Origin: a virus
Taxonomy: Duplodnaviria > Heunggongvirae > Uroviricota > Caudoviricetes
Direction: 5' to 3' (one strand)
DNA: 64,000 bases
IMG/VR virus record: IMGVR_UViG_3300005535_000017
Location: 82,331-146,330 of that record
Under the pieces are notes generated by a model that was given only the letters and a program-made list of their open reading frames with translations, was not told the origin of the DNA and searched no databases. The position numbers and the translations under genes were made by a program. This document shows positions 1-64,000 of the stretch, one piece after another (positions within the stretch are counted from its first letter, which is position 1; the number at the start of each line of letters is the position of its first letter).

Positions 1-213
1 GTAGTCGGAGACTTTGAGAAACTCCCGTGGCACGCCGATGTGGTGAGGTGAGTCCTCCCACAGGCGAACGCGCACCGGATCTCGATCTTCGACATCCCAG
101 AATTCGAGAGTGTCGGTGATCGCCTGCTGCCGGATTCCCCACTTGGGTAGCCACAGCAGGCGATCGATATACGCCTTATCCGGTGCCCGCACCGGCAGCA
201 GAAGCTTTGACAT
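1..213 (-). CDS. hypothetical protein, N-terminal fragment (gene continues past window start)
   Basis: Minus-strand ATG at 211-213 (rc) opens a frame that runs off the window: MSKLLLPVRAPDKAYIDRLLWLPKWGIRQQ... Not in ORF track because it is truncated. No motif recognised. Confidence 0.3.
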   Translation of the reverse strand, partial: MSKLLLPVRAPDKAYIDRLLWLPKWGIRQQAITDTLEFWDVEDRDPVRVRLWEDSPHHIGVPREFLKVSDY

Positions 214-239
214 TGTCTCCTTCCAGCCCGAAGAAGATC

Positions 240-881
240 CTACGTTGTACCTAAACTAACGGGCCAAGTCCAGTTCGCGAAGAACCTCCACAGCTCCTCG
301 AAAATGGCCTTGAGTGCAGACAGGATCACGTTCTTTGCCAGGCGAGATCTCGTTGATTCTCCAGAGTACTGCCACACCCCCGGGTTGTTGGGATTCGGCC
401 TCTGCAGATACACGATCGGAGCATTCCAGCCGGCCGGAGCGTTCTGCTGATAGGCCAGAGGTGCGTACCCCACAGAAGGTTGCTGGGGAGCCTGCATCGG
501 CGCTGGCATCGCGGGTCGAGGATAGTTCGTCGGTGGCGGCTGAGGCATTGCCGATCCCGAGTTGTACCCAAACCGCTGTGAGAAGGTCTGTGGCGGCTGC
601 TGCGGTTGTTGCGGGAACATCGGTAGTGAGTAGCGAGGTTGAGGCAGCATCGACCCTCCCTGCCGCCGGTACGAGTCGAGCATCGATCGGTGATTGATCG
701 ACTCGGTCCGGCATGTCGTCCTGTCGAACAGGCAGTTCTTGCATTCATCGTCTTCTTCGCCGAATTGCTTCCCCCAGCAATGCGGTGCTCCGGCTGGTTC
801 GTTGCCCACTTTGTCCTCCTTCAGTGAAAGAAAATGGCATCCTCTCCAAGCCCTTATCCCGGGGATTTGGAGTTTTTGCAT
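240..881 (-). CDS. hypothetical Pro/Gln-rich protein with N-terminal Cys cluster
   Basis: 213-aa ORF. CxxxxxC...CxxC near N-terminus, long P/Q-rich low-complexity centre, hydrophobic C-terminus. Several overlapping alternative frames. Could be a GC-driven artefact. Confidence 0.35.
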   Translation of the reverse strand: MQKLQIPGIRAWRGCHFLSLKEDKVGNEPAGAPHCWGKQFGEEDDECKNCLFDRTTCRTESINHRSMLDSYRRQGGSMLPQPRYSLPMFPQQPQQPPQTFSQRFGYNSGSAMPQPPPTNYPRPAMPAPMQAPQQPSVGYAPLAYQQNAPAGWNAPIVYLQRPNPNNPGVWQYSGESTRSRLAKNVILSALKAIFEELWRFFANWTWPVSLGTT

Positions 882-956
882 TCGGAGGTTTTGCTTTGCA
901 CCCGACAGTCAGTCCTCGTAGGATGAGACCCAGGCTCTCCTCGAGAGGTGTGAAAG

Positions 957-2375
957 ATGCGCGGAATCGCAGGCTTCGTGGTGGATCAGTACGATGATGT
1001 TCGAGGCGAGGTGCTGGTCTCGCGATTCCCCACGGCAGAGACAATGCCGGAGTTCGTGAAGACGGCGCATCGCATGACGGCGGACGAGAAGGAGACGATG
1101 CCGGACGACGCCTTCGCTCTCGTCCTCTTCGACCAGGGCACCAAGATGAAGAAGTTCGCCATGGTCGACAAGGGCAACACTGCCCTCTCCGTCGTCTACC
1201 TGCTCGAGCAGGGGCACCTTCTTCCTCCCGATGCCGTGAAGGTCGCGGCTTCGAACTTGATCGATGCCTGCGAGCACTACGAGCTCGAGATCCCAGAGAA
1301 GCTGAAGGAGGCGGCCAAGAACGGCGTCTCAGGCATTCCTGGGAAGGGCCAGACACCGTACGCTCGAGGAGCGAAGGTCAACAAGATCCAGTTCAATTCG
1401 CCCAAGACGGACAACGGGGCGTATCACGACAACCCAGAGCTCGGCAAGGACGAGGAGGATCACGACCTCAAGTCCCGAGTCAACTACGACTCTCCGCAGG
1501 GGACGAACTTCATCCAGATCCCCCACTTCTCCACCAAGGAGACCATCAAGGACGACCACGCCGGCTCGACCGACAACATGAAGCAGGCGATGGTCAAGAC
1601 CGCTGGCGCCTTCGGTGATGCCCCCGGCCAGGTGGTCGCCAAGCAGAAGGGCTGGCGCGAGGCCCCGCACATGGACATCTCTGGATGGGATCCTCGCCAG
1701 GCCTTCACCAACGTCGAGCCGGAGGCGGTCGAGACGCTCCTCCGAGGTCACTACCCGGTCGATACCTACGACCAGGTGAAGACCGCATCGGCCTACTTCG
1801 ACGAGAACTGGCAGCAGTTCGCAGCGCGCGATCGTCACACCTACTGCGTGAAGCTGGCGCAGAAGCTCGCCTCTCTGGGCCTGCCGATCTCGGAGGACAT
1901 CGAGCGGTACGGCTCCACCACCTATGCGGCCGACGTCGACGAGATGACGAATGTCCGTCGCAACCTCGTCCCGGAGGAGTTCCGCTCGTCTCTCGACATG
2001 CTGCTCGAGAAGCGGGCCAGCGTGACGCCGGAGACCTTCGCCGAGGCTCTCAGCGACTTCGACCACATGACCAACCTCCACTTCCACTGGGGCACCAACC
2101 TCATGGACCCGTGGTACACCACCTTCGGCCCATCGAAGGAGAAGCTCGCCTCCGCGACCTGGACTTACGATGAGCTGGGAGCCAGGACCGACGAGGCCGA
2201 GCTCAAGAATCTGGCCATGAACGGCCACCATCTCGTCACCAAGACTTTCGGCGCCAAGTTCGCCGATGAGTTCTCCAAGTCGCCCAAGGCTTTCTTCGAG
2301 GCGCTACCCAAGCCGCAGAAGCTCGTCCTCGCTCGCATGGCGAGTGATCGTCGTTCCGCTACTGGCACGGAGTAA
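957..2375 (+). CDS. hypothetical protein (472 aa)
   Basis: Long ORF with GAAAG-like RBS context upstream. First of a co-directional block coupled to following genes (stop 2375 / next start 2379). No recognisable motif. Confidence 0.6.
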   Translation: MRGIAGFVVDQYDDVRGEVLVSRFPTAETMPEFVKTAHRMTADEKETMPDDAFALVLFDQGTKMKKFAMVDKGNTALSVVYLLEQGHLLPPDAVKVAASNLIDACEHYELEIPEKLKEAAKNGVSGIPGKGQTPYARGAKVNKIQFNSPKTDNGAYHDNPELGKDEEDHDLKSRVNYDSPQGTNFIQIPHFSTKETIKDDHAGSTDNMKQAMVKTAGAFGDAPGQVVAKQKGWREAPHMDISGWDPRQAFTNVEPEAVETLLRGHYPVDTYDQVKTASAYFDENWQQFAARDRHTYCVKLAQKLASLGLPISEDIERYGSTTYAADVDEMTNVRRNLVPEEFRSSLDMLLEKRASVTPETFAEALSDFDHMTNLHFHWGTNLMDPWYTTFGPSKEKLASATWTYDELGARTDEAELKNLAMNGHHLVTKTFGAKFADEFSKSPKAFFEALPKPQKLVLARMASDRRSATGTE

Positions 2376-2378
2376 TCA

Positions 2379-2930
2379 ATGGACATCGAGACCTTCAAGG
2401 CGTTCGTTCGGCACTCCGCCGAGCGAGACGATGTGCCGGGGGACTATGTCGCCGTGAAGATGGCGGCGATGAAGATGTTCCCCAAGCTGGCGGCTGGGCT
2501 CGACTCGCATGCTCAGCTCGCACAGAGCGTCTACCACAACAACGGAGCCAATGCTCTCGGGCACTTAGCTCAGGCAAACCCGACCCATCGGGGAGGGCTG
2601 CTTGGAGCCGTGAAGAAGCTGGCGCCCGCCGTTGGTGGAGTTCGGTCATCCGGGACCAACCCGCTTCGGGCCGCGGCTTCGGGCATCATCCACACCAAGC
2701 TGGCGAACCTTGGAGTTGCCGGAGCGGAGCTGGCAGGGCTTGGTGTCCTTGCTCGCCCAAGTGTGAAGGATCTCCGAAACCCAGCGATGGACCAGACGCA
2801 CAAGTCACACGCCAAGTACGAACTCGCCGGATTGGGTATACTCGGAGCTCATCCTGCGTACGAGATCGGATCTCACTTCGCTGGTAAGCTGAGGCCGCTC
2901 GCAGCCCAGGCGACTCACATCATCCGCTAG
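2379..2930 (+). CDS. glycine-zipper (GxxxG-repeat) protein
   Basis: 183 aa. Segments GGLLGAVKKLAPAVGG and LANLGVAGAELAGLGVLA, LAGLGILGA. Member of the recurrent Gly-zipper family in this window. Confidence 0.55.
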   Translation: MDIETFKAFVRHSAERDDVPGDYVAVKMAAMKMFPKLAAGLDSHAQLAQSVYHNNGANALGHLAQANPTHRGGLLGAVKKLAPAVGGVRSSGTNPLRAAASGIIHTKLANLGVAGAELAGLGVLARPSVKDLRNPAMDQTHKSHAKYELAGLGILGAHPAYEIGSHFAGKLRPLAAQATHIIR

Positions 2931-2938
2931 GAGAGCTC

Positions 2939-3874
2939 GTGAATAAGAGGCCGGACGAGGCGTTCTTCGAGAGCCTGCAAGAGACGAAGAAGCAGAAGAT
3001 CGCGGCCCCAGTAGGGGCAGTCCTCGACACGTCCGGTGTCTTCTCTCCACCAACACCGGTGTCTTCGAAGAACCTCTTCAGCCACCCGGACGCTCATCCG
3101 GTTGTCTTGGATATGGCGCTGCTCAAGGTCTTCCAGGTTGAGTGGTTCGACTGGCTGTCCGATACGCTCTTCGCCGAAATCGAGCGGGAGTTCGATACGC
3201 ACATCAACGCCGGCAACCGTCTCAAGATCATGGCGGCGAAGACGCTGCATGTGATCGATGCGTTCTGGGACCACTGGGAGGTCTTCGAGAAAGTCATTGC
3301 TGGGCTCAATGGCATCGTGCCGCAGGTGGCCCTTCTGCAGCCGCCCGATCTCGCCGCTCTCTATGCTGGGGTCGATATCGCCAGCGGCATCCGCCAAGAG
3401 ACGTACAGCGACGAGGTGAAGCGCTATTGCGCCGCAGTCTTCCTGCATGAAGGCGTGACCTACGCCGCCCCTCCTCTCGACTTCTGCCAAGAGTACATCT
3501 CTCAGCCGATCTATCGCTGCCGCGACTGTGAGCAGACCGGCTCGGCACTTCCGCCGTTCGATGGTCACTGCCCGACCTGCACTCAGAAGTACGAACAGGA
3601 CAAGGCCTTCTCCCTCAAGCCCGACCCGGACATGAAGGACAAGACCAAGGGCGTGAACCTCGAGTACCACCTCACCTACGAGTCTCAGCCGACCAAGAAG
3701 CGGTTCGAAGAGCTGAGCAAGCTTCCCGCTGAGCAGGCGGCAGACGCGATCCAGGAGACGGCCGAAGATGTCGAGTCGGCTCGCCTCATCATCGCCACCG
3801 ACTTCATGAAGTACCGCTCGATGCAGCTCAAGACCCAGCTCGAGAGCCTCAAGGGCTGGTTGGAGGCATCATGA
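2939..3874 (+). CDS. hypothetical protein with C4 zinc-ribbon (CRDCEQTG...CPTC)
   Basis: 311-aa ORF. Paired CxxC motifs about 20 aa apart in the C-terminal third. ATGA overlap with next gene. Confidence 0.55.
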   Translation: MNKRPDEAFFESLQETKKQKIAAPVGAVLDTSGVFSPPTPVSSKNLFSHPDAHPVVLDMALLKVFQVEWFDWLSDTLFAEIEREFDTHINAGNRLKIMAAKTLHVIDAFWDHWEVFEKVIAGLNGIVPQVALLQPPDLAALYAGVDIASGIRQETYSDEVKRYCAAVFLHEGVTYAAPPLDFCQEYISQPIYRCRDCEQTGSALPPFDGHCPTCTQKYEQDKAFSLKPDPDMKDKTKGVNLEYHLTYESQPTKKRFEELSKLPAEQAADAIQETAEDVESARLIIATDFMKYRSMQLKTQLESLKGWLEAS

Positions 3875-4479
3875 TCGACGAGGTCACCAGAGCAGCCTTC
3901 GCTGATGAGCTCGCCAAGATCGCAGGGCTCAAGACTGAGGTTGGCAACGTCATCTCCGCCGGCTGGCACGGCACGCCGCAGAATCCTCAGAAGTGGATGG
4001 GCGAGGGCCTGAAGATCGCGCCGAAGATGGGACGGCTCGGCAAGGCAATGGAGTACGCGTCTTCTCTCGGCGGCGCGACGAAGTATCTCCCAGTCGGCGG
4101 AAAGTCGATGGCGCTTCTCGGCACCGCGGCTATGGCTCCAATGGCTCTGGCGAAGGAAGACCCGACTGGTCACGGCAAGTCCAGGTTCGAACGCACTACT
4201 GGCCTTGTCGGCAATACTCTCGGCGGTCTGGCGGCCTCCGGTGCGATGATTCGACACGGCATCAAGAACCCCTTCGCTTTGGCTGCTGGGGGGCTCCTTG
4301 GGAGCGTGGGCGGCGAGCGTCTCATCACCTCGCCATTCGCCCTCATCCGGCGCGGCTTCCGTCGTCATCCTCCGGCTGTTCTCCCGCAGCAATCGAATGA
4401 TGGCGGCTGGCAGAACACGGCTCCAGGCGGCCTCAATACCACGCCCGACGCAGTCGTCGGCCAAGCACAGGCGATGTAA
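3871..4479 (+). CDS. glycine-zipper protein
   Basis: 202 aa. GGATKYLPVGG, LGGLAASGAM, LAAGGLLGSVGG. Start overlaps the previous stop (ATGA). Confidence 0.55.
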   Translation: MIDEVTRAAFADELAKIAGLKTEVGNVISAGWHGTPQNPQKWMGEGLKIAPKMGRLGKAMEYASSLGGATKYLPVGGKSMALLGTAAMAPMALAKEDPTGHGKSRFERTTGLVGNTLGGLAASGAMIRHGIKNPFALAAGGLLGSVGGERLITSPFALIRRGFRRHPPAVLPQQSNDGGWQNTAPGGLNTTPDAVVGQAQAM

Positions 4480-6528
4480 ATGAGCGACCTCGGTCTCGCT
4501 GGCGGCATTGCCAGATTCGATTCGTTTCACGGTCGCCAAGAGGGCGGCGGAGGCGCTCTTCGTTACCCGTCTCCGTTCTTCGACATCGGCCACACGTATC
4601 TGCCCACCAGCATCAAGCAGATGTTCCGGTGGTGCCGGTACTACTTCCTCACCAACCCGCTGATCAACGCCGTCACTTACAAGATGGCGGAGTACCCGAT
4701 CACGGACATCATCGTCGACGAGGAAGACTCTGAGCAGCGGGCGAAGTGGATCGAGATGATCGAGCACCAGTTCAAGGTGCGTACGGTCGAGATCGAAGCC
4801 GGCCTGGACTATTACTGCTACGGCATCGCATTCATTTCGCTGCACTTCCCATTCGACAAGTACCTCGTCTGCCCGCACTGCAAGACGGAGTACAAGGCCA
4901 AGGACAAGCGGACCGAGTTCAAGTTCCGCAACCTCAACTACTTCTTGTCCTGCAAGAAGTGCGAGATGGTCGTCCAGGCCAAGATCGTCGACAACTACAC
5001 GAAGAACTATCGGGACATCAAGGTCATCCGGTGGAACCCGGAGTACGTCACCGCTGAGCACAACGACATCACCGGTGAGACGGCCTACTTCTTCGACATC
5101 CCCATGGCGACGAGGAACGACATCCTCATGGGGAAGCGTCACGTAATCGAGTCGATCCCGGACGTCTACATCGAGTCGCTTCGCTCCAACAAGAGCCTGC
5201 GCCTCACCTCGGACAACATGTTCGTGCTGAAGCGACCAACCATCGCTCAGAAGGACATGGGCTGGGGCATGCCCCTCATCCTGCCTGTCCTCAAGGACAC
5301 CTTCTACCTGCAGATCTTGCGGAAGGGGCAGGAGGCGATTGCCCAGCAGCACATCGTTCCGCTCCGCATCCTCTTCCCGCAGGCTGGTGGCGCCGACGCG
5401 AGCCCTTACTCGACGACGGACCTCGGCAATTGGCGCAAGAGGATCGAGCAAGAGCTCGCCAAGCAGCGAGTCGACCCGAACTACATCCCCATCATGCCGC
5501 TACCGGTGGGCAACGAGACGATCGGAGGCGAGGGCAAGGCACTCATGCTTCACCAGGAGATGCGCGCCTGGTCGGAGCAGATCGTCGCCGGCATGCACGT
5601 TCCCATCGAATTCGTCTTCGGCGGCCTGCAGTACTCTGGCTCCAACGTCTCGATGCGCATGCTCGAGAACCAGTTCCTCGGCTACCGCACCAACCTCCTC
5701 ATCATGGTCCGCGACTTCATTCTCGGGAAGATCGCCGACTACATGGAGTGGAACCGCCCGAAGCTGCACTTCAAGCGCTTCAAGATGGCGGACGATCTGC
5801 AGCGTCTCCAGCTCACCTTCCAGATGAACCAGGCGCAGAAGGTCTCGGACACCACGCTCCTCGACGAGGCCGATCTGGACATCGTTCAGGAAGAGAAGCA
5901 CAAGAGCGCCGAGATGGCGAAGCAGATGGACAACCAGCGCAAGCAGATGATGGCCTCCGCCGAGCTCCAAGGCGAGACGCTCCTTGTCCAGACGCGCTAC
6001 CAGATCCAGGCCCAGAAGCTCATGCAGGCCGCTGGAATGCCTCCGCCAGACCAAGGCGGTGGTGCCCAGAACCAACAGCTTGGCGACGCCATGAAGCAGT
6101 TCGCCGAGGGCCAGCAATTGGGAGGCCCCGGCGGGCCTGGTGGCGGTGGCGACATGCAGCCCAAGGAAGGTGACGACGCCGCCCCGGGCTTCCCAGAGGG
6201 TGTGAAGGCCTACCCGGAGAAGGGCGGGACCATGCCGAACGAGGGCATCCCGATGGAGATGCAGTCGCCGCTCACCCAGGCGGCTGGCCAAGGTGCTCTA
6301 TTCAGTCCGCTCTACCTCGCTCGTCGTGCGGCTACGCACTTCGAGAAGATGGATGAGATGACGAAGAACATCGAGCTCATCAAGATGAAGGGCAAGAACC
6401 CGCAACTCTACGGGCTCACCGTTCAGCTCCTCCAAGACGCGAAGGGCTCTCAGACTGATCCGCTTGACCCCGGTCAGTCGCCCATGCCAGACATCAAGCC
6501 GCCTCGTCGCAAGAACGCTCTCATCTGA
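4480..6528 (+). CDS. putative portal protein (682 aa)
   Basis: Size, acidic composition and Q/G/P-rich C-terminal tail (QMMASAELQGETLLVQTRYQIQAQKLMQAAGMPPPDQGGGAQNQQ) resemble podo/myovirus portal crown regions. Start TAAATG coupled to upstream gene. Assignment is by resemblance only. Confidence 0.4.
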   Translation: MSDLGLAGGIARFDSFHGRQEGGGGALRYPSPFFDIGHTYLPTSIKQMFRWCRYYFLTNPLINAVTYKMAEYPITDIIVDEEDSEQRAKWIEMIEHQFKVRTVEIEAGLDYYCYGIAFISLHFPFDKYLVCPHCKTEYKAKDKRTEFKFRNLNYFLSCKKCEMVVQAKIVDNYTKNYRDIKVIRWNPEYVTAEHNDITGETAYFFDIPMATRNDILMGKRHVIESIPDVYIESLRSNKSLRLTSDNMFVLKRPTIAQKDMGWGMPLILPVLKDTFYLQILRKGQEAIAQQHIVPLRILFPQAGGADASPYSTTDLGNWRKRIEQELAKQRVDPNYIPIMPLPVGNETIGGEGKALMLHQEMRAWSEQIVAGMHVPIEFVFGGLQYSGSNVSMRMLENQFLGYRTNLLIMVRDFILGKIADYMEWNRPKLHFKRFKMADDLQRLQLTFQMNQAQKVSDTTLLDEADLDIVQEEKHKSAEMAKQMDNQRKQMMASAELQGETLLVQTRYQIQAQKLMQAAGMPPPDQGGGAQNQQLGDAMKQFAEGQQLGGPGGPGGGGDMQPKEGDDAAPGFPEGVKAYPEKGGTMPNEGIPMEMQSPLTQAAGQGALFSPLYLARRAATHFEKMDEMTKNIELIKMKGKNPQLYGLTVQLLQDAKGSQTDPLDPGQSPMPDIKPPRRKNALI

Positions 6529-6533
6529 GGCAT

Positions 6534-6584
6534 AAGCGCGAGCGCTGTGCGTTAGCCAGCATAGAAGGCTTGCGCTCTTTTTTC
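6534..6584 (+). terminator. putative rho-independent terminator after the 682-aa gene
   Basis: GC-rich imperfect hairpin (gagcgc ... gcgctc, plus self-complementary agcgcgagcgct) followed by TTTTTT at 6578-6583. Next gene has GGAGG RBS at 6591-6595. Confidence 0.4.
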
Positions 6585-6601
6585 ACCTTTGGAGGTCGCA
6601 C

Positions 6602-9337
6602 ATGCAGACGGCAGCAGAGGACAAGAAGGTGGTGCGCCGAAACGCATCACCGAAGAGGATCCGATTCCAGCGGGTCTTCACCACCGAGGGCGTTCATCCG
6701 TTCAACACCGTCGAGTGGGTCAGGAAAGATGCAGTAATCTACGGCAGCAAGGGGGACGTGAAGTTCCGTCAAGACGGTGTCGAAGTCCCCGGGTTCTGGA
6801 ACGACACCACAGTCAACATCGTCGCTGAGAAGTACTTCCGCACCATCAATGGCGTGAAGGAAGTCTCCGCGAAGCAGATGTTCGATCGCGTCGCCTATTG
6901 GATGGCGCGTCAGGCGATCGACCAAGGGATCTTCGAGCCGGGGCATCTTCACACCTACGGCGCCCCTCCGTCGCCGCCCGATACGATGATGTCCGTCGAC
7001 GGCCAGGTGTTCTACGAGGAGCTTCTCTTCATGCTCCTTCATGGCATGTTCGCCTTCAACTCTCCGGTCTGGTTCAATGTCGGCGCGGTGGAAGTTCCGC
7101 AGTGCTCGGCCTGCTTCATCCAGCAGGTCACCGACGACATGGGCGACATCATGGACCTGGCCAAGAAGGAGGCCATGCTCTTCAAGGGCGGCTCGGGCAC
7201 GGGCGGTAACCTCTCGCCCATCCGCGGCAGCATGGAGAAGCTGTCGAACGGTGGCACGGCATCTGGCCCGGTCTCGTTCATGAAGGGCTTCGACGCCTTC
7301 GCCGGCGCCATGAAGTCTGGTGGTGGTACTCGACGTGCCGCCAAGATGGTCGTTCTCAACGTTGACCACCCGGACATCGAGGAGTTCATCACCTGCAAGT
7401 CGAACGCGGAGCAGGTGGCTCACGATCTCTACTCGACGGGGAAGTACACCGCCGAGTTCAACGTTCCGGGCAATGTCTACGAGTACGTTGGCTTCCAGAA
7501 CGCCAACAACTCGGTTCGTGTGACCGATGAGTTCATGAAGCTCGTCGAGAGCGACGGTGAGTTCTCGACGAAGTTCGTGAGCACGGGCAAGCCGCACAAG
7601 AAGTACAAGGCCCGTCATCTTTGGAAGGAGATCGCCAAGGCCGCCTGGATGTGCGGCGATCCGGGTCTGCAGTTCGACACGACCACGAACAACTGGCACA
7701 CCAGCCCTGCTTCGGGCCGCATCAACGCCTCGAATCCGTGCTCGGAGTATCTCTACCTCGACAACACGGCCTGCAATCTCGGATCACTGAACCTGCGCAA
7801 GTTCGTCAAGCTCGACAACACCTTCGACATCGAAGGCTTCGAGCACGCCTGCTCGATCGCCATCACCGCGATGGAGGCGGTCGTCGACGCCAGTTCCTAC
7901 CCGTCGCCGGTCATCACGGAGAACAGCCACAGGTACCGTACACTGGGGCTCGGCTACACGAATCTGGGCGATCTTCTTACCGTGTGGGGTCTTCCGTACG
8001 ACTCCAATGACGGTCGGAGTGTCGCCGGCGGCATCACTGCCATCATGGGTGGCGCAGCCCAGAGGCAGTCTGCTCTGCTTGCCGAAGTCCGCGGTCCGTT
8101 CGAGGCGTTCGAGGCCAACCGCGAGCCGATGCTCAACGTGGTCAAGATGCACCTCAATGCGGCCAAACGGATTCCGACGCCGATGGCGAAGCAGTATCAC
8201 GCCATCATCGATCGGGCGCCCGAAGTCTGGACGGAGGCGCTGCAGGCCGGAAAGAAGTTCGGCTACCGCAACGGCCAGGTCACAGTGCTCGCCCCGACTG
8301 GAACCATCAGCTTCCTCATGTGCGCCGATACTACCGGCGTCGAGCCCAACACGGCTATCGTCCGGTACAAGAAGCTTGTCGGTGGTGGCATGGAGCGGCT
8401 GGCGACTCCCAGTGTCGAGCTCGCTCTCAAAAACCTCGGGTACTCGCCGGAAGTCATCGACGGGATCCTCGAGTACGTCGCTGAGAACGAGAAGCTTCAG
8501 GGCGCGCCGGAGTTCGACTACGAGAAGCACGGTGGCGTCTTCCCGGAAGCTATCGGACCGAACGCCCTGCGTCCAGAAGCTCACATCCTCATGATGGCTG
8601 CGGTCCAGCCCTTCCTCTCGGGCGGCATCTCGAAGACCGTCAACATGCCAGAGAACTGCACGGTGGAGGACATCGAGAAGATCTACATGCTGTCCTGGAA
8701 GTCTGGTCTGAAGTGCGTGGCCATCTACCGGGACAAGTGCAAGCTCTCTCAGCCCATCTCCACCGAGAACAACACGCTCGAGGGCCGAGTCAAGTCGCTG
8801 GCGTGGGGTGAACGCCGTCGCCTACCGGACGAGCGCGACGCCAAGACGGCGAAAGTCAGCATCGGCGGCACGGAGGTGTACATCACTCCGGGCTTCTTCG
8901 GGGATGGCTCTCTGGGCGAGATCTTCGTCCGCGTCTCGAAGCAGGGCTCCACGCTGAACGGCATCATGGATGCGTGGGCGACCGCCTTCAGCATCGGCCT
9001 CCAGCACGGCGTTCCGCTGGAGACGTTCATCGAGAAGTTCAGCGACCAGGAGTTCGAACCCAAGGGCTGGACGAGTCACCCGATCATCCGCCGCGCTCGG
9101 TCCATCCCGGACTTCCTGGCGCAGTGGCTCGCTCTCAACTTCGCACCAAATGCGCAGCATCTTCTCCGACTGCGTGAGGCGCCGGCTGACGTCAAGCTGC
9201 TCACGCCGAAGGAAGAGGAGGCGAAGGCAGAGAAGGCGCCGTCTGGTCCTCCCTGCACTCGCTGCGGCAGTCTCACGAAGCGGGCAGGCTCGTGCCACCT
9301 CTGCCCGAACTGCGGTACCTCGACCGGCTGCGGATAG
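6602..9337 (+). CDS. nrdJ: ribonucleotide reductase, class II (adenosylcobalamin-dependent), monomeric type
   Basis: 911 aa. Active-site region NPCSEYLYLDNTACNLGSLNL matches the class II RNR consensus (NPCGE...ACNLGS.NL). C-terminal CTRCGSL...CHLCPNCG zinc-ribbon is typical of NrdJ C-termini. RBS GGAGG before ATG. Confidence 0.85.
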   Translation: MQTAAEDKKVVRRNASPKRIRFQRVFTTEGVHPFNTVEWVRKDAVIYGSKGDVKFRQDGVEVPGFWNDTTVNIVAEKYFRTINGVKEVSAKQMFDRVAYWMARQAIDQGIFEPGHLHTYGAPPSPPDTMMSVDGQVFYEELLFMLLHGMFAFNSPVWFNVGAVEVPQCSACFIQQVTDDMGDIMDLAKKEAMLFKGGSGTGGNLSPIRGSMEKLSNGGTASGPVSFMKGFDAFAGAMKSGGGTRRAAKMVVLNVDHPDIEEFITCKSNAEQVAHDLYSTGKYTAEFNVPGNVYEYVGFQNANNSVRVTDEFMKLVESDGEFSTKFVSTGKPHKKYKARHLWKEIAKAAWMCGDPGLQFDTTTNNWHTSPASGRINASNPCSEYLYLDNTACNLGSLNLRKFVKLDNTFDIEGFEHACSIAITAMEAVVDASSYPSPVITENSHRYRTLGLGYTNLGDLLTVWGLPYDSNDGRSVAGGITAIMGGAAQRQSALLAEVRGPFEAFEANREPMLNVVKMHLNAAKRIPTPMAKQYHAIIDRAPEVWTEALQAGKKFGYRNGQVTVLAPTGTISFLMCADTTGVEPNTAIVRYKKLVGGGMERLATPSVELALKNLGYSPEVIDGILEYVAENEKLQGAPEFDYEKHGGVFPEAIGPNALRPEAHILMMAAVQPFLSGGISKTVNMPENCTVEDIEKIYMLSWKSGLKCVAIYRDKCKLSQPISTENNTLEGRVKSLAWGERRRLPDERDAKTAKVSIGGTEVYITPGFFGDGSLGEIFVRVSKQGSTLNGIMDAWATAFSIGLQHGVPLETFIEKFSDQEFEPKGWTSHPIIRRARSIPDFLAQWLALNFAPNAQHLLRLREAPADVKLLTPKEEEAKAEKAPSGPPCTRCGSLTKRAGSCHLCPNCGTSTGCG

Positions 9338-9340
9338 CTA

Positions 9341-9386
9341 AAAAACAAAGGCGGGAAGGAATGCGCAACCTTCCCGCCTTTTCTTT
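9341..9386. terminator. bidirectional rho-independent terminator
   Basis: Perfect 12-bp stem aaggcgggaagg / ccttcccgcctt with 9-nt loop. A-run on the left (aaaaa) and T-run on the right (ttttcttt). Lies between convergent nrdJ (+) and the minus-strand Cys-rich genes. Confidence 0.75.
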
Positions 9387-9395
9387 AGCTTGCTC

Positions 9396-9845
9396 CTACG
9401 CTGCGCTCTCTTCGAGTATCGCATCCACCATCGCGTCGGCCACCTCTCCGCAGTCAGGGCAGACTGGCATTGCCCCACTTCTGCACTTGAGGTTCGAGCA
9501 CTCGTACTCTGCAGGCGGGTCGTCGGGCCGCATCTTATGTTTCGCGCACGCCGCACACAGGTACTGGAGCTCTTCCGCAGCCTCTGATAGTGCGATCTGC
9601 TTCAGGTCGTCGATCTCATCACGTCGAACCTCCAGGAGCACTTCGTTCCTGATGACGTCTCTGAGTTCCTGGTTCTTATAGACCCACGATGGAAGGCATG
9701 AAAGGTGGATCGTCTCCGGCTTTTCCATGTCGGAGCTGTGGTACATCTGACCTGACTTTTGACCCATCTTGGATGTTCCTGTCGACCCCTGAAAGGTTGG
9801 CTGGTCGATGTAGATGGGGAATCTGCAGTAGTCGCAAAGCATCAA
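9396..9845 (-). CDS. hypothetical Cys-rich protein (149 aa)
   Basis: Multiple CxxC pairs (CDYC, CAAC, CPDC). Coupled to the upstream gene (overlap 9842-9845). Confidence 0.5.
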   Translation of the reverse strand: MMLCDYCRFPIYIDQPTFQGSTGTSKMGQKSGQMYHSSDMEKPETIHLSCLPSWVYKNQELRDVIRNEVLLEVRRDEIDDLKQIALSEAAEELQYLCAACAKHKMRPDDPPAEYECSNLKCRSGAMPVCPDCGEVADAMVDAILEESAA

Positions 9846-10228
9846 CCGCCCTCCAGCGTGATGTCACCGAGTACGAGTTGGAGGTGGCTCGCTGGGCGAT
9901 CCTCCTCATCTCGACGGCAGGCAGGGTTTTGACAGTATCCGTCGGTGTAGTACCCAGGAAGGCGTAGATGCCGACCCACCCCTTTGGATCGGCTCTTCAG
10001 CCTTGCGACGCAGCTCGTACAACACCACCACACTGTTCCTGCAGGGTGGTACGAGAGCTCGTGCTGCATGAGACTGCAGGTGTCGCAGTCGTACGCTCTG
10101 GTGCAGTTCCCGCGAACATGATCATTCCCGAGAACGTTGAAGCGGGGTGATCCGTCGGCGGTGAATGTGCCTCCGTTCGCCCTCCACAGCAACGGACAGA
10201 AAGCCTGCGGCACTCCATCGCCATCCAT
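9842..10228 (-). CDS. hypothetical Cys-rich protein (128 aa)
   Basis: Cys cluster CDTC...WWCCTSC...C. Transcribed divergently from the RNAP gene. Confidence 0.5.
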   Translation of the reverse strand: MDGDGVPQAFCPLLWRANGGTFTADGSPRFNVLGNDHVRGNCTRAYDCDTCSLMQHELSYHPAGTVWWCCTSCVARLKSRSKGVGRHLRLPGYYTDGYCQNPACRRDEEDRPASHLQLVLGDITLEGG

Positions 10229-10319
10229 GAGTCACCCCATGCCATACAACAGCCAAAGCATCCACTGCACGCGGATCAGAAAGAACAGACAGAATGCGAG
10301 GCGGACGGCGGTGAGCATG

Positions 10320-10445
10320 TCACTCGTCGCCTTCCGGTGTGATTACCCCCGAGATTAGGTCGTCGACAGCCTCCTCGTAATCGTTGTTCTCGTCCTCCGG
10401 TTGGTTCGAGTCGTTGTCACCTGGTTCGAAACTCTCTCGGCCCAT
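10320..10445 (-). CDS. possible small acidic protein (41 aa)
   Basis: Minus-strand ATG (rc of 10443-10445) preceded by AGAGGGAAG. Product MGRESFEPGDNDSNQPEDENNDYEEAVDDLISGVITPEGDE. Not in ORF track (<60 aa). Confidence 0.2.
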   Translation of the reverse strand: MGRESFEPGDNDSNQPEDENNDYEEAVDDLISGVITPEGDE

Positions 10446-10513
10446 GGCTTCCCTCTCTGCGAAAATAAAGCCTGCCTACGAAACTCTTATCTCCGGCAAT
10501 CTCTAGGTTTTAT

Positions 10514-13500
10514 TTGACGTCGGATCGTCTTCTGCCTACGCTGGAGGCACTTGGTCGGCCCGGAGATTGCCGTCAGGCAGAGGGCTGCAAGGAGATTATC
10601 GTGGCCGGTACCCCAGCAGAGACCTGGAAGTCCCTCCAAGAGCGTGTCGAGTCAGCAGTGAAGAGCTACTTCCCCTTCGAAGGAAGAGCGAAGAAGTTGG
10701 TTCTTCACAATCTCTCCTTCGATGATAGTGGCGCACCGAGAGATGACATCCGCTCTCAGGAGCAAGCGAAGGATCAGAAGAAGACCTGGGGCGCGAACGT
10801 CTTCGCCGACGTGAGCCTGATCGACAAAGCCACGGGACATGAGCTCGATCGAACCAAGATCAAGGTCATGACTCTCCCCAAGCCCACCAACCGCTACAGC
10901 TACATCGTCGACGGATCCGAGTGGCAGGTGGATAGCCTCTGGCGCCTGCGTTCGGGCGTCTACGCCCACATCAAGCAGAACGGCGAAATGGAGACCGAGT
11001 TCAACCTCGCCAAGCCGTTCGCGGGTAAGCCTCGTATCAAGATCCCGTTCGATCCAGAGTCTCGCAAGTTTCAGTTCCAGTGGGGCACCTATCACCCTCC
11101 GCTCTACTCCGTTCTCAAGGTTCTCGGCGTTCAAGACGAGGATATGAAGAAGGCGTGGGGCGAGGACATCTACAAGGCCAATGTCCCGAAGCACCCGGAG
11201 AAGGACATTGAAGAGCTCTACGCGAAGATCACCAAGAACTCGAAGCAGCAACTGCAAGGCCTAACCTACGACCAGAAGGCCTCTGCCGTTGTTGCCGAGT
11301 TCCACAAGACGGGTTTGTTGCCAGAGATGACGAAGCTCGTCTTCGGCAAGCCGTTCGACCACGTCAACGGGGAAGCTTTGCTGCTGGGCTCGCAGCGGAT
11401 TCTTGGAGTGACCAAGGGCGATATCCCACAGGACGATCGCAACTCACTCGTCTTCAAGACACTGCACGGAACGGACGACTTCCTGCACGAGCAGCTCACC
11501 AAGTCCAAGATGAAGCGGACCCTTGCTGGAAAAGTCGGCAACAACATCGACCGGCAGGATAAGGTTCGCGACATCATCTCCGGCGACCTCTTCAATCGCC
11601 CCATCAAGGAGTTCTTCACGAGCTCCATGCTCTCGAAGAACCCGGAGCAGGTGAACCCGCTCGAGATGATCTCGAATCATCGAGCGACGACGATCATGGC
11701 CGAGGAGGGCGGTATCAAGAAGGAGCAGTCGGTTACGCCCGACATGAAGCTCATCAACCCCTCGCACTTCGGCTATCTCGATCCGATCCACACGCCGGAG
11801 TCGGAGCGCACCGGTATCACTCTGCACTTGCCCATCGGCGTCAAGAAGAGGGGCAACGACCCCATCATGCAGGTCTATGATCTGAAGGCGAAGCAGTTCG
11901 CCAAGGTCACGCCGGCCGAGCTACACCGAGAGAACGTGCTGCTGCCAGATCAGGTCGTCATCAGGGACGGGCGCCCGCATCCGATTGCGGACCTCGTGAA
12001 GATGAAGGACCCGATAACACACGAGATGCTGGAGAAGCCTTTCTCCGAGGCTCGCTACCTCGTTGTTCAGCCCTCGCAGCTCTACGATGAGGCGACCAAC
12101 CTCATCCCGTTCCTGCAGAACAACCAGGGCAACCGCACGATGACCGCGTCCCGCCAGGGCACGCAGGCCGTCTCTCTGCACAATCGCGAGCAGCCTCTCG
12201 TTCAGGTTTTGGCAGGCGGGTCTCAGACCTGGGAGAAGCTCACCGGTCTCGACTGGTCCCACAATGCTCATCACGACGGCAAGGTGGTGGAGATCAAGAC
12301 CAGCAAGGAGAACGGCCACGCTGAGGCTATCGTCATTCAGGACGCGGCCGGCAAGCGACACGAGGAGCAGATCTACAACCACTTCCCGCTCAACGACTCG
12401 AAGACCTTCATCCACTCGACGCCGCTTGTGAAGGTCGGCGATTCGGTGAAGAAGGGGCAGACCCTCGCCGACACCAACTTCACACGGCAGGGCTCTCTGT
12501 CCCTTGGAACGAACCTTCGCGTCGCGTATTTACCGTACAAGGGGTACAACTTCGAGGACGGCATCGTCATCTCCGACTCAGCAGCAAAGAAGCTGACGTC
12601 GGAGCACTTGCACCGTCGGACGCTCGAGACAGATCCCGAGAGGGACGAGATCTCGAAGTCGAGGTTCATCGCCTTCGCCAGCACGATGTCAAAGAAGCTG
12701 ACGAAGGACCAGATGTCCAAGATCGGGACGGACGGTCTGATTCGAGTCGGTCAGCGGGTCGAGCCGGGAGACATCCTCGTTGCAGCAGTGGGCAAGAAGG
12801 ACTACGCCGGCGAGACTGGTCGGTTGATGAGTCGTCTGTCGAAGAAGGCCTTCAATCTCCAAGACCGAAGCGTGGTCTGGGATTCCGACCACCCGGGTGA
12901 GGTGGTGAAGGTCGTCAAGCTCCCGAACAACAAGGGAGCCGTCGTTCACGTCAAGACGCTCGAGTCCGCCGAGGTCGGTGACAAGATCGTCGGCCGACAC
13001 GGCAACAAGGCCATCATCACCCGCATCCTGCCCGACCACGAGATGCCTCGCATCGGTGGCGCAGATGGCCAGCACGTCCAGGTCCTCATGAACCCATCCG
13101 GCGTCCCGACCCGCATCAACCTCGGTCAGATGCTCGAGACAGCCGCCTCGAAGGTCGCCGAGAAGACGGGCAAGCCCTATGTCGTCACCAACTTCGCCGG
13201 GCCGCACGTCGACTACACCAGCAAGGTGAAAGAAGACTTGGCGAAGAATGGCATCAGCGATCAAGAAACGCTCTTCGATCCGACCAACGGCAAGAAGCTC
13301 GGAGACGTACTGACGGGCAATCAGTACATCTTCAAGCTCAAGCACCAGGTCGAGAAGAAGCTCGCCGTCCGAAGCGGAGGTCGACAGGGCGGTGGTTCCT
13401 ACACCGTCGACCACGCTCCCAAGGGCACAGGTGCGGAGCACCCCGGCCAGGGCCTGGGGCAGCTCGAGTTCTACGCTCTGCTCGCTCACGGAGCGCGCCA

Positions 13501-16500
13501 CAACCTTCGCGAGATGGCCACCTACAAGGCCGACCAGCACCTCGGGGACAATCTCGACGACATGAATCACACCGACTTCTGGGATCGCGTCCGCACGGGC
13601 CAGCCGCTGCCGGCTCCTCGCCCGACGTTCGCGTACAAGAAGTTCGAGAACCTGCTCACCGGCCTCGGCGTCAACATCCAGAAGCAAGGCAACGAGCTCC
13701 AGCTCATGCCGTTGACTGACAAGGGCGTGCTCGCTCTCTCGCACGGCGAGATCAAAGACGCTGGTCGCATGCTCCGTGGCAAAGATGCCAAGGAGCTGGA
13801 GAAGGGCCTCTTCGACCCGAAGATCACCGGCGGCCTGCCGGATGACAAGGGCAAGGGACTCTTCTGGTCTCACATCAAGATGGCCGAGCCGGTTCCCAAT
13901 CCGGTGTTCGTCGGCTCGAGCAAGTCGCAGCTCGGCCCGGCCGTCATCCTATCCGGTCTTCGGTATGAAGACTTCGAAGCGGTTGCGAAGGGCAAGAAGG
14001 CCCTGCCCAACGGCGAGACAGGTGGTATCGCAATCAACAATCTTCTCAAGAAGATCGACGTCAAGGCCGAGCTGAAGAAGACGCTCGCTGAGCTCCCGAA
14101 GCTGAAGAAGGACGCGCTCAACAAGGCCAACAAGAAGGCGCGCTACCTCATCGCTCTCGACAAGCTCAACATGAAGCCGCACGAAGCGTACATGATGAAC
14201 TACCTGCCGGTGCTGCCGCCGGCGTTCCGGCCCATTGTTCCGATGCCGGATGGTTCACTGCGCTACGACGACATCAACCAGTACTACCACGCCATCGGTC
14301 TCCTCAACGATCGTCTGAAGAACCCGGTCAAGGAGCTCGGCGGTGCCTCGGAGAGGAACGTCCGCGAGCAGCTCTACGACGCCATGAGGGCCTACGCTGG
14401 CCTCGGTGGGCGTCCGGTCTACGAGTCGAACCGCCCGATGAAGGGCATCCTCGACGTCGTTGCTGGCGATCAGCCGAAGCAAGGCTACTTCCAGAAGCGG
14501 CTCATGAAGCGCCGGCAGGAGCTCTCCATGCGCTCCACCATCATCCCGGAGCCGGCCATGCACCTCGACTACGTGGGCCTACCGAAGGAAGCGGCGATGG
14601 AGCTCTACAAGCCTTTCGTCGTGCGAGAGCTGGGTCAGGTCGGCCTCAACCCGGTCAATGCGCTGAAGGCGGTGAAGGAGAATAGGGACATCGCCTGGAA
14701 GGCGCTCGAGAAGGCGATGGACAAGCGCCCGGTCCTCCTCAAGCGAGACCCGGCTCTGCACAAGTTCTCGATCATGGCCTTCAAGCCGAAGATGGTCGAG
14801 GGCAAGGCCATCCAGATCCACCCGCTGGTCACCGCTGGCTACAACGCTGACTTCGACGGCGACACCATGTCCGTCTTCGTCCCGCTCACGGACGAGGCAG
14901 TCAAGGAGTCCCACAAGATGTTCCCGTCGAACAACCTCTTCAGCTCGACCAGCGGCGACATCATGTACCAGCCGACGCAGGAGTCACTGCTCGGTCTTCA
15001 CCTTCTGACGAAGTGGGGCAAGGAGACTGGTAAGACATTTCCCAACTTCCTCGAAGCACAGAAGGCGAAGGACAGAGGTGCTCTTGGCATGAACGACGTC
15101 TTCACCATCGGTGGCAAGAAGACGACGCTCGGCCGCATGACAATCAATAGCTACTTCCCAGACGGCTTCAAGGCCAACGAGGAACTTCTGCACGACTCGA
15201 AGTTCACGCTCAAGAAGAAGAACGTGAAGCAGCTCCTGGGTAACCTGGCCCGCCAGGACCCGAAGAGCTTCGCCCTCACCGTCGACAAGCTGAAGGACTT
15301 GGGTAACAACTACTCCTACGAAGCGGGGTTCTCCTTCGGTCTGAAGGACCTTGATGTTCAGAAGGGGCTGCGTGATCACATCCTCCACCCCTACGATGTC
15401 GAGGCGGGAAAGATCAGGTCCAGCAAGCTCTCGAAGGAAGAGAAGGACGCCAAGCTGGTGAAGATCTACTCGATGGCGACCGATGAGCTCGAGAAGGAGC
15501 TCCTGCCGCACTTCGAGAAGACGGACAACAAGATCTACACGATGGTGTACTCCGGTGCTCGCGGCTCGACGCCGCAGTTCCGCCAGATCACCATGGCTCC
15601 GATGCTCATGAAGGACGGCGCTGGCGGCACCATCCCCACTCCGGTCAAGAAGAGCTATGCGGAGGGTCTCGACGTCGGTGACTACTGGACGTCTCTCCAC
15701 GGCGCCCGCATGGGTACCCTGCAGAAGGTCGAAGGTACCTCTGAGCCTGGAGCTCTCACCAAAGACGTTGCTAACGTCATGATGCCGACGCTGATCGTCT
15801 CGAACGATTGCGGTACCAAGAACGGCATCACGATGAATGTGGCCGACGTGGAGATCCAGGATCGAGTTCTGGCCAAGGAAGCGAAAGTGGGTAAGCACAC
15901 GCTCGCTCCTGGCACGATCATCACTCCAGAGGTGACGGCAACTCTGCAGAAGCACGGCGTCGACAAGATCATCGTGCGGTCTCCTCTGAAGTGCGCCCAC
16001 GGGCAGGGCCTGTGCGCCAAGTGCTACGGACTCAGTGAGAACGGACACTTCCACGAAGTCGGCACCAACATCGGCGTGATCGCCGGACACGCTCTTGGTG
16101 AGCCAGCGACGCAGCTCGCCATGGACTCGTTCCACACCGGTGGCGTCGCGGCGTCTCGAGGCGCCGGTGCGGTCGACAAGTTCACTCGACTGAACCAGCT
16201 TCTCAATGTCCCCAAGATCCTGTCGCACTCTGCTACCCTATCCACCATGGAAGGGACCGTGTCTCGGATCGAGCACGACAAGGCGACGAACGGTCACTAC
16301 ATCCACATCGGCGGGGAACGGCACTACGTCCCGGCCGTCAACAAGGTCACCGTCGCTGTGGGCGACAAAGTCTTCCCGGGCCACGCGCTGTCGGACGGCC
16401 CCATCAATCCCCGCGAGCTCTTGCCGCTGACCGACATCCACAATGTGCAGAACTACGTCACGAACAGCCTACACAACGATGTGTACAAGGACGAGCACGT

Positions 16501-16870
16501 CAAGCGCCGCAACATCGAGACAGTAGTGCGCTCTCTGACCAACCTCGCTCGCGTCGAGGATCCGGGCGATTCGGCACACCTGCACGGAGACCTCGTCCTT
16601 CGCACTGTGGTGGATGAGCACAACCGCAGCCTGAAGCCCGATGAGAAGCCGATCATCGCAAAGCCAGTTATTCGCTCGGCGGAGCAGGTCGCCCTCGACC
16701 AGCACGAAGACTGGATGGCGCGTCTCAACTTCGAGCGTTTGCGGCAGACCATTCTCGAGGGTGCGTCTCGAGGCTGGAAGAGCAACATCCACGGGCCCAA
16801 CCCCGTTCCCGCCTATGTCTTCGGTGCGGAGTTCGGCAAGGGCACCAAAGAGAATCCGCACCACTACTAA
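10514..16870 (+). CDS. rpoBC: multisubunit DNA-directed RNA polymerase, fused beta / beta-prime subunits in one polypeptide
   Basis: 2118-aa ORF. Beta motifs GDKIVGRHGNKAIITRILP (GRHGNKG) and GQLEFYALLAHGA..LREM (GEMEVWALEAYGAA). Beta C-terminus KKFENLLTGLGVNIQ runs directly into beta-prime. Beta-prime motifs NYLPVLPPAFRPIVP, KRDPALHKFSIMAFKP, NADFDGDTMSVFVPL (catalytic Asp triad) and a bridge-helix-like LHGARMGTLQK. The likely true start is the GTG at 10601, preceded by AAGGAG at 10589-10594; the track start at 10514 has no RBS. Confidence 0.9.
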   Translation: MTSDRLLPTLEALGRPGDCRQAEGCKEIIVAGTPAETWKSLQERVESAVKSYFPFEGRAKKLVLHNLSFDDSGAPRDDIRSQEQAKDQKKTWGANVFADVSLIDKATGHELDRTKIKVMTLPKPTNRYSYIVDGSEWQVDSLWRLRSGVYAHIKQNGEMETEFNLAKPFAGKPRIKIPFDPESRKFQFQWGTYHPPLYSVLKVLGVQDEDMKKAWGEDIYKANVPKHPEKDIEELYAKITKNSKQQLQGLTYDQKASAVVAEFHKTGLLPEMTKLVFGKPFDHVNGEALLLGSQRILGVTKGDIPQDDRNSLVFKTLHGTDDFLHEQLTKSKMKRTLAGKVGNNIDRQDKVRDIISGDLFNRPIKEFFTSSMLSKNPEQVNPLEMISNHRATTIMAEEGGIKKEQSVTPDMKLINPSHFGYLDPIHTPESERTGITLHLPIGVKKRGNDPIMQVYDLKAKQFAKVTPAELHRENVLLPDQVVIRDGRPHPIADLVKMKDPITHEMLEKPFSEARYLVVQPSQLYDEATNLIPFLQNNQGNRTMTASRQGTQAVSLHNREQPLVQVLAGGSQTWEKLTGLDWSHNAHHDGKVVEIKTSKENGHAEAIVIQDAAGKRHEEQIYNHFPLNDSKTFIHSTPLVKVGDSVKKGQTLADTNFTRQGSLSLGTNLRVAYLPYKGYNFEDGIVISDSAAKKLTSEHLHRRTLETDPERDEISKSRFIAFASTMSKKLTKDQMSKIGTDGLIRVGQRVEPGDILVAAVGKKDYAGETGRLMSRLSKKAFNLQDRSVVWDSDHPGEVVKVVKLPNNKGAVVHVKTLESAEVGDKIVGRHGNKAIITRILPDHEMPRIGGADGQHVQVLMNPSGVPTRINLGQMLETAASKVAEKTGKPYVVTNFAGPHVDYTSKVKEDLAKNGISDQETLFDPTNGKKLGDVLTGNQYIFKLKHQVEKKLAVRSGGRQGGGSYTVDHAPKGTGAEHPGQGLGQLEFYALLAHGARHNLREMATYKADQHLGDNLDDMNHTDFWDRVRTGQPLPAPRPTFAYKKFENLLTGLGVNIQKQGNELQLMPLTDKGVLALSHGEIKDAGRMLRGKDAKELEKGLFDPKITGGLPDDKGKGLFWSHIKMAEPVPNPVFVGSSKSQLGPAVILSGLRYEDFEAVAKGKKALPNGETGGIAINNLLKKIDVKAELKKTLAELPKLKKDALNKANKKARYLIALDKLNMKPHEAYMMNYLPVLPPAFRPIVPMPDGSLRYDDINQYYHAIGLLNDRLKNPVKELGGASERNVREQLYDAMRAYAGLGGRPVYESNRPMKGILDVVAGDQPKQGYFQKRLMKRRQELSMRSTIIPEPAMHLDYVGLPKEAAMELYKPFVVRELGQVGLNPVNALKAVKENRDIAWKALEKAMDKRPVLLKRDPALHKFSIMAFKPKMVEGKAIQIHPLVTAGYNADFDGDTMSVFVPLTDEAVKESHKMFPSNNLFSSTSGDIMYQPTQESLLGLHLLTKWGKETGKTFPNFLEAQKAKDRGALGMNDVFTIGGKKTTLGRMTINSYFPDGFKANEELLHDSKFTLKKKNVKQLLGNLARQDPKSFALTVDKLKDLGNNYSYEAGFSFGLKDLDVQKGLRDHILHPYDVEAGKIRSSKLSKEEKDAKLVKIYSMATDELEKELLPHFEKTDNKIYTMVYSGARGSTPQFRQITMAPMLMKDGAGGTIPTPVKKSYAEGLDVGDYWTSLHGARMGTLQKVEGTSEPGALTKDVANVMMPTLIVSNDCGTKNGITMNVADVEIQDRVLAKEAKVGKHTLAPGTIITPEVTATLQKHGVDKIIVRSPLKCAHGQGLCAKCYGLSENGHFHEVGTNIGVIAGHALGEPATQLAMDSFHTGGVAASRGAGAVDKFTRLNQLLNVPKILSHSATLSTMEGTVSRIEHDKATNGHYIHIGGERHYVPAVNKVTVAVGDKVFPGHALSDGPINPRELLPLTDIHNVQNYVTNSLHNDVYKDEHVKRRNIETVVRSLTNLARVEDPGDSAHLHGDLVLRTVVDEHNRSLKPDEKPIIAKPVIRSAEQVALDQHEDWMARLNFERLRQTILEGASRGWKSNIHGPNPVPAYVFGAEFGKGTKENPHHY
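10515..10543 (+). promoter_or_regulatory. possible sigma70-like promoter upstream of the RNAP gene
   Basis: TTGACG (10515-10520), 17-nt spacer, TACGCT (10538-10543), in an AT-richer divergent intergenic region. Weak -10. Speculative. Confidence 0.2.
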
Positions 16871-16872
16871 TC

Positions 16873-18021
16873 ATGAGCAGACGCGCTGTAGACGCCTTCC
16901 CCAAGAAGCGCTCGTCCTCCACGGCGACGACGGATCTTCGCGACGTTTCCGTTTATCGGGGCCGTGTCGTCAACGTCAACATTCGGGACTACACGGTGGA
17001 CACCCGAATGGAGGCTGCGCCCTATACGGTGAAGTTCGACATCCCCTTCATCTCTCCCTACGTGAATCAGAACCAGGGAGAGGGCATCAACTGGATGCCG
17101 GAAGTCGGGTCGGTTTGCTGGGTCTGTGAGCCTTCAGAAGACGGACGAGAGAGCTTCGTTCTTGGCTGGTCTGTGGTGGATGAGGGCGGCAGCTATCGTG
17201 GTGGGCGCTCTCTTCTCAATCCTGGAGACATCGAGCTCAAGACAAGAGACCTGAACTTCGTCACTCTCCGTCGAGGAGGGATCGTTCAGATCGGCTCTAC
17301 TCCCATCTGCCAGCGCATCTTCCTACCCATTCGAAACGTGATGCAGGACTTCGCCGAGAACTACGAGCTCCACACCCCGGCTGGTGACCTCACATGGCAG
17401 GTGCAGAGGAAGGATGAAGATTCCGACGGGCACCAGAAGTGTCTGTACCAAATCGCCGCCAAAGAGTTCGCGGACGACTCCAATGACAAGACGGTCGCCC
17501 TCCTCAAAATCGGTTCCCATGGCGACGGTGACAAGACTATCCTGACGCTGCAAACCCGCGATAAAGGTGGAGGAGACGTCAAGATAGGGCTCACCTTCGA
17601 CAAGGACGGCAACGTCAACTGGACCATGGAAAAGAACTACTCCTTGGTGCTCAACTCAGGTGACCTGACGCTCCAAGCGAAGCAGGGCAAAGTCTCGGTC
17701 TCGTCGAACAAGGCGATGTCGCTCGATAGCCAAGACTCGATGGATCTCCACAGCACAAAGGCGATGGGAATCAAGACGGACGACGCGATGACGATCCAGG
17801 CCATGCAGAAGCTGGTGCTCAAGGGCACAGCGGGGATCGATATCGACTTGGCGCAATGGCCCGTCTTGCGCAACTCTCCTGACTTCATCCAGTTCATCGC
17901 TGCAGTCGCTGCTCAGCTTGGAACTCCAGTGACGACGCCCTTCGGCACTCTCGTCGCTGCGAACCCTGGCATCCTCTCGATGATTCCCAAAAACCACCAG
18001 AACCCGAAGGTGAAGGTCTAA
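16873..18021 (+). CDS. baseplate central spike/hub protein (gpV / gp5-like OB-fold plus beta-helix)
   Basis: 382 aa. N-terminal PYVNQNQGEGINWMPEVGSVCWVCEPSEDGRESFVLGW resembles the P2 gpV OB-fold (VGEQVLILAVGGELDTAFVLPG). C-terminal repetitive beta-strand segment rich in short T/S/D/K units. Start 2 nt after the RNAP stop, no own SD. Confidence 0.5.
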   Translation: MSRRAVDAFPKKRSSSTATTDLRDVSVYRGRVVNVNIRDYTVDTRMEAAPYTVKFDIPFISPYVNQNQGEGINWMPEVGSVCWVCEPSEDGRESFVLGWSVVDEGGSYRGGRSLLNPGDIELKTRDLNFVTLRRGGIVQIGSTPICQRIFLPIRNVMQDFAENYELHTPAGDLTWQVQRKDEDSDGHQKCLYQIAAKEFADDSNDKTVALLKIGSHGDGDKTILTLQTRDKGGGDVKIGLTFDKDGNVNWTMEKNYSLVLNSGDLTLQAKQGKVSVSSNKAMSLDSQDSMDLHSTKAMGIKTDDAMTIQAMQKLVLKGTAGIDIDLAQWPVLRNSPDFIQFIAAVAAQLGTPVTTPFGTLVAANPGILSMIPKNHQNPKVKV

Positions 18022-18022
18022 C

Positions 18023-20041
18023 ATGAATCTCTTCCTCGATCAGGACTTCAAGCCGACCTTCGAGAAGGTGGCCATGCCGGTGAAGCTCGGTGACAACACC
18101 GAGAACTGGCAGCGGGAGATCGCATCGGAGATCTACAAGCAGCTCCCCTACCTGGCGGACTACTCGGTCAACGTGATGCTCGATCGCGTGGATGCCCAGC
18201 GGGGCTACGCCTTCGGAGCTGCCGAAGTCACCAATCAGACGGATTCTCCTCTGCCTGATCAGCCGGAGAACTCGGTCAAGATCCCCATCATCGTCAAGGA
18301 CCGGCTCATGCAGCCACTGGACGTGATGCTCGATGGCAACGAGGCTCTTCCTCTCAACGAACGCCGCCTGCGGGAGAAGCTCTTCCGCACGGCCGCCGTC
18401 GAGACGTCAACCCGCAAGCCCACCGATCAGGGCATGGTCGACCAGCTCTATCCGCCGATGCGTACCAATTACGGCTACGGCAATGCCGTGGCGACTGGCG
18501 TTGGTGTTGGCGGCTTCGGCAAGCAGGCGTCAGCGAAGAAGCCCCTGTGCGAGGTGATTGCCTCGACCATCTCTGATCAACAGTACGAAGCCTTCCTCGA
18601 GAAGATCGCCTCCGACGAGGAGACCCGTCTTCTCTTCCTGAAGAACGCGTCGGTTCGGAAGATCTCGAACCGGATGGCGATGGTTCAGCACATGAGCGTC
18701 GAGAAGACGGCTTCGGCGCTGATCCACAGCATCAAGCCGACGGTCGTGCAGATCACCAAGCTCGCCTCGGGCAACTTCAAGGTGAAGTGGGCCAACGCCG
18801 GCGCCTTCGCTCCGCAGGAGATGCAGGCCTCGCCGGACCAGGCTGCCGCCATGGCTGGGCAGGACATGTCGAAAATGCAGCCAGGTCAGACCATGACGGT
18901 CACCACCCAGCGTGCTCAGAAGCAGGGCCTGGACGAGCCGGATGGGGCGCTCATCACTGAGTTCGGTGATTACGCTGTGAAGAACGCGGACAGTGGCGAG
19001 ACTCTGATGGGCACCGTGCTGCCTGTGGTCGACTTCCAGATGCAGCCACTTGAGTTCTTCGTCTTCACTGATGGCCACGGCGCCTATGGTGCTCAGGACG
19101 AGATCATCGGTGTGCGTCAGGAGGGACCTGGCGGCATGGCTCTCGAGGCGGCTCAAGGACAGCAGCCGCAGGGCGACGGCATTTTCGTCTACCACCCACA
19201 GGGTGGTGCCAAGCCATTCTCGACTCTTCCTCTCACCATCGAATCGACCTCGCAGGGCCCGGACGGGATGCTGCAGTACATGGTCAGCGACGTCTTCGGG
19301 GCGCAGATGACCCTCGTCCCCACTCCTGGTATCTCTGCATTCGAGCCGATGGGAGAGGGCGATATGTTCGCCATCCCGGACGACATGCAGTGGGTGCCCC
19401 TGAGCGGAGAGCCGGTTCACCTGGCCAAGGGTGACACCCCGGACTCGGCGGCCGATGCCAAGAGCTTGCCGAACGAAGTGGCCGTCAAGTCGACGGGCCC
19501 AGGAGAGACGTCTCTCGAGGGCATGCCGGTCATGAAGGTTGCCCGAGACAACCGCTGGTTCTTGAAGACGGCGGAGGCAACGTTCCTGCTCTGCGCCATG
19601 GGCCTTACCCAGGACGAAGCGCAGGAGGTTATCAAGGAAGCGGAGCGTCGCCCCAATAAGCTGGTGAAGCTTGCAGGCCTGAACCCCATCGTGCCGCTCG
19701 GCGACATCCACGCGAATGCAGAGAAGAAGGCTGCGGCGCTGCTCGAGCAATTCGATTACAGCTTCTGGCGCCGGGACTTGGTGAAGGAGGCGGCTGCGCT
19801 CGAGGACACCGAGACGGCCGACAAGATTCTCGCCATGAACTTCATCAACCCGGAGAACATCTCCATCTTCGCCAGCTACCTCCCCGACCTCGACACGACA
19901 TCGACCAAGCTCGCCGAGATGCTGATCGCCTCACGTCTCGGCCTCAACCAGGTCCCGACTGGTGCCGCCGAGCGTGCCATGAAGAACATGGAAGAGGTGA
20001 TCGGCGGCCTTCGCTCGCTCCAGCAGAAGGAGCTCGTCTAA
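18023..20041 (+). CDS. hypothetical protein, probably structural (672 aa)
   Basis: Start 1 nt after the spike stop (translational coupling). No motif recognised. Confidence 0.5.
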   Translation: MNLFLDQDFKPTFEKVAMPVKLGDNTENWQREIASEIYKQLPYLADYSVNVMLDRVDAQRGYAFGAAEVTNQTDSPLPDQPENSVKIPIIVKDRLMQPLDVMLDGNEALPLNERRLREKLFRTAAVETSTRKPTDQGMVDQLYPPMRTNYGYGNAVATGVGVGGFGKQASAKKPLCEVIASTISDQQYEAFLEKIASDEETRLLFLKNASVRKISNRMAMVQHMSVEKTASALIHSIKPTVVQITKLASGNFKVKWANAGAFAPQEMQASPDQAAAMAGQDMSKMQPGQTMTVTTQRAQKQGLDEPDGALITEFGDYAVKNADSGETLMGTVLPVVDFQMQPLEFFVFTDGHGAYGAQDEIIGVRQEGPGGMALEAAQGQQPQGDGIFVYHPQGGAKPFSTLPLTIESTSQGPDGMLQYMVSDVFGAQMTLVPTPGISAFEPMGEGDMFAIPDDMQWVPLSGEPVHLAKGDTPDSAADAKSLPNEVAVKSTGPGETSLEGMPVMKVARDNRWFLKTAEATFLLCAMGLTQDEAQEVIKEAERRPNKLVKLAGLNPIVPLGDIHANAEKKAAALLEQFDYSFWRRDLVKEAAALEDTETADKILAMNFINPENISIFASYLPDLDTTSTKLAEMLIASRLGLNQVPTGAAERAMKNMEEVIGGLRSLQQKELV

Positions 20042-20166
20042 CCCAGGAGGTCTCTCATGAGTAAGCCGGATGCCGATCGTACGAAGGAAATGGACGACAT
20101 CCAAGCAGAGATCCGAAAGGTCGTCGAGCGCATCGACGCTTCATCGAAGAAGAAGACCAAGGAGCC

Positions 20167-21000
20167 GTGACGACACCTCTCTTCACCGCCTTCTCCGACG
20201 AGTTCCAGCAGATCCAGCGACTGAAGCTCGCGAGTCCGCTTGGTGTCGCAAAGTCGTGGTTGAAGGGGCAGTACGCACAGCTCGGCAACGCCGCGGCCCA
20301 GGCATCCCAAGGACACCAGTCCTTCAGCCCGATGCTTGGTCAGCCCGCTCCACCGATCGTCGGAACGATCACCAACTTCCTCGCCAACAAGCTGCCGACC
20401 CCAAAGAAGCCACCGGGGCCGGTCATCGAGGGAGCCAAGCGCCTTCTTAGCTCTAAGCCGGCGAAGACGATCATCCCCCTCATCGATCAAACCAGCGAGT
20501 TCTTGAAGCTCGCACAGGTCGAGCCCTACCAACAGAAGACACAATACTCATGCTCAGCGGCGTGTCTGAAGGCCGTGCTCGAGCACTGGGGAGCCGATCG
20601 CTTTGCCGAGCACGAGATCATGTACGCCATCGGCGTGCGCGATCGCGGCGGTGCGGAGGTGGACGAGATCACCCGTGGAGCTCAGAAGCTCGGCTTCGAC
20701 GCGTACGACAAGTGCTTCTCGTCCCTCGATGAGGCGAAGGCAATCACCGATCAGGGCATCCCGATCATTGCCGACTTCCAAAGCTTCAACAACCCTGGCA
20801 AGGGGCACTACGTCGTCATCACTCAGATCGACGACAATGTGGTCCATCTGATGGACCCCAACACCGATGGCAACCAGCGTGTTATTACACGCGCTGAGTG
20901 TGAGCAGCGGTGGTGGGACAAGACCATGGCCCCGCCACACAACCTGATGGTGAAGTGGGGAGTGGTGGTCACCCCAAGGAGTGGCGATGGGACTCGGTGA
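20167..21000 (+). CDS. putative papain-like cysteine peptidase (C39-like domain)
   Basis: 277 aa. C-terminal half has Cys in QYSCSAACLKAVLEHWG and His in GKGHYVVITQID, then N/D, arranged as in C39 / transglutaminase-like cysteine peptidases. Motif-level only. Confidence 0.4.
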   Translation: MTTPLFTAFSDEFQQIQRLKLASPLGVAKSWLKGQYAQLGNAAAQASQGHQSFSPMLGQPAPPIVGTITNFLANKLPTPKKPPGPVIEGAKRLLSSKPAKTIIPLIDQTSEFLKLAQVEPYQQKTQYSCSAACLKAVLEHWGADRFAEHEIMYAIGVRDRGGAEVDEITRGAQKLGFDAYDKCFSSLDEAKAITDQGIPIIADFQSFNNPGKGHYVVITQIDDNVVHLMDPNTDGNQRVITRAECEQRWWDKTMAPPHNLMVKWGVVVTPRSGDGTR

Positions 21001-21463
21001 CTTCATCAAGACTAACCCACGTGCCTTCCTCACCGGCGTTGGGGCAGTTGCTGGCGGTGCTGGCGGAGCCGTCCGTGGATTGACGATGAAGTCCTGGCAT
21101 GACCAGTGGCGAGATGTAACGCACCACTATGATGCCGAGCAGAGAAAGAAAAACGCGTGGAAGATGGGGCTCGCTGGCGGAATCGCTGGCGGTCTCGTCG
21201 GGTACACAACTCCCGTTCATACAGTGCCGGCCTCAGCACTCCCCAAAGCAGTCCCGTCGGCCTTCAAAGGCGTAAAGTCGCAGAAGGACGTGAAGAAGCT
21301 CGTCCGCGAGTTCTCGCTCAAGCACCATCCAGATCGCGGCGGTGATGCCAAGAAGTATCGAGAGTTCATCGACGCCTACAACGCGTTCAAGAAGCATCCC
21401 AAGTTCCCGAAGACGGCCATGGTGGCCTTTGTGGACGAGATGCTCCACATCCTCAATCGATGA
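20981..21463 (+). CDS. membrane-anchored J-domain (DnaJ-like) protein
   Basis: 160 aa. N-terminal Gly-zipper hydrophobic segments (GVGAVAGGAGGAV; LAGGIAGGLVGY). C-terminal J-domain signature LKHHPDRGGDAKKYREFIDAYNAF with the HPD tripeptide. Confidence 0.65.
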   Translation: MAMGLGDFIKTNPRAFLTGVGAVAGGAGGAVRGLTMKSWHDQWRDVTHHYDAEQRKKNAWKMGLAGGIAGGLVGYTTPVHTVPASALPKAVPSAFKGVKSQKDVKKLVREFSLKHHPDRGGDAKKYREFIDAYNAFKKHPKFPKTAMVAFVDEMLHILNR

Positions 21464-22917
21464 GTCGTCTCGCTACCAACCTCGGGAAGATCGCGGGCGT
21501 GGCAGGGCTACAGCCCCATCAGCAGCGTGTTGTCGATCGTATCCAGCAGCCTGACCAGCCGGGCTTGGTGGTGGCGCACGGTCTCGGTTCTGGAAAGACG
21601 AGAACTGCGATCGAGGCTCAGAAGGCTCTCAAGATGCCGTCGGACGTCATCGTTCCGGCAGCACTCCAGGCGAATTACCGCAAGGAGCAGAAGAAGTGGT
21701 TGGGCGGAGCCAAGCAGAAGGCTCATGTCCAGTCGATGCAGAACATCACGAGGAAGCGTCAGGCTCCGACGCAGCCCCTGATGATCGTCGACGAGGCTCA
21801 CCGTGCTCGTGAGCCTCAGACGCAGACCTACAAGACGCTGGCGAAGAACGAGGCCGAGAAGCGCCTGCTTCTGACCGGCAGTCCATTCTACAACCGCCCG
21901 TCTGACATTGCGCCACTCGTAGACCTCGCCTCTGGAGCGCCGTTGCTTCCGACGGACCCGGAGCGGTTCAATCAGAGGTTCATTCGTCAGAAGAAGATTA
22001 GCCCTGGCATCATCAATCGACTCCGCGGCCTCAAGCCGGGTGTCGTTGAAGAGCTGAACCCCAAGCGCCAGGAAGAGCTTCAAGGCATCTTCGACAAGTG
22101 GGTCGACTATCACCCGTCTGCGAAGGAAGACTTCCCCGAGGTCAATCGTGAGGACGTCAAGGTGCCGATGGACCCGAAGCAGCTCGAGGTCTACGACACC
22201 ATCCTGAAGAAGGCGCCACCTTGGGTGTCGGCCAAGATCCGCTCTCGTCTGCCTCCCAGCAAGCGGGAATCCCAGCAGCTCAACGCCTTCTTGGGGGCCA
22301 GTCGGCAAATCGCCAACTCCACTGCTCCCTTTCAGGAGGACGTGAAGAAGGTCTATGAGCCCAAGCTGGACGAAGCCTTCTCTCGGTTGCAGCAAGAGCT
22401 TGCCGCGAACGAGAGGGCAAAGGCTGTCGTCTACTCCAACTACCTCGGCGCAGGCATCAATCCCTACGCCCAGAGGCTTCAAGAAGCTGGCATCCCCTAC
22501 GGCGAGTTCACCGGTGAGATGCCGAAGTCGAAGAGGGACGAGCTCGTCAGGCAGTACAACGAGAACAAAATTCGCGCCCTCTTGCTCTCTTCGGCCGGTG
22601 GAGAAGGTCTCGATCTGCAGGGCACTCGACTCATCCAGATGCTAGAGCCTCACTGGAATGATGAGAAGTTGAAGCAGGTTGAGGGTCGTGGCATCCGTTA
22701 CAAGAGCCACGCGATGCTTCCCCCAGAAGAGCGGAATGTGAAGGTCCAGCGGTTCTTGGCGACTCGCCGTCCAACCGGCGTTCTCGAGAAGCTGCGCCTC
22801 AAGAAGCCAGGTGGATCGGTCGACGAGTACCTTGCCGCCAGGGCCCAGGAAAAGGAAAACTTGATCCAACAATTCCGGGCCCTACTTGAACAACAGCAGC
22901 AGCCTGCAGCACAATAG
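21460..22917 (+). CDS. SNF2-like superfamily-2 helicase/ATPase
   Basis: 485 aa. Walker A GLGSGKT, DEAH box MIVDEAHRARE, motif III LLTGSP, helicase-C motifs SAGGEGLDLQG and QVEGRGIRYKS. Confidence 0.75.
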   Translation: MSRLATNLGKIAGVAGLQPHQQRVVDRIQQPDQPGLVVAHGLGSGKTRTAIEAQKALKMPSDVIVPAALQANYRKEQKKWLGGAKQKAHVQSMQNITRKRQAPTQPLMIVDEAHRAREPQTQTYKTLAKNEAEKRLLLTGSPFYNRPSDIAPLVDLASGAPLLPTDPERFNQRFIRQKKISPGIINRLRGLKPGVVEELNPKRQEELQGIFDKWVDYHPSAKEDFPEVNREDVKVPMDPKQLEVYDTILKKAPPWVSAKIRSRLPPSKRESQQLNAFLGASRQIANSTAPFQEDVKKVYEPKLDEAFSRLQQELAANERAKAVVYSNYLGAGINPYAQRLQEAGIPYGEFTGEMPKSKRDELVRQYNENKIRALLLSSAGGEGLDLQGTRLIQMLEPHWNDEKLKQVEGRGIRYKSHAMLPPEERNVKVQRFLATRRPTGVLEKLRLKKPGGSVDEYLAARAQEKENLIQQFRALLEQQQQPAAQ

Positions 22918-22922
22918 GCTCC

Positions 22923-23810
22923 ATGCCGATCCGTCATCCTTCAGAGAACTTCATCAAGTTCCTCATCACGACGACTGACCCGCGAATGCAGGATGACGCC
23001 ATGGTCAACATGTGGGTGACCATGCTTGGGTTCCCTGAGACGCAGCCGAACTACCTTCAGTGGCTCAGGAACGAAGTCAACCAGAAGCTCCCGGCTCAGT
23101 TCACACCGCACAATCGGTTCCACCGCCCCAGTGTTCGCTTCATGCGACAGGAGGGGATCTACGGCCTCCACAACCCCGACGAAGCCAGCCATGAGGCGAG
23201 CAAGATCACCGTCCACCTTCGCGCCAGGCCACTGGTCGAAGAGCTGCTCCTCGGCCACCACCACTCCGTCACGATAGCTAAAAAAGTGAATGCCCGCCTC
23301 GAGGAGCACTTCACTGCTGATGGGATCGAGGCCTATCGTCACTACTACTGGAACGTGGATCTTCTCCGAGTCGACGAGTGGGCCATCCTCCTGCAGAACA
23401 GAGATGCGCAGCGCTCCAAGACGATGGCCATTCTGCAGGTGGGCCCGGCGATGGCGATGCATCAAGCCGGCTTCTCACAGGAGATCGAGGCGAAGGCCAT
23501 CATGCAGGAGATGCTCGAGGCCAGCTACTTCGACTTCCTCGAGTGGAAGGCCAAGCCGCAGTCGGAGGCGCGGACCAAGATGATGGCGACCATCGTCAAG
23601 GCTACCGCCCTCCTCGACGAGCGCATGCAAGAAGGTACCTCGTTGGTCAAGGATTCACTCAAGAACTTCGAGAAGTTCCGCATGGAGCATGCTCGCAAGA
23701 AGGTTCTGGATATGCGGTCTCTGGCTCCAGATGGTAACTTCACAGGGTCAGGGGCGAAGCTGCTCGAAGCACCGGATGAAGAGAAGGTTGAGAAGAAGGG
23801 GAACAAATGA
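22923..23810 (+). CDS. hypothetical protein (295 aa)
   Basis: Long ORF coupled to its neighbours. No motif recognised. Confidence 0.55.
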   Translation: MPIRHPSENFIKFLITTTDPRMQDDAMVNMWVTMLGFPETQPNYLQWLRNEVNQKLPAQFTPHNRFHRPSVRFMRQEGIYGLHNPDEASHEASKITVHLRARPLVEELLLGHHHSVTIAKKVNARLEEHFTADGIEAYRHYYWNVDLLRVDEWAILLQNRDAQRSKTMAILQVGPAMAMHQAGFSQEIEAKAIMQEMLEASYFDFLEWKAKPQSEARTKMMATIVKATALLDERMQEGTSLVKDSLKNFEKFRMEHARKKVLDMRSLAPDGNFTGSGAKLLEAPDEEKVEKKGNK

Positions 23811-24364
23811 CGACTCGTGCGGCGTTCGACGAGGCAAAGGACGCCATGGCTTCCATGGACGCCCTCCTCAAGAAGGGGCTCGGTAAGCCCGGAGTTCAAC
23901 CACTCGCCGAATTTGTCGGCGGCGGATATGAGCAGGCGATCGAGTACACCCGCGTTGAGCGACCAAAGTACGTCGCCGAAGTCGGCAAGAGAGATGGGTG
24001 CTACATCTACCATTTCTGGCCCCGAACGACTGATCTCTTGCCGACCTTCGGCGACAAGCTGGGCGATGCGATGCTCGCCAGCTTCAAGTACCCGGAGCGG
24101 ATAGCCGCGAAGCACGATGAGGTGTGGCGCTGCTTCCAAGGCGACGTAGGCACAACGACAGCTTCGACTCAGCCCCTGTGCCGCTACTGGGGGGAGGCTG
24201 GGGACTTCGCATCAGGGCAGTGCCCAGAGTGCGGCAGCGGCAACGTGGGAGTCTCGATGAGCTCCTGGGCAGTCCGCGTGACGGGCTATGCAGACAACCC
24301 GCTCGCTGACGATCTCGCCGCCAGCGTCTTCGACACCCTAGACCGACTTCTGGAGACCCCATGA
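23807..24364 (+). CDS. hypothetical protein with C-terminal CPECGSG Cys motif (185 aa)
   Basis: ATGA-coupled ORF. Cys residues C..C...CPEC. Confidence 0.55.
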   Translation: MTTRAAFDEAKDAMASMDALLKKGLGKPGVQPLAEFVGGGYEQAIEYTRVERPKYVAEVGKRDGCYIYHFWPRTTDLLPTFGDKLGDAMLASFKYPERIAAKHDEVWRCFQGDVGTTTASTQPLCRYWGEAGDFASGQCPECGSGNVGVSMSSWAVRVTGYADNPLADDLAASVFDTLDRLLETP

Positions 24365-24909
24365 GCTACCTCGAGCCGCGCATGGATGGGTTCTACGACG
24401 AGTTTGAGAAGATCTCAGCTTATTCGAATAAGCGGCTGTTTCGGGATATCGCTCCTCTTATTGGAGGGGCTGGAGCTCTTACCGGTGCCCTGAGTACTCC
24501 ATTTGGAAAAAAGACCGACGAGAAGAGCTATGCACTCCGTGCGGGGAAACGAGCACTCGTCGGAGGCGCTATCGGTACTGGTCTGTCTTTGGGAGGGTCA
24601 GCACTCGCAAAGATGGCGCACGAGCTCACCCAGAGCGAGCGCACCGACTTCGCTCAGCCCAAGAAAGAAGAAGAGGGTCACAAGGGCAAGTACCCCATTC
24701 CCGACAAGAAGCACTACGGGATCGCCCTGGGCTTCGCGAAGATGCACCACGATTCTGGCGCCCTGAAGGCCATCCATGCGAAGGGCAAGGCGATGGGCTA
24801 CACAAAAGAGGCCGAGGGGTTCGGCTCGCCCAACATCTCCGACGCCGATGAGATGGCGAAGATGGCAGGCCGCAGCCGGCAGAGGGTCAGCCAGCTTTTT
24901 GGGAGATGA
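24361..24909 (+). CDS. glycine-zipper protein
   Basis: 182 aa. LIGGAGALTGALS and LVGGAIGTGLSLGGSALA. Its 3-prime end overlaps convergent rnhB by about 23 nt. Confidence 0.55.
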   Translation: MSYLEPRMDGFYDEFEKISAYSNKRLFRDIAPLIGGAGALTGALSTPFGKKTDEKSYALRAGKRALVGGAIGTGLSLGGSALAKMAHELTQSERTDFAQPKKEEEGHKGKYPIPDKKHYGIALGFAKMHHDSGALKAIHAKGKAMGYTKEAEGFGSPNISDADEMAKMAGRSRQRVSQLFGR

Positions 24910-25492
24910 TCTTCGAGATGAACTGAGTGCGGTGGTGCGGAGTCGCCCCATTCATCTTGAGTCTGGCCTGGTGTAGCGTCGAGCCGTAGCCCTTGTTCGT
25001 CCCCCACACGTAGTTCGGGAACTCCTTGTCGAGCTCGTTCATGAGCCGATCGCGAATGACCTTGGCGAGGATGCTGGCTGCTGAGACGGGCCAGTACTTC
25101 GAATCTGCCTTGGGCTCCACTCTCTGACGGTCGATTGGCCAGCCCCTGATAGAGTACTCGCCGTCCACATAGATCAGGTCGGGAGGCTGCTTGAGGCAGG
25201 CGATGGCCCTCTGGAAGACAACGTCGTTGCACCAGTTGATGCCCTTCTCGTTGATCTCTTCCACCGAGCACTCGCCCAACCCGAAATCGAGGAGGAACGG
25301 CGACGTGAGGATGCGCTTCCACACCTCCTCTCGTTTCCTCTCGGTCGCGAATGACTTCGAGTCGGCCAGGCCCTCGATGGGAGGGTTGGACATCGTCACC
25401 TGACCGTCGAACTTGAAGAGAGCGCACGCGGCCACCAGAGGACCGGCAAGAGCACCACGACCCACTTCATCCACACCTGCGATCAGCATCAC
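24887..25492 (-). CDS. rnhB: ribonuclease HII
   Basis: 201 aa. N-terminal GVDEVGRGALAGPLVAAC matches the RNase HII catalytic motif (G[IV]DE[AV]GRG.L.GP.V.A). Conserved downstream acidic residues. Confidence 0.8.
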   Translation of the reverse strand: MMLIAGVDEVGRGALAGPLVAACALFKFDGQVTMSNPPIEGLADSKSFATERKREEVWKRILTSPFLLDFGLGECSVEEINEKGINWCNDVVFQRAIACLKQPPDLIYVDGEYSIRGWPIDRQRVEPKADSKYWPVSAASILAKVIRDRLMNELDKEFPNYVWGTNKGYGSTLHQARLKMNGATPHHRTQFISKIISQKAG

Positions 25493-25725
25493 TTCACCTC
25501 GGTGATCTTTCCGACGACGTGAGGAGGAATGAAGAGATCTCGGACGGCCTTCTCCGGGATGTTGATGATCAGCTCGCGATTGGCGGTGTTCGCAAGAGCC
25601 TTCTGGTAGTCTTCGGGTAGCTCGCCGCCTAGTGTGTCGACGGTGTACTCATCGACGGCAGCTTTCAACCACGGCACATCGCCATCTTCGCAGCCCTCAT
25701 TGGACCAAACTGTTCGAACTTGCAT
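25489..25725 (-). CDS. hypothetical protein (78 aa)
   Basis: Coupled to rnhB (overlap 25489-25492). Confidence 0.4.
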   Translation of the reverse strand: MQVRTVWSNEGCEDGDVPWLKAAVDEYTVDTLGGELPEDYQKALANTANRELIINIPEKAVRDLFIPPHVVGKITEVK

Positions 25726-25728
25726 TGG

Positions 25729-26061
25729 CTAACCTCTGTTGGTGAACGGTCCTCGCTTATCGCTCAGCAGCGGATTCTTTTGCTGAACAGGTCCGAGGCG
25801 CCGTTTCGTTCCAACGACGAGGATTAGTTTGTCTGGCTGGTTGTATATGCGCTGCAAGACGCAGTCATTCGCGTTGGCGAAGCCGTGCGCCAGATTCTGG
25901 AAGGGGCGGTAGTTCTCGCCAGTGAGTGGCTCTCTGAGATGGAAGATGACGTTCTTGATGAGTGGGTTGACAGTATCTTCGATGGTGTACGTCGAGGAGA
26001 TGTCAGCCGCTCTGTTGAACGACGCATGGAACTCTCGGACCCAGGCGAGGGAGGGTTGCAT
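25729..26061 (-). CDS. hypothetical protein (110 aa)
   Basis: First gene of a short minus-strand unit ending with rnhB. Confidence 0.45.
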   Translation of the reverse strand: MQPSLAWVREFHASFNRAADISSTYTIEDTVNPLIKNVIFHLREPLTGENYRPFQNLAHGFANANDCVLQRIYNQPDKLILVVGTKRRLGPVQQKNPLLSDKRGPFTNRG

Positions 26062-26105
26062 GGCAAAATCCTAGTGACTTTGTTAGGATCCTGGTAGAGG
26101 AATCG

Positions 26106-26540
26106 GTGAACAAGATCCGCTACCCACGAAGAACTAAGACTTGTCCACGGTGCAAGAAAGACAAGCCGGCTACGGCTAAGTTCTTCTGTCCAGACAAGCG
26201 AGGCTATATTTGCTGGTGCAGGCGCTGCTCGGCCGACCGAGCGACTGAGTGGGGAAAGACCAATCATCGTCGACAAACGGATACTCGATTCAAGAGACGC
26301 TACGGCCTCTCCATAGAAGAGTTTGATGCACTAGTCCTACAGCAGAACGGCAAATGCGCCATCTGCGGAGAGGCCCCAAAGGCCGTGAAGAGCAAACTTC
26401 AGGGATTCAACGTGGACCACGACCACAAGACGAAGAAAGTCCGGGGGCTGCTTTGCTTCGGGTGCAACACTGGAATCGGCTGCCTGAGGGATAACCCTTC
26501 CCGGCTGCGGTCTGCTGCCGACTACCTCGAGAGGATGTAA
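26106..26540 (+). CDS. recombination endonuclease VII-like nuclease (His-Me finger) with N-terminal zinc ribbon
   Basis: 144 aa. NGKCAICGEAP...FNVDHDHKTKKVRGLLCFGCNTGIG aligns with T4 endonuclease VII (GKCLICQ...HLDHDHELNG..GKVRGLLCNLCN). N-terminal CPRC...CWCRRC. Immediately upstream of the terminase gene. Confidence 0.8.
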   Translation: MNKIRYPRRTKTCPRCKKDKPATAKFFCPDKRGYICWCRRCSADRATEWGKTNHRRQTDTRFKRRYGLSIEEFDALVLQQNGKCAICGEAPKAVKSKLQGFNVDHDHKTKKVRGLLCFGCNTGIGCLRDNPSRLRSAADYLERM

Positions 26541-28381
26541 TGGCTTACGAGATCGTGGAGGATCTCCACTCCTACCAACGCGACCGAGAGCGTCGCGTAA
26601 TGCTGCTGGATCATGAGGGTCTCTACTCTGGTCCCGAGTTCCCGGAAGAGTGGGATTACGAGCCGGATCCTGGCAACGAGTACGGAGCACAGGACTTCAA
26701 GGACCTCCAGGATCTCGTCTCGGTGCTCCCTTCGGAGTTCACCGAATTCGCGATCATGATGCCGGACAAAGAGCATCAGACCTACAAGAACTACTCCTTT
26801 GCCGAGCGCGAGTACCTCCGCCAGATCTACGACACCTCATCGAAGCGGACCCTGCTGAAGTGCGGTCGACAGGTCGAGAAGTCGACCATGCTCGGCAACA
26901 AGCTCCTTTCCTACTCCTGCATCGTCACTGCCCTCAACAGCCTCTACGTCTCGCCGACCAACCAACAATCGAAGGTTTTCTCGCAGGACCGTCTGAAGGA
27001 GCCGATCGAGACCAGTCCATTCTTGAAGAGCTGGACGACCACCAAGCTCTCGGACAACGTCTTCCTCAAGAAGTTCATCAACCGCTCCCAGATCACTCTC
27101 CGCTACGCCTTCATGAACGCCGACCGCTGCCGCGGCATCCCGGCGGACATCATCTGCATCGACGAGCTCCAGGACATCCTCACCGACAACATCCCCGTTA
27201 TCGAGCAGTGTGCTTCGCACTCCGTCATCAATATCGGCGGTGAGTCGCACAAGGGCGGTGTCTTCATCTTCTCTGGCACCCCCAAGAGCCTCGACAACAC
27301 AATCGAGGCCTATTGGCAGCAGTACTCCACCCAGAACGAATGGGTGGTCCCCTGCCACGCCCACTCTATGTTTACGGGCGACGGCAAGATCACCAAGGTC
27401 CACTGGAACATCCTCACCGAGGACCACATCGGGGCAAAGAGCCTCATCTGCGACAAGTGCGGCGGCCCCATCGACGCCAAGGATCCGATGGCGCAGTGGG
27501 CGTCTCTGAACCCAGACATCATCAATCAGATCCCCAAGCCCTATGAGGGCTTCCGCATCCCGCAGCTCATGGTGCCGTGGATTTCGCACGACGACATCAT
27601 CCAGAACCTCAAGACCTACCCGCGCGATCGTTTCTACAATGAGGTGCTCGGCCTCTCGTACGATTCGGGCACTCGACCCCTCACTCAGCAGGACTTGATC
27701 GACAACTGCTCGCAGTACCTCTCACTTGATCCAGCCTCTCTCGAGAAGTACAGGAACCACTTTGGCGGTTCGACACCCATCTACGGCGGCATCGACTGGA
27801 TGGGTGGCGGTGAGCACTCCTTCACCGTCTTCACGATGGGCGCCTATCTGGACGGCAAGTTCCAGGTCTTCTACTACCGTCGATTTGAGGGGCGCGAGGC
27901 TGAGCCTCAGACGCAGATGGATGAGATCATCGAGACCATCCTCAAGTGGAACGTGCGTAGGATCGGGGTCGACTACGGCGGCGGCTTCTGGCCGAACGAC
28001 AAGCTCACCAACCGCTTCGGCCTCAACCGCATCGTTAAGTACCAGTACTCGAATCCGGGCGAGAAGATTCGCTGGGAGGACGGACTCAAGCGATTCCTCG
28101 TCAACCGTAGCGAAGTGATGAGCGACATCTTCAACGCCATCAAGCGGCGCAACGTCTTCCGCTTCCCGCAGTGGGACCAGTTCAAAGCGCCATTCGGCGG
28201 CGACTTCCTGAACATCTTCGCTGAGTACAACGAGCAGCGGCGCATGATCGAGTACAAGAAGTCGCCCAACGCCAGCGACGACTCGTTCCACTCCACCCTC
28301 TTGTGCTTCATCGTCTCGATGCTGGACTTCCCTCGTCCAGATATCGTGGCGCCGGCTATCACTCCCAGGGCGAATAGCTAA
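26540..28381 (+). CDS. terL: terminase large subunit
   Basis: 613 aa. Deviant Walker A CGRQVEKST (cf. T4 gp17 SRQLGKT). Walker B ADIICIDELQD. C-terminal RNase-H-like nuclease region with IYGGIDWMGGG and IGVDYGGGF acidic motifs. Confidence 0.75.
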   Translation: MAYEIVEDLHSYQRDRERRVMLLDHEGLYSGPEFPEEWDYEPDPGNEYGAQDFKDLQDLVSVLPSEFTEFAIMMPDKEHQTYKNYSFAEREYLRQIYDTSSKRTLLKCGRQVEKSTMLGNKLLSYSCIVTALNSLYVSPTNQQSKVFSQDRLKEPIETSPFLKSWTTTKLSDNVFLKKFINRSQITLRYAFMNADRCRGIPADIICIDELQDILTDNIPVIEQCASHSVINIGGESHKGGVFIFSGTPKSLDNTIEAYWQQYSTQNEWVVPCHAHSMFTGDGKITKVHWNILTEDHIGAKSLICDKCGGPIDAKDPMAQWASLNPDIINQIPKPYEGFRIPQLMVPWISHDDIIQNLKTYPRDRFYNEVLGLSYDSGTRPLTQQDLIDNCSQYLSLDPASLEKYRNHFGGSTPIYGGIDWMGGGEHSFTVFTMGAYLDGKFQVFYYRRFEGREAEPQTQMDEIIETILKWNVRRIGVDYGGGFWPNDKLTNRFGLNRIVKYQYSNPGEKIRWEDGLKRFLVNRSEVMSDIFNAIKRRNVFRFPQWDQFKAPFGGDFLNIFAEYNEQRRMIEYKKSPNASDDSFHSTLLCFIVSMLDFPRPDIVAPAITPRANS

Positions 28382-28410
28382 AAGAACCAGGCGCAATTGC
28401 CTGGTTCTGT
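28379..28410. terminator. hairpin terminator between convergent genes
   Basis: Stem agaaccagg / cctggttct around the palindromic loop gcaattgc. A-run on the left gives a U-run for the minus-strand transcript. Confidence 0.5.
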
Positions 28411-28424
28411 GCTGCCCCTTGAAA

Positions 28425-28796
28425 CTACGAAACGCGTGCCCCCACAGCCCGCAGCTTCGTCGAACCCGAGAACTCCTTCTCCATCTCCTCGTTGACCTTC
28501 GCGGTGTCCTTGCGCTGCTTGCGGTCCGTCAGCCGCTTGTAGGCCAGGCCACCCACGATGCCTCCCACGACGGCCACCGCAGCATAGCTGCCGATGACTG
28601 CCACCCGCTGCCGAGTCGTGAGTACCGGCTTGATGGAGAACTGTCGGATGGCCTCCGGGATGGTGTCCAGAGCGCCTTCCACCATCTCGTCGATGTGCTC
28701 CTTGCAGAAGTTCTGGAGAGTCTCCATGTCCTGCTTGTTGAGGCCGTGGCGGGGTGGCTGCGGAAGCGAGGACATCTCTTGCTGCTGGTTTCCCAT
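28425..28796 (-). CDS. small single-pass membrane protein (123 aa)
   Basis: One strong TM segment VAVIGSYAAVAVVGGIVGGLAY followed by a basic stretch. Confidence 0.5.
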   Translation of the reverse strand: MGNQQQEMSSLPQPPRHGLNKQDMETLQNFCKEHIDEMVEGALDTIPEAIRQFSIKPVLTTRQRVAVIGSYAAVAVVGGIVGGLAYKRLTDRKQRKDTAKVNEEMEKEFSGSTKLRAVGARVS

Positions 28797-28867
28797 CTGT
28801 CGTCTCCATGTGAGGGGTACGAACGAAAAAACGTTCGTTCACGTCACACCTCTTATCCCGAGACGTT

Positions 28868-29569
28868 TCAGTTTTTTGCAGCGTATTCTTTCTGCCTTCT
28901 CTCGAGCTTATTGAGCAAACGCTTGCTGGGGCGGGCTTCTCGATTGAGCATTGCGTCGAGCTGACGAGGAGAGATTTGCTTTATCTCGAACCACACACTC
29001 GTCATCATCTGCATGTGCTCTCTGGCAGACGAGAGTTGGATAGAGAGCTCAGTGTTGTAAGGGCGCAGTGCCATTGTCGAGGCAAGTCGAAGGAAGGGGC
29101 GCCAGGGATGTGAGTCCTTGGTCATCCTCTCGATCTGACCGAAGTGCTGCGCATCGATGCGTTGGAGGTACCCGGCCCAAGTCTCCTCGACATGAGGCGG
29201 CCAACCATCACTGGCGTATGTATTGGCCATCTGGTACAACGAGGTAATCTCCAAGTCCGTGAACCTCAGCGGGTCCTTTCGGATGTTGAGTACTCGGAGG
29301 ATCTGATCGACGTCACGCCGGAGGATGCTATTCTCGGTGTGAAGTCGCATCAGCGTCTGGCGGTTGATAGCGAATGGAAGAGCTTTCTCTCCGTCGCTCT
29401 TCCGTTGAGAATCACGGAGAGCGATGACGTCCTCCTCGAGGATGTCTACCCGGTGGCCGTTCTTCACCGTGCGCAACTCCCCTCGCTGAACCTTGTAGAA
29501 GATGGTTCGCTCGCTGCAGCCAAGTACCTTTGCCGCCTCCTTCTTTGTCAAGAATCGGCTTCCCACCAA
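28868..29569 (-). CDS. helix-turn-helix DNA-binding protein (putative transcriptional regulator)
   Basis: 233 aa. N-terminal LTKKEAAKVLGCSERTIFYKVQRGEL is a classic excisionase/MerR-like HTH. Diverges from the head-gene block. Confidence 0.6.
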   Translation of the reverse strand: MVGSRFLTKKEAAKVLGCSERTIFYKVQRGELRTVKNGHRVDILEEDVIALRDSQRKSDGEKALPFAINRQTLMRLHTENSILRRDVDQILRVLNIRKDPLRFTDLEITSLYQMANTYASDGWPPHVEETWAGYLQRIDAQHFGQIERMTKDSHPWRPFLRLASTMALRPYNTELSIQLSSAREHMQMMTSVWFEIKQISPRQLDAMLNREARPSKRLLNKLERRQKEYAAKN

Positions 29570-29616
29570 GGTCTTCCTCCTATGAATATGATGCTAACTC
29601 AGAAGCCGGAGAACTC

Positions 29617-30594
29617 ATGGACGTTTTCGAGCAACTTCTGACGTCGGGATCCAGCAAGGGCGTCAGCCCCGAGACGTTGGAATACATCGGTCAGAAGGCC
29701 TCGGCTGAGTTCCTGGACAAGAAGACGCCGCTGAACGAGTCGATCGTGAAGCTCGCCTCCCAGCATCCAGAGCTCAACAACGAGCACATCCACCGCATCG
29801 TCGAATTCGCCAACAACTCCACCTTCCAACATCTCTTCGAGAAGAACAAGGACAAGAACGTCCACTTCCCGATTGCAGATCCGGGAGTGGTGATTCGGGA
29901 TCTCCGGGATGGCGGATCTCCGGCTCACAGCGGCAAGGTCTTGCACAACAAGGCCGACTACCATCGAGCGCCGATCCGGGAAGAGAAGGACGGCTCAATG
30001 GGGATGGACGGGTCGGGGGCTGGTGATCCCGAATCTGGTCTCGCCGACCTCTTCAACCGCAACAACTCTTCTGGGCAGTTCGGCCAGGGAGAGCCTGTCG
30101 AGAAGGTCGCGAGTGCTGCCGGGCTCGATCCGTCTTGGGAGGGCTCGGCCAATCCGGTCAACGACGTCTATGCCGAGCACCTCAAGCTCAAGCGCTCCTA
30201 CGATGAGCTCGCTGCGGCCCACGAAGGTGCGGACCTGATGTACAAGCAGGCCTCGGCCGACTTCTACAAAGCCGCTCGGGAAGAGGTGCTCAACCCGGAG
30301 GGCGCTGGCTTCCGTGGTGTGGTGGAGGCTGTCTCGGTCGTTGCCGCTCTCGGCCGTGAAGACATCACGAAGCTGGCAGAGAGTCTCCTGCGAGCCGGCG
30401 TCTCGGAAGAGCAGCTCAAGAGCCGCACGAAGACTGCCGGCAAGCTGGTCAACCCCAATCACCCACTCGTCGCTTCGGCGTCGGCGATGATGAAGTGCGC
30501 CCATGAGCGTTCGATCGCACATGAGGCACTTCTCGATGTAAAGAAGGGTCTCGATCAGACGACTCAGTTCCTCAAGACGGCGGCACGGAAGTGA
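29617..30594 (+). CDS. hypothetical protein (325 aa)
   Basis: Start moved to the ATG at 29617 (GGAG at 29606-29609), because the track start 29530 overlaps the divergent HTH gene. Confidence 0.5.
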   Translation: MDVFEQLLTSGSSKGVSPETLEYIGQKASAEFLDKKTPLNESIVKLASQHPELNNEHIHRIVEFANNSTFQHLFEKNKDKNVHFPIADPGVVIRDLRDGGSPAHSGKVLHNKADYHRAPIREEKDGSMGMDGSGAGDPESGLADLFNRNNSSGQFGQGEPVEKVASAAGLDPSWEGSANPVNDVYAEHLKLKRSYDELAAAHEGADLMYKQASADFYKAAREEVLNPEGAGFRGVVEAVSVVAALGREDITKLAESLLRAGVSEEQLKSRTKTAGKLVNPNHPLVASASAMMKCAHERSIAHEALLDVKKGLDQTTQFLKTAARK

Positions 30595-30884
30595 CCTTCC
30601 GCCAAGCTGCATATTCCCGTGCTGTCCTCCGCGGGCTCGCCGGCGAGAAGGTCGCGGGTGTGCTCGGCGTAGTGGGAGGAGCAGCGAAGGGGATCGGCCG
30701 TGGTGCCAATTGGGCCTGGCAGAAGTCGATGAAGCAGAACGGCCCGGTGATGGGCACGATCGGTCTTGGTCTGGGTGCCGCCGGTCTCTACGCTCTCGGC
30801 AAGAGAGCAGTCAATCAGACTCAGGCTGCGTACCAGGGATTCAATCCCGAGGTTCAGGCCTACACCCGCCAGTCGCCCTACTAG
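30591..30884 (+). CDS. glycine-zipper protein (97 aa)
   Basis: VAGVLGVVGGAAKGIGRG and MGTIGLGLGAAGLYALG. Confidence 0.5.
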   Translation: MTFRQAAYSRAVLRGLAGEKVAGVLGVVGGAAKGIGRGANWAWQKSMKQNGPVMGTIGLGLGAAGLYALGKRAVNQTQAAYQGFNPEVQAYTRQSPY

Positions 30885-30893
30885 GAGCTCAAG

Positions 30894-31523
30894 ATGAACA
30901 GCACGCAGCTCATGGAGAAGGTCGCGGAAGTCGCGCCCGAGACGTACGACTTCATCATGCAGACCCGCGGCGAGATCAGCGAGAGCCCGTGGAAGGACGA
31001 GTTCCTCGAGGAGTTCGACGGCATCCTGAAGAAGGCTGCCATGGACTGGAAGTCGATCGGCTCGTCTGTCGGGCAAGGAGGTCTTGCCATGGCCAAGGGT
31101 CTGGGTGCCACGGCACTCGGCGGCATCGGCCTGGCGCTCGCTGGTGACGCCTATGATGCCACTCGTCGAGCCATCACCAAGACCCGCAACTACAAGCGGA
31201 TGATGGCGTCGAACCCAGATCTGAAGGACAAGCCGGCGCACCAGGTCCAGGCAATCTTCTCCACCCTTCACCGCTTCAACCCGGACTTCTCGGGAGACCC
31301 GGTCGTCTCTGGAAGCTTCGTCCGTCAGCATGTCGACATGGCCCAGAGCGAAGAAGGTGTGGGTGCGGTCGGTCTCGACGCCATGAAGGCCATCGTCGAA
31401 GGGCGCAAGGGTATCAATGAGAGCCGCCGGTTGCCCAAGCCGGAGATGCTCAGGATGCCCGATCGCGAGATGGAGATGCTCCAGAAGTCCAAGCTTCGCC
31501 ACGACCTGGGCGCCAAGAAGTAA
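30894..31523 (+). CDS. glycine-zipper protein (209 aa)
   Basis: GQGGLAMAKGLGATALGGIGLALAG. Confidence 0.5.
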   Translation: MNSTQLMEKVAEVAPETYDFIMQTRGEISESPWKDEFLEEFDGILKKAAMDWKSIGSSVGQGGLAMAKGLGATALGGIGLALAGDAYDATRRAITKTRNYKRMMASNPDLKDKPAHQVQAIFSTLHRFNPDFSGDPVVSGSFVRQHVDMAQSEEGVGAVGLDAMKAIVEGRKGINESRRLPKPEMLRMPDREMEMLQKSKLRHDLGAKK

Positions 31524-31526
31524 GCG

Positions 31527-33932
31527 ATGCTCGTCAAGCAGGTTCAGTTCTTCGGCAAGAACGATGAGGGGCAGATCTTCTGCCAGCCCTTGCTCGATGA
31601 CGGCTTGGTAAAGACTGCCTCTGCCTCATCGCGAGCGAACCTGCATCCTCAGATCGCCGACTTCGTCAGGACTGTTCGCCCCAGCAAGCACGGCATCTAC
31701 GTCCTGGTGAACGCCATGGGCGCCGGCGAGATCTGGGGCTCCAACATCAATGGCGACCACTTCCCTGAGAAGGAGCTGATCCACTCTCCGAAGGACTGGG
31801 AGAAGCTTCCCGCCACGCGGATGAAGGAGATCGGCAAGAGCTGGGAGTACGGCTTCCCCACCTTCATGGGGGCGCATCCGTACAAGCACCACGTCAACAA
31901 GGACTCGTCGCGGGCATTCGGCTCGGTCGAGCTCGCCGCGTGGAACCCAAAGATGCATCGCGTGGAGCTGGTGGTCTATCTTGACCGCGAGCTCTGCAAG
32001 CGTTTCGACGCTCAGGATGTGATCGAGAAGATCGAGCGGGGAGAGTTCCCGGACGTCTCAATGGGCTGCAAGGTGCCCTACGACGTCTGCTCGATCTGTC
32101 AGCACCGGTCGAAGACTCCGAAGGACTACTGCCACCACGCGAAGAGCATGATGAATGTCATCCTGCCAGATGGCAGGAAGGTGTTCGTCTACAACCCTCG
32201 CCCTCGCTTCTTCGACATCTCCTTCGTCTTCATCGGAGCCGACAAGACGGCCAAGGTCATGGCCAAGCTTGCGTCAAAGGGCAATCAGGTCTGCATGGGT
32301 GAGTACTGCACCATTCCTCGACTCAGCGTCGATGTTGGTGAGCAGTTCTCGAAGTTCGCCGGTGAGCAAGACCCTACGGCCCCGCTTCGTGAGGAGCATC
32401 CTACCTGGCTCGGCAATCACCAGGACGGGATGTACGACCCGACCTTCAACGACTTCATCGGCAACAAGTCTCGTACTCAGATCATTCAAGAGACGAAAGC
32501 TGCCAAGCCGGCATTCGAGGCGCGGCTCTATCCTCCGGCTCAGCTCGAGGCAAATGAGTCGTATGACGCGCTCGTCAACCTCGACGCTGCTCGTGAGAAG
32601 ACAGCTTCAGTCAAGACGGCCAATGACCCAATTCAGAAGTTCATCCACGTCCAAGGCATCCCGATCATGCTGGAGTGGTTGAAGGGTCAGACGCGTAAGT
32701 ACTACTCAAAGGCCGATCCTTCAAAGGTGACCTACCAGAAGCTGATGAAGGCCGATTACGGCTACATCCCAGCGACCGTAGATGCCGATGGCGAGCAGCT
32801 CGATGTCTATGTGGGGCCGAGCCGCGATTCAGAGTTCGTCTTCATGATCAATCAGCTCAAGGACGACGGCTCGTTCGATGAGCGAAAGGTCATGATCGGC
32901 TATCGCGATGAGGCGGCGGCAAAGAAGAGCTATCTCGACCATATGCCTGAAAGGCGTCTTGGGCAGGTGTCGAGGACGACAATGGGTGAGTTCAAGAAGA
33001 CCCACCTTGTCAGTGCTCGAAAGGCACGCAAGACCCGCGATGCCGAGGCAGTGAAGATCGCGTCAGCGACGTGCGGATGCCACGGACTTGGAGATGATTG
33101 CGGCGGTACGGCTGAGAAAGTCGCGCACGCCGTCTTTCCAGGTACGCGTAATTCTGAAAAATCCGCTTCCCATAGGAAGCTGAGTGAGATCATAAAAACA
33201 ATACCGGCAGGTCCTTTTTCGAAAGAGACATTGCCAAGACTGGAGAAAGGGGAGAGCTCGATCCCAAACAAGGCGCTGGACGAGATGGGCAAAATGGATC
33301 TTACCGAAGCCCTCTCAACCCCCGCTATGATGGGCATCGTTCTTAAGCCCCATGAGTTTCAGAGGGTGATGCTGGTGCGAATCGGAGAGAAGCCGCTGGC
33401 GGATGAACTCGACAGGAAGGGGGAGGTCTTCGGGCCTTCTTCGGACGTCGACGAGTCCCTGCAGGTGAATCCCGATCGCATCGATCGTGCTCTCAAAGAC
33501 CTCCTTCAGGCTCTGGGCATGGTGGGTGAGCGGTCAGTAGCCGCCACTCCTCTTGCTCGTCGAATGGAGCGTCTTGAAGCACGCCGTGCCGATCCGCGGA
33601 AGAGCGTCGAGAAGACCGCCTCCGCCGATCCCCTCATGAAGAAGCTGTCAGCCGCCTACAACGGCTACCGGCGCAGCATCGTGAAGAAGGCCACCGCCAT
33701 CCAGAAGTTCCTCGTCTCCGACCCCCAGCTCGCTCCCGAGTCATTCGGTAGCAGCATGGTGCAGGCCTTCGCCGGTGGGGTCGACAAGACGGCCAGCTCG
33801 AGCGTGTTCAGCCCCGACTCGCTCGCATACCTGACCGGGGCGCACCACACGGACCGGGCCATCCATATCGCCGATCAAGGCGTTCGGGTGTCCCTCGCCC
33901 AGACGGGCGCACTCGCAGAGGCGCTGTACTAG
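31527..33932 (+). CDS. putative prohead maturation protease-domain protein (HK97 S78-like N-terminal domain) with long C-terminal extension
   Basis: 801 aa. The N-terminal 230 aa carry S78-like landmarks in order: GIYVLVNAMGAG...NGDHF, HPYKHHVNKDSSRAFG (HxD...G), and VSMGCKV (cf. lSiGf catalytic Ser motif). Positioned upstream of scaffold-like and capsid genes. Confidence 0.4.
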   Translation: MLVKQVQFFGKNDEGQIFCQPLLDDGLVKTASASSRANLHPQIADFVRTVRPSKHGIYVLVNAMGAGEIWGSNINGDHFPEKELIHSPKDWEKLPATRMKEIGKSWEYGFPTFMGAHPYKHHVNKDSSRAFGSVELAAWNPKMHRVELVVYLDRELCKRFDAQDVIEKIERGEFPDVSMGCKVPYDVCSICQHRSKTPKDYCHHAKSMMNVILPDGRKVFVYNPRPRFFDISFVFIGADKTAKVMAKLASKGNQVCMGEYCTIPRLSVDVGEQFSKFAGEQDPTAPLREEHPTWLGNHQDGMYDPTFNDFIGNKSRTQIIQETKAAKPAFEARLYPPAQLEANESYDALVNLDAAREKTASVKTANDPIQKFIHVQGIPIMLEWLKGQTRKYYSKADPSKVTYQKLMKADYGYIPATVDADGEQLDVYVGPSRDSEFVFMINQLKDDGSFDERKVMIGYRDEAAAKKSYLDHMPERRLGQVSRTTMGEFKKTHLVSARKARKTRDAEAVKIASATCGCHGLGDDCGGTAEKVAHAVFPGTRNSEKSASHRKLSEIIKTIPAGPFSKETLPRLEKGESSIPNKALDEMGKMDLTEALSTPAMMGIVLKPHEFQRVMLVRIGEKPLADELDRKGEVFGPSSDVDESLQVNPDRIDRALKDLLQALGMVGERSVAATPLARRMERLEARRADPRKSVEKTASADPLMKKLSAAYNGYRRSIVKKATAIQKFLVSDPQLAPESFGSSMVQAFAGGVDKTASSSVFSPDSLAYLTGAHHTDRAIHIADQGVRVSLAQTGALAEALY

Positions 33933-33984
33933 AGATGGAGTCCATCTCGGAGACGACACGCTTTTGTCGAGAAGGAGAAATTAC

Positions 33985-34977
33985 ATGAGCATGGATACGT
34001 GGCTGGCCCAGGCGTACAACACCAACGGCGCGAGCGAGGACCTCGAGAAGATCGCTCAGGCCGAGATGGCGCAGAACATGGCCCAGCAGGAGGGCCTGGA
34101 TCTGTCGAACCTCTCGCCCGAGCAGATCGAGGCTCTTGGCCAGGAAGTTCTCGGGCCGCAGGGCCAGGGACAGCAGCCGCAGGGTGCCGCTCCGGGCGCT
34201 CCTCAGCAGCCCGGCGTTCCCCAGCAGGGAATGCAGCCCCAGCAGCCGCAGGCTCCTGGTGCCGAGGGCGGTGGTGAGCTGACCGAAGAGCACGTGCAGG
34301 AAGCCCAGCAGGTGCTGGCCAACCCGCAGGCCTACGACCCGGCGATCGTCCAGGAAGCCCAGGCGATCATGCAGGTCGTCGAGCAGATGCAGGCTCAGCA
34401 AGCCGGTCAGCCAGGTCCCGAGATGGCCAAGGTCGCCGAGGCCCAGGCCAAGTTCGAGGAGGCCGACTTCCTCGGTCGCGTCATGGCGCACGCCTTCAAT
34501 CAGGAGTCGGAGAAGATCGCCGCCTCCAAGCAGGCGAACATGATGGGCGCCGCAGGTGGCCACCTGAAGCACCTCGGCCAGCAGGCTGCTCACCACATGG
34601 GCGCTGCCGCCGGCGCCGCCAAGCACCACGCTGGCAAGGCGATGGGAGCCGCGGGCGGTCACTTCGCCAAGCACCCGGGTCATGCTGCTGCCGCCGGCGC
34701 GGTCGGTGGTGCGGCGGCCATGCACGGCGCTCATCACATGATGAACAAGGAAGCCACCGTCGCCGCGATCGAGAAGGCGGCGATGCAGCAGGCCGCCAAC
34801 ATCCTGCAGGCCAACGGCATCGACCCGGCGACTGGTCAGCCGGCCCAGCAGGCCGCTCCGCAGATCGCTCCGGCGGGCGCGGTCCCGGCTCCCCAGCAGA
34901 ACTCGCAGCAGGCGCTCGGTGAGCTCGTGGAGAAGCGCGCTCATCAGATCCTGCGGGGGCTCGGCTACAACATCTGA
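33985..34977 (+). CDS. low-complexity Gln/Ala/Gly/His-rich protein (scaffold-like?)
   Basis: Start set at the ATG at 33985 (AAGGAG at 33972-33977); the track uses the TTG at 33964. QQPQG repeats, then GAAGGHLKHLG...GAAKHHAGKAMGAAGGHF. Confidence 0.45.
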   Translation: MSMDTWLAQAYNTNGASEDLEKIAQAEMAQNMAQQEGLDLSNLSPEQIEALGQEVLGPQGQGQQPQGAAPGAPQQPGVPQQGMQPQQPQAPGAEGGGELTEEHVQEAQQVLANPQAYDPAIVQEAQAIMQVVEQMQAQQAGQPGPEMAKVAEAQAKFEEADFLGRVMAHAFNQESEKIAASKQANMMGAAGGHLKHLGQQAAHHMGAAAGAAKHHAGKAMGAAGGHFAKHPGHAAAAGAVGGAAAMHGAHHMMNKEATVAAIEKAAMQQAANILQANGIDPATGQPAQQAAPQIAPAGAVPAPQQNSQQALGELVEKRAHQILRGLGYNI

Positions 34978-35042
34978 GGTCTCAGGGTGCCCGAGGCGGG
35001 AGGGGATGGTCCTTCCCGCCTCGGTTCCTCTCAGGAGAGAAG

Positions 35043-35513
35043 ATGCCGAAGTGGATCCACGATCGTGCGGCACACATCAGGGCGGAGAACCCCTCCATGC
35101 CTGAGAGTGAGTCGTGGGCGATCGCCACTCAGCAGTCCCATGCGACGGGACACTCTCCAAAGGGGTACGGAACGGCGAAGGGGCGGCACGAGGCTCATCA
35201 GAAGTATCCGACGCCCGGTGATGACGAACAGAAGGCGAGTCCCAAATCCAAGACGGCTGGCATTTCGGTGCCCTTCAGCTCGGATTTGGTAAGCGGCTTC
35301 TGTGAGGAACTGTCTTCGATCTTCCGTGAGAAGACAGCCGGTCTCCTGCCCATGCCGGAGAACGGTCTCACACAGATGAAGCTGACGAGCCCGAAGCCGA
35401 CCATGGGCGCGAAGAAGAACATCGCGGCGTACTCGCAGCCGAAGAATCTCCCCTCGACTTCGCCGTCGCAGGGAACTCAACCGACCGCGGGCGCGCCCCA
35501 GGTCAGAACCTGA
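35043..35513 (+). CDS. hypothetical protein (156 aa)
   Basis: AGGAGAG RBS upstream. Basic N-terminus, Ser/Pro-rich C-terminus. Confidence 0.45.
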   Translation: MPKWIHDRAAHIRAENPSMPESESWAIATQQSHATGHSPKGYGTAKGRHEAHQKYPTPGDDEQKASPKSKTAGISVPFSSDLVSGFCEELSSIFREKTAGLLPMPENGLTQMKLTSPKPTMGAKKNIAAYSQPKNLPSTSPSQGTQPTAGAPQVRT

Positions 35514-35526
35514 CAGGAGCAAGAGA

Positions 35527-37080
35527 ATGAGCGTTCTGCCACTCCAGGACATGATCGCGGGCGCCATCAAGACGGCGAGCGCCAAGATCGCCTCCGAGGC
35601 CCACAAGGAGCCCGAGAAGGTCAAGAAGCTCCTGGCGTACGAGAAGAAGGAGCACGGGCACATCCCCTCCCCGCACGAGGAAGAAGTCGAGTGCGAGTCG
35701 AAGGAGAAGATGGCCTACGCTGCTCTCATCTCTGACGACCACGTCGAGAAGCTGGCGTCGGCAGTCGACTTCCTCGCGACCCACCTCGGCGACATTGCCG
35801 CTCCGGGCCCGATCGCTCAGGCGCTGGCCAAGACCGCTATGAAGCCGGGTGCAGGCGGTGGTACCGCCGGCGGCAAGTCGGTGCCGAATCCGGCTTCGGC
35901 TGCTGGAGCTCTCGAGACCACGCAAGCGATCGGCGGCTCGCAGAAGTACACCAAGAACAAGGCGAAGGGCGAGCAGGCCGAGGACGAGCACAACAAGGGG
36001 CTCGAGCGGAACGAAGGCAATCCGCACGGCGCCAAGACGCACCTCGAGACCAACTACCATGAGGCGCCAGGCAACAACCACGGTTCGGTTCCGCACCACG
36101 AGTACCCCGCCAAGGGTCCTCTGGTGGCCGGTCCGTCGGGCGCTCACAACAAGGGCACCAACGCCGCGTCCCTGAAGACCGCCAGCTTCGCTGGCAAGGC
36201 GACGGAGTTCGTCGCTCACCATGCGGCACAGCATCCTCGTGCGACCGCGGCGGCTGGTGGAGCTCTGCTCGGCGCCATCCCTGGTGCAGTCGGCGGCGCC
36301 GCGGCCGGTGGCGAAGGTCACCGCGCCTCGGGCGCTCTGAAGGGTGGCCTCGCCGGCGCCGCCATGGGCGGTGCAATGGGCGGTGGTGCCATGCACAAGC
36401 ACCTGGGCAACATGGCGAAGGCCGCTTCAGCGCAGGAAATCGCGCGTCAGCACATCCTCATGAAGCTCGCCGGCGAGGACGTGATGAAGGCAAACATCGA
36501 TGGCGGCGGCACGACATCGCCTCTGGCTGGCAAGGGCCAGCTCAAGACGATGAAGGCCGGCGAGGAGTCGCCCACGCAGGGCGGCACGGCGGCCAACAGC
36601 CAGGACGGGAACTCGGGCACCAAGCTCGTGGACTCGAACAAGGCGGCCATCGACTACACGAAGCGTGATGCCAAGAAGCTGGTGGTCAATCCTCTCAAGG
36701 AGGTCCTCGACCAGCCGGCATTCTCGGAGAAGCACGACAACAAGCTCCAAGAGAACCTGCGGAATACTGGCAAGGCCGGTGTGAAGATCGCGGGTGCCGC
36801 AGTGCAGTCTCAGCTCCAGAAGATCGCGAGCGGTGGCTGCACCTGCAACTCGAAGGGCGAATGCCAGTTCTGCACCATGAAGGCGAAGTTGGCCAACATG
36901 GGCGGGATGGGCGGCACGGGTGGCGGCATGAACCCGATGGCTGGAGCAGGGGAAGGCCACGACGGCTGCACCTGCGGCCACACGGGTGAATGCCGAGTGT
37001 GCAAGCTCGGCGCAGCTATTAGCGACGCCAAGGGCAAGCACCCGGGTGAGGTCAAGGAAGGCAACGCAGGCTGCTACTGA
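35527..37080 (+). CDS. Gly/Ala-rich glycine-zipper protein with duplicated C-terminal Cys4 knuckle motifs
   Basis: 517 aa. GGALLGAIPGAVGGAAAGG...GGLAGAAMGGAMGGGAM. C-terminus has two copies of GCTC-x4-GEC-x-(F/V)C: GGCTCNSKGECQFC and DGCTCGHTGECRVC. Confidence 0.5.
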   Translation: MSVLPLQDMIAGAIKTASAKIASEAHKEPEKVKKLLAYEKKEHGHIPSPHEEEVECESKEKMAYAALISDDHVEKLASAVDFLATHLGDIAAPGPIAQALAKTAMKPGAGGGTAGGKSVPNPASAAGALETTQAIGGSQKYTKNKAKGEQAEDEHNKGLERNEGNPHGAKTHLETNYHEAPGNNHGSVPHHEYPAKGPLVAGPSGAHNKGTNAASLKTASFAGKATEFVAHHAAQHPRATAAAGGALLGAIPGAVGGAAAGGEGHRASGALKGGLAGAAMGGAMGGGAMHKHLGNMAKAASAQEIARQHILMKLAGEDVMKANIDGGGTTSPLAGKGQLKTMKAGEESPTQGGTAANSQDGNSGTKLVDSNKAAIDYTKRDAKKLVVNPLKEVLDQPAFSEKHDNKLQENLRNTGKAGVKIAGAAVQSQLQKIASGGCTCNSKGECQFCTMKAKLANMGGMGGTGGGMNPMAGAGEGHDGCTCGHTGECRVCKLGAAISDAKGKHPGEVKEGNAGCY

Positions 37081-37102
37081 GACGACGGATCAGGAGACGA
37101 CC

Positions 37103-37477
37103 ATGAGCATGCAGAAGATTTCCAGCGAGCAGGCGGCCCAGATCCTGGGGCAGGTCGGTCCGACCCTCCGCGCTCAGCAGCAGAAGATCCAGTCCCAAGA
37201 GGCGACGATCGGAGAGCAGCAGGAGAAGCTGGCTTTCTATCAGCGCCGCGAAAGGGCGGAGAAGATCGCCATGCGTCTGGAGGCCAAGGGGCTCGACCCC
37301 GAGACCAACTTCCAGCAGAAGGTGGATGGTCTGATGGACCCCGCCCAAGACCTCGACGTCATCGAGAAGGCCGTCGACATGTCCGCACCGCAGATCAAGC
37401 TGGCTTCGCTCTCCGACAACCCGGGGAATCCCTCGGACGCGAAGAGCGCCCTCGAGGCAGCGATCCTCGGCGACTAA
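37103..37477 (+). CDS. hypothetical coiled-coil protein (scaffolding-like?)
   Basis: 124 aa from the ATG at 37103 (AGGAGA RBS). Gln/Glu-rich predicted helix. Sits just upstream of the capsid region. The track ORF 36986-37477 starts inside the previous gene. Confidence 0.4.
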   Translation: MSMQKISSEQAAQILGQVGPTLRAQQQKIQSQEATIGEQQEKLAFYQRRERAEKIAMRLEAKGLDPETNFQQKVDGLMDPAQDLDVIEKAVDMSAPQIKLASLSDNPGNPSDAKSALEAAILGD

Positions 37478-37504
37478 CCCGATCGACACGCAAGGAGAAC
37501 GAAG

Positions 37505-37981
37505 ATGAGCCTGGCTCCAAACCTGACCCTGATCTCCGAGGTTCTTCCGGTCCAGCGCCGCGACTTCACGCTGACGGACCCGACGATCCTCAACCCGAAC
37601 GCCACCAATCCGCTCGTCGATGGCGAGTGGCTCGAGATGGATACCACGACGTACACCGTCAAGCGCGGCACCGGTGAGGCGGCTTCGGCCTCCTGGCAGG
37701 TGTTCTCGCTCCGCGGCCAGTACGACACGCAGGCCATCAGCAAGTCGACCTTGCTGTGGGCCGGTGCCTACGAAGCGGACACGACGATCGTCAACACGGC
37801 GGGTCTCGCGGTGGGCAACTTCCTGGTGGTCGCCGACTGCACCATCGGCGGTCTGACGAAGCGCGGCGTCATCAAGGCCGCCGGCACCGGTCAGCACATG
37901 GTGGTCGGCATCGTCACGCGCCTGACGGCGACCGGAAAGATCCGGTTCCTCCACCAGGGCTTCTTCCAGATCACCATCTGA
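37505..37981 (+). CDS. hypothetical protein (158 aa), possibly head decoration/accessory
   Basis: AAGGAGA RBS. Immediately upstream of the putative capsid gene. No motif. Confidence 0.4.
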   Translation: MSLAPNLTLISEVLPVQRRDFTLTDPTILNPNATNPLVDGEWLEMDTTTYTVKRGTGEAASASWQVFSLRGQYDTQAISKSTLLWAGAYEADTTIVNTAGLAVGNFLVVADCTIGGLTKRGVIKAAGTGQHMVVGIVTRLTATGKIRFLHQGFFQITI

Positions 37982-38026
37982 ACTGGGACGCGAAAGCGAA
38001 CCCGTAGAACGGAAGGGAGAGATAGC

Positions 38027-39145
38027 ATGAGCGTTCCAGCGCAGGTTCTGAATGAGATGTTCAGCGGTAAGCTGAACTCGTCGGAGGGCAAGGAGAAGAT
38101 CGCCGAAGTCGGGTCGGTCTACATCCGTGACCGTCTCCGTGAAGTGTGCTTCGTGGACAAGATCCAGCCGCCGGAGCCGGTGACTCGCACCGACTGCCAG
38201 CGCTCGGTCAACCACGACACCCTGGTGAAGATCGTCGACATCGAGCCGCAGTCTCGCGCGCTGTCGATCACCTTCCGCGGCCAGCCGACCGCGCGCTTCA
38301 TCCGCGCGCCTCGTGCCGAGGTCCCCTTCTTCACGATCTCCTCGGAGAAGTTCGAGAAGACCGAGCAGGAGCTCCTCGCCTACGAGATGCCGATCACCAA
38401 GATCATCGAGGACAACTCGGTGAAGGACCTCCAGGAGGTCAAGGATCGGACGTGGCTGCTGTTCGTCGAGGCCGGCATCCAGGCGATGCAGACCGACGGC
38501 AACGGCGGCGTGCAGCCGATGAACGTCACCAGTGTGGTGGCGGGCACGACGAAGCAGATCCGCGTCGTGAAGGGCCAGGGCGCCATCGCGGCGGGTGCGA
38601 ACGACTTCATCATCCACCCGATCCTCCGCCCGGACCTGGTGAACCTGTTCAAGCTGATCGACGGCAACCGCCTGCGTGCGGAGCGGCTCCTGATGACGGA
38701 GCCCGACTACGACGACATCCTGTCGTGGACGCTGCAGGACTTCGGCGACAAGATGCAGTCGGAGACCGCGGTCGACGGCTACAAGTACAACACCCTGCTG
38801 GGTCGCAAGCTGATCCGCACGGTGAAGACCGACATCCTCCGCGTCGGTAACGTGTACTGCTTCACGGCGCCGGAGTTCCTCGGCAAGAACTACGTGCTCA
38901 ACAACACGAAGTTCTACATCGACAAGATCGCGAACATGATCACCTGGCAGTCCTGGATGGACGTCGCCGTGGCGGTCATCAACATCGCGTCGATGGCCAA
39001 GCTCGAGCTGTACGGCGGGTCGGTGACCCCGACCTCCACCGACACGGGCTTCGCGGCCCTGCTGCCGGTCGACGAGGACCAGCTCGGTGCGGTCAACAAC
39101 AAGGTGGACTCCGGTCTGAAGTTCCCGAACGTCTCGCAGTTCTAA
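38027..39145 (+). CDS. putative major capsid protein
   Basis: 372 aa. Strong RBS GGAAGGGAGAG. Followed by the strongest terminator in the window. Preceded by protease and scaffold-like genes. Size fits HK97-fold major capsid proteins. No sequence motif verified. Confidence 0.5.
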   Translation: MSVPAQVLNEMFSGKLNSSEGKEKIAEVGSVYIRDRLREVCFVDKIQPPEPVTRTDCQRSVNHDTLVKIVDIEPQSRALSITFRGQPTARFIRAPRAEVPFFTISSEKFEKTEQELLAYEMPITKIIEDNSVKDLQEVKDRTWLLFVEAGIQAMQTDGNGGVQPMNVTSVVAGTTKQIRVVKGQGAIAAGANDFIIHPILRPDLVNLFKLIDGNRLRAERLLMTEPDYDDILSWTLQDFGDKMQSETAVDGYKYNTLLGRKLIRTVKTDILRVGNVYCFTAPEFLGKNYVLNNTKFYIDKIANMITWQSWMDVAVAVINIASMAKLELYGGSVTPTSTDTGFAALLPVDEDQLGAVNNKVDSGLKFPNVSQF

Positions 39146-39180
39146 TCGAGACGGCGCGGGGCGCCGCGCAATCGTAGTTC

Positions 39181-39228
39181 AGCGCCCAGAGGAGGGAGGA
39201 TCCCTTCAGCCTCTGGGCGCTTTTTTCT
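39181..39228 (+). terminator. rho-independent terminator after capsid gene
   Basis: Perfect 12-bp stem agcgcccagagg / cctctgggcgct followed by TTTTTT. Preceded by a second GC-rich near-palindrome at 39150-39178. Confidence 0.8.
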
Positions 39229-39260
39229 GCCACCTCCAATCGGAGGTAGGAAGCGAGAGG

Positions 39261-40037
39261 TTGGAGATGTCGTACAAGCTGAAGAACACGGCACTCGACC
39301 ACGACAAGCGCTTCCTTCACCGCAAGGCTTCCAAGATGCAAATGGAGCCAGTCATTGGCGGCCGTCGTCTGCGCATTCGCCAGTCGATGGTCATCAGTGA
39401 CGAGCTCTTCGAGCACAACAGGGCCAACCTCGAGCTGTGGAACAAGTGGGGTGTGGTCTCTTGGGAGAAGGTCGGTGGGGAAGGCGGTCGGAGGGTCCCG
39501 ACGAAGGAAGAAGTCATGGCGGCTGGCTACTCGGAAGAGGCCGCCGAGTCGATCATCGAGCGGGAGAAGCGGCTTGCCGCCGAAGAGGCTGCTGCTCCCA
39601 AGGAGACTCTGTCCGAAGGCGGGCTCCTCTCGCCGCAGCCGGGCGAGTTCGATGTCTGGGTGGGCGAAGTGGGCACCAACCAGATCGGCGTGGTGAAGGC
39701 TCTTCGTGAGAGCACTCAGCTCTCAATCAAGGAGGCAAGCGACCTTCTCGGCATGGCTCCTGTGATCGTGCTGGGAGGTGTCGACGAAGCTGCGGCCACC
39801 AAGCTCGCCCAGTCCTTGGTCGATGCCGGAGCCAAGGCCAGCGTGCAGAAGAGCGGGACAGCGCCGCAGCCCTCGCTGATCCCCGAGACGCTCGTGCCCG
39901 AGAACTACACTCCGACGCCGGAATCGAAGCCGTCCGAGGATGCCTCGAGCCTCTTCTCAGAGCCGTCGCAAGCGGAGACGACTCGCGTCGAGACCAAGCC
40001 GCAGGCGCAGCCCAAGAACCCGAAGAGCAAGAAGTAA
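39261..40037 (+). CDS. protein containing a ribosomal bL12 (L7/L12) C-terminal domain fused to novel N- and C-terminal regions
   Basis: 258 aa. Residues about 128-200 GEFDVWVGEVGTNQIGVVKALRESTQLSIKEASDLLGMAPVIVLGGVDEAAATKLAQSLVDAGAKASVQK align with E. coli L7/L12 CTD [69 protein letters not shown]. No L10-binding NTD. Pro/Ser/Glu-rich tail. Confidence 0.8.
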   Translation: MEMSYKLKNTALDHDKRFLHRKASKMQMEPVIGGRRLRIRQSMVISDELFEHNRANLELWNKWGVVSWEKVGGEGGRRVPTKEEVMAAGYSEEAAESIIEREKRLAAEEAAAPKETLSEGGLLSPQPGEFDVWVGEVGTNQIGVVKALRESTQLSIKEASDLLGMAPVIVLGGVDEAAATKLAQSLVDAGAKASVQKSGTAPQPSLIPETLVPENYTPTPESKPSEDASSLFSEPSQAETTRVETKPQAQPKNPKSKK

Positions 40038-40049
40038 GGGAGGCTGAAC

Positions 40050-40472
40050 ATGGGCATGGTCGTCAGCATCACGAACATCACCGACGCGCCGGAGTCCAAG
40101 CAGACTCCGACCCGTCTTGCCATCTACACCGCTCTCCTCGACCCCGGCGAGACCCTCACTCTCCCGGCATCGATGGTGGATGCGCGTCTTCGCAAGCTCG
40201 AGAAGGATGGGCTCGTCGTCATCGGCCAGCTCCCTTCGTGGTACGAGGCCTCGAAGATGCGGAAGGTTGGCCGCTCTCGGCTCACGCAGGAAGAGCTCGA
40301 GCAGAGGCTCACCACCAAGCCGAAGGCGAAGGAAGAGCCCAAGGCCGAGGCAGCGCCCACCGAGGCTCCCAAGGAGGAGTCCGCCCCCGTCGACGTGTTC
40401 TCGATGGAGGTCACCAAGAAGAAGACCTACAAGCTCGACGAGCTGGACGTTCCGAAGACCGACAAGAAGTGA
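40050..40472 (+). CDS. hypothetical protein (140 aa), Lys/Glu/Pro-rich C-terminus
   Basis: AAGGGAGG RBS before the ATG. Confidence 0.5.
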   Translation: MGMVVSITNITDAPESKQTPTRLAIYTALLDPGETLTLPASMVDARLRKLEKDGLVVIGQLPSWYEASKMRKVGRSRLTQEELEQRLTTKPKAKEEPKAEAAPTEAPKEESAPVDVFSMEVTKKKTYKLDELDVPKTDKK

Positions 40473-40480
40473 GGTAGTCC

Positions 40481-40996
40481 ATGCCGTTCTTCGACGACGT
40501 GGACGGGGATATTGTTGGCAACAATGTCCCCAGTATCCCCGTTCCACTCCAACAACTCATCAACACGGTACGCCTGTACCTTCGGGACTACCCGGAGCTC
40601 AACAGGCTCATTCGTGGCCAAGAGCATTCGGACCGGATGATCATGTGGGCCGTCGCCGATGCAATCGACGATTGGAACTCTACGCCTCCGCTCATCCCTC
40701 GAGTTGATCTGCAAAACTTCCCTTCGAAGAGCCTTCTTCTTCGGGGCATCGTCATTTCTCTTCTCGAGTCGATCGGTCTCCTGATGACGAGAAACCACCT
40801 CACCTTCTCGGATGGTGGTATTCAGGTGGGGGTGAGCGACAAAACGCCGCTCATCCAATCCTGGCTGCAGCTCATCGGGAACCGGTACGAGGAGAAGAAG
40901 CAGAAGCTCAAGATCGCGATCAACATCGAGCTCGGTTGGGGTCAGGGCATGCACTCGGAATATCTCTGGACCAACGGCTTCTACGGGGGCTGGTAG
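40481..40996 (+). CDS. hypothetical protein (171 aa)
   Basis: ORF in the structural block. No motif. Confidence 0.5.
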   Translation: MPFFDDVDGDIVGNNVPSIPVPLQQLINTVRLYLRDYPELNRLIRGQEHSDRMIMWAVADAIDDWNSTPPLIPRVDLQNFPSKSLLLRGIVISLLESIGLLMTRNHLTFSDGGIQVGVSDKTPLIQSWLQLIGNRYEEKKQKLKIAINIELGWGQGMHSEYLWTNGFYGGW

Positions 40997-41038
40997 ACTC
41001 GGGTTCCCACTTAGTGGGACCGAGAGGAGAATCACAGC

Positions 41039-41176
41039 ATGGCCTTCATCACCGGCGCAAAGTGCCAGATCTTCATCGATCCGAACGCACTGACCAAGTT
41101 CCTGACCACCAATGTCACGACGGTCATTGCGATCGTTGCGACCAACAGTGGTCAGCTCATTCTCTTCTACACCTGA
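41039..41176 (+). CDS. possible small hydrophobic protein (45 aa)
   Basis: ATG at 41039 preceded by GAGAGGAGAA. MAFITGAKCQIFIDPNALTKFLTTNVTTVIAIVATNSGQLILFYT. Not in track (<60 aa). Confidence 0.3.
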   Translation: MAFITGAKCQIFIDPNALTKFLTTNVTTVIAIVATNSGQLILFYT

Positions 41177-41186
41177 GAGGTGACTC

Positions 41187-41720
41187 GTGGCTTCAGATGA
41201 CGACTTCCTCGATGGGATGAAGAACAAGGAGGACGAGGCGAAGGAGTGGGCCGATGCGGCTCGCTTCTTCATCGACGTTCGCCAGCCGAAGGAACATCAG
41301 CAGGAGCAGACGAAGGAAGCCATGGACCTTCGAGCTCTGGGCCACAGCGCGCTGGAAGCAGCTCGCCGGTTCGAGCCCACAGGAACCATCCGAGCCGTCA
41401 CCGAGTCGAAGCCTGCTGCGATCGCAGGTCTCGCCGGCGCCGCGGCATTCGGGCTGGGAATGGGGCTGAGCTCTCGCGGCAAGAAGGAGCTGGGCGGGCA
41501 GAGCAAGCTCGAGCACTCTCTTCAGACCGCGAAACACGAAAGAGAAAGTCGGCCAGAGCCGAAGGGCTTCGCCGGGAAGATCACCAACAATATCGCCGAC
41601 TTCAATGCCAACCTCGCATCGACCGCGAGGAAGCATCCGGTTAAGGCTGGCCTGCTGGCTGGTGTCGGCGGTATCCATGCTGGCACCAAGCTGCTGCACA
41701 CCCTGACGGGGAAGGGCTGA
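41187..41720 (+). CDS. glycine-zipper protein (177 aa)
   Basis: GTG start after GAGAGG. AAIAGLAGAAAFGLGMGL and LLAGVGGIHAG. Confidence 0.5.
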   Translation: MASDDDFLDGMKNKEDEAKEWADAARFFIDVRQPKEHQQEQTKEAMDLRALGHSALEAARRFEPTGTIRAVTESKPAAIAGLAGAAAFGLGMGLSSRGKKELGGQSKLEHSLQTAKHERESRPEPKGFAGKITNNIADFNANLASTARKHPVKAGLLAGVGGIHAGTKLLHTLTGKG

Positions 41721-41721
41721 G

Positions 41722-42966
41722 ATGAACATCGTCACCGCTGCAGCACTGCTCGAGAAGAGCAAGCTCGAGGAGTTCGAGGACGCGATCGTCAAGACCGCGC
41801 AGGCCGAGATCCAGAACCACGCTGGCGAGCTCACCGAGTCGCTCAATAGCCTGTTGGATCAGAAGGACAGCACTCCTCGCCTCGATCGGCTGGTCCAGCA
41901 AACCAAGCTCGCAGCCCGGATGGGTCGCGACATGGCGAAGGAAGCAGGGATCGCCGGCACGATCATGGGCGCCGTGAAGCCTCTCGCCGGCAAGGCTCTG
42001 GGCTATGCGGCGATGCGTCCTCAGCGTGCAATGGCCGCCGGTGGTGCTGCACTCGGAGCTCTAGGTGGCGCAGCCACTGCTCAGCCTGGCCACCGGATGT
42101 CCGGGGCGCTTGGTGGAGCAGCTCTTGGTGGCGCTGCTGGCTACGGCCTCTCTCGCATCCCGAATGGACCGACGCTGCAGAAGGGCGTGGCCGACTACGC
42201 CGCCCGTGGCTACCAGGCTCTGGGCTCGCCGAAGCTCGCATTCGCTCCCATGGGTAAGGCAATGGGAGCCGGAGCTCTTCTTGGTGCAGTTGGAGGGGCG
42301 CTTCATAAGTCGCCCGGAGAGGCGCAGGGTCTCGCCGCAGGCCACCATCTTCGCAATGCTCTCGTTGGTGCAGCCGGTGGTGCGGCTCTCGGAGCAGGTG
42401 CTACGAAGATGCCGACGATGATGGGCAAGGCGGAGGGTGCGATCGCGCACGCTCCCCGCGGGCCGATGCAGTCCTTCCACAACCCGCACGCCATGCCGGC
42501 TGCCGCTCCCTACTCGGCAACCGAGATGCAGCAGATGAGCCGGGTCAAAGCGATGGCCAATTCGCCCGAGGCAGAAGCAGCGAGGAAGGCCCGCGCCATG
42601 GATGCCATGCGCCAGAATATGCAGGCCAACCCGACGATGTATGGCCGCTCAGTGGCGAAGCCGACAACCCCGCCGGGTGCGACGATGGCGGCGAGACGGC
42701 CCGCTGCTTCGGTCGATCCGACTGGTGCCACGCTGGCGAAGATGGCGCAGCGTGGGGGACGCGAGTTCCTCAAGCTGGCCTTTTCGATGAGTGCTCAGGC
42801 TGAGCCGGGCGATCCCACCGGAGCTCAAGAGCCGGAAGCGGAGGCGCAGTTCCAGGCGGAACCGCAGCGCCCGCCTTCGAAGCCTGCTGCCGACCTCTTT
42901 CAGGCTCTTCGTCACCTCACGCCCAAGATGATGAGGAACCTCCAGGTCGCCCAGCCAGGCTCGTAA
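41722..42966 (+). CDS. glycine-zipper protein (414 aa), Ala/Gly/Met-rich
   Basis: AAGGAALGALGGAATA, GALGGAALGGAAGYG, LLGAVGGAL, GAAGGAALGAGA. Confidence 0.5.
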   Translation: MNIVTAAALLEKSKLEEFEDAIVKTAQAEIQNHAGELTESLNSLLDQKDSTPRLDRLVQQTKLAARMGRDMAKEAGIAGTIMGAVKPLAGKALGYAAMRPQRAMAAGGAALGALGGAATAQPGHRMSGALGGAALGGAAGYGLSRIPNGPTLQKGVADYAARGYQALGSPKLAFAPMGKAMGAGALLGAVGGALHKSPGEAQGLAAGHHLRNALVGAAGGAALGAGATKMPTMMGKAEGAIAHAPRGPMQSFHNPHAMPAAAPYSATEMQQMSRVKAMANSPEAEAARKARAMDAMRQNMQANPTMYGRSVAKPTTPPGATMAARRPAASVDPTGATLAKMAQRGGREFLKLAFSMSAQAEPGDPTGAQEPEAEAQFQAEPQRPPSKPAADLFQALRHLTPKMMRNLQVAQPGS

Positions 42967-42975
42967 GGAGGATCC

Positions 42976-43884
42976 GTGAATCTCCAGATCCTCGAGTTCC
43001 GCGCGCAGTCATTCGATCTCGATCACGTCGACCTGTTCTGGAAGACAACAGACTTCTGGACGGGTCAGCCGACAGACGAGAACATCCTCGCGTACACCTT
43101 TCAGGTGCTGCGGTCGGAATCGCCTGCGGGTCCATGGGATCCCCTGACGAAGCCTTTTCAAGACCAGTACTACTTCCGAGATGTCTCTCCAGCCATCCTT
43201 CACAAATGGCGAGAGCTCTACTACCTCCTACGCGTCACTGATCAGCGCACTGGGGAAGTGAAGGACTTCGGCCCGACAGGGCAGATTGCCGAACCTGATC
43301 TCATTGCGCTCGAGATCATGCGGCAAGAGGATGTCCTGTTTCGCGAGTACGCCGGCAGGAAGTGCTGGTACTTCCCGATCAAGACGTTCGGTCCCAAGTG
43401 CATCTGCTACGACCGAGTGAAAGGCAAGAGGACCAAGAGCAACTGCGTCACGTGCTACGACACAGGCTACCTGGGCGGCTACCTCTCACCGATCGAGTGC
43501 TACGTGCAGATCGATCCCAGCTCGAACAACAACCAGGAGACTCCTCTCGGTAAGCAGCAAGCCAACAACACGACTGCCCGGCTCATCTCCTTCCCACCTA
43601 TGATGCCCGACTCCATACTGGTCGAGGCTGAGAACAGGCGATGGAAGATAGTGACAGTGGCAATGACAGCACGGCTTCGAGCAGTCGTGCATCAGGAGCT
43701 GACGATCCACGAAGTGCCTCGCGGCGACGTGGAATACAAGCTGCCCGTCAACTTCGCCGATCTGACGAATGTCCAGGCGTCGGCCGAGAGAAACTTTACC
43801 AACCCAACCCACGTGGACGATGACTCCCAGCGACTCGACTTCTTGGCTGTTTACGGGTACAACCCCCGAGGAACCGTCCGCTGA
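42976..43884 (+). CDS. hypothetical virion-module protein with Cys cluster (302 aa)
   Basis: GTG start after AAGGAGG. CWYF..C.C....C..C cluster (KCWYFPIKTFGPKCICYD...SNCVTCYD). Confidence 0.5.
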   Translation: MNLQILEFRAQSFDLDHVDLFWKTTDFWTGQPTDENILAYTFQVLRSESPAGPWDPLTKPFQDQYYFRDVSPAILHKWRELYYLLRVTDQRTGEVKDFGPTGQIAEPDLIALEIMRQEDVLFREYAGRKCWYFPIKTFGPKCICYDRVKGKRTKSNCVTCYDTGYLGGYLSPIECYVQIDPSSNNNQETPLGKQQANNTTARLISFPPMMPDSILVEAENRRWKIVTVAMTARLRAVVHQELTIHEVPRGDVEYKLPVNFADLTNVQASAERNFTNPTHVDDDSQRLDFLAVYGYNPRGTVR

Positions 43885-44347
43885 GAAGCACTGTCGCTAC
43901 TGCGATCGGACACTTCTTCGCTCGGCATTCAGAGAAATAAGGCCCAAGACGGGCCGAGGCGCAGGTAAGGTCTATCGCTCTTCCTGCTGCCTGGAGTGCG
44001 AACCGAAGCGAACAAAGGCCGAACGGGAAGAGAAGAAGCGCAAAGATCCTGCTGGTCTCTATCGCCGTGAACTTGATCGCAAGTTGCGTTACATGTACAA
44101 CATCTCGCTCGCCGATTACGAGCAGTTGTTCGCTGAGCAGCGAGGCCTTTGCATCGGATGTCTAGCCCCTCCAGAGGAAGGAGTCCGATTCGACGTCGAC
44201 CATGATCATGCGACGGGAGAAGTCAGAGGACTCCTCTGCAACCGTTGCAACAACGTCTTGAGCAAGGCCAAAGACAATCCAGAGATACTTCGCCGTCTGG
44301 CTTCCTACCTCGATGAGCATCAGGCTAAGCTACGAGTGGTCGCATGA
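43769..44347 (+). CDS. recombination endonuclease VII-like nuclease, second paralog, with N-terminal zinc ribbon
   Basis: LCIGCLAPPEEGVRFDVDHDHATGEVRGLLCNRCNN matches the Endo VII core. Upstream CRYC...CCLEC ribbon. The start is uncertain: the track ATG 43769 overlaps the previous gene by 116 nt; the alternative ATG is at 43820. Confidence 0.7.
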   Translation: MSRRRPRETLPTQPTWTMTPSDSTSWLFTGTTPEEPSAEKHCRYCDRTLLRSAFREIRPKTGRGAGKVYRSSCCLECEPKRTKAEREEKKRKDPAGLYRRELDRKLRYMYNISLADYEQLFAEQRGLCIGCLAPPEEGVRFDVDHDHATGEVRGLLCNRCNNVLSKAKDNPEILRRLASYLDEHQAKLRVVA

Positions 44348-44658
44348 ACAAGATCACTCAGCAGGCACTGTTCGATGAGCTGACCAAGATCGCTGAGGAC
44401 AAAGAGCGGTCTTGGAAGAAGGACGTCGCAAAGGGCGTTCTCGGCGTGGGCCTCGGAGCGGGTCTCGGAACCGGCGCAGCAATGCTTGTTGAGAAAGCTC
44501 TTCCTCAAGTCTTCAAACAGCGCCATCCAAACGTGGCTCCAGCGATGAAGATCGTTCTTCCCATATTGGGCGCCTCGACGTCTTATGTAGAGCAGAGACT
44601 GCGGCGCCATATGAGCGAGACGTATAAGAAGGCGCCTGGGTATCACGAAGAAGAATAA
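44344..44658 (+). CDS. small glycine-zipper membrane protein (104 aa)
   Basis: GVLGVGLGAGLGTGAAML and a second hydrophobic segment IVLPILGAS. Confidence 0.5.
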   Translation: MNKITQQALFDELTKIAEDKERSWKKDVAKGVLGVGLGAGLGTGAAMLVEKALPQVFKQRHPNVAPAMKIVLPILGASTSYVEQRLRRHMSETYKKAPGYHEEE

Positions 44659-45425
44659 TGGCGACCGACTTCACTACACCATCAACACCGGACCCCACTG
44701 CATACGGGGATGAGCCGCTCGATTTCCACATTCGAGCGTACCTCGTCTTCCTGCAGGGGTTGTTCGCGCAGATGCCGATGGGGTCGTGGAAGTGGTCCCA
44801 GGACGAGAAGCTTACCGAGATCACCATTACCGATCAGGCGCCCTTTCCGCGCGATCGGCTCGAGCAGCGCCCCGCAATCATCACCATGCGCGGGCAGGCG
44901 CAGTACGCCAATCTCTCGCTCGACAACATGCGGTCTCGAGACTGGAGAACGGGAGACAAAGAGCGCACCGATCTGGTGGCCTGCACAATGTCTCTCGTTG
45001 TAGTCGCCAAGCTCGACGCTGAAGCGCAGAAGATTGCGTGGTACCTCATGCGGCATCTCCGCACCTTCAAAGAGATGCTCCAGCGGTACGGCCGCTTTCA
45101 CAAGATCGGTGACGAGATCAGTATCTCGCCAGTGTCTCCTCCTACCGGCGCTGTCATCTCCGGCGAAGGTACTCAGGAGTTCACGATGGTGACGGTGCTG
45201 AGCCCGTTCTTCTTTCAGTGGACAGAGCGCACCACGCCCACTGACATGCATCTGGCTCGCGAAATCGACGCCTACCTCTCTGCAGCACTTGCCCCGCCGG
45301 ACTCCACGGGCGTGAGGCAACAGACGGTCCTGCGTCGACCCACGGTGAGGGGAATGCCGATCGGGCAGACTCAGGTTCCGACAAACCCGGCAGAGCCACT
45401 CGCCATCATCAAGGTCGAAGAGTAA
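44658..45425 (+). CDS. hypothetical protein (255 aa), possibly neck/tail-terminator given position upstream of sheath
   Basis: Position only. Confidence 0.45.
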   Translation: MATDFTTPSTPDPTAYGDEPLDFHIRAYLVFLQGLFAQMPMGSWKWSQDEKLTEITITDQAPFPRDRLEQRPAIITMRGQAQYANLSLDNMRSRDWRTGDKERTDLVACTMSLVVVAKLDAEAQKIAWYLMRHLRTFKEMLQRYGRFHKIGDEISISPVSPPTGAVISGEGTQEFTMVTVLSPFFFQWTERTTPTDMHLAREIDAYLSAALAPPDSTGVRQQTVLRRPTVRGMPIGQTQVPTNPAEPLAIIKVEE

Positions 45426-45437
45426 GAGGAGAACGCC

Positions 45438-48400
45438 ATGGCCGCTGAGCTTCCCCGCCCCGGTGTAGAGGTCGTCCAGGAGTTCCAGAGTGCGGCGCCG
45501 ACGATTGTCCGCCCGACTCTGGTCCCCTTCGTCACCGGCCCGGCGAAGGAGATCATCGACGTCCTGAACACCGATGGTACGCTGAACGCGAATGCCAAGC
45601 AGGGGCAGTACAACCAGCTCCCGCTCTTGGTCTCGCAGTCTGCGTTCCCGTCGCCGCGTGGCAACATCGCGCAGGTCAACGTCGAGGAAGATTCGATTCA
45701 GGCCTTCTTCAACTTCGGCGGTTCGCTGCTGAAGCTGAAGAGGAACCCTGGCGAGAGCTTCCTGACCGATTGGAACAACGCATCCGCTGCGGCCATCCAG
45801 ACGCTGCCCGATCCAGTGGGCGACTTCGTGGTCGATGGCCTCACGCTCGTTCTCGCGATCGACGTGCCGGCGCGCCTCAATACCACCGAGGACGTAGCCA
45901 TCACCTTCGCTGGTGCGACCGCTGGCGCTCACCTCACTCCTGCCCAGATCGCTGCTCAGATCAACTCGGCAGTGGGTGAGACCGTGGCGACGGTAACCAC
46001 CGACAACCGCGTCCAGATCACCTCGACCAAGTTCGGCGCCATCAGCTCAGTGACCGTTCGCGCCGGCGGATCGGCGAACACCGCCCTCGGCTTCACGGTC
46101 ACGAACGAGTACCGCGTCGAGGGCTCGGGCTTCCGTGCTCAGGACCAGAGCAACAACACGGTCCTGTCGCCCTGGGTGGAGTGGAGCCGCGGCGGCTACC
46201 TGGTCAACGGAACCGCCACCACGTTCCCGGCGATCACCAGCGTCACTCCAGGGTTCGGCCTGGTGACGGCGGCGGGCACGTTCGCCAACTCGCAGGCAGC
46301 GGCCGTGACCTTCACCGGGAACGGCTCGATCCAGCTCCAGGTGGGCGACATCTTCTACGCCGACGGCACGACTCCGGTTGCCAGCGCGTTCGTCAAGAAG
46401 GTGGAGGCGAGCCGCTTCAAGATGGGCACGCTGAATGCCCGTCTCTCGATATTCGATGCTGACGGCAACGTCGTGACCCCGGTCTACGACGACGCCAACC
46501 TCAACACCATCTTCTCGTCGGTTCCCTTCGCTCCTCAGTTCGCCTGGTTCAAGGCCGAGAACCTCTCGGTCTCGTCAGTTCCCCAGGCTGCCGCGGTCAC
46601 GGGCACCATCGAAGGTACGGCCGCGACTCCGGCGGTGGTCGAGGGCACCGGCGCTCCCGCCGGTCCGTTCAACCTCACTGGTCTCACGCTGATTGTGAGT
46701 GTGACCTACAACGGCGTGGTCCAGGACGACTTCACTTTCACGTTCACCGGCGGTCCGTTCGCGGACATGACGGCCGTGGCTGCGGCAATCGGCTCCAACA
46801 TCCCGCACGTCGGCGCAGTCAACGACACCGGCAACCTGAAGCTGGCCACCCTGCTGACTGGTGCCAATCAGTCGCTGACTCTCCGCAAGACGTCGACTGC
46901 GGGAGCCACTCTGGGCTTCACCTTCGGTGGAAACGACATCACTGGCAACGGCCAAGATGTCACGTTCGTGGCGGCTGGTCCCGTGCTGCTCTCGGGCGAC
47001 AACCCGAGCTTCAGCGCGCTGCCGACGACCAATCTCGTCCTCAAGCTGTCGACCGATGCGGGGGCCACCTTCCCCACCACGAGGACGCACACCTTCGGTG
47101 CTGGCCCCTTCGCCAACATCGCGGCGGTCATCGCAGACATCACGGCTGACGGTACGTTCATGACGAACCTCACCGTCACCTCGGTCGGAACGAAGCTGAA
47201 GATCCAGTGGAACCCTGCCAGCCCGACCGACCAGAACGTGATGAAGGTCGATGCGACTTCGACTGCCCTCGGGTCGAACAAGCTGCAGTACACGTCAGGT
47301 CAGCAGGCGGCAGGTGTCGACAATCTGTCTGGTCTCACGTTCCAGCTCAAGATCAACAACCGTCCGCACGTCTACCAGGTGCTCTTCACCAGCAACTCTC
47401 TGGTGGATGCGGTCACGGCGATCAATACGATCGTGGGTTGGCCGGTGGCGAGCATCGGCGGCACCAATTCTGACGAGCTGACCATCACCTCCGACCTCAA
47501 GGGCATCGGCTCCAAGGTCGAGGTGCTGAACAACAATACGACCGCACAGGCAAACATCGCCCTCGGCTTCCCGGGTGGTGCGACTGGCGTGGGCTCTGGA
47601 CGTCCGAACCCGGACTTCTACCTCGACATCTCGGGCAACGTGAACATCGGTGCGGACATCCTCCGCAACCAGGTCACCGGCGCACCATACGATCCGGGCC
47701 AGTCCGATCTCTACATCCAGTACAAGGGCCTGCGCCTCGATGTCTCGCCAAAGTCGACTGGAAAGCCGGCTCTCATCAGCGTCTCGGACACGGCGACCCT
47801 GACCACGGTCCTCGGGCCGCTGACGCCGGACAACCCGCTCGGCCTCGGCATGTTCTTCGCCGTCATCAATGCCCCCGGCATCTTGGTGACTGGCATGGGC
47901 GTCTCGGACGCTCCGGCGGCGGCACCAGATGGCACGCTGGCGGCCTACTCCGAGGTGGCGAACTTCATCGAGGCGCAGGAAGTCTACGCCATCGCCCCGC
48001 TGACCCACGATGAGACGGTGGCCCAGATGTTCAAGGCCCACCTCCAGCTCATGGAGTCGCCGGAGCAGAAGGGCGAGCGCATCCTCTTCTTCAACCCGCT
48101 CGTCCCGAGCCGCGGCAATGACGTCGTGGTGGCATCGGGCTCCAACGGCTCGACGACCCTCACGCAGAACCAGTTCGTCACCGACGTGAACCCGACGGCG
48201 GCTCTGGTCGCCAATGGCGTCAACCCGGCGAACCCGATTCCGGTCTCTGCGGGCGTCTACCTGCAGCTCACCGTGGACGGCGAAGTCCGCAACTACAACG
48301 TCTCTGGCGTCAACGGTGTCGTGCAGACGCTCAACACGACGTTCGCCACCGGCGAGAACACCGACGGCTTCTTCACCACGACTCCGCTCACTACGCAGCT

Positions 48401-49109
48401 CGTGGCCGAAGCCTACTCGATGGAGATCCGTGGCCAGCCGCTGGTGCTGCCCGGCTCGTCCCTGCCGGACAAGGATGCGATCGCCTCGACTGTGGCGGCG
48501 AAGGCAGCGGCCTACAGGTACCGCCGCATGTTCTACGTCTTCCCCGACAAGGTGACGGCGAGCGTGAACGGCGTTCAGAGCCTGCTCGAGGCCTACCACG
48601 CCTGCGCCGGCATCGCCGGCATGTGCGCGAGCTTCCCGCCACAGCAGGGCTTCACCAACATGCCCATGGTCGGCTACAACGGCGTCCAGGGCTCGCAGGA
48701 CACTTTCTCGCAGCGGCAGCAGAACGTCATCGCCGCGGGTGGCGTCTACATCCTCGTTCAGGATGTGGCTGGAGCGCCAGTCATCTCCCGCATGCAGTGC
48801 TCGACGGACACCACGTCGGTCGAGAAGCGGGAGCTGTCGATCACGAAGATCGTGGACTTCACCGCCAAGTTCCTCCGGGCGGGTCTCCGCAACTTCATCG
48901 GCACGTTCAACATCACGCAACCATTCCTGGATACCGTCTCGACGGTCATCCACGGCATGCTCAAGTTCCTCGAGGAGAACGGGGTCCTCATCTCGGGCGA
49001 TCTGAACAACATCATTCAGTCGACCGACCAGCCGGATACCGTGCTGGTGGACATCACCCTCGATGTCCCCTTCCCCTGCAACTACATTCGCTTGACGCTG
49101 GTCATCTGA
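45438..49109 (+). CDS. putative tail sheath protein with large repetitive insertion domains
   Basis: 1223 aa. Strong RBS AGGAGAA. T/G/A/V/N-rich beta-type repeats in the middle. Conserved-looking N- and C-terminal regions. Followed directly by a tube-like gene. Confidence 0.45.
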   Translation: MAAELPRPGVEVVQEFQSAAPTIVRPTLVPFVTGPAKEIIDVLNTDGTLNANAKQGQYNQLPLLVSQSAFPSPRGNIAQVNVEEDSIQAFFNFGGSLLKLKRNPGESFLTDWNNASAAAIQTLPDPVGDFVVDGLTLVLAIDVPARLNTTEDVAITFAGATAGAHLTPAQIAAQINSAVGETVATVTTDNRVQITSTKFGAISSVTVRAGGSANTALGFTVTNEYRVEGSGFRAQDQSNNTVLSPWVEWSRGGYLVNGTATTFPAITSVTPGFGLVTAAGTFANSQAAAVTFTGNGSIQLQVGDIFYADGTTPVASAFVKKVEASRFKMGTLNARLSIFDADGNVVTPVYDDANLNTIFSSVPFAPQFAWFKAENLSVSSVPQAAAVTGTIEGTAATPAVVEGTGAPAGPFNLTGLTLIVSVTYNGVVQDDFTFTFTGGPFADMTAVAAAIGSNIPHVGAVNDTGNLKLATLLTGANQSLTLRKTSTAGATLGFTFGGNDITGNGQDVTFVAAGPVLLSGDNPSFSALPTTNLVLKLSTDAGATFPTTRTHTFGAGPFANIAAVIADITADGTFMTNLTVTSVGTKLKIQWNPASPTDQNVMKVDATSTALGSNKLQYTSGQQAAGVDNLSGLTFQLKINNRPHVYQVLFTSNSLVDAVTAINTIVGWPVASIGGTNSDELTITSDLKGIGSKVEVLNNNTTAQANIALGFPGGATGVGSGRPNPDFYLDISGNVNIGADILRNQVTGAPYDPGQSDLYIQYKGLRLDVSPKSTGKPALISVSDTATLTTVLGPLTPDNPLGLGMFFAVINAPGILVTGMGVSDAPAAAPDGTLAAYSEVANFIEAQEVYAIAPLTHDETVAQMFKAHLQLMESPEQKGERILFFNPLVPSRGNDVVVASGSNGSTTLTQNQFVTDVNPTAALVANGVNPANPIPVSAGVYLQLTVDGEVRNYNVSGVNGVVQTLNTTFATGENTDGFFTTTPLTTQLVAEAYSMEIRGQPLVLPGSSLPDKDAIASTVAAKAAAYRYRRMFYVFPDKVTASVNGVQSLLEAYHACAGIAGMCASFPPQQGFTNMPMVGYNGVQGSQDTFSQRQQNVIAAGGVYILVQDVAGAPVISRMQCSTDTTSVEKRELSITKIVDFTAKFLRAGLRNFIGTFNITQPFLDTVSTVIHGMLKFLEENGVLISGDLNNIIQSTDQPDTVLVDITLDVPFPCNYIRLTLVI

Positions 49110-49159
49110 CCCGAGTCGAGGGACAATAGGCCTGACGAGGACCCAAAGGGAGACGCAAG

Positions 49160-49876
49160 ATGGCGCAGCTCACCGAGTGGCAACCATATCAGCGGTACGT
49201 TCAGGGTGGCCTGGTCGATGGCCAGTTCCTGAGCGCCGCCTTCACGCTCCTCGCCGCTGGTCCTCCGCGTCTGGCGAACGTCGGCGGAGCGGCTGGTGTT
49301 GCCGCCACTCTCGGCACCACCGGAGCGAACAACTTCGCCATGCCGATCGGCGTGGTGCAGAACATGAGCCTCGGCCACAACCGGAACTTCAACCGGTTCT
49401 GGGAGCTCGGGTCGGAGCGGTCCTACTTCATCTCGGGACGCACCGTCGGACAGCTCGCGCTGAGCCGCATCATGTACCACGGGCCTTCGCTCTTGCGAAT
49501 GCTCTACGCCTACTACCAGGACCTGCTGCCTCCGACGATCGTGCCCTTCGTTTTCAACAACGTGGGCCCGGCGACAGTGGCCAATCCGCACAACGTCAAG
49601 ATCCCGCCGGGCTACGAGAACATCTTCTTGAACCTGGCGTCAGATCTCTTCTCGCAGCCGGTGGGCCTCCTGGCCTACTTCCGCGATTCGAACGAGGACA
49701 CTGTCGGCGCGATCTACCTCGAGAGCGCCTACGTTCCCTCGCATCAGATCGCGACCGACGCGGGCGGCGTGGTGATCCAGGAGCAGGCTTCCATGCAGTT
49801 CGAGCGCGCGGTGCCCGTTGCCGTCGCCTCGCTGGCGCTCATCACCGGCGCCTTCAATCCGGCCACGGGCTTCTGA
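49160..49876 (+). CDS. putative tail tube protein
   Basis: 238 aa. AAGGGAGA RBS. Immediately downstream of the sheath-like gene. Assignment by synteny only. Confidence 0.4.
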   Translation: MAQLTEWQPYQRYVQGGLVDGQFLSAAFTLLAAGPPRLANVGGAAGVAATLGTTGANNFAMPIGVVQNMSLGHNRNFNRFWELGSERSYFISGRTVGQLALSRIMYHGPSLLRMLYAYYQDLLPPTIVPFVFNNVGPATVANPHNVKIPPGYENIFLNLASDLFSQPVGLLAYFRDSNEDTVGAIYLESAYVPSHQIATDAGGVVIQEQASMQFERAVPVAVASLALITGAFNPATGF

Positions 49877-49894
49877 TCGTCGGAGGGCTGACCG

Positions 49895-50959
49895 ATGGAT
49901 CGCGAACTCGCTGAGGCTGTCTTCTCGCGCTGGGAGCAAGGACTCCCAGTGTATGAAGGCACGCTCTACAAGGCGGCTGCAGCGCTGGGGGCGGATCCGT
50001 CCGCAGTCCTCACCGAGGCCCGCTTCTACCACCACCTCGATCGCGCTCTCGAGCGTGGTACGGGCTTCACGGCACCAGAGAGAGACTACTTCTCGGTGGC
50101 GTGTGGCTACGACCCAACCGAGATGGAGAAGACCGCAGAGGCCTACGGACTCGACTCGTCCGACGGTATGATCATGCGGGCTCTCACGCGTCGTCACTTC
50201 CAACCGGATCTGGAGAAGCTCGCCTTCCTCGGCATGCAGGGCGGCCCGACCGATGGCGGTCCTGCTGCGGCTACAGAGCCGATGCCGATGGAGGGTGGCG
50301 AGGAGATGGGACAGCCAGCAGCTCCTGTCCCTGGCGCCCAGCTCCAACAGAACCCTGGTGTTCGTCCGAGCCCGACCTCGCCCACGCAGGTTCCTGCCAG
50401 TGAAGGAGGAAACCTCGCAGATCTTCTGGGTGCGGCTGGAGAGACGCCAGGAGCCGAGCAGAACGGCGGGTTGCCTCCTGCTGGTGCTGGCGCCGATGGA
50501 GCACCGCCGCAGCCTCCGACCGCTGCAGAGCGTCTTCAACAGGCGATGCCGGGCATTCCGCCGGACGCCGTCGAGCGCTATGGGCCGAAGCTGGAGGAGT
50601 TCGAACAGCAGATCGGCATGACGGTGAACGATCCGAAGCAGGTGGAGAAGTTCATCAAGGAAATGCAGAAGTCCGAGAAGAAGCTCGTCGACGAGGCCAT
50701 GAAGCAGTACGCAGAGCAGCAGGCCGAAGCGATGGGCGTTGGAACCGGACCCGCGTGGGACGAAACTGCACCCATCCCGAACGGGTCTGGAGGCTCGCCT
50801 CAGAACATGATGGCGGCCGCAAAGTCAGGGCGTGGGGGTGGAGGCTCCGCCCCGCCACCGAAAGCAGGTGCCGGCGGTCCGCAGCCACCAGCCGGCCCAG
50901 ACGCTATGGCCAAGGCGGCTGCAGCGGGGGCGGCTCTTGCGCGGCGTCTTCGCAGGTAG
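49895..50959 (+). CDS. hypothetical Pro/Gly/Ala-rich protein (354 aa)
   Basis: GGAGGG RBS. Long P/A/G low-complexity centre. Possible tail assembly or tape-measure-associated protein. Confidence 0.45.
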   Translation: MDRELAEAVFSRWEQGLPVYEGTLYKAAAALGADPSAVLTEARFYHHLDRALERGTGFTAPERDYFSVACGYDPTEMEKTAEAYGLDSSDGMIMRALTRRHFQPDLEKLAFLGMQGGPTDGGPAAATEPMPMEGGEEMGQPAAPVPGAQLQQNPGVRPSPTSPTQVPASEGGNLADLLGAAGETPGAEQNGGLPPAGAGADGAPPQPPTAAERLQQAMPGIPPDAVERYGPKLEEFEQQIGMTVNDPKQVEKFIKEMQKSEKKLVDEAMKQYAEQQAEAMGVGTGPAWDETAPIPNGSGGSPQNMMAAAKSGRGGGGSAPPPKAGAGGPQPPAGPDAMAKAAAAGAALARRLRR

Positions 50960-51177
50960 TCTCTCCGCGGCGGTAGGCCTCCAGCCCGGAGAGATGGCGC
51001 CTCGTCCGGCCAGCCCGTCGGACGAGGCCCCTCTTTTGCAGAGGGAAGCAGGTAAGGAAGGTGCAGGGATGCCTACCCAGCAGAGCAGTGTGAAGGACGA
51101 GGAGGCGGTGTCGGAGCTGGTGTCCTACGTGGAAAGCGTTCACCGGCGCGTCAAGGAACGCAGGCAGAAGGTGAAGG

Positions 51178-51729
51178 ATGGCCCCGACGAGCAACGAGCA
51201 GTTCATGGAGCTGGTCTACGCGAGCAAGCTACTCGCAAAGACCATTGATGAGGTAGACGAGAAGCTCGCCAACGCCATCGACAAGATCGAAGGTCATCAA
51301 GAGCAGCTCGCAATCCTCAAAGACCTCGTCTCCACTGTCGACAAGAAGCTCGAGCTCCTTCCACTAGTCCTCGCTGGGAAGCTGGAAGACCTGGTCGATA
51401 AACGCGCTCGCCAGGCGTTCGAAGACATCCGCACTACTCTCGACGAGCTCCGCAACAAGCTCTACGCCATCAGGAAGGAGCAGAAGCAGATCCGCGAGCA
51501 AACGGGTCAGCACCTGCTTCCTCCTAAGCCTGCGGTTGAGAAACCGGATGATGAAGTGCTGTCTGTGCGGAAGGGCAAGTTCCGGTTCGATCTTCCTTGG
51601 GATGAGAAGACGAACAAGGTAATCAGAACCATCATCTACGCTCTGCTGAGCGTGGCGGGTGTTGGAACGGCGACAGGGGGTATCTGGGCGCTGGTCGATC
51701 GCCTGAAGCATCTCTTCCATGGGGGATAG
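51178..51729 (+). CDS. coiled-coil protein with C-terminal transmembrane anchor (183 aa)
   Basis: Heptad-like helix (KLANAIDKIEGHQEQLAILKDLVSTVDKKLELL). C-terminal TM IIYALLSVAGVGTATGGIWALV. An alternative small ORF 51070-51248 in another frame has a better RBS. Confidence 0.45.
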   Translation: MAPTSNEQFMELVYASKLLAKTIDEVDEKLANAIDKIEGHQEQLAILKDLVSTVDKKLELLPLVLAGKLEDLVDKRARQAFEDIRTTLDELRNKLYAIRKEQKQIREQTGQHLLPPKPAVEKPDDEVLSVRKGKFRFDLPWDEKTNKVIRTIIYALLSVAGVGTATGGIWALVDRLKHLFHGG

Positions 51730-51731
51730 AT

Positions 51732-52034
51732 GTGGATCCAGTGCTCCTCATCGGCCTCCTCCTCGCTGGATGCGTCATTGCCGCACTTGTCGTGACCTGG
51801 AAGCTCGATAGTACAGTCCGAGAAGTCTCCGCCCATGTGACTTTCCTGCTGGCGAAGGTCGAGGGGCAGGACCAACATGTCGGCTGCAACGCCGACAACT
51901 TCCGCAAGCTCCTCAGCCCGATTCATCAGCTCGCAGAAGACGTCGCCGAGCTTGATGAAGATCTCCTTCGCCTGCAGAAGCTCTTCGAAGAGCTAAAAAA
52001 GCGGATAGACCAGTTAGGCCCATCCGCTCCGTAG
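51732..52034 (+). CDS. small N-terminal-TM coiled-coil protein (100 aa)
   Basis: TM LLIGLLLAGCVIAALVV, then a coiled coil. Its stop abuts the stop of the convergent gene at 52035. Confidence 0.45.
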   Translation: MDPVLLIGLLLAGCVIAALVVTWKLDSTVREVSAHVTFLLAKVEGQDQHVGCNADNFRKLLSPIHQLAEDVAELDEDLLRLQKLFEELKKRIDQLGPSAP

Positions 52035-53630
52035 TTACTCGGTTGCGGGGTAGATGCACATCACGAAGTCGCCGGGATGGCTGTCGATCTTGACCGTCTG
52101 TATGTTGCCATCGTTGAACTGCAGGAGGTCCTGGTAGCGGCCTTCGGGGTCGTTGGTCGGCTGCTGCTCTCCATTCACATTCTGCACTTTGATGAGGACG
52201 GCGTAGAAGGTGATTCCGTCGAGATAGACGACACCGTGGAAGTTGTCCTCGCCCTCCATCGGATGCAGCTCTCCGAAGCGGAAGCCGCCCGCGGTCGGGA
52301 GATGCCGGCGATGGAAGTTGGCCTGCCGGTCGTGCCCGACGCTGGTGCTGTTCAGGTACTGCAGGTAGCCAGGCGACTCGGACCGCTTGAGCTCGTCGAG
52401 CTGCTCGAGCAGGCCGCGTTGGCGAGACTTCAGCCGCAGCGCCTCCTCCTTAGGATGGTCTTGGAAGTTCATCTCATTGAGCTGTCCGATGAGGGCCATT
52501 GCAGCTCGGGCGAGCCCAGTGATTGCGGCTTCTTGTAGTCGATGCTTGCCGAGATCGAGCTCCGACAACTCCTTGGAGATGGGGCACATCAACTTGCCTC
52601 GAGGAAAGCCGTTCTCGTCGGTGACGACACTGTCGAGAACCTTGTCGGGTTCGAAATTGGAGCGCTTCATCTCCTCTTCGCTGAAGAGACAGGGAACAGC
52701 CGTGATCTTCTTTCTGGTGCTCGTCTCGTTCTGAGAGTACTGACGCTTGAGTGGGCGAAGGTCTTCGGCGAAGCCCGGCGTCTTGGCCGCCTTGCGGAAC
52801 CCGTTGCGGTCTGGGTCGTGGTCTGGGTGAGGGCAGGTCATGGTGTCTCCGTTCTTCTCTGCAGCGCTCATGTAGTACCTCGCTTGTGGGAATGCGTCGT
52901 CGAATTGCTTGAGGAGACGAGTCGCCTGCTCGATCGGTCTACGCTTCCTCTCCTCTTCCATCGCCGCATAGGTGTTGTCGAGCACCTGGATGAAGAGCGC
53001 GGCTTTGCCCTCTTCGATGTAGACCTCGAAGTCTTCTTGATCCGGCTCGTCTGAGACGTGGAAGCCAGCGCCGTGCATGGCGCGCCACACCTCGTTGTTG
53101 GCCCCGCGATAGCCGATCCAAGTATAGGCGTCGTCATTCTTGGGCAGGCCGTGCCCGCAGCCGCACTCTCGTCGGTGAGCGAGCTCGGCGTCGATCGACC
53201 CTTGGAATCGATAGTGGCCGCAGTCTGAGCACATGTCGATGTGCATGCCGCAGGGAATGCCGAGGACAGCCTCGTTGTGCGGGTTATCCCCGCCTTCGTG
53301 GCGATTGTCCATGTGGAGCCAGCCGACACTGCCGCATTCGCAGAGCTCGAAGGATTGGGAAAGCTCATCCTTCCTGCAACGCCAGAAGAACTTCGGCCTG
53401 CCACCGAGGTGTCGAGTGACTCTTTGAAGAGCCATGCTGTCACCACAGACGTTGCAACTGGGGCGAGGAACAGCGACGGTGGCATTGCACTCATCACACT
53501 TGAGCGCGGTGACCTGGCAGTAACCACCACCCATCAAAACCGTATACGATGAGTAGTGCTTCATGGGTCCGTGTCGACGGCACACGGGTCCATCCTTGGC
53601 GGGCATGAAAGCCCGCTGCTCCTCAACCAT
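52035..53630 (-). CDS. hypothetical Cys-rich protein with N-terminal zinc-ribbon-like motifs (531 aa)
   Basis: C..C pairs CDEC, CNVC, CECG, CSDCGH, CGCGH. Last gene of the minus-strand block. Confidence 0.55.
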   Translation of the reverse strand: MVEEQRAFMPAKDGPVCRRHGPMKHYSSYTVLMGGGYCQVTALKCDECNATVAVPRPSCNVCGDSMALQRVTRHLGGRPKFFWRCRKDELSQSFELCECGSVGWLHMDNRHEGGDNPHNEAVLGIPCGMHIDMCSDCGHYRFQGSIDAELAHRRECGCGHGLPKNDDAYTWIGYRGANNEVWRAMHGAGFHVSDEPDQEDFEVYIEEGKAALFIQVLDNTYAAMEEERKRRPIEQATRLLKQFDDAFPQARYYMSAAEKNGDTMTCPHPDHDPDRNGFRKAAKTPGFAEDLRPLKRQYSQNETSTRKKITAVPCLFSEEEMKRSNFEPDKVLDSVVTDENGFPRGKLMCPISKELSELDLGKHRLQEAAITGLARAAMALIGQLNEMNFQDHPKEEALRLKSRQRGLLEQLDELKRSESPGYLQYLNSTSVGHDRQANFHRRHLPTAGGFRFGELHPMEGEDNFHGVVYLDGITFYAVLIKVQNVNGEQQPTNDPEGRYQDLLQFNDGNIQTVKIDSHPGDFVMCIYPATE

Positions 53631-53644
53631 GTTGTCCTCCTGAT

Positions 53645-54007
53645 TTAGGCGGCGGGTGCTACGCAGTACTTCTCGACGAAGGGCATGACCTGAGATACGA
53701 ACGGCTTCTGCACATAGCCGTCTGCGCTCTTGTTGCTGACGAGATCGACTGAGCCGGTGAAGACGATTACGGGGATGGCTTTGAGGCGGGGATCGATGTC
53801 GCGGAAGATCAGGAACTCTTCTCCGTTCATCACCGGCATCGAGTAGTCGAGAAGGATGAGCTCTGGTCTCTCGTTCTCGTCATCGGTGAGATAGGCCAGG
53901 GCGTCTCTTCCATTCTGTTCGCCCCATGCCTCGTAGCCAGAACTGCGGAGCATGTCGATCAGGACCTGGCGGACGGAGTCGTCATCATCAACGACCAGGA
54001 TCATCAC
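53645..54007 (-). CDS. stand-alone response-regulator receiver (CheY-like REC) domain protein
   Basis: 120 aa. ILVVDDDDSVR (acidic pocket), LILLDYSMPVMNG (phospho-acceptor Asp), VIVFTG (Thr/Ser), YVQKPF (Lys). No output domain. Confidence 0.8.
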   Translation of the reverse strand: MMILVVDDDDSVRQVLIDMLRSSGYEAWGEQNGRDALAYLTDDENERPELILLDYSMPVMNGEEFLIFRDIDPRLKAIPVIVFTGSVDLVSNKSADGYVQKPFVSQVMPFVEKYCVAPAA

Positions 54008-54072
54008 GTACCCCCAGTAGGGATGTTGCGCTAGTCAAAGACTGTATCACGTCGGTTTTCGCGTGTCGACGA

Positions 54073-54507
54073 TTACCCTATTTTCGCCTCCGGCAGCCAA
54101 GTGTTCCGTGACCACAGGTAGTTGCGGTACTCGGTCAAACTCTGCACTGGTCGCTGAACGCTTGGTGACACTGGGATCATTGGTGGCCGGAGATGGCGCT
54201 TCCACCGCTTGAAGTCCCGGACTCGCTTCCTGATGTAGCCTCGCAGCGTCTTGGACCAGCAGACGTCGCACCAGCCGCGGTCCGGCGTGTAGCCGCGTCC
54301 CATGTCCTCGTACTCGGCTTCGCCGATGAGGTGCTTCATCTCGTCGCAGTCATCGCAGCCCCTGCACCAGGGAGTGCGGCGAGATCCTCGATGATGGGAG
54401 CTGATGCAGATGAAAGTGAGGCAGGGTACTTCGTGTCTGCAGCCGCGTGCGCGGATGCGGTTCTCAGTTAGCTCAACGCCGTACACGTCCCTTCCTGGTA
54501 GCAACAC
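54073..54507 (-). CDS. hypothetical Cys/His-rich protein (144 aa)
   Basis: CRHEVPC, HH, CRGCDDCDE, CDVC. Possibly a zinc-finger or HNH-like nuclease. Unresolved. Confidence 0.45.
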   Translation of the reverse strand: MLLPGRDVYGVELTENRIRARGCRHEVPCLTFICISSHHRGSRRTPWCRGCDDCDEMKHLIGEAEYEDMGRGYTPDRGWCDVCWSKTLRGYIRKRVRDFKRWKRHLRPPMIPVSPSVQRPVQSLTEYRNYLWSRNTWLPEAKIG

Positions 54508-54736
54508 GTTTCACCCCCTTGGCTGCGACACGCTTGCGAATGAGGATGTAGCGGCACGTCGGTCCGCGGCTCGGCTCCGTCGTGATGACGTAGCCGTCTT
54601 TCCGCAGGTCGTAGATCCTCGCCGGGGATCGCCTCCCGCACTTCTTGATCAACGCCTGCACAGGCACTCCTTTTGCTCCGCCCTTCTCGAGCAGAGACAA
54701 AACAGAGGCCTTCTTGGACAACGTATCTTTGCTCAT
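54473..54736 (-). CDS. small basic protein, possible winged-helix DNA-binding protein (87 aa)
   Basis: LSLLEKGGAKGVPVQALIKKCG...IYDLRKDGYVI pattern with an Arg/Lys-rich tail. Confidence 0.4.
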   Translation of the reverse strand: MSKDTLSKKASVLSLLEKGGAKGVPVQALIKKCGRRSPARIYDLRKDGYVITTEPSRGPTCRYILIRKRVAAKGVKRVATRKGRVRR

Positions 54737-54769
54737 CCTCCACTCCCTCTTATCTCACGATGATGGTCA

Positions 54770-56959
54770 CTATCCTCTCGACCGCAAATACTTCTCAAAA
54801 TTCTGAATCACCAGATTCTGAAGTACGCGGTCGACAGAATTCTCGTCATCTCGAGAAGAGGCATTACGCCAGAAGCGAGGAGGTCCGAACATCTTCCTGC
54901 ATTCCTGATCGTCGATGCCGCCGTCGATAACCAAGGTGTACACGTTCACACCTCTCTGCCGCGCCCATTGGATCTCCTTCATTACATACTGCTGAAGGAC
55001 CCAGGTGGGGAGGCCTTGTCCACTGCTCTTCGCGCTGCACGGCGATCCATCTGTCAGCAGGAAGAGGTATTTCGCCATTCCAGGGGACATCTGAGTCAGC
55101 AGGTATCGAGAAGCGACGCGGATCGCCGAGTGCATTGGGGTCAGGCCACCACACTCGACTGGGATTGAGTAATTCTTGCCGGCCGGCTTTGCAGAGCCCA
55201 AGTAGCCCTCGCATTCGCGGTCCCAGCGGTAGATCCAGACCTGACCACTTCTGTCGTATTTTCCACCCTCTCCGCCTCTGAATCCCCAGCGCCGGCCATC
55301 AACGAAGGGGAAGCGAAGAGAGCGTCGGAGCATCTCTCCCGCATGCATTACTTGGTAAAGCCGCTCACCGTCCATCGAGCCGGACATATCGCAAAGGGTG
55401 AGATATCCGAACCCTTGGTTGTTCATATCCTGCTCGAAGATCGAACTGTCATTCGGCTCGATAGCGAACTGAATCGCTGAGTCGACGTCGATGCTGACCC
55501 CGCTCTCGTTGCGCTGCATCTTCTGCCTACCGAGAGTCCTGAAGAAGACGCTGCGCATTCTCTCGACCGCTTCGAGCTCTTTCTCCTTCAGTGCGACCTT
55601 CGAGCGGATGTTCTCCGGCTTCACGTCGATGAAGAGAATCTTCGCCTTGGCGTCGGCCATGAGCTGGCTATCGGGAGAGACTTGCGTCATCCCATCGCGG
55701 AAGCTGTCGATTGCCTGTTGCATGTCCCCATCGATTTGACCGATGTCCTCATCGGTCGGGATAGCGCCGTCGACGTCCTGGAAGACCTGGGCGATTGCCG
55801 ACCGCACGGCGTCGGGCACCGTGGTCATGTCGACTTTGTCGGGAAGGGGATGGTTCTCTTGCTCGTCGAACTGAGTCGAGTGGCGGATCAGAGAGCTGAG
55901 AGCATTGCTCACCTGTGACGCGTCGGGGACGGGTACATCGCCTGTCCCCTGGTCGTGTGGCTCGGAAGCACTGGCTGATTGCGACGCTCCATCGGGAACG
56001 CTGCCTCCAGCTTGTCCCTGATCACTTGCTCCTCCGGCATCTCCTGGGGTGCCAGACGAAGCTCCGGCTCCGGCACTGCCCGCTTGGGCCTGCTGCGCAT
56101 CTTGTCCTCCTTGTTGTGGCTGTTGTGGTGCCTGCGAAGGAGGGGGAGGATGCATCTCTTCGAGCAGTTTGTCTAGACACTGATTCAGGGCAAGGCGGGC
56201 GACGACGAGGGATCGCTGGTATCCCTTGTACCGGATGTGGTGCATGCCCCATTCGATGCAAGGCCGAAGAGGCTCAAAAGGTCCATCTGATACGGTAGGA
56301 GTTCCAAGCGCAACGGCGAAGAGAAAGGCGATGAAGTTCTCGCTGTTGGCTTCTGCTCCTCGACTATTAGAAATACGCGTCCATCGTCTCCAAATTCGAT
56401 CCGCAGAGCCGGGGTAGAGAAGCTCCCAAAGAGAATTGCAGCGAATATCATCGAAGGCGTTGAGGACGTAGAAAAGGAATCTTTCGAGTTGCGCAGGATC
56501 AACATGTGGCGCCTTCTGCTTGAGTTCGTGGACCCAAGGCGCGAGGAAGAGCTTCGCAGTCTTGGGGTCCGTCTTGAAGAGAATGTGCTGCCATTCGTGC
56601 TCGAACCCAAGGTAACCCTGCTCAGCTCCGCAAGTCATGCACGAGAGTGTATCGCCGGGCAGTACGTCGAGCTTGCCCTCCCACTCGTGTCCGCAGGCGA
56701 GTCGGTAGGTATGCCGTCCTCGTGATTCGCCGAGCAGCTCCACCACCTCTTGGTCGATCGGATCGGCGAACTTCACCCAGATGGTGGAGGTGCAGTCCGT
56801 CTGATTCTGATGACCCTCCTGCACCCTGATGTCCTTCTTGTAGGCCCGCTTGAATGTATCGTTGGTGCGATAGATCGGGTTCTTGTCGATCGGAGCCTCA
56901 TAGTGTCGATTTGGTGGAGGAGACTTGCCACCAGAAACATAGTAAGAGCTGTTCGCCAC
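54770..56959 (-). CDS. von Willebrand factor A (vWA) domain protein, CobT-like
   Basis: 729 aa. MIDAS motif LTLCDMSGSMDGER (DxSxS) in the C-terminal third. Long acidic, Gln-rich middle. Sits three genes downstream of an AAA+ ATPase gene. Confidence 0.7.
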   Translation of the reverse strand: MANSSYYVSGGKSPPPNRHYEAPIDKNPIYRTNDTFKRAYKKDIRVQEGHQNQTDCTSTIWVKFADPIDQEVVELLGESRGRHTYRLACGHEWEGKLDVLPGDTLSCMTCGAEQGYLGFEHEWQHILFKTDPKTAKLFLAPWVHELKQKAPHVDPAQLERFLFYVLNAFDDIRCNSLWELLYPGSADRIWRRWTRISNSRGAEANSENFIAFLFAVALGTPTVSDGPFEPLRPCIEWGMHHIRYKGYQRSLVVARLALNQCLDKLLEEMHPPPPSQAPQQPQQGGQDAQQAQAGSAGAGASSGTPGDAGGASDQGQAGGSVPDGASQSASASEPHDQGTGDVPVPDASQVSNALSSLIRHSTQFDEQENHPLPDKVDMTTVPDAVRSAIAQVFQDVDGAIPTDEDIGQIDGDMQQAIDSFRDGMTQVSPDSQLMADAKAKILFIDVKPENIRSKVALKEKELEAVERMRSVFFRTLGRQKMQRNESGVSIDVDSAIQFAIEPNDSSIFEQDMNNQGFGYLTLCDMSGSMDGERLYQVMHAGEMLRRSLRFPFVDGRRWGFRGGEGGKYDRSGQVWIYRWDRECEGYLGSAKPAGKNYSIPVECGGLTPMHSAIRVASRYLLTQMSPGMAKYLFLLTDGSPCSAKSSGQGLPTWVLQQYVMKEIQWARQRGVNVYTLVIDGGIDDQECRKMFGPPRFWRNASSRDDENSVDRVLQNLVIQNFEKYLRSRG

Positions 56960-56968
56960 GGGATACTC

Positions 56969-57469
56969 CTACTTGACGACTGGACCATAAACATGAAACG
57001 CCACCGCTCCCATTTCCAGTAGGAAGCTGCCGAGATATGGGAGAGCGTAGGAGAACTTCTTTCCAACAACGTTCGTGTCCTCCTCTTCCGGCACCGTGCC
57101 TCCCGTCGGGATGACGTGATAGGTGTATGGCACGAGATTTCTATCGTTGGCGTCCACTTCTGCCCAGATCGAGACGTGCTCCTTCGGCACGGCGTAATTG
57201 CCCATGATCTTCGTCTGTGGATGAATGCCGCGGACGACGACGGTCTTGATGCGCCCGCTAATTCTGCGCACCACCGCGCCTCTCGGCATCTTGACGATGG
57301 CGGTGTAGGCCTTGAGCTCTCCAGTGAGCTCGCGGCGCTGCATCTCTTCTTCAGAACCGCCGAGCGGGAAATCGAACTCCTCGATCGTTTTCATTCTTCC
57401 TCTCCCTTTCTGAAGTCCGAATACGTGCCGTCGCAGTAGCGCCAGCCGCTGATCTTGCATCGAACGCAC
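56969..57469 (-). CDS. hypothetical protein (166 aa; may start at internal Met)
   Basis: Between the AAA+ and vWA genes. Overlaps the upstream 77-aa ORF. Confidence 0.4.
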   Translation of the reverse strand: MRSMQDQRLALLRRHVFGLQKGRGRMKTIEEFDFPLGGSEEEMQRRELTGELKAYTAIVKMPRGAVVRRISGRIKTVVVRGIHPQTKIMGNYAVPKEHVSIWAEVDANDRNLVPYTYHVIPTGGTVPEEEDTNVVGKKFSYALPYLGSFLLEMGAVAFHVYGPVVK

Positions 57470-57624
57470 TTCACGAAGGCAGCGGCATCATCAGGGCCAG
57501 CACCGCCGCGGAGTATCTTCTCTCTGAAGCTGTGCCAGCCGTTGTCGCAGAACCACAGACCAATGCGCTGCCATCTCGTGAGACGCGTCTGAGCAGAGGC
57601 GGCGCTCTCACGATAGGGGTTCAC
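57391..57624 (-). CDS. hypothetical small Cys-containing protein (77 aa)
   Basis: Coupled to the AAA+ gene (overlap 57621-57624). Confidence 0.3.
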   Translation of the reverse strand: MNPYRESAASAQTRLTRWQRIGLWFCDNGWHSFREKILRGGAGPDDAAAFVKCVRCKISGWRYCDGTYSDFRKGEEE

Positions 57625-58601
57625 TTGCCGTCCCAGAACTCAGTGACCGTGGCGCCCTTGAAGATGGAGCCCACCCGGGCCAGGGCGGTCTTCCTCTCCT
57701 CGCCCTCGTATTTGCACACCAGCATTTGAAGCGCAGGCTTCAGTCCGTTGGTGCGAACCGTCTGCAGCGTACGGACGATGTCTCGAGTGGAGAGGGCGTA
57801 GCCGATCGCCTTCTGCCTCGACTCCTTGGCGAATCGAAGCATCAGATCGGTGATGTCTTCCATCGCCGCATCCATCTGACCGAGATTGGCGCGGATGATC
57901 TGCTTCTCGTATTCGGTGGGCGGGTAGTCCGTCTCGATCTCGCTCATGCGAGACTTCAGATCCTCGTTGAGATCGTAGGTGCCTCCGTACACCGACGGAT
58001 TCATCGTCCCGGTGAACCACACCGTGCAGCCCTGGTTGAGTCGGAAGGTCTGCCCAAGAGAGTCCACTTCCACCGCGCGCTCTTGCAGGACGCCGTTGAG
58101 CATCTTCTGCGACTGCGGAGTGAGGGCATTGAACTCCTCGAAGAGCAGGATGCACCTGCCGACTTCATTGGCGATGCGGATTGCCTTCGGCAGACCAGAG
58201 AGCACGAACTTCGTCTCTCGCCCCACCAGGACATATCGCCCGATGAGCTGCAAGTCCTTGGTGTTCTCTGAGCACTCCACCACGACGAGTGGGATGCGCC
58301 AGGCGAAGGCTGCGGCTCGAATCGAGAGAGACTTCCCGTTGCCCTTCGGTCCCTTCAGCAAGAGATTGCCGTGGTCCTGAAAAGCGAGAGCTTGATACTG
58401 CGGCATCAACCCGAAGACGTCGACGAAGGGGACGGTCTGGTTGACCAAGAGCTCTGATGCAGGTGTGCAGATGATGGGGATGTGTTTCTCGTCGGCATGA
58501 GCCGACCGTTGGATCTCTCCTCGTGAGTAAAGGGATTCGATCAGCGCAGTCTTCTGATCAGCCGGCAGTCCATCGAGCCATTGGTTCCACGGATTCGACA
58601 T
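57621..58601 (-). CDS. AAA+ ATPase, MoxR/CobS-like (AAA_5 type)
   Basis: 326 aa. Walker A LLLKGPKGNGKS. Walker B CILLFEEFNAL. Arginine-finger region downstream. Confidence 0.7.
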   Translation of the reverse strand: MSNPWNQWLDGLPADQKTALIESLYSRGEIQRSAHADEKHIPIICTPASELLVNQTVPFVDVFGLMPQYQALAFQDHGNLLLKGPKGNGKSLSIRAAAFAWRIPLVVVECSENTKDLQLIGRYVLVGRETKFVLSGLPKAIRIANEVGRCILLFEEFNALTPQSQKMLNGVLQERAVEVDSLGQTFRLNQGCTVWFTGTMNPSVYGGTYDLNEDLKSRMSEIETDYPPTEYEKQIIRANLGQMDAAMEDITDLMLRFAKESRQKAIGYALSTRDIVRTLQTVRTNGLKPALQMLVCKYEGEERKTALARVGSIFKGATVTEFWDGK

Positions 58602-58727
58602 TCATCGCTCCTTGATAAGAAACGGATCTGGGATCACCGCGCTTATCCCGGAGGAGTTGTAGCGTTTTCCGTCGGTGCTGTCAGCTAAGAAAATGCCGGA
58701 GAAGATCCGGCGAGGAGTACTGGGGAA

Positions 58728-59588
58728 CTACTGGAGAGAGACGGTCCAGGGCATTGAAGCCGACACGTCGAAGGAGAACGAGGTCTGCGTCAGCGAGTAG
58801 GAGGAGAGACCCGTCGCCGCAACACTCATGCACCCCATCTGGTTCGGTCCCCCGGAATAGGACTGGTAGTTGATGAACGTCTGGGGCCAGTTCTGCCAGT
58901 AGAGCTTGGTGCCTTGGAAGGCCTGCCAGAAGAGCTGGTTCGAGAAGGTGAAGATGCCTTCATCCGACGAGACGTACGGAGTGCCAGTGCAGTTGTTCGT
59001 GGGGTAGTAGAACTTCGTCGGCTTCTGCGTGATGATGTAGTTGTACGGATAGTTGGCCACCGGGTTCGAGGTGTTGTTGGTCATAGCGTAGAGGCCGACG
59101 CCGCCGTTGCCGAGAGGCGCGAGCATGCCGATGTACTGCGTCGTGCCGGCGAGCACACCAGTGACCTGCAGAGCTCTGCCGTCCTTGCCGGCCGCTCCAG
59201 CAACGCCCTGCGGTCCTTGAGCTCCCTGCGCACCGGTGTCGCCCTTCGGCCCCTGGATGCCCTGCGGGCCCTGAGCGCCCGTGTCGCCCTTGGGTCCCTG
59301 CATGCCCATCGGACCCTGGACACCTTGCACGCCTTGCGGACCCTGCACGCCCTGATCGCCCTTCGGGCCTTGGAGACCCTGGGCGCCGGTCATTCCAACA
59401 TCACCCTTGTCGCCCTTCGCACCAGCAAGCCCTTGCGGGCCAGCGGGGCCAGGGACGCCCGAGCACACGCCGCCGTCAGCGGACATGCACATCGGGATTT
59501 CGGCGGGCTTCTGCGCCCCGGCCGCGGAACCCGAATCGCAGCCAGCACTACCGATTGCCAGGAGAGACACCGCGAGGATGTAGCGCAT
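58728..59588 (-). CDS. collagen triple-helix repeat protein with lipoprotein-type signal peptide
   Basis: 286 aa. N-terminal MRYILAVSLLAIGSAGC (lipobox-like LAIGSAGC). About 31 uninterrupted G-X-Y triplets, then a 150-aa C-terminal beta-rich domain. Confidence 0.8.
   Translation of the reverse strand: MRYILAVSLLAIGSAGCDSGSAAGAQKPAEIPMCMSADGGVCSGVPGPAGPQGLAGAKGDKGDVGMTGAQGLQGPKGDQGVQGPQGVQGVQGPMGMQGPKGDTGAQGPQGIQGPKGDTGAQGAQGPQGVAGAAGKDGRALQVTGVLAGTTQYIGMLAPLGNGGVGLYAMTNNTSNPVANYPYNYIITQKPTKFYYPTNNCTGTPYVSSDEGIFTFSNQLFWQAFQGTKLYWQNWPQTFINYQSYSGGPNQMGCMSVAATGLSSYSLTQTSFSFDVSASMPWTVSLQ
59178..59459 (-). repeat. collagen-like G-X-Y tandem triplet repeat (coding)
   Basis: Nucleotide 9-mer periodicity ggn ccn nnn, encoding GPAGPQGLAGAKGDKGDVG... 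through AGKDG. Confidence 0.75.
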
Positions 59589-60040
59589 CAGTTGCCCCCT
59601 TTCTCAGCCAGATGGAACCGGCTATTGATGTGAATGACATCGTTCGTTTCCGAGCATTGAGCTTCACCATGAAGCACTGCTGGAGCGAACACTTCCTTGA
59701 ACTTTGCCTTCAGGTCTTCCCACTTCTTGTCATCGATTCCAGGCCACACGAATCCCATCGATACCGCACAGGTCTTCTCGTGGCGATCGACCACTTTCTT
59801 GCTCAGATGAACCCTGATTCCGTACTCCTCGAAATCGATGCCGGCGACTCCCTGAACCTTGTGAAGGTCCACCCCGAACATCGACTGCAGCACCTTGCAT
59901 CGAGTCATGAGGAAGTCCCTGCGGAATGCCTCACTCAGCGAGTGGTCCAGATGCCAGACCATGAGAGTGCAGAGCTCGGAGCCCTCTCGCACCAGAGCGC
60001 CTCGAACCACACACTCGCCTGCTTCTTCCTCTCGCTGCAT
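59588..60040 (-). CDS. hypothetical protein (150 aa)
   Basis: Between the spanin-like and collagen-like genes. Confidence 0.45.
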   Translation of the reverse strand: MQREEEAGECVVRGALVREGSELCTLMVWHLDHSLSEAFRRDFLMTRCKVLQSMFGVDLHKVQGVAGIDFEEYGIRVHLSKKVVDRHEKTCAVSMGFVWPGIDDKKWEDLKAKFKEVFAPAVLHGEAQCSETNDVIHINSRFHLAEKGGN

Positions 60041-60134
60041 TGCTTCTCCTCCCCCACAGAGGTCAATAGAAGGGTGTGCCCTGGATCTACTGCTTTCCAG
60101 GCTAAGAGCTTATCTCAGATCTGAGAGGGTGGTT

Positions 60135-60782
60135 TTACTTTGAGAGGGCTTCGGAGCTGGCTGGGGCGGTCATGGCACCCCTAGTCCAGTCTGGAGAGTC
60201 TTCTTCAGGCCCCTCATACACCTTCCCGATCTTGTAGACCTTTCCACTATTCACATCGATGAGAGCCGACTTGAGGTCCATCGGCATTTCGACTCGTGTG
60301 GCGGCCGCCTGCTGCACAGCCTGTGTGTGCATCGCTGGTGGAAGGTGAAGCTTCGATGGCGCCCGAGAGTGTTCTTCGCGTGCGTGAATGGTCAGGAAGC
60401 TTTCAACAGCGCGGACGTGTCCCGACAGCTCAGCGATCGCCTTGCTGTATTCCTTGTCGTTCTTCTGCAGCTCTTCGACTGCGACCTTCGTTGCCGCGTA
60501 GCCGGCCTCCGCTTCCGCCTTGGTCTCATTGGCCTTCATCTGGGCCTCTACCTTGGCCGCCCGATACGAGAAGTAGCTAGTGATGAGAGGTGGGATGGCC
60601 ACCACCAGCAAGACCAGCCACCAGGGGCTCTTGCGGTACTTCTTGAGTATGCCTTCGGGTGAGGTGTGGGACTCGTCCTCGTGCTGCTCTGCTGCGTTGT
60701 GCATGAGCGAAGTTTGGATCGGAACCTCGTCGCTGGGAAGGACAGCTAAGAAGAAGCGAGAGTACATCCTCGCTTCTTCCAA
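60135..60782 (-). CDS. N-terminal-TM coiled-coil protein (i-spanin-like?)
   Basis: 215 aa. TM WWLVLLVVAIPPLITSYFSY, then a long Ala/Glu/Lys-rich helix. Track start is TTG; the ATG is at 60767. Confidence 0.45.
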   Translation of the reverse strand: MEEARMYSRFFLAVLPSDEVPIQTSLMHNAAEQHEDESHTSPEGILKKYRKSPWWLVLLVVAIPPLITSYFSYRAAKVEAQMKANETKAEAEAGYAATKVAVEELQKNDKEYSKAIAELSGHVRAVESFLTIHAREEHSRAPSKLHLPPAMHTQAVQQAAATRVEMPMDLKSALIDVNSGKVYKIGKVYEGPEEDSPDWTRGAMTAPASSEALSK

Positions 60783-60784
60783 GG

Positions 60785-60937
60785 CTAGCGGCCGGGCGCC
60801 ACGACCTCGACCTTCTTCTTCCCGGCGTTGTAGGCGATCGGAGCCGCGATCGCGGTCCCGGCCACCACACCACCGACGATGGCGAGAGTGAGAGTAGCGG
60901 TGGAGCTGAGGCCGAGAGCGACGAGAGACTTGAACAT
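60785..60937 (-). CDS. small hydrophobic membrane peptide (50 aa), holin-like
   Basis: AGGAGG RBS then ATG (rc of 60935-60937). MFKSLVALGLSSTATLTLAIVGGVVAGTAIAAPIAYNAGKKKVEVVAPGR: one or two TM segments plus a charged tail. Not in ORF track (<60 aa). Confidence 0.35.
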   Translation of the reverse strand: MFKSLVALGLSSTATLTLAIVGGVVAGTAIAAPIAYNAGKKKVEVVAPGR

Positions 60938-61027
60938 GTGGATCTCCTCCTGAAAAGGTTTGCTAGATCATCTGTCTAGCTTCATAGGCCTTATAACCGG
61001 CTGTACGGGGGATTTGCAGAACTGAGG

Positions 61028-61474
61028 CTAGGCGGGGGTCTTATTGAGCGTTTCGAAGGGTATCAGAGCCTCTCGGAAGAGGTCTTCCACCATGCCACTG
61101 TTCTGGCTCTGGTAGTACTCGCGCACAACGACTCGGACGATGCCTGCGTTGATGATTCTCTTGGCGCATTCGTAGCACGGCGACACGGTGCAGTAGAGCG
61201 TGCAGCCCTCCGCCATGATCCCAGCTTGATCGATGGCATTCGACTCGGCATGGAGGGTGCGGATGCAGCTCTGTCGGCCGTCGATCTCCTTCATGAGATG
61301 CCCCACGTCGTCGCAGTGAGGCATCCCACGGGGAGATCCATTGTAGCCTGTGGAGACAATCGTCTTGGTCGCGTTGTTCACGAGAACCGCCCCCACATGC
61401 TTGCGATCGCACGTGGCTCTGGTTGCAGCATGATCTGCGATCCCCAGGAAGTACTCATCGACTGTCGGTCTCAT
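61028..61474 (-). CDS. deoxycytidylate (dCMP) deaminase
   Basis: 148 aa. Zinc-binding HAESNAI and PCYECAK motifs of the cytidine/dCMP deaminase family. Confidence 0.8.
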   Translation of the reverse strand: MRPTVDEYFLGIADHAATRATCDRKHVGAVLVNNATKTIVSTGYNGSPRGMPHCDDVGHLMKEIDGRQSCIRTLHAESNAIDQAGIMAEGCTLYCTVSPCYECAKRIINAGIVRVVVREYYQSQNSGMVEDLFREALIPFETLNKTPA

Positions 61475-61484
61475 TGTCTCTCCA

Positions 61485-61811
61485 TCAGGTGGTCGGTGGC
61501 GGGAGCATACCTGAGATCATTTGGTATGTCTGGTAGAGCTCGTACTGGGCCCAGCGAAGCATACCTTCGGCAGCCTGATTGATGTCGGGCCAGGCATGGT
61601 GATCCCGCTTCGTGTAGCACTTGCCCTGGAGCGTCCCAACGAAGGGAAGCGGCTCCCGGGGCCGATACTCGATGATGAGGAAGAAGGGGAAGAGATGCAT
61701 GGACCACGCGGTGTTAGTCTTGTTGGGAATCCACGCGTTCTCGTATGCCATCACCCCTGCCCCAGCCGCCGCATCAGCTTCTCTTTGCACTGGTGCCTGT
61801 ATCTGTGGCAT
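61485..61811 (-). CDS. hypothetical protein (108 aa)
   Basis: ORF in the minus block. No motif. Confidence 0.45.
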   Translation of the reverse strand: MPQIQAPVQREADAAAGAGVMAYENAWIPNKTNTAWSMHLFPFFLIIEYRPREPLPFVGTLQGKCYTKRDHHAWPDINQAAEGMLRWAQYELYQTYQMISGMLPPPTT

Positions 61812-61820
61812 GGCCCTACT

Positions 61821-62297
61821 TTACTTGGTGGGTGTGTTCTTGGGATCGATCCTACTGGGAGGGCGACCTTTCCCTGAACTTCTCTTCTTCGAGGCCTCCT
61901 TGTTTTGCCTCGCCTCCTCCTTCCGCCTCTTCCGCTCCTCGGCCTTGTCCTTCTGGCGCTGGAGGTAGCGGGCCTTGTCTTTCGCGGACTCTTCTCGCAG
62001 ATCCCTGTTGATGTCTCCCTCGAGAGCGGTCAGCGCCTCGATGATGAAGCGGATCGGGTTGAAGTCTGCGATGTCGTGCTGGAAGTTCGGCATGATGCGC
62101 CCGTGCCGCGTGATATAGCCGCCGCGGGAGTGCTCGAAGCCGATGCTTGGGCTGTAGGTGCTGCCACTCTTGTCGAAGGAGATATGAACTCCGCTCTCCT
62201 TGTGGTGGTAGTCCTTGAAGCGCTTCCAGTGAGTCTCGCTATCCTCGGTTCTTTCCGGGCGGGAGCTGTTTTGGCCCTCGCCCTTCCCGTCGGTCAT
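61821..62297 (-). CDS. hypothetical protein with strongly basic Lys/Arg-rich C-terminus (158 aa)
   Basis: KDKAEERKRRKEEARQNKEASKKRSSGKGRPPSR tail, consistent with nucleic-acid binding. Confidence 0.45.
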   Translation of the reverse strand: MTDGKGEGQNSSRPERTEDSETHWKRFKDYHHKESGVHISFDKSGSTYSPSIGFEHSRGGYITRHGRIMPNFQHDIADFNPIRFIIEALTALEGDINRDLREESAKDKARYLQRQKDKAEERKRRKEEARQNKEASKKRSSGKGRPPSRIDPKNTPTK

Positions 62298-62949
62298 TTG
62301 AACCCTCCTTGGAGCCCAGCGCCGGTACTTCCAATCGTACGTGCTTTCCGAACTTGGGATCTTTCTGAACGCCCTGTGCGATGCGGGCGTTTTGCCACTC
62401 GCGGCCCTCGCTGTCGATCGCCGTCAGCCGCACGTAGAACTTGTAGATGGGATCCTTCTCGATGATCGACTTTGGGATGCCCGGATGGAGATACTCCAGC
62501 GCGGCGATGACGGTCTCGCGCATGGACTTGTCGGTATTGGGCGTCCCGAACTTCTTCTCCAGCAGGCCCCGCAGGCGGTGCTTCACCTGCTCGACTTGGT
62601 TGGGGTCCTGCTGAATGTAGCCGTAGCCCTGCTCCAGCTCTTGAGTCCTGGGAAGCAGGAAGGACTCAATCTCGGCTATTTCATCCAACAGCTTGTTGTG
62701 GTTCTTGGCTTGCGCCAGGCTTCCCCACTCGGTGCGGTCTCTCGCGATGAAGTTCTGTGTGATCTCGATGCCGCGCTTCTTGGCTTCCTCCACCTCGTAG
62801 TCGCGAGGGTAAGACGCGATGATCCGCACCAGCAGCTTATCACCGCACTTGCACTCATACCACTCCGTGTCCGGGGGTTTGAGTCCCTCCACCTTTATAC
62901 GCCGAAGACTTTGGTGATTGTCGCCGGTACAAGACATCTTATTTGACAC
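62239..62949 (-). CDS. hypothetical protein (236 aa)
   Basis: ORF with N-terminal C..C.C cluster. Confidence 0.5.
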   Translation of the reverse strand: MSNKMSCTGDNHQSLRRIKVEGLKPPDTEWYECKCGDKLLVRIIASYPRDYEVEEAKKRGIEITQNFIARDRTEWGSLAQAKNHNKLLDEIAEIESFLLPRTQELEQGYGYIQQDPNQVEQVKHRLRGLLEKKFGTPNTDKSMRETVIAALEYLHPGIPKSIIEKDPIYKFYVRLTAIDSEGREWQNARIAQGVQKDPKFGKHVRLEVPALGSKEGSNDRREGRGPKQLPPGKNRG

Positions 62950-63037
62950 CTCAATTTGAAAGGGTTTGGGGTACCCTTTCTTATCTCCCAGGGGGAGTTG
63001 AGGTTGCTAAAAGAGAGGAAGAATCCTCTCTAGAAGC

Positions 63038-63673
63038 TCACGCAGCGGCGTGAACTGGGGTGGCGGGGAAGATCTTGGAGTTGAATTGGAACTGCGTGGC
63101 GGTCTCTTCATCGAGGAAGAGCTCAGGATGGCGTCGTACTTCTCTCTCGATCTTCTCGAACTCGTAGGCTACAGCCTTCGTCAGGAGCCCCACGTCGTGA
63201 TAGAGCGGGCCGCCCTGTACCATGAAGACGTGCTCCTTCGCCTCGTTCCAGTAGACGAGCCCAGCGTAGGCGCTCACGATGCGATTGAACCGCTGCATGG
63301 CGTCACGGAAGCGGGCGTGTGACTCCGCTGTTTCGTCGACCGACGGGGTGTAGAAGTCGACGGCTTCTCGCATCAGCGAGTGCGAGGCCCGTCGGGCCAG
63401 GACGAAGGTGAGATGCATCAGAGCTCGCCTGAGGAGCTCTCCGCGCCGCTGCTCGAGCCCTTCCGACTTCGGGGCCCGCACGATGTTGCCGATCGCCTCG
63501 AGCACTAGGTACACGACGCCACTGCTTTGGTGCTTCTGCACGAGCTCCAGCGCCAGCTCGAGGGTTTCCTCGATGCTCCCCTTGTTCACCAATTCCATCC
63601 TGACCTCCTTTCCTTCCCCATACTTTGCCCGCGCCGCCACCGGAGGGTAGTTGCTCTGCAGTAGCGTCCGCAT
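63038..63673 (-). CDS. hypothetical protein (211 aa)
   Basis: ORF coupled to the upstream gene (stop 63675 / start 63673). Confidence 0.5.
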   Translation of the reverse strand: MRTLLQSNYPPVAARAKYGEGKEVRMELVNKGSIEETLELALELVQKHQSSGVVYLVLEAIGNIVRAPKSEGLEQRRGELLRRALMHLTFVLARRASHSLMREAVDFYTPSVDETAESHARFRDAMQRFNRIVSAYAGLVYWNEAKEHVFMVQGGPLYHDVGLLTKAVAYEFEKIEREVRRHPELFLDEETATQFQFNSKIFPATPVHAAA

Positions 63674-63674
63674 C

Positions 63675-63998
63675 CTACGACCCCGTCAGCTTGTCACGAG
63701 CTGCCTGCGCCTTGGTATGTAGAGCGACCATCGTCGCTGCCAAGACCCCGCCATCTGCTTCGATGAGCTCCATGGCCTTCGTCATGACTTGCATTTGGCC
63801 CGAGACCAGGTTGTCGTTGAACATGGACGGAACGACGATCTCGTCCGTCTTCACTTCGTAGATGCTCAGAGTCCACGATTTGTCCTGCGGCAGCTTCGAC
63901 ACTTCCAACCGAACCAGCTTGAGGTTGAGCGTGTACTTCTCTTCGTGCAACACTGATGACTTCTTGCTCCGAACCCAGTGGTCCATCTGATCCTCCAA
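63675..63998 (-). CDS. hypothetical protein (107 aa)
   Basis: ORF with GAGGA-like RBS context. Confidence 0.5.
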   Translation of the reverse strand: MEDQMDHWVRSKKSSVLHEEKYTLNLKLVRLEVSKLPQDKSWTLSIYEVKTDEIVVPSMFNDNLVSGQMQVMTKAMELIEADGGVLAATMVALHTKAQAARDKLTGS

Positions 63999-64000
63999 AA

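Follow-up and report, generated by a model that had tools for sequence, protein, structure and literature searches.

The 64,000-nucleotide stretch analysed here (the window) comes from a bacterial virus of about 210 kb that encodes both catalytic subunits of a bacterial-type RNA polymerase (RNAP) as one 2,089-residue protein. The open reading frame at 10514..16870 on the plus strand is present and has no internal stop codon. Because the family alignment starts at residue V30 of this frame, an AAGGAG sits 7 nt 5' of GTG 10601 and the identical database protein (P0001) is 2,089 aa long, the true start is most likely GTG 10601 rather than TTG 10514, which places the gene at 10601..16870. Thus, the uninterrupted ORF reported in a preliminary description of this DNA stands, but the length given there, 2118 aa, should probably be 2,089 aa. 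The gene and its landmarks are as follows:

10601..16870, plus strand: fused β-β' RNA polymerase gene, 2,089 aa plus stop
10601..13705, plus strand: β module, aa 1 to ~1035
11654..11692, plus strand: equivalent of rifampicin cluster I, from the alignment
12992..13009, plus strand: GRHGNK, β active-site lysine motif, aa 798-803, from motif search and family alignment
13628..13834, plus strand: fusion junction, from the β C-terminal helix and strand into the β' N-terminal segment, up to GLFDPKITGG
13706..16867, plus strand: β' module, aa ~1036-2089
13835..13867, plus strand: 11-residue loop LPDDKGKGLFW in the place of the zinc ribbon, from the alignment
14843..14863, plus strand: NADFDGD, catalytic aspartate triad, aa 1415-1421
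15698..15715, plus strand: bridge-helix core HGARMG, aa 1700-1705
15803..16024, plus strand: second zinc site
16097..16144, plus strand: trigger-loop segment GEPATQLAMDSFHTGG, from the alignment

Pfam domains follow one another along the ORF in the order Rpb2_3, Rpb2_6 (E 2e-61), Rpb2_7 and then Rpb1_1 to Rpb1_5; the window protein is a complete β module joined directly to a complete β' module. The head-to-tail fusion proposed earlier is borne out by this complete and ordered set in a single stop-free ORF, and the profile search, by putting all domains in one ORF, speaks against a frameshifted pair of separate β and β' genes. In AlphaFold models (pLDDT 78-80, pTM 0.70-0.73) both halves can be laid over the full-length β and β' of Firmicutes, Thermus and cyanobacteria, with TM scores of 0.71-0.76 to Thermus and cyanobacterial β for the β half and of 0.77-0.78 to Firmicute β' for the β' half; as modelled, both halves are predicted to fold as bacterial β and β'. 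The closest solved sequences in the PDB are bacterial β' (E 3e-127), compared with which the matches to PHROG families annotated as RNA polymerase β subunit are weak (E 1e-9 to 1e-21).

All motifs named in the preliminary description (GRHGNK, GQLEFYALLAHGA, PVLPP, NADFDGD and GARMG) were found in the ORF, with GQLEFYALLAHGA at aa 953-965 and PVLPP at aa 1203-1207 of the 2,089-aa protein. Within GRHGNK, none of the 39 family members departs from G, R, N or K, and conservation of the H and of the second G is 90% or higher. The aspartate triad, whose absence would have refuted the preliminary description, is present and invariant in the family. The bridge-helix core aligns to HGARKG of Salmonella β', and the cysteines of the second zinc site, C1737 (in NDCGT) and C1798, C1805 and C1808 (in CAHGQGLCAKC), are all invariant and equivalent to E. 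coli C814, C888, C895 and C898. Judged by this conservation, the active site is intact, comprising the β lysine motif, NADFDGD, bridge helix, trigger loop and second zinc site. The aligned positions of rifampicin cluster I are changed (D516E, H526N, R529A and S531T); given what these residues do in bacterial RNAP, the fused enzyme would be expected to be rifampicin-resistant.

At the junction, FAYKKFENLLTGLGVNIQ, the C-terminal helix and strand of β, directly abuts the β' N-terminus with no extra linker, in agreement with the initial reading, and the junction sequence is conserved across the family alignment. The β' N-terminal zinc ribbon is indeed absent: bacterial β' residues 66-97 (~32 residues with the four-Cys ribbon) correspond to the ~11 residues LPDDKGKGLFW, and that region contains no Cys in 39/39 fused family members. 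The ribbon is likewise lost in phages Arash and D69 and in locus L062, and its cysteines are kept in the three unfused phage β' relatives checked (L081, L083 and L086). The best explanation of this alignment pattern is that the zinc ribbon adjoining the junction was deleted in the fused β'. Overall, the fused protein is ~660 aa shorter than E. coli β (1,342 aa) plus Salmonella β' (1,407 aa) combined. What is absent relative to the enterobacterial enzymes is the zinc ribbon, the β' C-terminal tail and three segments that, following E. coli RNAP naming, we take to be β SI1, β SI2 and β' SI3. Since most of the absent length consists of enterobacterial lineage-specific insertions that many bacteria lack as well, calling the enzyme 'minimised' was an overstatement.

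Nor is the compact fused form unusual, as had been supposed; in metagenomes it occurs very often. Homologues with the fused architecture (46-100% identity, nearly all 2,080-2,130 aa) form more than 120 clusters, on contigs of up to 220 kb from JGI, ENA, NCBI and Logan assemblies, and the GC content of the fused-clade contigs ranges from 0.32 to 0.69. At least 513 IMG/VR stretches match the architecture, and in most of the best 80 of these a single frame runs for 1,990 aa or more without a stop. By these comparisons the fusion is real and old, and has been kept throughout a large clade of tailed phages of 150-220 kb. We found no published description of this mostly uncultured group in the literature searched.

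We also considered whether a frameshift or a faulty assembly could have produced the fusion, or whether the gene could be bacterial contamination; we found nothing in favour of either. This can be dismissed with near certainty, being refuted by the independent clusters, the IMG/VR recurrence and the conserved junction and countered further by the identical protein that recurs on contigs of ~210 kb and by the phage genes that flank the polymerase.

No bacterial or cultured-phage sequence in the phage collection is more than about 30% identical (for bacterial ones about 29% at most), identity to bacterial β and β' is about 25-30%, and a scan of reference genomes found no close relatives. A rough neighbour-joining tree of 310 β' columns, in which mReC phages (see below) are represented by mReC-like loci, places the fused clade as sister to these loci with separate β' and β genes and away from Salmonella. 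The enzyme groups, on sequence, with phage-specific RNAP lineages and not with recent bacterial rpoBC.

Fusions of this kind are known from bacteria: in the RpoBC proteins of Helicobacter, Campylobacter and Wolbachia the β C-terminus is joined to the β' N-terminus in one polypeptide, giving cellular housekeeping enzymes of ~2,900 aa whose partners are alpha, omega and sigma. The window protein shares the head-to-tail fusion, but is 2,089 aa long, at most ~30% identical to bacterial sequences, without the zinc ribbon and encoded in a phage genome. YonO and gp66 of crAss-like phages also carry both double-psi β-barrels in one chain, and gp66 is packaged in the virion; however, they have little or no recognisable β/β' homology outside the barrels, whereas the window protein has the full Rpb2/Rpb1 set and the bacterial fold. 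The phiKZ/AR9-type RNAPs are likewise phage-encoded β/β' relatives, independent of the host core and with one of two paralogous sets per genome packaged in the virion, but are far more divergent and made of 4-5 polypeptides, β and β' each being in two or three pieces; the contrast drawn earlier between these fragmented enzymes and a single chain holds.

The multisubunit-RNAP-encoding Caudovirales (mReC; Weinheimer & Aylward 2020, PMC7481178) resemble the window phage in being tailed and mostly metagenomic, with β and β' that align to cellular enzymes and retain NADFDGD. In the entries of its supplementary table compared here, β and β' are always two proteins, each 800 aa or longer, in contrast to the single ORF here, and some contigs carry two sets (PMC7481178). 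The mReC-like loci L081-L087 have β' ahead of β, opposite to the order in the fusion, and the rough tree puts the mReC-like loci identified by their β' and β lengths beside the fused clade. The nearest cultured relative is the Salmonella phage Arash, with ~30% identity in the polymerase. Arash (Gp206 and Gp216) and the Vibrio phages D69, D148 and D181 show the same β to β' junction and zinc-ribbon loss; the fusion in the Arash/D69 group is partial, with the enzyme cut after HMM position 1503 into pieces of ~1,525 aa (β plus the N-terminal half of β') and ~610 aa (C-terminal β') that have other genes between them, while the window enzyme is uncut. The Arash paper labels Gp206 a plain β subunit and does not mention the fusion (PMC10585845).

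The surroundings of the gene contain the following features:

4480..6528, plus strand: portal-protein homologue, upstream of the polymerase gene
10321..10446, minus strand: ORF of a very acidic 41-aa protein, in divergent orientation to the polymerase gene, with the motif GAGATAAG upstream
10486..10493, minus strand: GRGATAAG, one of 7 copies in the window
853-860, 28852-28859, 54749-54756, 58642-58649, 60109-60116 and 62980-62987, minus strand: the other GRGATAAG copies
16873..18021, plus strand: baseplate hub or central-spike-like gene, directly downstream of the polymerase gene, from weak matches
38027-39145: capsid candidate (PHROG 2522, E 6e-9)

Terminase, capsid and portal homologues in the window support the phage origin assumed at the outset, and the terminase and portal are homologous to those of the Arash/D69 group, in which the polymerase gene also lies just downstream of the portal. 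The portal homologue has no PHROG or Pfam match of its own, but phmmer relates it to Arash gp204 (E 3e-80) and D69_0259 (E 4e-83), and the Arash, D69 and L005 orthologues match portal PHROGs. The capsid candidate has no Pfam match, the mReC capsid family PF07068 (gp23-like) included. Portal and polymerase are not direct neighbours: between them lie a ribonucleotide reductase gene and a pair of ORFs, of 149 aa and 41 aa, that run leftward. The product of 16873..18021 is weakly matched by DUF2345 (E 6e-4) and baseplate PHROGs (E 1e-5), and its L005 orthologue, also weakly, by Phage_base_V. The order portal, polymerase, baseplate-hub-like gene is kept in relatives, with an orthologous set in L004 and L005, the portal call being directly supported for L005 only.

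In proteomics of Arash virion preparations the polymerase Gp206 gave the most spectra (3,516); the proteins detected also included Gp216 and the sigma factor, Gp10 (PMC10585845). Since abundant non-structural enzymes (ribonucleotide reductases, RNA ligases and a DNA helicase) were also detected, as the authors caution, the polymerase may have been carried over (PMC10585845). The gene order kept in relatives and the Arash data point to virion delivery; the possible carry-over, the ~30% identity to an Arash enzyme that is in two pieces, the weak baseplate matches and the genes lying between portal and polymerase weigh against it. We consider it likely that the fused protein is the phage's own catalytic core of a bacterial-type RNAP, in a single chain, and probably delivered by the virion.

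Pfam searches for Sigma70, alpha and omega gave no match among the ~70 window ORFs scanned, and the existing Pfam annotation of 10 kb on either side of the window holds no sigma, alpha, omega or RNA polymerase domains, in line with the empty neighbourhood first reported; a homologue of the sigma70-like Arash Gp10 is undetectable in the window. The 'host-independent, non-canonical holoenzyme' deduced from this is unproven and does not follow, because ~84 kb (the 64-kb window plus flanks) of the ~210-kb genome were inspected and relatives encode sigma70-family proteins (Arash gp10, detected in the virion preparation, and ORFs that adjoin the polymerase in loci L072, L042 and L044). The other ~126 kb may encode a second polymerase, or alpha-like or sigma-like genes. 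The absence of phage alpha or omega from the ORFs scanned would also suit a host-dependent hybrid holoenzyme, in which the fused chain is the core only and needs host alpha, omega or sigma. The β' clamp-helix region, which binds sigma in bacteria, aligns well, and the sigma70-family genes of some relatives suggest a sigma-dependent enzyme. However, we regard the hybrid as improbable: the low identity to bacterial β and β' (about 25-30%) counts against it, the span of host GC within the clade makes it hard to see how docking of host subunits could be conserved, the C-terminal tail through which bacterial β' touches omega is truncated, and the fusion would remove alpha's main assembly role. A phage sigma70-like factor may confer promoter specificity, as in the relatives.

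The promoter-like motif GRGATAAG is strand-specific and lies upstream of a leftward array of small genes. Its 7 copies in the window compare with 1.7 expected; a 20.6-kb locus that has the right end of the window in common and reaches ~10 kb past it holds 15 copies against 0.97 expected, with 4 copies common to both counts. All copies are intergenic and on the coding strand. The motif may be read by the fused polymerase, by the host enzyme or by a modified host enzyme alike. T7 RNAP and the phiKZ non-virion RNAP take over later transcription, and the fused enzyme could be a middle or late polymerase of this kind, outside the virion, with host RNAP reading the early genes and the fused gene itself. 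The sequence TTGACG-N17-TACGCT, seen by direct reading upstream of the polymerase start, would fit such a takeover, as would the metabolic nature of the ribonucleotide reductase gene between portal and polymerase and the carry-over considered by the Arash authors; the two RNAP sets often present in mReC genomes, among the entries noted above, make a division of labour plausible. We nevertheless hold it to be possible but doubtful, given that scanning 9300-10700 for consensus promoters gave no site of sigma70 type, that GRGATAAG is on inspection unlike a sigma70 -10 element, that relatives keep the synteny of portal, polymerase and hub, and that the ~84 kb inspected yielded no further polymerase.

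In the reading that we favour, a phage-owned single-chain core, the enzyme would transcribe phage genes without the host core enzyme. It would probably be packaged and delivered with the DNA, and would then transcribe the leftward small early genes that carry GRGATAAG. Joining the subunits would dispense with the alpha-dimer scaffold for bringing β and β' together. Furthermore, a review points out that virion RNAP subunits have to be unfolded to get through the tail and must come together afterwards (PMC7598289); an enzyme made of one chain would be spared this reunion.

The polymerase gene lies in one uninterrupted frame:

10514..16870, + strand: fused beta-beta' polymerase ORF, no internal stops

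The true start is most likely the GTG at 10601, which would give a protein of 2,089 aa, because an identical database protein (P0001) has this length, the first column of a 39-sequence family alignment corresponds to window residue V30, and an AAGGAG sequence is located 7 nt 5' of this codon. In good agreement with the preliminary description, which had read a one-ORF beta-beta' fusion from short motifs, all of the quoted motifs are found in the ORF, and the Pfam HMM search places the beta domains Rpb2_3, Rpb2_6 (E 2e-61) and Rpb2_7 ahead of the beta' domains Rpb1_1 to Rpb1_5, all in sequence in this single frame. In the family alignment NADFDGD is invariant, and conservation extends to GRHGNK, to the four second-zinc-site cysteines and to the beta-beta' junction. 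The window enzyme is a phage multisubunit-type RNA polymerase (RNAP) in the form of a beta-beta' fusion.

The residues directly after the C-terminal strand of beta match bacterial beta' 28-65, and from WSHIKMAEP onwards the protein matches beta' 98-127 (HMMER; weak but consistent alignments in both cases). The four-cysteine zinc ribbon of beta' (residues 66-97) is swapped for ~11 residues, which bears out its earlier reported absence, and in the AlphaFold model a loop at this place connects the hairpin of the junction with the conserved strand. The ribbon cysteines are absent from all of the fused polymerases checked (39 family members, Salmonella phage Arash, Vibrio phage D69 and the basal locus L062), whereas the CxC...CxxC pattern is kept in the unfused phage beta' subunits checked, i.e. 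those of RHph_TM30 and of the mReC-like loci L081, L083 and L086. Since the status of the ribbon tracks the split between fused and unfused enzymes, the two events appear to be linked, and fusion and zinc-ribbon loss probably have a single origin. Their coupling gives a testable hypothesis on what the ribbon does at the RNA exit channel and where beta meets beta'.

A fusion of this kind could also be read as two separately terminated ORFs joined by a sequencing frameshift, as the preliminary description itself had considered. The fused frame, however, recurs both in protein clusters and in IMG/VR loci. A protein search gave 388 homologues. The 120 top-ranking clusters share 46-100% identity, are nearly all 2,080-2,130 aa long, lie on contigs of up to 220 kb and are drawn from JGI, ENA, NCBI and Logan assemblies. 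The window's polymerase protein is also found on contigs of ~210 kb. A scan of IMG/VR yielded at least 513 confirmed stretches, and ~50 of the best 80 loci carry a single uninterrupted frame, 1,990 aa or longer, that includes NADFDG, at a GC content of 0.32 to 0.69. The other loci of these 80 fall into four groups: those cut by contig ends, those interrupted by TGA only, Arash-type splits, and loci in which beta' and beta are separate genes. As the single-ORF form recurs across assemblies, its junction is conserved and the genes around it are those of a phage, contamination by bacterial DNA is excluded, and so is a frameshift or an assembly error. Megablast of window positions 1-25000 found no match among cultured phages, and close relatives are absent among the 185,579 reference genomes scanned. 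The fused form is widespread in metagenomes and partly present in cultured phages. A fused bacterial-like phage beta-beta' was not described in the literature searched, which lay mostly outside subscription journals; it yielded only crAss-like gp66, YonO, the multisubunit-RNAP-encoding Caudovirales (mReC; PMC7481178), jumbo-phage reviews and the Arash paper (PMC10585845).

Two further features of the homologues were observed. In the polymerase frames of loci L046 and L073 (both GC 0.35-0.37) the only interruptions are in-frame TGA codons, three and two, respectively, and a single in-frame TGA is the sole interruption in L025 (GC 0.53). This suggests that in these cases the phage or its host reads TGA as sense, and if so, their polymerase genes would be full fusions too. 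Separately, 29 fetched homologues (P0005-P0120 range) exceed 2,300 aa, and most of them carry one to three large insertions (more in one homologue) with intein or homing-endonuclease Pfam domains. Roughly three sites recur as points of insertion (profile positions ~438, 1540 and 1906); one protein reaches 3,705 aa, and the window copy is insertion-free.

The preliminary interpretation as a whole is supported in part, but 'minimised' is an overstatement. The chain is indeed shorter, but profile alignment to Salmonella beta and beta' puts most of the shortfall in enterobacterial insertions. Four blocks of beta and two of beta' align, and the segments without a counterpart are beta ~225-428, beta ~933-1047 and beta' 950-1139 (beta in E. 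coli numbering, after subtraction of the 38-residue N-terminal extension of the Salmonella annotation). These correspond to the lineage-specific insertions SI1, SI2 and SI3 of E. coli RNAP, so that 'minimised' mostly means lacking enterobacterial insertions; beta' has further lost the zinc ribbon, some of its N-terminus and its final ~60 residues. Predicted by AlphaFold as two overlapping halves (pLDDT 79.8 and 78.1; pTM 0.70 and 0.73), the protein resembles bacterial beta and beta' in both: by model superposition the beta' half matches Firmicute beta' at TM 0.77-0.78, and for the beta half TM is 0.71-0.76 against the beta subunits of cyanobacteria and Thermus. Alignment is good across the bridge helix, trigger loop and clamp helices. 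Since the equivalents of rifampicin cluster I positions are substituted (D516E, H526N, R529A and S531T), the sequence suggests an enzyme naturally insensitive to rifampicin.

The closest solved structures by sequence are bacterial beta' subunits (E 3e-127), and identity to bacterial entries or to cultured entries of the phage collection is only ~30%. Membership of the phiKZ type, with its RNAP in 4-5 polypeptides, and of the YonO/crAss type was rejected. Among cultured phages, Vibrio phages D69, D148 and D181 and Salmonella phage Arash are the best relatives. Their enzyme differs from that of the window in that beta and the N-terminal half of beta' form a protein of ~1,525 aa while the C-terminal part of beta' has its own gene. 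Arash, D69 and five IMG/VR loci share the position of the break (1503/1507 in the profile). The split subclade comprises loci L001, L002, L058, L070, L076, L077 and L080 and takes in Arash and D69, with 0.6 to 4.8 kb of other genes between the two polymerase pieces; in D148 and D181 a homing endonuclease is also present under the match. Where beta' (903-933 aa) and beta (~1,020 aa) are separate genes, in that order, the lengths of the two proteins are similar to those of one mReC class among the supplementary-table entries seen, and those entries contain separate subunits only (PMC7481178). In a rough neighbour-joining tree, which is indicative only, the separate-gene loci are sister to the fused clade and a Rhizobium phage beta' is more distant.

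Bacterial RNAP normally relies on an alpha dimer to join beta and beta'. No Pfam match to the Sigma70, alpha or omega families was found among the window ORFs scanned, nor in precomputed Pfam annotation of the 10 kb on each side, and the window contains no second polymerase; the search for additional RNAP subunits thus returned none in the window and 10-kb flanks of this ~210 kb genome. Arash Gp10 belongs to the sigma70 family as a divergent member (Sigma70_r3, E 9e-9), and in loci L072, L042 and L044 the fused polymerase gene has clear sigma70-like ORFs no more than a few kb away. A profile of Gp10 homologues, extended with the L072 and L042 ORFs, gave no window match better than E = 16.

The window contains seven copies of the octamer G(A/G)GATAAG, where 1.74 are expected:

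853-860, 10486-10493, 28852-28859, 54749-54756, 58642-58649, 60109-60116, 62980-62987, - strand: copies of G(A/G)GATAAG

All seven are intergenic, 12-70 nt 5' of leftward genes. Locus L090 (20.6 kb), which overlaps the window on the right and reaches ~10 kb past its end into a dense one-strand array of ~25 small genes, contains 15 copies against 0.97 expected, all intergenic and on the coding strand; four of these are among the window's seven, giving 18 distinct copies. In the relative L004 the motif again lies 5' of leftward genes. By inspection it is unlike a sigma70 -10 element, and it is a good candidate for an early-class promoter, its link to the fused enzyme being hypothetical. By eye, some copies directly follow a terminator-like hairpin. 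A scan of 9300-10700 for sigma70 promoters and terminators found nothing, and a k-mer search for a common motif 5' of rightward genes recovered stop-codon context only.

The window is phage DNA, and carries the following genes:

4480-6528: portal homologue, 682 aa, matching the portal proteins of Arash (E 3e-80) and D69 (4e-83)
6602-9337: ribonucleotide reductase
20167-21000, + strand: Peptidase_C39 protein, a few kb 3' of the polymerase and also in L004
21460-22917, + strand: SNF2-family helicase
26540-28381: large terminase
38027-39145: capsid candidate

Portal PHROGs are matched by the Arash and D69 proteins and by the orthologue in locus L005. The gene directly 3' of the polymerase has weak baseplate hub/spike signals; PDB sequence searches with it and with the portal candidate gave nothing useful. 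The order portal, polymerase, hub-like gene is found in L005, L004 carries an orthologous gene set, and in Arash and D69 the portal gene is directly 5' of the polymerase gene. The SNF2-family helicase lies a few kb 3' of the polymerase; for phiKZ-type phages, Iyer et al. report that the distribution of an SF2 helicase tracks the RNAP genes. No tRNA genes were found in the window. Divergent from the polymerase, with G(A/G)GATAAG in front, is a small ORF:

10321-10446, - strand: 41-aa highly acidic protein ORF, MGRESFEPGDNDSNQPEDENNDYEEAVDDLISGVITPEGDE

It is called by gene callers in database copies of the contig, and L004 and L005 have small leftward ORFs at its position (a positional match only). 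Small acidic phage proteins are sometimes host polymerase inhibitors or DNA mimics, and such a role here would be speculation. Unusual accessory genes are:

53645-54007, - strand: stand-alone response-regulator receiver domain
56969-57469, - strand: DUF7352
57621-58601, - strand: MoxR-type AAA_5 ATPase
58728-59588, - strand: collagen-repeat protein
61028-61474, - strand: dCMP deaminase

Besides the MoxR-type ATPase, a VWA protein is encoded in the window, and so are proteins with Endonuclease VII, HTH_17, HTH_39 and ribosomal L7/L12 C-terminal domains. Locus L088 extends past the left end with leftward replication genes:

L088 1-10000, left of the window: DnaG-like primase, DnaB-like helicase, uracil-DNA glycosylase-family protein, ResIII helicase

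When does this enzyme act? In proteomics of Arash virions Gp206, one piece of the two-piece polymerase, gave the most spectra (3,516); Gp216, the other piece, was detected as well, as was the sigma factor Gp10, though the authors warn of possible carry-over (PMC10585845). Virion polymerase subunits are described as crossing the tail unfolded and reassembling afterwards (PMC7598289). A single chain would have no such post-ejection reassembly problem. With the gene order and the Arash data, this makes us lean towards a virion-delivered early polymerase over the main rival, a non-virion polymerase of the middle or late phase. An extended form of the virion-delivery reading, which we consider unlikely, is that the 2,089-aa chain would be self-sufficient without alpha, omega and sigma: carried in the virion, it would refold as one polypeptide after ejection and alone recognise a single-element early promoter, GRGATAAG. 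If this were true, it would be the first single-chain enzyme alignable closely, domain by domain, with bacterial RNAP, and zinc-ribbon loss would be an adaptation tied to fusion.

A natural single chain alignable with bacterial RNAP would be a simple model in which to study how multisubunit polymerases assemble and fold and what they minimally require, and the fused polymerase is a candidate single-gene transcription tool, probably insensitive to rifampicin. Finally, the fused gene could mark a large, mostly uncultured clade of ~200 kb phages.

Follow-up and report, generated by a model that had tools for sequence, protein, structure and literature searches.

A single-chain beta-beta' RNA polymerase gene lies in a conserved operon with the baseplate spike gene in a large clade of uncultured contractile-tailed phages

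The junction between an RNA polymerase (RNAP) gene and a baseplate spike gene is internal to an operon that is conserved in a large clade of uncultured phages with contractile tails and contigs of up to ~220 kb. We lean towards the reading that the RNAP, together with a helicase and a gp218-like protein of the same operon, is incorporated into the virus particle and enters the cell along with the DNA. Packaging is likely but unproven, and four things support it: virion mass spectrometry (MS) of the distantly related phage Arash, the conserved RNAP-spike-gp218-like gene order, a shared phage promoter motif, and the lack of a second RNAP. The packaging and injection of the enzyme, its pairing with a promoter and the timing of its action we infer, while the virion presence of the Arash homologues comes from the literature. 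The DNA analysed (the window) is a stretch of 64,000 nt, positions 82,331 to 146,330 of the IMG/VR record IMGVR_UViG_3300005535_000017, and belongs to a tailed-phage contig on which TerL, capsid, portal and spike are all encoded. The operon runs in the order promoter, structured leader, RNAP, spike, gp218-like 672-aa protein, C39 peptidase, small protein and SNF2 helicase, and its features, in window coordinates, are as follows.

10485-10492, minus strand: phage-specific promoter-like motif ccGGAGATAAGAG, facing away from the RNAP gene and toward a 41-aa minus-strand ORF (10320-10445)
10514-10542, plus strand: putative sigma70-type promoter TTGACG-N17-TACGCT, called from sequence alone, 58 nt upstream of the RNAP start
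10556-10587, plus strand: predicted hairpin in the 5' leader of the RNAP mRNA, GGCCC...UGCC-GUCA-GGCA...GGGCU, from folding
10601-16870, plus strand: single-chain beta-beta' RNAP, 2089 aa
16868-16875, plus strand: RNAP stop TAA, 2-nt spacer tc and spike ATG, with no Shine-Dalgarno sequence (SD)
16873-18021, plus strand: central baseplate spike, 382 aa, N-terminal OB-fold and C-terminal beta-helix by structure prediction
18023-20041, plus strand: 672-aa protein, remote homologue by hhalign of Arash gp218 (a virion protein) and D69 gp266
20167-21000, plus strand: Peptidase C39-like protein, 277 aa, by Pfam
20987-21463, plus strand: 158-aa protein, glycine-zipper and weak DnaJ-like match (weak matches only)
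21460-22917, plus strand: SNF2-family helicase, homologue of the virion-detected Arash gp217, by Pfam, PHROG and tblastn

The RNA polymerase

The first in-frame start of the RNAP ORF is a TTG at 10514, which would give a protein of 2118 aa, and a GTG at 10601 would give 2089 aa. The GTG is most likely the true start, because it has the SD AAGGAG and the resulting N-terminus is kept in 43 relatives. Pfam models place a beta part (Rpb2_3, Rpb2_6 and Rpb2_7) at residues 378-1009 and a beta' part (Rpb1_1 to Rpb1_5) at residues 1177-1992, and the NADFDGD catalytic Mg-binding motif is present as GYNADFDGDTMSVF. Among the beta models, the DPBB-containing Rpb2_6 matched with an E-value of 2.4e-61 and Rpb2_3 with 1.4e-7, while Rpb2_7 (6e-4) was under its curated cut-off. 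Beta and beta' are not separate subunits, as they share one continuous ORF, and the product is by these criteria a true beta + beta' fusion, a cellular-type two-barrel enzyme. The domains and the catalytic motif bear out an earlier note on this DNA, which had proposed canonical beta/beta' ancestry in one chain.

The same note had suggested a search for a second, non-virion RNAP set. We found none in the window and its flanks, where the RNAP has no paralogue, nor in the genomes of Arash and D69, and the best 80 RNAP loci, used as a test for a second RNAP per genome, came from 80 different contigs. No genes for alpha, omega or sigma were found in the ~84 kb examined (the window plus 20 kb of flanks), and the sigma factors of Arash, used as tblastn queries, had no match in the window or in the loci of relatives. 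More than 500 IMG/VR contigs encode a relative of the RNAP, and the clade is therefore large.

Homologues in cultured relatives

The RNAP aligns with those of Vibrio phage D69 and Salmonella phage Arash (gp206 + gp216) at ~30% identity over 97% of its length. The portal (E-value 1e-80), the SNF2 helicase and the gp218-like protein are also homologous between these phages and the window phage, and the major capsid protein of the window phage has a match in D69. The helicase matches Arash gp217 with a tblastn E-value of 1e-89, and the 672-aa protein, which has no sequence or fold match in the PDB, aligns with gp218/gp266 at an hhalign probability of 97.2% (E-value 3.5e-11, 526 columns). As in the window phage, Arash and the Vibrio phages D69, D148 and D181 encode a single RNAP set of canonical beta/beta' type on the structural strand. 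Unlike the window RNAP, the enzyme of Arash and D69 is encoded by two ORFs, split within beta' with inserted genes or homing endonucleases between them; it follows directly after the portal gene, with the ORFs overlapping, and the spike is elsewhere in the genome. Sigma factors of the Arash type are a further difference, as none was found in the ~84 kb of the window phage. Upstream of the RNAP gene of Arash and D69 there is a motif, CTAAAATA, common to endolysin and structural genes; in Arash its counts alone are not above those of shuffled sequences, and only strand and position are suggestive.

The virion proteins of Arash, a distant cultured relative, have been determined by MS on sucrose-gradient particles (PMC10585845). 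The RNAP piece gp206 was the most detected virion protein, with 128 unique peptides and 3516 spectra, and the second RNAP piece gp216 (40 peptides, 1210 spectra), the helicase gp217 (38 peptides, 1148 spectra) and gp218 (36 peptides, 1149 spectra) were also recovered (PMC10585845). By our calculation these four proteins have ~1.9-2.4 spectra per residue, at least as many as the portal. The primase, ligase and other helicases of Arash gave just ~2 unique peptides each (PMC10585845). The sigma factor gp10 was also detected in virions (PMC10585845), and its gene is inside the structural block. The preparation contained 116 "virion" proteins, including obvious enzymes, and its authors allow for carry-over of abundant proteins (PMC10585845). 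Two properties of Arash speak against carrying its result over to the window phage, namely the low identity of its RNAP (only ~30%) and the separation of its spike from the RNAP.

Two classes of promoter

The pattern of the putative sigma70-type promoter upstream of the RNAP gene (TTG[AC]C-N17/18-TAnnnT) has its sole match there in the window and its 20 kb of flanks. An equivalent element (TTGACS-N17/18-TAnnnT) is found in 28 of 42 distinct relatives, as against 1.8% of random 260-nt segments, and in some relatives it is 5-6 nt from the start codon, a distance that would be expected for a real leaderless transcript start. The leader hairpin of the window has a predicted energy of -18.2 kcal/mol (z -1.0) and no Rfam match, and hairpins with different stem sequences occur in at least 15 relatives at 40-52 nt before the start. 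The latter result comes from folding each sequence, which told us more than RNAalifold on a MAFFT alignment of the leaders, where only three outer pairs were recovered because the loops were misaligned. We dropped a repeated CTGCCTACG in the leader, which is not enriched in the window, as well as a common promoter of the plus-strand structural operons, for which the TAGGR-like strings upstream of several genes were too weak and confounded by TAG stop codons.

The phage-specific motif, with the consensus cGGrGATAAGA, is conserved in relatives. In the window, the minus strand bears eight of its nine copies, ahead of starts on that strand, and the early-type gene array of locus L060 holds 14 further copies where 1.7 are expected. 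The early-type genes (small-ORF arrays, DnaB, primase) are encoded on the strand opposite the operon, with the motif ahead of them. Within 74 kb, the minus strand of Arash has 15 copies of the same core, GGTATAAG, and the Arash promoter of this type has the opposite-strand position seen in the window phage. The host of Arash is Salmonella, and the shared core argues for recognition of the motif by phage machinery, not by that of the host. In D69 there is one clear copy, and counts are not above those of shuffles, so the cross-host argument rests on Arash. A virion RNAP delivered with the DNA would transcribe the opposite-strand early-type genes from cGGrGATAAGA, and it would probably serve later transcription too, because no other phage RNAP was found.

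The strongest rival to packaging is a T7-like program without a packaged RNAP, in which the operon is first read by the sigma70 holoenzyme of the host, the phage RNAP made in this way reads the rest and the virion genes ride along. The putative promoter is clade-conserved and would drive the operon, an arrangement that fits host-driven early expression of the T7 kind equally well, and such a program for this reason keeps some weight. Its singularity in the window and flanks, its retention in relatives, its leaderless-type spacing in some of them and the non-host-like motifs of all other transcription units examined would all fit such a program. We nevertheless regard it as unlikely, as in Arash the RNAP, helicase and gp218-like homologues are all robustly found in virions, the RNAP gene of every relative is surrounded by virion genes on the structural strand, and it would be unusual for a baseplate spike to be co-expressed early. 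The virion RNAP gene of phage N4 is itself transcribed late in infection by the host sigma70 RNAP, and a host-type promoter therefore does not exclude packaging.

The spike and the conserved gene order

The product of the gene directly downstream is, on its predicted structure, a genuine baseplate spike of the P2 gpV/T4 gp5/VgrG type, as the earlier note had supposed. As in the spikes of P2, T4 and the type VI secretion system (T6SS), an N-terminal OB-fold domain is followed by a C-terminal part that is predicted to be beta-helical. For the beta-helix, 20 of 20 PDB profile matches are gp5/VgrG beta-helices, with E-values of only 0.0036 to 5.8, and Pfam DUF2345 is under its cut-off; the structure model is of a monomer and so cannot show a trimer. 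The protein differs from the known spikes in having no lysozyme domain and an extra helical C-terminal tail of ~50 aa, and in this clade it is always encoded after the RNAP rather than inside a baseplate gene cluster. A tblastn search of 50,697 phage records gave no homologue of the spike in deposited phage genomes, and the immediate clade is therefore without a cultured member. A scan of genome contigs for the host gave one cyanobacterial and one Myxococcota MAG contig, too little to name a host.

The RNAP gene ends ...cac cac tac TAA (16868-16870), followed by tc and the spike ATG (16873), and the spike gene ends ...aag gtc TAA (18019-18021), followed by c and the ATG of the 672-aa gene (18023). 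These 2-nt and 1-nt junctions, and the lack of an SD for the spike (no GGAG, GAGG or AGGA within 18 nt of its ATG), are as the earlier note had described them; the 672-aa gene has a weak AAGGTGAAGG as SD. Translation of the spike would most likely be carried out by ribosomes that finish the RNAP gene 2 nt upstream and restart at the spike ATG (termination-reinitiation). Such spacing is ordinary here, as 22 of the 53 same-strand junctions of the window (42%) are of 5 nt or less, and about a quarter of the genes (~13/53) have no SD. Because tight junctions and missing SDs are common in this genome, SD-less coupling is no sign of packaging, and this part of the case for a virion RNAP falls. Late co-expression with tail genes, to which the note had appealed, is likewise conjectural, given a putative sigma70-type promoter that fits host-driven early expression equally well. 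The virion RNAP itself survives as the best-supported reading through the Arash MS, the gene order, the promoter motif and the failure to find a second RNAP.

It is the gene order, not the tight spacing, that is unusual and beyond chance. Among 75 evaluable IMG/VR loci, selected by the RNAP catalytic region alone, 69 have the spike directly downstream on the same strand, so that the RNAP gene shares its operon with the spike and a homologue of the gp218 virion protein. The RNAP-spike junction measures -9 to +17 nt in 44 of the 75 loci, most commonly a 1-nt overlap (TAATG/TGATG), and 25 have one insert of 0.3-1 kb, a small ORF, between the two genes. The 672-aa homologue comes next after the spike in all 50 spike-selected loci (50/50).

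This order is reminiscent of the T6SS, where effectors are encoded beside their carrier VgrG, much as the RNAP gene is kept upstream of, and coupled to, a VgrG-like spike, with the gp218-like gene next; the tape-measure-fused virion RNAP of Thermus phage P23-45 offers a second parallel. The RNAP might thus be tail- or spike-associated cargo rather than lodged in the head, in which case a complete, canonical single-chain polymerase would belong to the puncturing device and go in before the DNA, a scenario that we hold to be rather improbable. Still more doubtful is the view that the adjacency means nothing and that the genes are historical neighbours in a compact genome from which the destination of the RNAP could not be read: the ordinary packing, the SD-less genes, the small-ORF inserts and the separate spikes of Arash and D69 agree with it, but the RNAP-spike-672-aa order is kept down to 29% spike identity, while over that range the genes beyond (C39, GNAT, InPase, helicase) have been rearranged.

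Comparison with known virion polymerases

Among known virion RNAPs, that of N4 is T7-like, and those of phiKZ, AR9, crAss-like phages and P23-45 are two-barrel enzymes that are highly diverged or fragmented; a recognisably bacterial beta-beta' core in one chain would, if packaged, be a different case. The crAss-like gp66 (phi14:2) and the N4 enzyme are virion RNAPs that consist of one giant polypeptide and have their genes among the structural ones; for crAss-like phages, packaging was first argued from this location in the structural module. Unlike the window RNAP, the N4 enzyme belongs to the T7-like single-subunit family, and the two-barrel gp66 has no recognisable sequence similarity to beta/beta', whereas the window RNAP matches nine Pfam beta/beta' domain models. 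The virion RNAPs of phiKZ and AR9 are beta/beta'-related, packaged and injected, and transcribe early genes from phage-specific promoters, and we infer packaging for the window enzyme. The phiKZ-type enzymes consist of 4-5 highly divergent polypeptides, without sigma, and are accompanied by a second, non-virion set; in contrast, the window RNAP is one continuous and far more canonical chain, with no second set found. The RNAP genes of phiKZ-type jumbo phages likewise have a linked SNF2/Rad25-like helicase (PMC7824862). In Thermus phage P23-45 the virion RNAP is fused to the tape measure, a tail component that enters first (bioRxiv 10.1101/2022.12.01.518664). P23-45 is a siphovirus with a covalent fusion and a minimal two-barrel RNAP, whereas in the window a separate gene is coupled to a contractile-tail spike.

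The mReC lineage of metagenomic tailed phages, some of >200 kb, also encodes beta and beta', both deep-branching (Weinheimer and Aylward 2020, PMC7481178). Both groups thus have beta and beta' on a tailed-phage contig, but mReC has a T4-type major capsid protein (PF07068) and the TerL PF03237, and the window has neither: its TerL matches PF05876 (GpA_ATPase), and its capsid protein (38027-39145) has no Pfam match, only phrog_2522. No contig id of the window clade is among the mReC supplement entries listed, and fusion, spike linkage and packaging are not discussed for mReC (PMC7481178).

If the window RNAP is indeed packaged, it would do without an alpha dimer as assembly platform and without a second polymerase set, and a near-cellular transcription core would be deliverable through a contractile tail; the enzyme would then offer a minimal self-assembling RNAP of multisubunit type for structural and biotechnological work. 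The gene order and the two sharply separated promoter classes make the question of packaging directly testable. Further along the operon, the C39-like protein is fused to GNAT or InPase domains in relatives (as in the contexts of loci L003 and L004), and these C39, InPase and GNAT fusions look similar to the injected polyvalent proteins reportedly described by Iyer et al. in 2017.

Gene content and the RNA polymerase operon

The window is a segment of a tailed-phage genome with a G+C content of 60%, and its plus strand carries the RNA polymerase (RNAP) operon together with packaging and structural genes.

Main features of the plus strand
4480-6528, plus strand: portal homologue
10514/10601..16870, plus strand: RNAP ORF, beta domains followed by beta' domains
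16873..18021, plus strand: spike ORF, 382 aa
18023..20041, plus strand: 672-aa ORF
26540-8381, plus strand: TerL
31527-33932, plus strand: InPase-containing protein, 801 aa
38027-39145, plus strand: major capsid protein
within the window, plus strand: class II ribonucleotide reductase

Genes for DnaB, a primase, UDG, dCMP deaminase and RNase HII lie on the minus strand and past both window ends, and the same regions hold some 25 small ORFs in an array of a type typical of early genes. The earlier note had proposed a polymerase of beta/beta' ancestry in a single chain, and Pfam analysis bears this out: domains Rpb2_3, Rpb2_6 and Rpb2_7 lie at residues 378-1009 of the RNAP ORF and Rpb1_1 to Rpb1_5 at residues 1177-1992 of the same chain, with the catalytic NADFDGD present. 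Because the start chosen by gene callers on identical metagenomic contigs, a good Shine-Dalgarno (SD) sequence (AAGGAG) and the conserved N-terminus in 43 relatives all point to GTG 10601, the protein is most likely 2089 aa long. RNAP ORFs of 2400-2960 aa occur in some relatives because of LAGLIDADG-type inteins (loci L033, 1086-9962, and L012, 2082-9926). One insertion point is immediately after the catalytic NADFDGD, L033 has a second intein in the beta part, and longer RNAP ORFs are also found in L010, L019, L023, L024, L030, L041 and L047.

The RNAP ORF ends in cac-cac-tac-TAA (16868-16870), followed by "tc" and the spike ATG at 16873, with no SD-like tetramer within 18 nt of that ATG; the spike stop TAA (18019-18021) is followed by "c" and the next ATG at 18023. 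The spacings of 2 nt and 1 nt and the SD-less spike described earlier are thus read directly in the sequence. The proposal of translational coupling stands in part, as termination-reinitiation is a plausible mechanism for translation of the spike but is generic in this genome: same-strand junctions of at most 5 nt make up 22 of 53 in the gene map of the window, and about 13 of the 53 genes lack an SD, most of them abutting the preceding gene. The 2-nt spacing between RNAP and spike is itself nothing beyond chance.

The 382-aa protein gave sub-threshold Pfam matches to DUF2345 and DUF3540, no match in PHROGs and no tblastn match among 50,697 phage records. Searching PDB sequences with a profile gave 20 matches over residues ~237-326 (E from 0.0036 upward), and all 20 are beta-helices of the gp5/VgrG type, in agreement with the gpV/gp5-like assignment made previously. 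The predicted structures have moderate confidence (pLDDT 68 for the spike and 73 for the 672-aa protein). As modelled, the 382-aa gene product is a genuine central spike of the baseplate, built of an OB-fold at its N-terminus and a probable beta-helix at its C-terminus, an identity from which a contractile-tail-type baseplate would follow for this phage. In genome collections, the spike matched only a 162-kb contig of a Leptolyngbyaceae MAG (L141) and a Myxococcota MAG contig (L142). Both are probably phage contigs, and their cyanobacterial and Myxococcota bins are at best weak hints of the host.

Conservation of the RNAP-spike arrangement

Scanning IMG/VR with a spike profile gave 50 loci, ranging from 100% down to 29% identity. 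Wherever upstream sequence exists in these spike-selected loci, the gene directly 5' of the spike on the same strand encodes a single-chain RNAP of 2065-2960 aa, and a homologue of the 672-aa protein directly follows the spike in 50/50. We also made an unbiased selection by the RNAP catalytic region alone, which matched at least 515 contigs, and kept the best 80, all from different contigs; the spike is just downstream of the RNAP in 69 of the 75 evaluable loci among these best 80. The junction measures -9 to +17 nt in 44 of these 75 loci, most commonly as a 1-nt overlap (TAATG/TGATG), and a single ORF of 0.3-1 kb is inserted between RNAP and spike in 25. The spike was not detected in the other six, where the downstream sequence extends for 1.2-1.4 kb. 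Gaps of 8-12 nt between the two genes in relatives hold an SD (GGAG/GAGG). IMG/VR and JGI include contigs of this clade that reach 190-220 kb. Farther downstream the gene content is reshuffled among relatives, with an unfused C39 peptidase, C39 joined to GNAT or to InPase, and an SNF2 helicase. Because the pairing is kept across loci while these genes reshuffle, the trio of RNAP, spike and 672-aa protein is a selected unit.

Cultured relatives and the Arash virion

Among deposited phages, tblastn with the RNAP identified Vibrio phages D69, D148 and D181 (~187 kb) and Salmonella phage Arash (181 kb), whose enzymes share ~30% identity with it over 97% of the protein. Their RNAP is encoded by two ORFs, split within beta' by inserted genes, whereas that of the window is a single chain. 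Profile-profile comparison identifies Arash gp218 and D69 gp266 as homologues of the 672-aa protein (probability 97.2%, E 3.5e-11, 526 columns), while single-sequence comparison gives a weaker match. Sucrose-gradient-purified Arash virions have been analysed by LC-MS/MS (PMC10585845).

Arash virion proteins detected by LC-MS/MS (PMC10585845)
gp206, RNAP, N-terminal piece: 128 unique peptides, 3516 spectra
gp216, RNAP, C-terminal piece: 40 unique peptides, 1210 spectra
gp217, SNF2 helicase: 38 unique peptides, 1148 spectra
gp218, homologue of the 672-aa protein: 36 unique peptides, 1149 spectra
gp204, portal: 32 unique peptides, 877 spectra
gp226, major capsid protein: 30 unique peptides, 1333 spectra

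The most detected of all Arash virion proteins was gp206, while the primase, the ligase and two other helicases gave 2 unique peptides each (PMC10585845). Spectral counts are semi-quantitative; by our own calculation they correspond to ~1.9-2.4 spectra per residue in the four proteins of the RNAP module vs 1.5 in the portal, a rough measure that suggests similar, non-trivial copy numbers for the module. The sigma70-family factor gp10 was also detected in virions (PMC10585845), and its gene sits inside the structural block. The preparation contained 116 proteins, including obvious enzymes, and its authors allowed for carry-over; they reported RNAP in virions without further analysis (PMC10585845).

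Promoter-like elements on both strands

The RNAP operon is preceded by a sigma70-type element, TTGACG-N17-TACGCT, at 10514-10542, which is the single match to TTG[AC]C-N17/18-TAnnnT in the window and both flanks (~84 kb). Of 42 distinct relatives, 28 have an equivalent element 5' of the RNAP, vs 1.8% of random 260-nt segments. In five relatives (L035, L037, L039, L046 and L051) 5-6 nt separate the -10 element from the RNAP start codon, implying that the mRNA would be leaderless there. The RNAP leader of the window contains a hairpin (10556-10587), with equivalents in L009, L010, L012-L014, L016, L019, L022, L025, L026, L028, L029, L032 and L033. It runs from CCCGAGRACC through a variable stem arm, a GCGC-type loop and the complementary arm to TAGGGC, and in most relatives it lies 40-52 nt 5' of the start. 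The stem differs in sequence from one relative to another, with pairing kept. There was no match in Rfam, and the hairpin could be an autoregulatory or processing element.

Immediately 5' of the RNAP is a divergent control region whose block CTCTTATCTCC (10483-10493) is conserved across relatives and reads GGAGATAAGAG on the minus strand. Eight of the nine [GA]GATAAG copies in the window are on the minus strand, 35-70 nt 5' of minus-strand gene starts. The promoter-like copies have the form cGG[AG]GATAAGA, from which a -35 element is absent.

Promoter-like cGG[AG]GATAAGA motifs in the window
10485-10492, minus strand
25754-25761, minus strand
28851-28858, minus strand
54748-54755, minus strand
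58641-58648, minus strand
60108-60115, minus strand
62979-62986, minus strand

In the small-ORF array beyond the window (L060, 1-10700), 14 copies occur, all in gene direction, vs 1.7 expected. Copies are often found just 3' of a hairpin and CTTAGCT. Arash has the same core, with GGTATAAG occurring 15 times on the minus strand in 74 kb vs ~1.2 expected per segment, 30-55 nt 5' of minus-strand genes. Because the core is common to phages with such different genomes and hosts, we infer that it would most simply be a promoter core read by their common phage polymerase. Arash also carries CTAAAATA-like elements 5' of the operon of portal, gp205 and RNAP, and likewise 5' of the second RNAP piece, the endolysin and structural genes. 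There are six copies, all on the plus strand, with elements at 7754, 17301, 19077 and 22347 of Arash segment L002 and at 30632 of segment L058. They resemble the T4 late promoter and suggest a late class in Arash; CTAAAATA counts alone are not above those in shuffled sequence.

A putative virion-borne RNA polymerase

We searched the window and 20 kb flanks (~84 kb of a genome of probably ~200 kb) for a second RNAP set, as the earlier note had proposed, and found neither a second RNAP nor a sigma factor. The reading that we favour with moderate confidence is that RNAP, SNF2 helicase and the gp218-like protein would be virion components delivered together at infection, and that cGGrGATAAGA would serve the delivered RNAP as the promoter of the early-type genes on the opposite strand; we infer packaging, timing and promoter recognition alike. 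As the only phage RNAP found, it would probably serve later transcription too.

A T7-like program, in which the phage RNAP is synthesised early and first of all through host sigma70 RNAP and is not packaged, has its main evidence in the sigma70-type promoter before the RNAP. A host-type promoter is nevertheless compatible with packaging, as in N4 it is the host sigma70 holoenzyme that transcribes the virion RNAP gene, at a late stage of infection. We consider the T7-like program unlikely. As a sub-variant of virion delivery, the RNAP might be physically associated with the spike or tail, by analogy with VgrG-effector gene pairs and the tape-measure-RNAP fusion of P23-45. This would fit the conserved RNAP-spike coupling. 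Arash encodes its spike elsewhere, away from the RNAP. The association is improbable in our view. Inert synteny of RNAP and spike, with the chance-level spacing on one side and the selected trio on the other, is very improbable.

Virion RNAPs as such are already known, being established in N4, phiKZ/AR9, crAss-like phages and P23-45; what is new here is a probably virion-borne RNAP of canonical beta-beta' type that forms a single chain and shares a conserved operon with a baseplate spike. The metagenomic phage lineage mReC, described in 2020, encodes beta and beta', and its description is silent on fusion, on a link to a spike and on packaging (PMC7481178). The Pfam families that were reported for the capsid and TerL of mReC are not seen in the window, and a 2026 jumbo-phage review does not cover this enzyme type.

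Other features of the window

The fusions of the operon's C39 peptidase (20167-21000) to a GNAT acetyltransferase and to InPase are each found in one relative (L003, 13337-14593; L004, 14575-16851). InPase also occurs in the 801-aa protein of the window, whose N-terminus resembles a head-maturation protease. C39, GNAT and InPase are reportedly domain types typical of injected "polyvalent" proteins. The ORF directly after the major capsid gene (258 aa, 39261-40037, plus strand) includes the C-terminal domain of ribosomal protein L7/L12 (Pfam E 2e-12), which is unusual in a phage structural module. Endonuclease VII domains occur in two separate plus-strand ORFs, one directly 5' of TerL (26106-26540) and one inside the structural block (43769-44347), and these may be packaging-associated resolvases or mobile nucleases. 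A stretch of 474 nt without a called gene (9846-10319), of normal G+C, separates two minus-strand ORFs. The early-type minus strand also encodes a protein with a VWA domain, an AAA_5 ATPase resembling MoxR and a protein with collagen triple-helix repeats (54770-56959, 57621-58601 and 58728-59588), with a GATAAG motif before each unit.

Follow-up and report, generated by a model that had tools for sequence, protein, structure and literature searches.

Two genes for small proteins with the catalytic core of endonuclease VII are found in the window (the whole 64,000 nt stretch of viral DNA analysed here, 60.3% GC), one beside the large terminase subunit gene and the other among presumed structural genes. 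Their positions raise the question of whether they serve the phage in packaging its DNA or in resolving Holliday junctions, or are instead mobile genes of the homing type. An earlier note on this DNA had entertained both possibilities.

Relatives of the window are plentiful in IMG/VR and in metagenome assemblies, on contigs of up to ~210 kb, and cultured phages are distant from it: a DNA search of cultured phages with the surroundings of the terminase gene gave no matches, and the closest TerL protein of a cultured phage is 29% identical. The window is therefore part of the genome, ~210 kb in size, of an uncultured large soil phage, and, with no DNA match and a TerL identity of at most 29%, cultured phages provide no synteny information. 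A search of viral contigs with the 1223 aa downstream protein also gave no matches. Related loci are referred to below by L numbers.

Two Proteins of the Endonuclease VII-Motif Family

The first gene, endo1 (26106–26540, plus strand), has a GTG start and encodes an Endo VII-motif (DHHRN) endonuclease of 144 aa, and the second, endo2 (43820–44347, plus strand), encodes one of 175 aa, or of 192 aa if ATG 43769 is used (43769–44347). The earlier description of both as an endonuclease VII core behind an N-terminal CxxC ribbon proved correct, with E values of ~1e-22 against the Pfam family Endonuclease_7 (PF02945) and four CxxC pairs in each protein, equivalent to two predicted Cys4 sites, in addition to DHDH and RGLLCxxCN. 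The Pfam match covers residues 60–142 of 144 in endo1 (E 7.6e-23, 80.7 bits) and residues 104–182 of 192 in endo2 (E 1.3e-22, 80.0 bits), far above the gathering cut-off of 23.6 bits, and full-length PHROG 'endonuclease VII' profiles match both proteins with the N-terminal part included. In endo1 the ribbon cysteines are C13/C16/C38/C41, and the core consists of C84/C87, D104-H105-D106-H107, R113, C117/C120 and N121; the corresponding residues of endo2 (175 aa numbering) are C25/C28/C57/C60 for the ribbon, and C111/C114, DHDH 127–130, R136, C140/C143 and N144 for the core. The motif CX2-4C...D-H-x-H...R...CX2C-N is thus intact in both. An alignment of 26 sequences shows that the architecture is common to many metagenomic homologues and that the DHHRN residues are invariant; no copy, not even the L056 homologue at 35% identity, has lost a catalytic residue or a zinc ligand. 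The N-terminal Cys4 zinc ribbon would presumably read the DNA sequence, and the Zn-stabilised catalytic core at the C-terminus would presumably cut it.

The two genes had been called paralogous, which holds insofar as they evidently belong to one family, but they are not recent duplicates, since the identity between them (39%) is confined to the 90-residue core and closer relatives of each (44–55% identity) are found elsewhere. A third PF02945-type copy was not detected within the 64 kb window. That two copies are uncommon was also roughly right, as 2894 matching places were found in 2753 cultured-phage records. At least 80% of endo1 is matched by 372 cultured-phage records, where the annotation is mostly 'endonuclease VII' or 'HNH endonuclease', and some of these genes adjoin or sit inside terminase or tail genes.

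The AlphaFold model of endo1 (mean pLDDT 89) has a small beta ribbon, three helices, a beta-beta-alpha unit and two short helices. A Foldseek search with this model returned Hpy99I first and T4 endonuclease VII next, and these were the only two matches in a PDB sequence search with endo1 and endo2. For endo1 the two are about equal (Hpy99I E 2.5e-5, T4 Endo VII E 1.4e-5), and for endo2 Hpy99I is the best match. Hpy99I (PDB 3FC3) shares the core and the C-terminal tail CNTG.G..KDNP..L......YL with both proteins, and its preceding CxxC...CxxC region aligns weakly with the endo2 ribbon; however, it also carries a further domain at the N-terminus and is paired with a methyltransferase, and both are missing from the setting of endo1 and endo2. 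T4 endonuclease VII (gp49; PDB 1EN7/1E7D/2QNC) has the same Zn-stabilised beta-beta-alpha-metal core, and its catalytic residues D40, H41, H43, R54 and N62 have equivalents in both proteins, but in gp49 the core is N-terminal and lacks a preceding zinc ribbon, and behind it ~70 residues make up a helical domain for dimerisation and junction binding that is missing from endo1 and endo2.

A further likeness is to F-CphI of cyanophage S-PM2, which was shown to be a homing endonuclease with the Endo VII motif, the family being named DHHRN (Fang et al. 2018, PMC6083498). In the tree of these authors, proteins with a C-terminal motif (homing and restriction enzymes, Hpy99I included) are separate from resolvases with an N-terminal motif (PMC6083498). 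The motif is C-terminal in endo1 and endo2, each with a different N-terminal region, which is the arrangement of the 'endonuclease clade'. By description, F-CphI is likewise a small phage protein with the CX2C, DHDH, R and CX2C-N motif at its C-terminus, encoded by a free-standing gene that is not embedded in an intron ORF, and it groups, as endo1 and endo2 probably do, with homing and restriction enzymes rather than with resolvases. It is apparently the sole DHHRN member so far with demonstrated homing-endonuclease cleavage. Unlike F-CphI, endo1 and endo2 have no Rfam-detected intron, and the sites that they would target are at a terminase junction and in an overlap of two genes.

The Insertion at the Terminase Junction

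As previously noted, endo1 lies directly upstream of the terminase gene: its TAA stop codon shares one base with the terminase ATG (TAATG), and the downstream ORF (26540–28381, plus strand) encodes the 613 aa large terminase subunit (TerL), which matches GpA_ATPase (PF05876, E 1.3e-11). The junction was compared among loci that reach it and have a TerL 100% identical to that of the window. A three-way alignment with the empty loci L001 and L005 delimits a cassette of 449 nt (26091–26539, plus strand) that replaces the GAGCA of the empty allele, a net gain of 444 nt, and sits in a 34 nt gap at a strand switch, between a divergently oriented gene (25729–26061, minus strand) and the large terminase gene. 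In empty alleles the sequence is TTGTTAGGATC-GAGCA-ATGGCTTAC (allele sequence ...GACTTTGTTAGGATCGAGCAATGGCTTACGAGATCG...), the junction is exact to the base, and the anchors lie 487 nt apart in filled loci, as against 43 nt in empty ones. The cassette is self-contained, with its own ribosome-binding site, GTG start and ORF; the Shine-Dalgarno-like GAGGA, as read from the alignment, is at 26097–26101 (plus strand), 4 nt before the GTG and inside the cassette.

The cassette is present, and specifies an identical protein, in seven loci (the window, L030, L032, L034, L035, L039 and L040). It is precisely absent from four independent assemblies of four samples (L001 (=L033), L005, L031 and L036), all of which have one identical 43 nt junction. 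Since the junction is also short across relatives with 55–69% TerL identity, in which the homologue of 25729–26061 directly abuts the terminase gene, the empty site is evidently the ancestral state. The sole exception among these relatives is L021, where the same terminase junction holds a PF02945 gene (E 3.4e-24) on the opposite strand, with a core nearly identical to that of endo1 (DHDHKTKKVRGLLCF.CNTG.G).

Across the seven contigs that carry it, the endo1 cassette has no segregating sites (0/487), against 17/330 in the adjacent gene and 13/1840 in the terminase gene of the same contigs. Relative to the presence of endo1, the haplotypes of the flanks are shuffled, as is a neighbouring two-allele gene cassette at 25489–25725 (~55% nt identity between alleles). 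A synonymous SNP at 26572 (plus strand), 33 nt into the terminase gene, is C only in endo1-plus contigs, five of the seven, and A in the other two as well as in all contigs that lack endo1 or do not reach the site.

The Insertion in a Dual-Coding Gene Overlap

Almost none of the presumed structural genes, and none of the neighbours of endo2, matched a Pfam or PHROG family. Upstream is the gene for a Cys-rich 302 aa protein (42976–43884, plus strand), the 3' end of which is dual-coding and is overlapped by endo2, in agreement with the overlap claimed earlier; downstream is a small gene (44344–44658, plus strand) for a 104 aa protein with a hydrophobic Gly/Ala-rich stretch, which endo2 has invaded. 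In empty alleles (...GGGTACAACCCGCGCGGCACTGTTCGATGAGCTGACCAAG...) the small gene overlaps the end of the 302 aa gene, and its ORF starts at an ATG equivalent to 43820. The overlap reads TAC GGG TAC AAC CCG CGC GGC ACT GTT CGA TGA (YGYNPRGTVR*) in the frame of the upstream gene and ...TGTTRAALFDE... in the +1 frame, continuing into the small protein. Three loci from three different samples (L029, L047 and L050) have this state, with endo2 precisely absent and the sequence 494 nt shorter, and twelve loci, nucleotide-identical over 700 nt, are endo2-plus (L024–L027, L041–L046, L048 and L049); the twelve represent at least nine independent contigs, with L041, L043 and L046 re-sampling L024, L025 and L026. 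The overlapped, single-copy arrangement is also found in relatives with 48–59% identity (L052, L054, L057, L068, L072 and L074), where an ATG or GTG is at the corresponding place, and it was taken as the probable ancestral state.

In endo2-plus alleles a segment at 43866–44363 (plus strand) replaces the GCGC of empty alleles, a net gain of 494 nt, and contains a recoded left half-site, the body of endo2, and a new ATG with seven codons for the downstream gene. The left copy of the target (43866–43884, plus strand) reads CCC CGA GGA ACC GTC CGC TGA, where empty alleles have CCG CGC GGC ACT GTT CGA TGA, six of six sense codons being synonymously changed for the upstream gene, and the right copy, GGCACTGTTCGATGAG, begins at 44364. 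The new ATG of the small gene (44344) overlaps the endo2 stop codon (ATGA), and the protein restarts as MNKITQQ-ALFDELTK.

The first ~15 codons of endo2 are the original 5' leader of the small gene, inside the end of 42976–43884, and in the window the +1 frame, opened by ATG 43820, passes through ...PEEPSAEKHCRYC... and leads into the endonuclease. L056, L057 and L029 use a start that aligns with this ATG, and L050, which is empty, has AAG where the window has ATG 43769. Between 43820 and the first zinc-ribbon cysteine there is no in-frame ATG, GTG or TTG, and for this reason endo2, which has no start codon of its own, appears to depend on a captured one, namely ATG 43820, the original start codon of the small gene. 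The ribosome-binding site before this ATG is weak, and with such translation signals the expression of endo2 is a prediction. Because of the captured-start arrangement, gene callers missed endo2 or called an 84 aa fragment.

The same architecture recurs throughout in a distant relative, L056 (=L071), where the neighbour gene is 51% identical and an endo2-like gene is present. It has a captured start (MATTRTSQQHLVTQEDPSGKACSKC...), the ATGA overlap, a new MNLRTKAALFDELGK start and a left copy that is fully synonymously recoded (CCA AGA GGA TCC CTC AGG TAA, compared with CCA CGC GGC TCT CTT CGA TGA in empty L072). The closest relatives of L056 (L072, L057 and L073, 76–81% nt identity) are all empty.

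Three other accounts of this site were considered. Secondary deletion between imperfect repeats as the origin of the empty allele was rejected, as its junction, CGC GCG GCA, matches that of single-copy L052 and cannot be rebuilt from either copy in the window. L022, an 81% relative with a duplicated overlap and no endonuclease, could be viewed as the scar of a lost gene, but this was downgraded because L065, L066 and L069 likewise have no endonuclease and show independent, un-overlapping duplications. The junction of 42976–43884 with the small gene is therefore plastic even without an endonuclease, and part of the duplication and recoding at the endo2 site may be unrelated to homing. A +1 frameshift that fuses the upstream protein to endo2 had no supporting signal, and a captured start is simpler.

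A tentative reading, less probable than its negation, is that endo2 follows a homing strategy aimed at the dual-coding overlap, combining duplication, start capture, immunity by recoding and host dependence. The target would be a stretch of ~25 nt comprising the end of 42976–43884 and the start region of the small gene in two reading frames. Its pattern, CCN CGC GGC NNT NTT CGA TGA GCT, is conserved across relatives, and such unusual conservation would be due to the double coding constraint. Insertion would duplicate the overlap and take over the native start codon and leader of the small gene for the translation of endo2; the element would recode the left copy synonymously, giving immunity, and leave the small gene dependent on reinitiation at the ATGA overlap after endo2. 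If true, the loss of endo2 would need precise excision, and expression of the small gene would be tied to keeping the selfish gene.

Parts of this arrangement have parallels in T4, where, according to Edgell et al. 2010 (PMC2988022), 5 of the 12 homing genes of the free-standing type share sequence with the ORF before them. Those of mobE/nrdA and segC do so as endo2 does (Edgell et al. 2010, PMC2988022; Friedrich et al. 2007), with stop-start overlaps that suggest translational coupling and with the host gene rearranged, not destroyed. However, mobE and segC encode HNH and GIY-YIG nucleases, families other than that of endo1 and endo2, and unlike them endo2 appears to take the initiation codon of the host gene and to supply a replacement downstream. 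We found no description of the arrangement as a whole (invasion of an overlap, start capture, a replacement ATG and a recoded half-site), which apparently has been reproduced in a second, distant lineage. Endo2 would be a compact example of how two overlapping genes can both survive invasion by a mobile gene.

Homing and Its Alternatives

The endo2 region, like the endo1 cassette, is invariant (0/700 segregating sites, against 12/1500 and 6/500 in its flanks). The two genes vary independently, as one 74.8 kb contig is endo1-minus and endo2-plus. Among more distant relatives the two sites are nearly all empty, the exceptions being L056/L071 (endo2-like) and L021 (endo1-like and inverted), and both are empty on one and the same contig in, for example, IMGVR 3300037510_000657 (L006 and L052), 3300035210_000132 (L016 and L053) and 3300033144_005525 (L002 and L054). 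Samples in which empty alleles occur include JGI 3300025924 and ENA ERZ27252082/ERZ27252105. The earlier note had proposed a search for presence/absence polymorphism at the exact sites, and this was positive for both genes; a set of relatives that all carried both genes with equal divergence, which it had regarded as an argument against mobility, is not what was observed, as nearly all relatives are without both.

These results support the suggestion that the two are mobile genes, and we consider it likely, at a probability of about three in four, that endo1 and endo2 are homing-type endonuclease genes, free-standing and belonging to the F-CphI-like family with the Endo VII motif (DHHRN). Each is precisely present or absent at one site in near-identical genomes, and their distribution is sporadic, a site being filled in a distant lineage whose nearest relatives are empty (L056; in L021 the gene is inverted). 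They are also not embedded in an intron or intein, but lie between or overlap host genes rather than inside a split host ORF. At the level of sequence, they have every feature by which free-standing homing genes of the known kind are recognised. Site-specific cleavage and active homing are predictions for both, and the candidate targets are those indicated by the insertion boundaries. During co-infection with a relative lacking the gene, the enzyme would cut the allele without the insert, at the future insertion point or close to it, and repair templated on the endonuclease-carrying genome would then copy the cassette in. Carriers would be immune, their target being split by the insertion and, in the case of endo2, recoded as well, and endo2 would hand the small gene a new ATG via the ATGA stop-start overlap.

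Comparable genes are known from cultured phages. For Cluster J mycobacteriophages, Pope et al. 2013 (PMC3706429) proposed gp49-like free-standing homing genes close to the terminase gene and downstream of the tape-measure gene, and comparison of close relatives allowed them to map precise insertions. The 'HNH' genes of Cluster J and the 'endonuclease VII' genes of actinophages, cyanophages and T7-like phages are of the same family and the same full-length architecture as endo1 and endo2; they adjoin the terminase gene or lie inside structural modules, and, as here, precise insertions are seen between close relatives. They differ in sequence (at most 45% identity) and in setting, which here is an uncultured ~210 kb phage of 60% GC, and an arrangement within a dual-coding overlap such as that of endo2 is not described for them (PMC3706429). 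Endo VII-like homing genes inside the terminase inteins of actinophages have been reported in a 2025 preprint.

Presence/absence and shuffled flanks could also arise by ordinary recombination of accessory genes without endonuclease drive, and the genes would then be nucleases kept for some other benefit, such as cutting competitor or host DNA or restriction-like exclusion, or else decaying relics. We regard this as unlikely, although it survives better than the other alternatives: the similarity to Hpy99I is as strong as that to T4 Endo VII, the population is highly recombinogenic, with allelic cassette swaps next door to endo1 and shuffled haplotypes, and the translation signals of endo2 are poor. 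Against it, however, stand the intact catalytic and zinc ligands of every copy. A role as Hpy99I-like restriction enzymes appears to fail, with no methyltransferase domain among the immediate neighbours of either gene, and the reoccupation of the same two sites in distant lineages with empty nearest relatives fits site-specific invasion better, as does a recoded half-site that resembles target immunity.

Slightly less probable again is the resolvase and packaging alternative raised earlier, in which endo1 and endo2 would be redundant enzymes of the T4 gp49 kind, resolving Holliday junctions or debranching DNA, and would clear branched intermediates of replication or recombination before packaging. 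Their catalytic motif is that of T4 Endo VII, one copy adjoins the terminase gene, and no other resolvase was identified within the 64 kb window. Among the closest strains no contig lacking both genes was found, the endo2-minus contigs being too short to reach the terminase site, and because of this those strains may need at least one copy; in more distant relatives, however, there are single large contigs with an empty site at both places. The similarity of endo1 to gp49 spans gp49 residues 15–86 and lasts up to the final residue of the query, 144, leaving no counterpart in either protein to the dimer-forming helical domain at the gp49 C-terminus, and a motif located C-terminally behind a zinc ribbon characterises the endonuclease clade rather than the resolvase clade (PMC6083498). 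Moreover, gp49 is a conserved core gene, whereas endo1 and endo2 are optional: both sites are empty in most relatives, each gene is precisely missing from near-identical genomes, endo1 is dispensable beside an identical terminase, and the cassettes are invariant on variable flanks.

A role for endo1 as a terminase-associated His-Me (HNH-like) cofactor for genome-end cleavage, of the kind that HK97 gp74 reportedly represents (Kala et al. 2014), as an HNH-like protein needed for this step, would account for its place directly before the large terminase gene, whose start codon it overlaps, but is very improbable given that endo1 matches PF02945 only and not an HNH family, that the cassette is a clean insertion into a 34 nt junction, that four independent assemblies with a 100% identical TerL are without it, which excludes obligate co-occurrence, and that all but one of the 55–69% relatives lack it, the gene being inverted in that one.

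Annotation of endo1 and endo2 as optional selfish elements is, most likely, more appropriate than as a phage resolvase or a terminase cofactor, which matters for how the packaging module of this otherwise uncharacterised group of ~210 kb soil phages is read. The two natural pairs of filled and empty alleles, with junctions exact to the base, are also suited to the study of recognition sites in the DHHRN family.

An Rfam scan of the whole window detected no intron and no other RNA family, and a scan for sigma-70 promoters around endo1 and endo2 detected none. Terminator-like matches near the two genes fall within coding sequence, and their count is close to that expected by chance. Both genes also differ in base composition from their surroundings, with a third-position GC of 0.66 in endo1 and 0.59 in endo2, compared with 0.74–0.86 in large neighbouring genes.

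Inteins in relatives' terminase and the downstream 801-aa protein

Homing elements of several kinds are abundant in the phage group of the window. In three relatives (L016, L019 and L020), the large terminase gene, homologous to window 26540-28381, is lengthened in frame by an insert of roughly 1 kb past residue 420, located at 11251-12287 in L016 and at equivalent positions in the other two. The first residue of the insert is a Cys and it contains a LAGLIDADG_3 domain (E 1.5e-5), features that by sequence identify it as an intein; the terminase gene of the window itself lacks an intein. Downstream of the terminase gene is the CDS for an 801-aa protein (window 31527-33932) with a PF18823 'InPase' domain and PHROG matches to minor head protein. 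Its homologues in relatives contain one or two in-frame inteins each (L012:~6256-7406; L018:~13573-14684; L019:~17893-19043 and ~19108-20174), with a LAGLIDADG_3 domain, a Cys start and a ...VHN|C end.

Gene content near the endo1 site

In the window's replication and nucleotide-metabolism section, three encoded proteins are recognisable: a ribonucleotide reductase of class II type that has a TSCPD domain (6602-9337), an SNF2-family helicase (21460-22917) and RNase HII (24887-25492). The gene for the last is two genes upstream of the site of endo1, the endonuclease gene adjacent to the terminase gene. A 78-aa ORF on the minus strand (25489-25725) occurs as two alleles among the near-identical genomes, sharing about 55% DNA identity and 45% protein identity within flanks that are 96-100% identical. 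This pattern is an allelic cassette swap, and the allele present varies independently of the presence of endo1. An inverted endo1-like gene is found on the minus strand of a relative's contig (L021:9567-9899), and since stop codons occur upstream in the same frame, it seems to be without an intact N-terminal zinc ribbon and may be a decaying copy.

The endo2 region

The second endonuclease gene, endo2, is overlooked by automatic gene calling on public contigs (window 43885-44343; loci L024-L027 and L041-L049), where either an antisense ORF of 52 aa or an 84-aa fragment starting at an internal Met is called instead; consequently, the protein database has no full-length endo2 entry. In relatives, short tandem duplications of the stretch read in two frames have several times undone the overlap between the Cys-rich 302-aa gene (42976-43884) and the small downstream gene (44344-44658) (L022:7500-7560, the same as L064; L065:1340-1400; L066:3360-3420; L069:3360-3420). 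No endonuclease is present at these junctions, any of which might be the trace of a lost one. In a 57% relative, the homologue of the small gene is apparently missing altogether (L053:4885-4990), so this gene is not universally conserved in the phage group. Within the presumed structural region, a 258-aa protein (window 39261-40037) includes the C-terminal domain of ribosomal protein L7/L12 (PF00542, E 2.1e-12), an unusual feature in a phage gene at that location.
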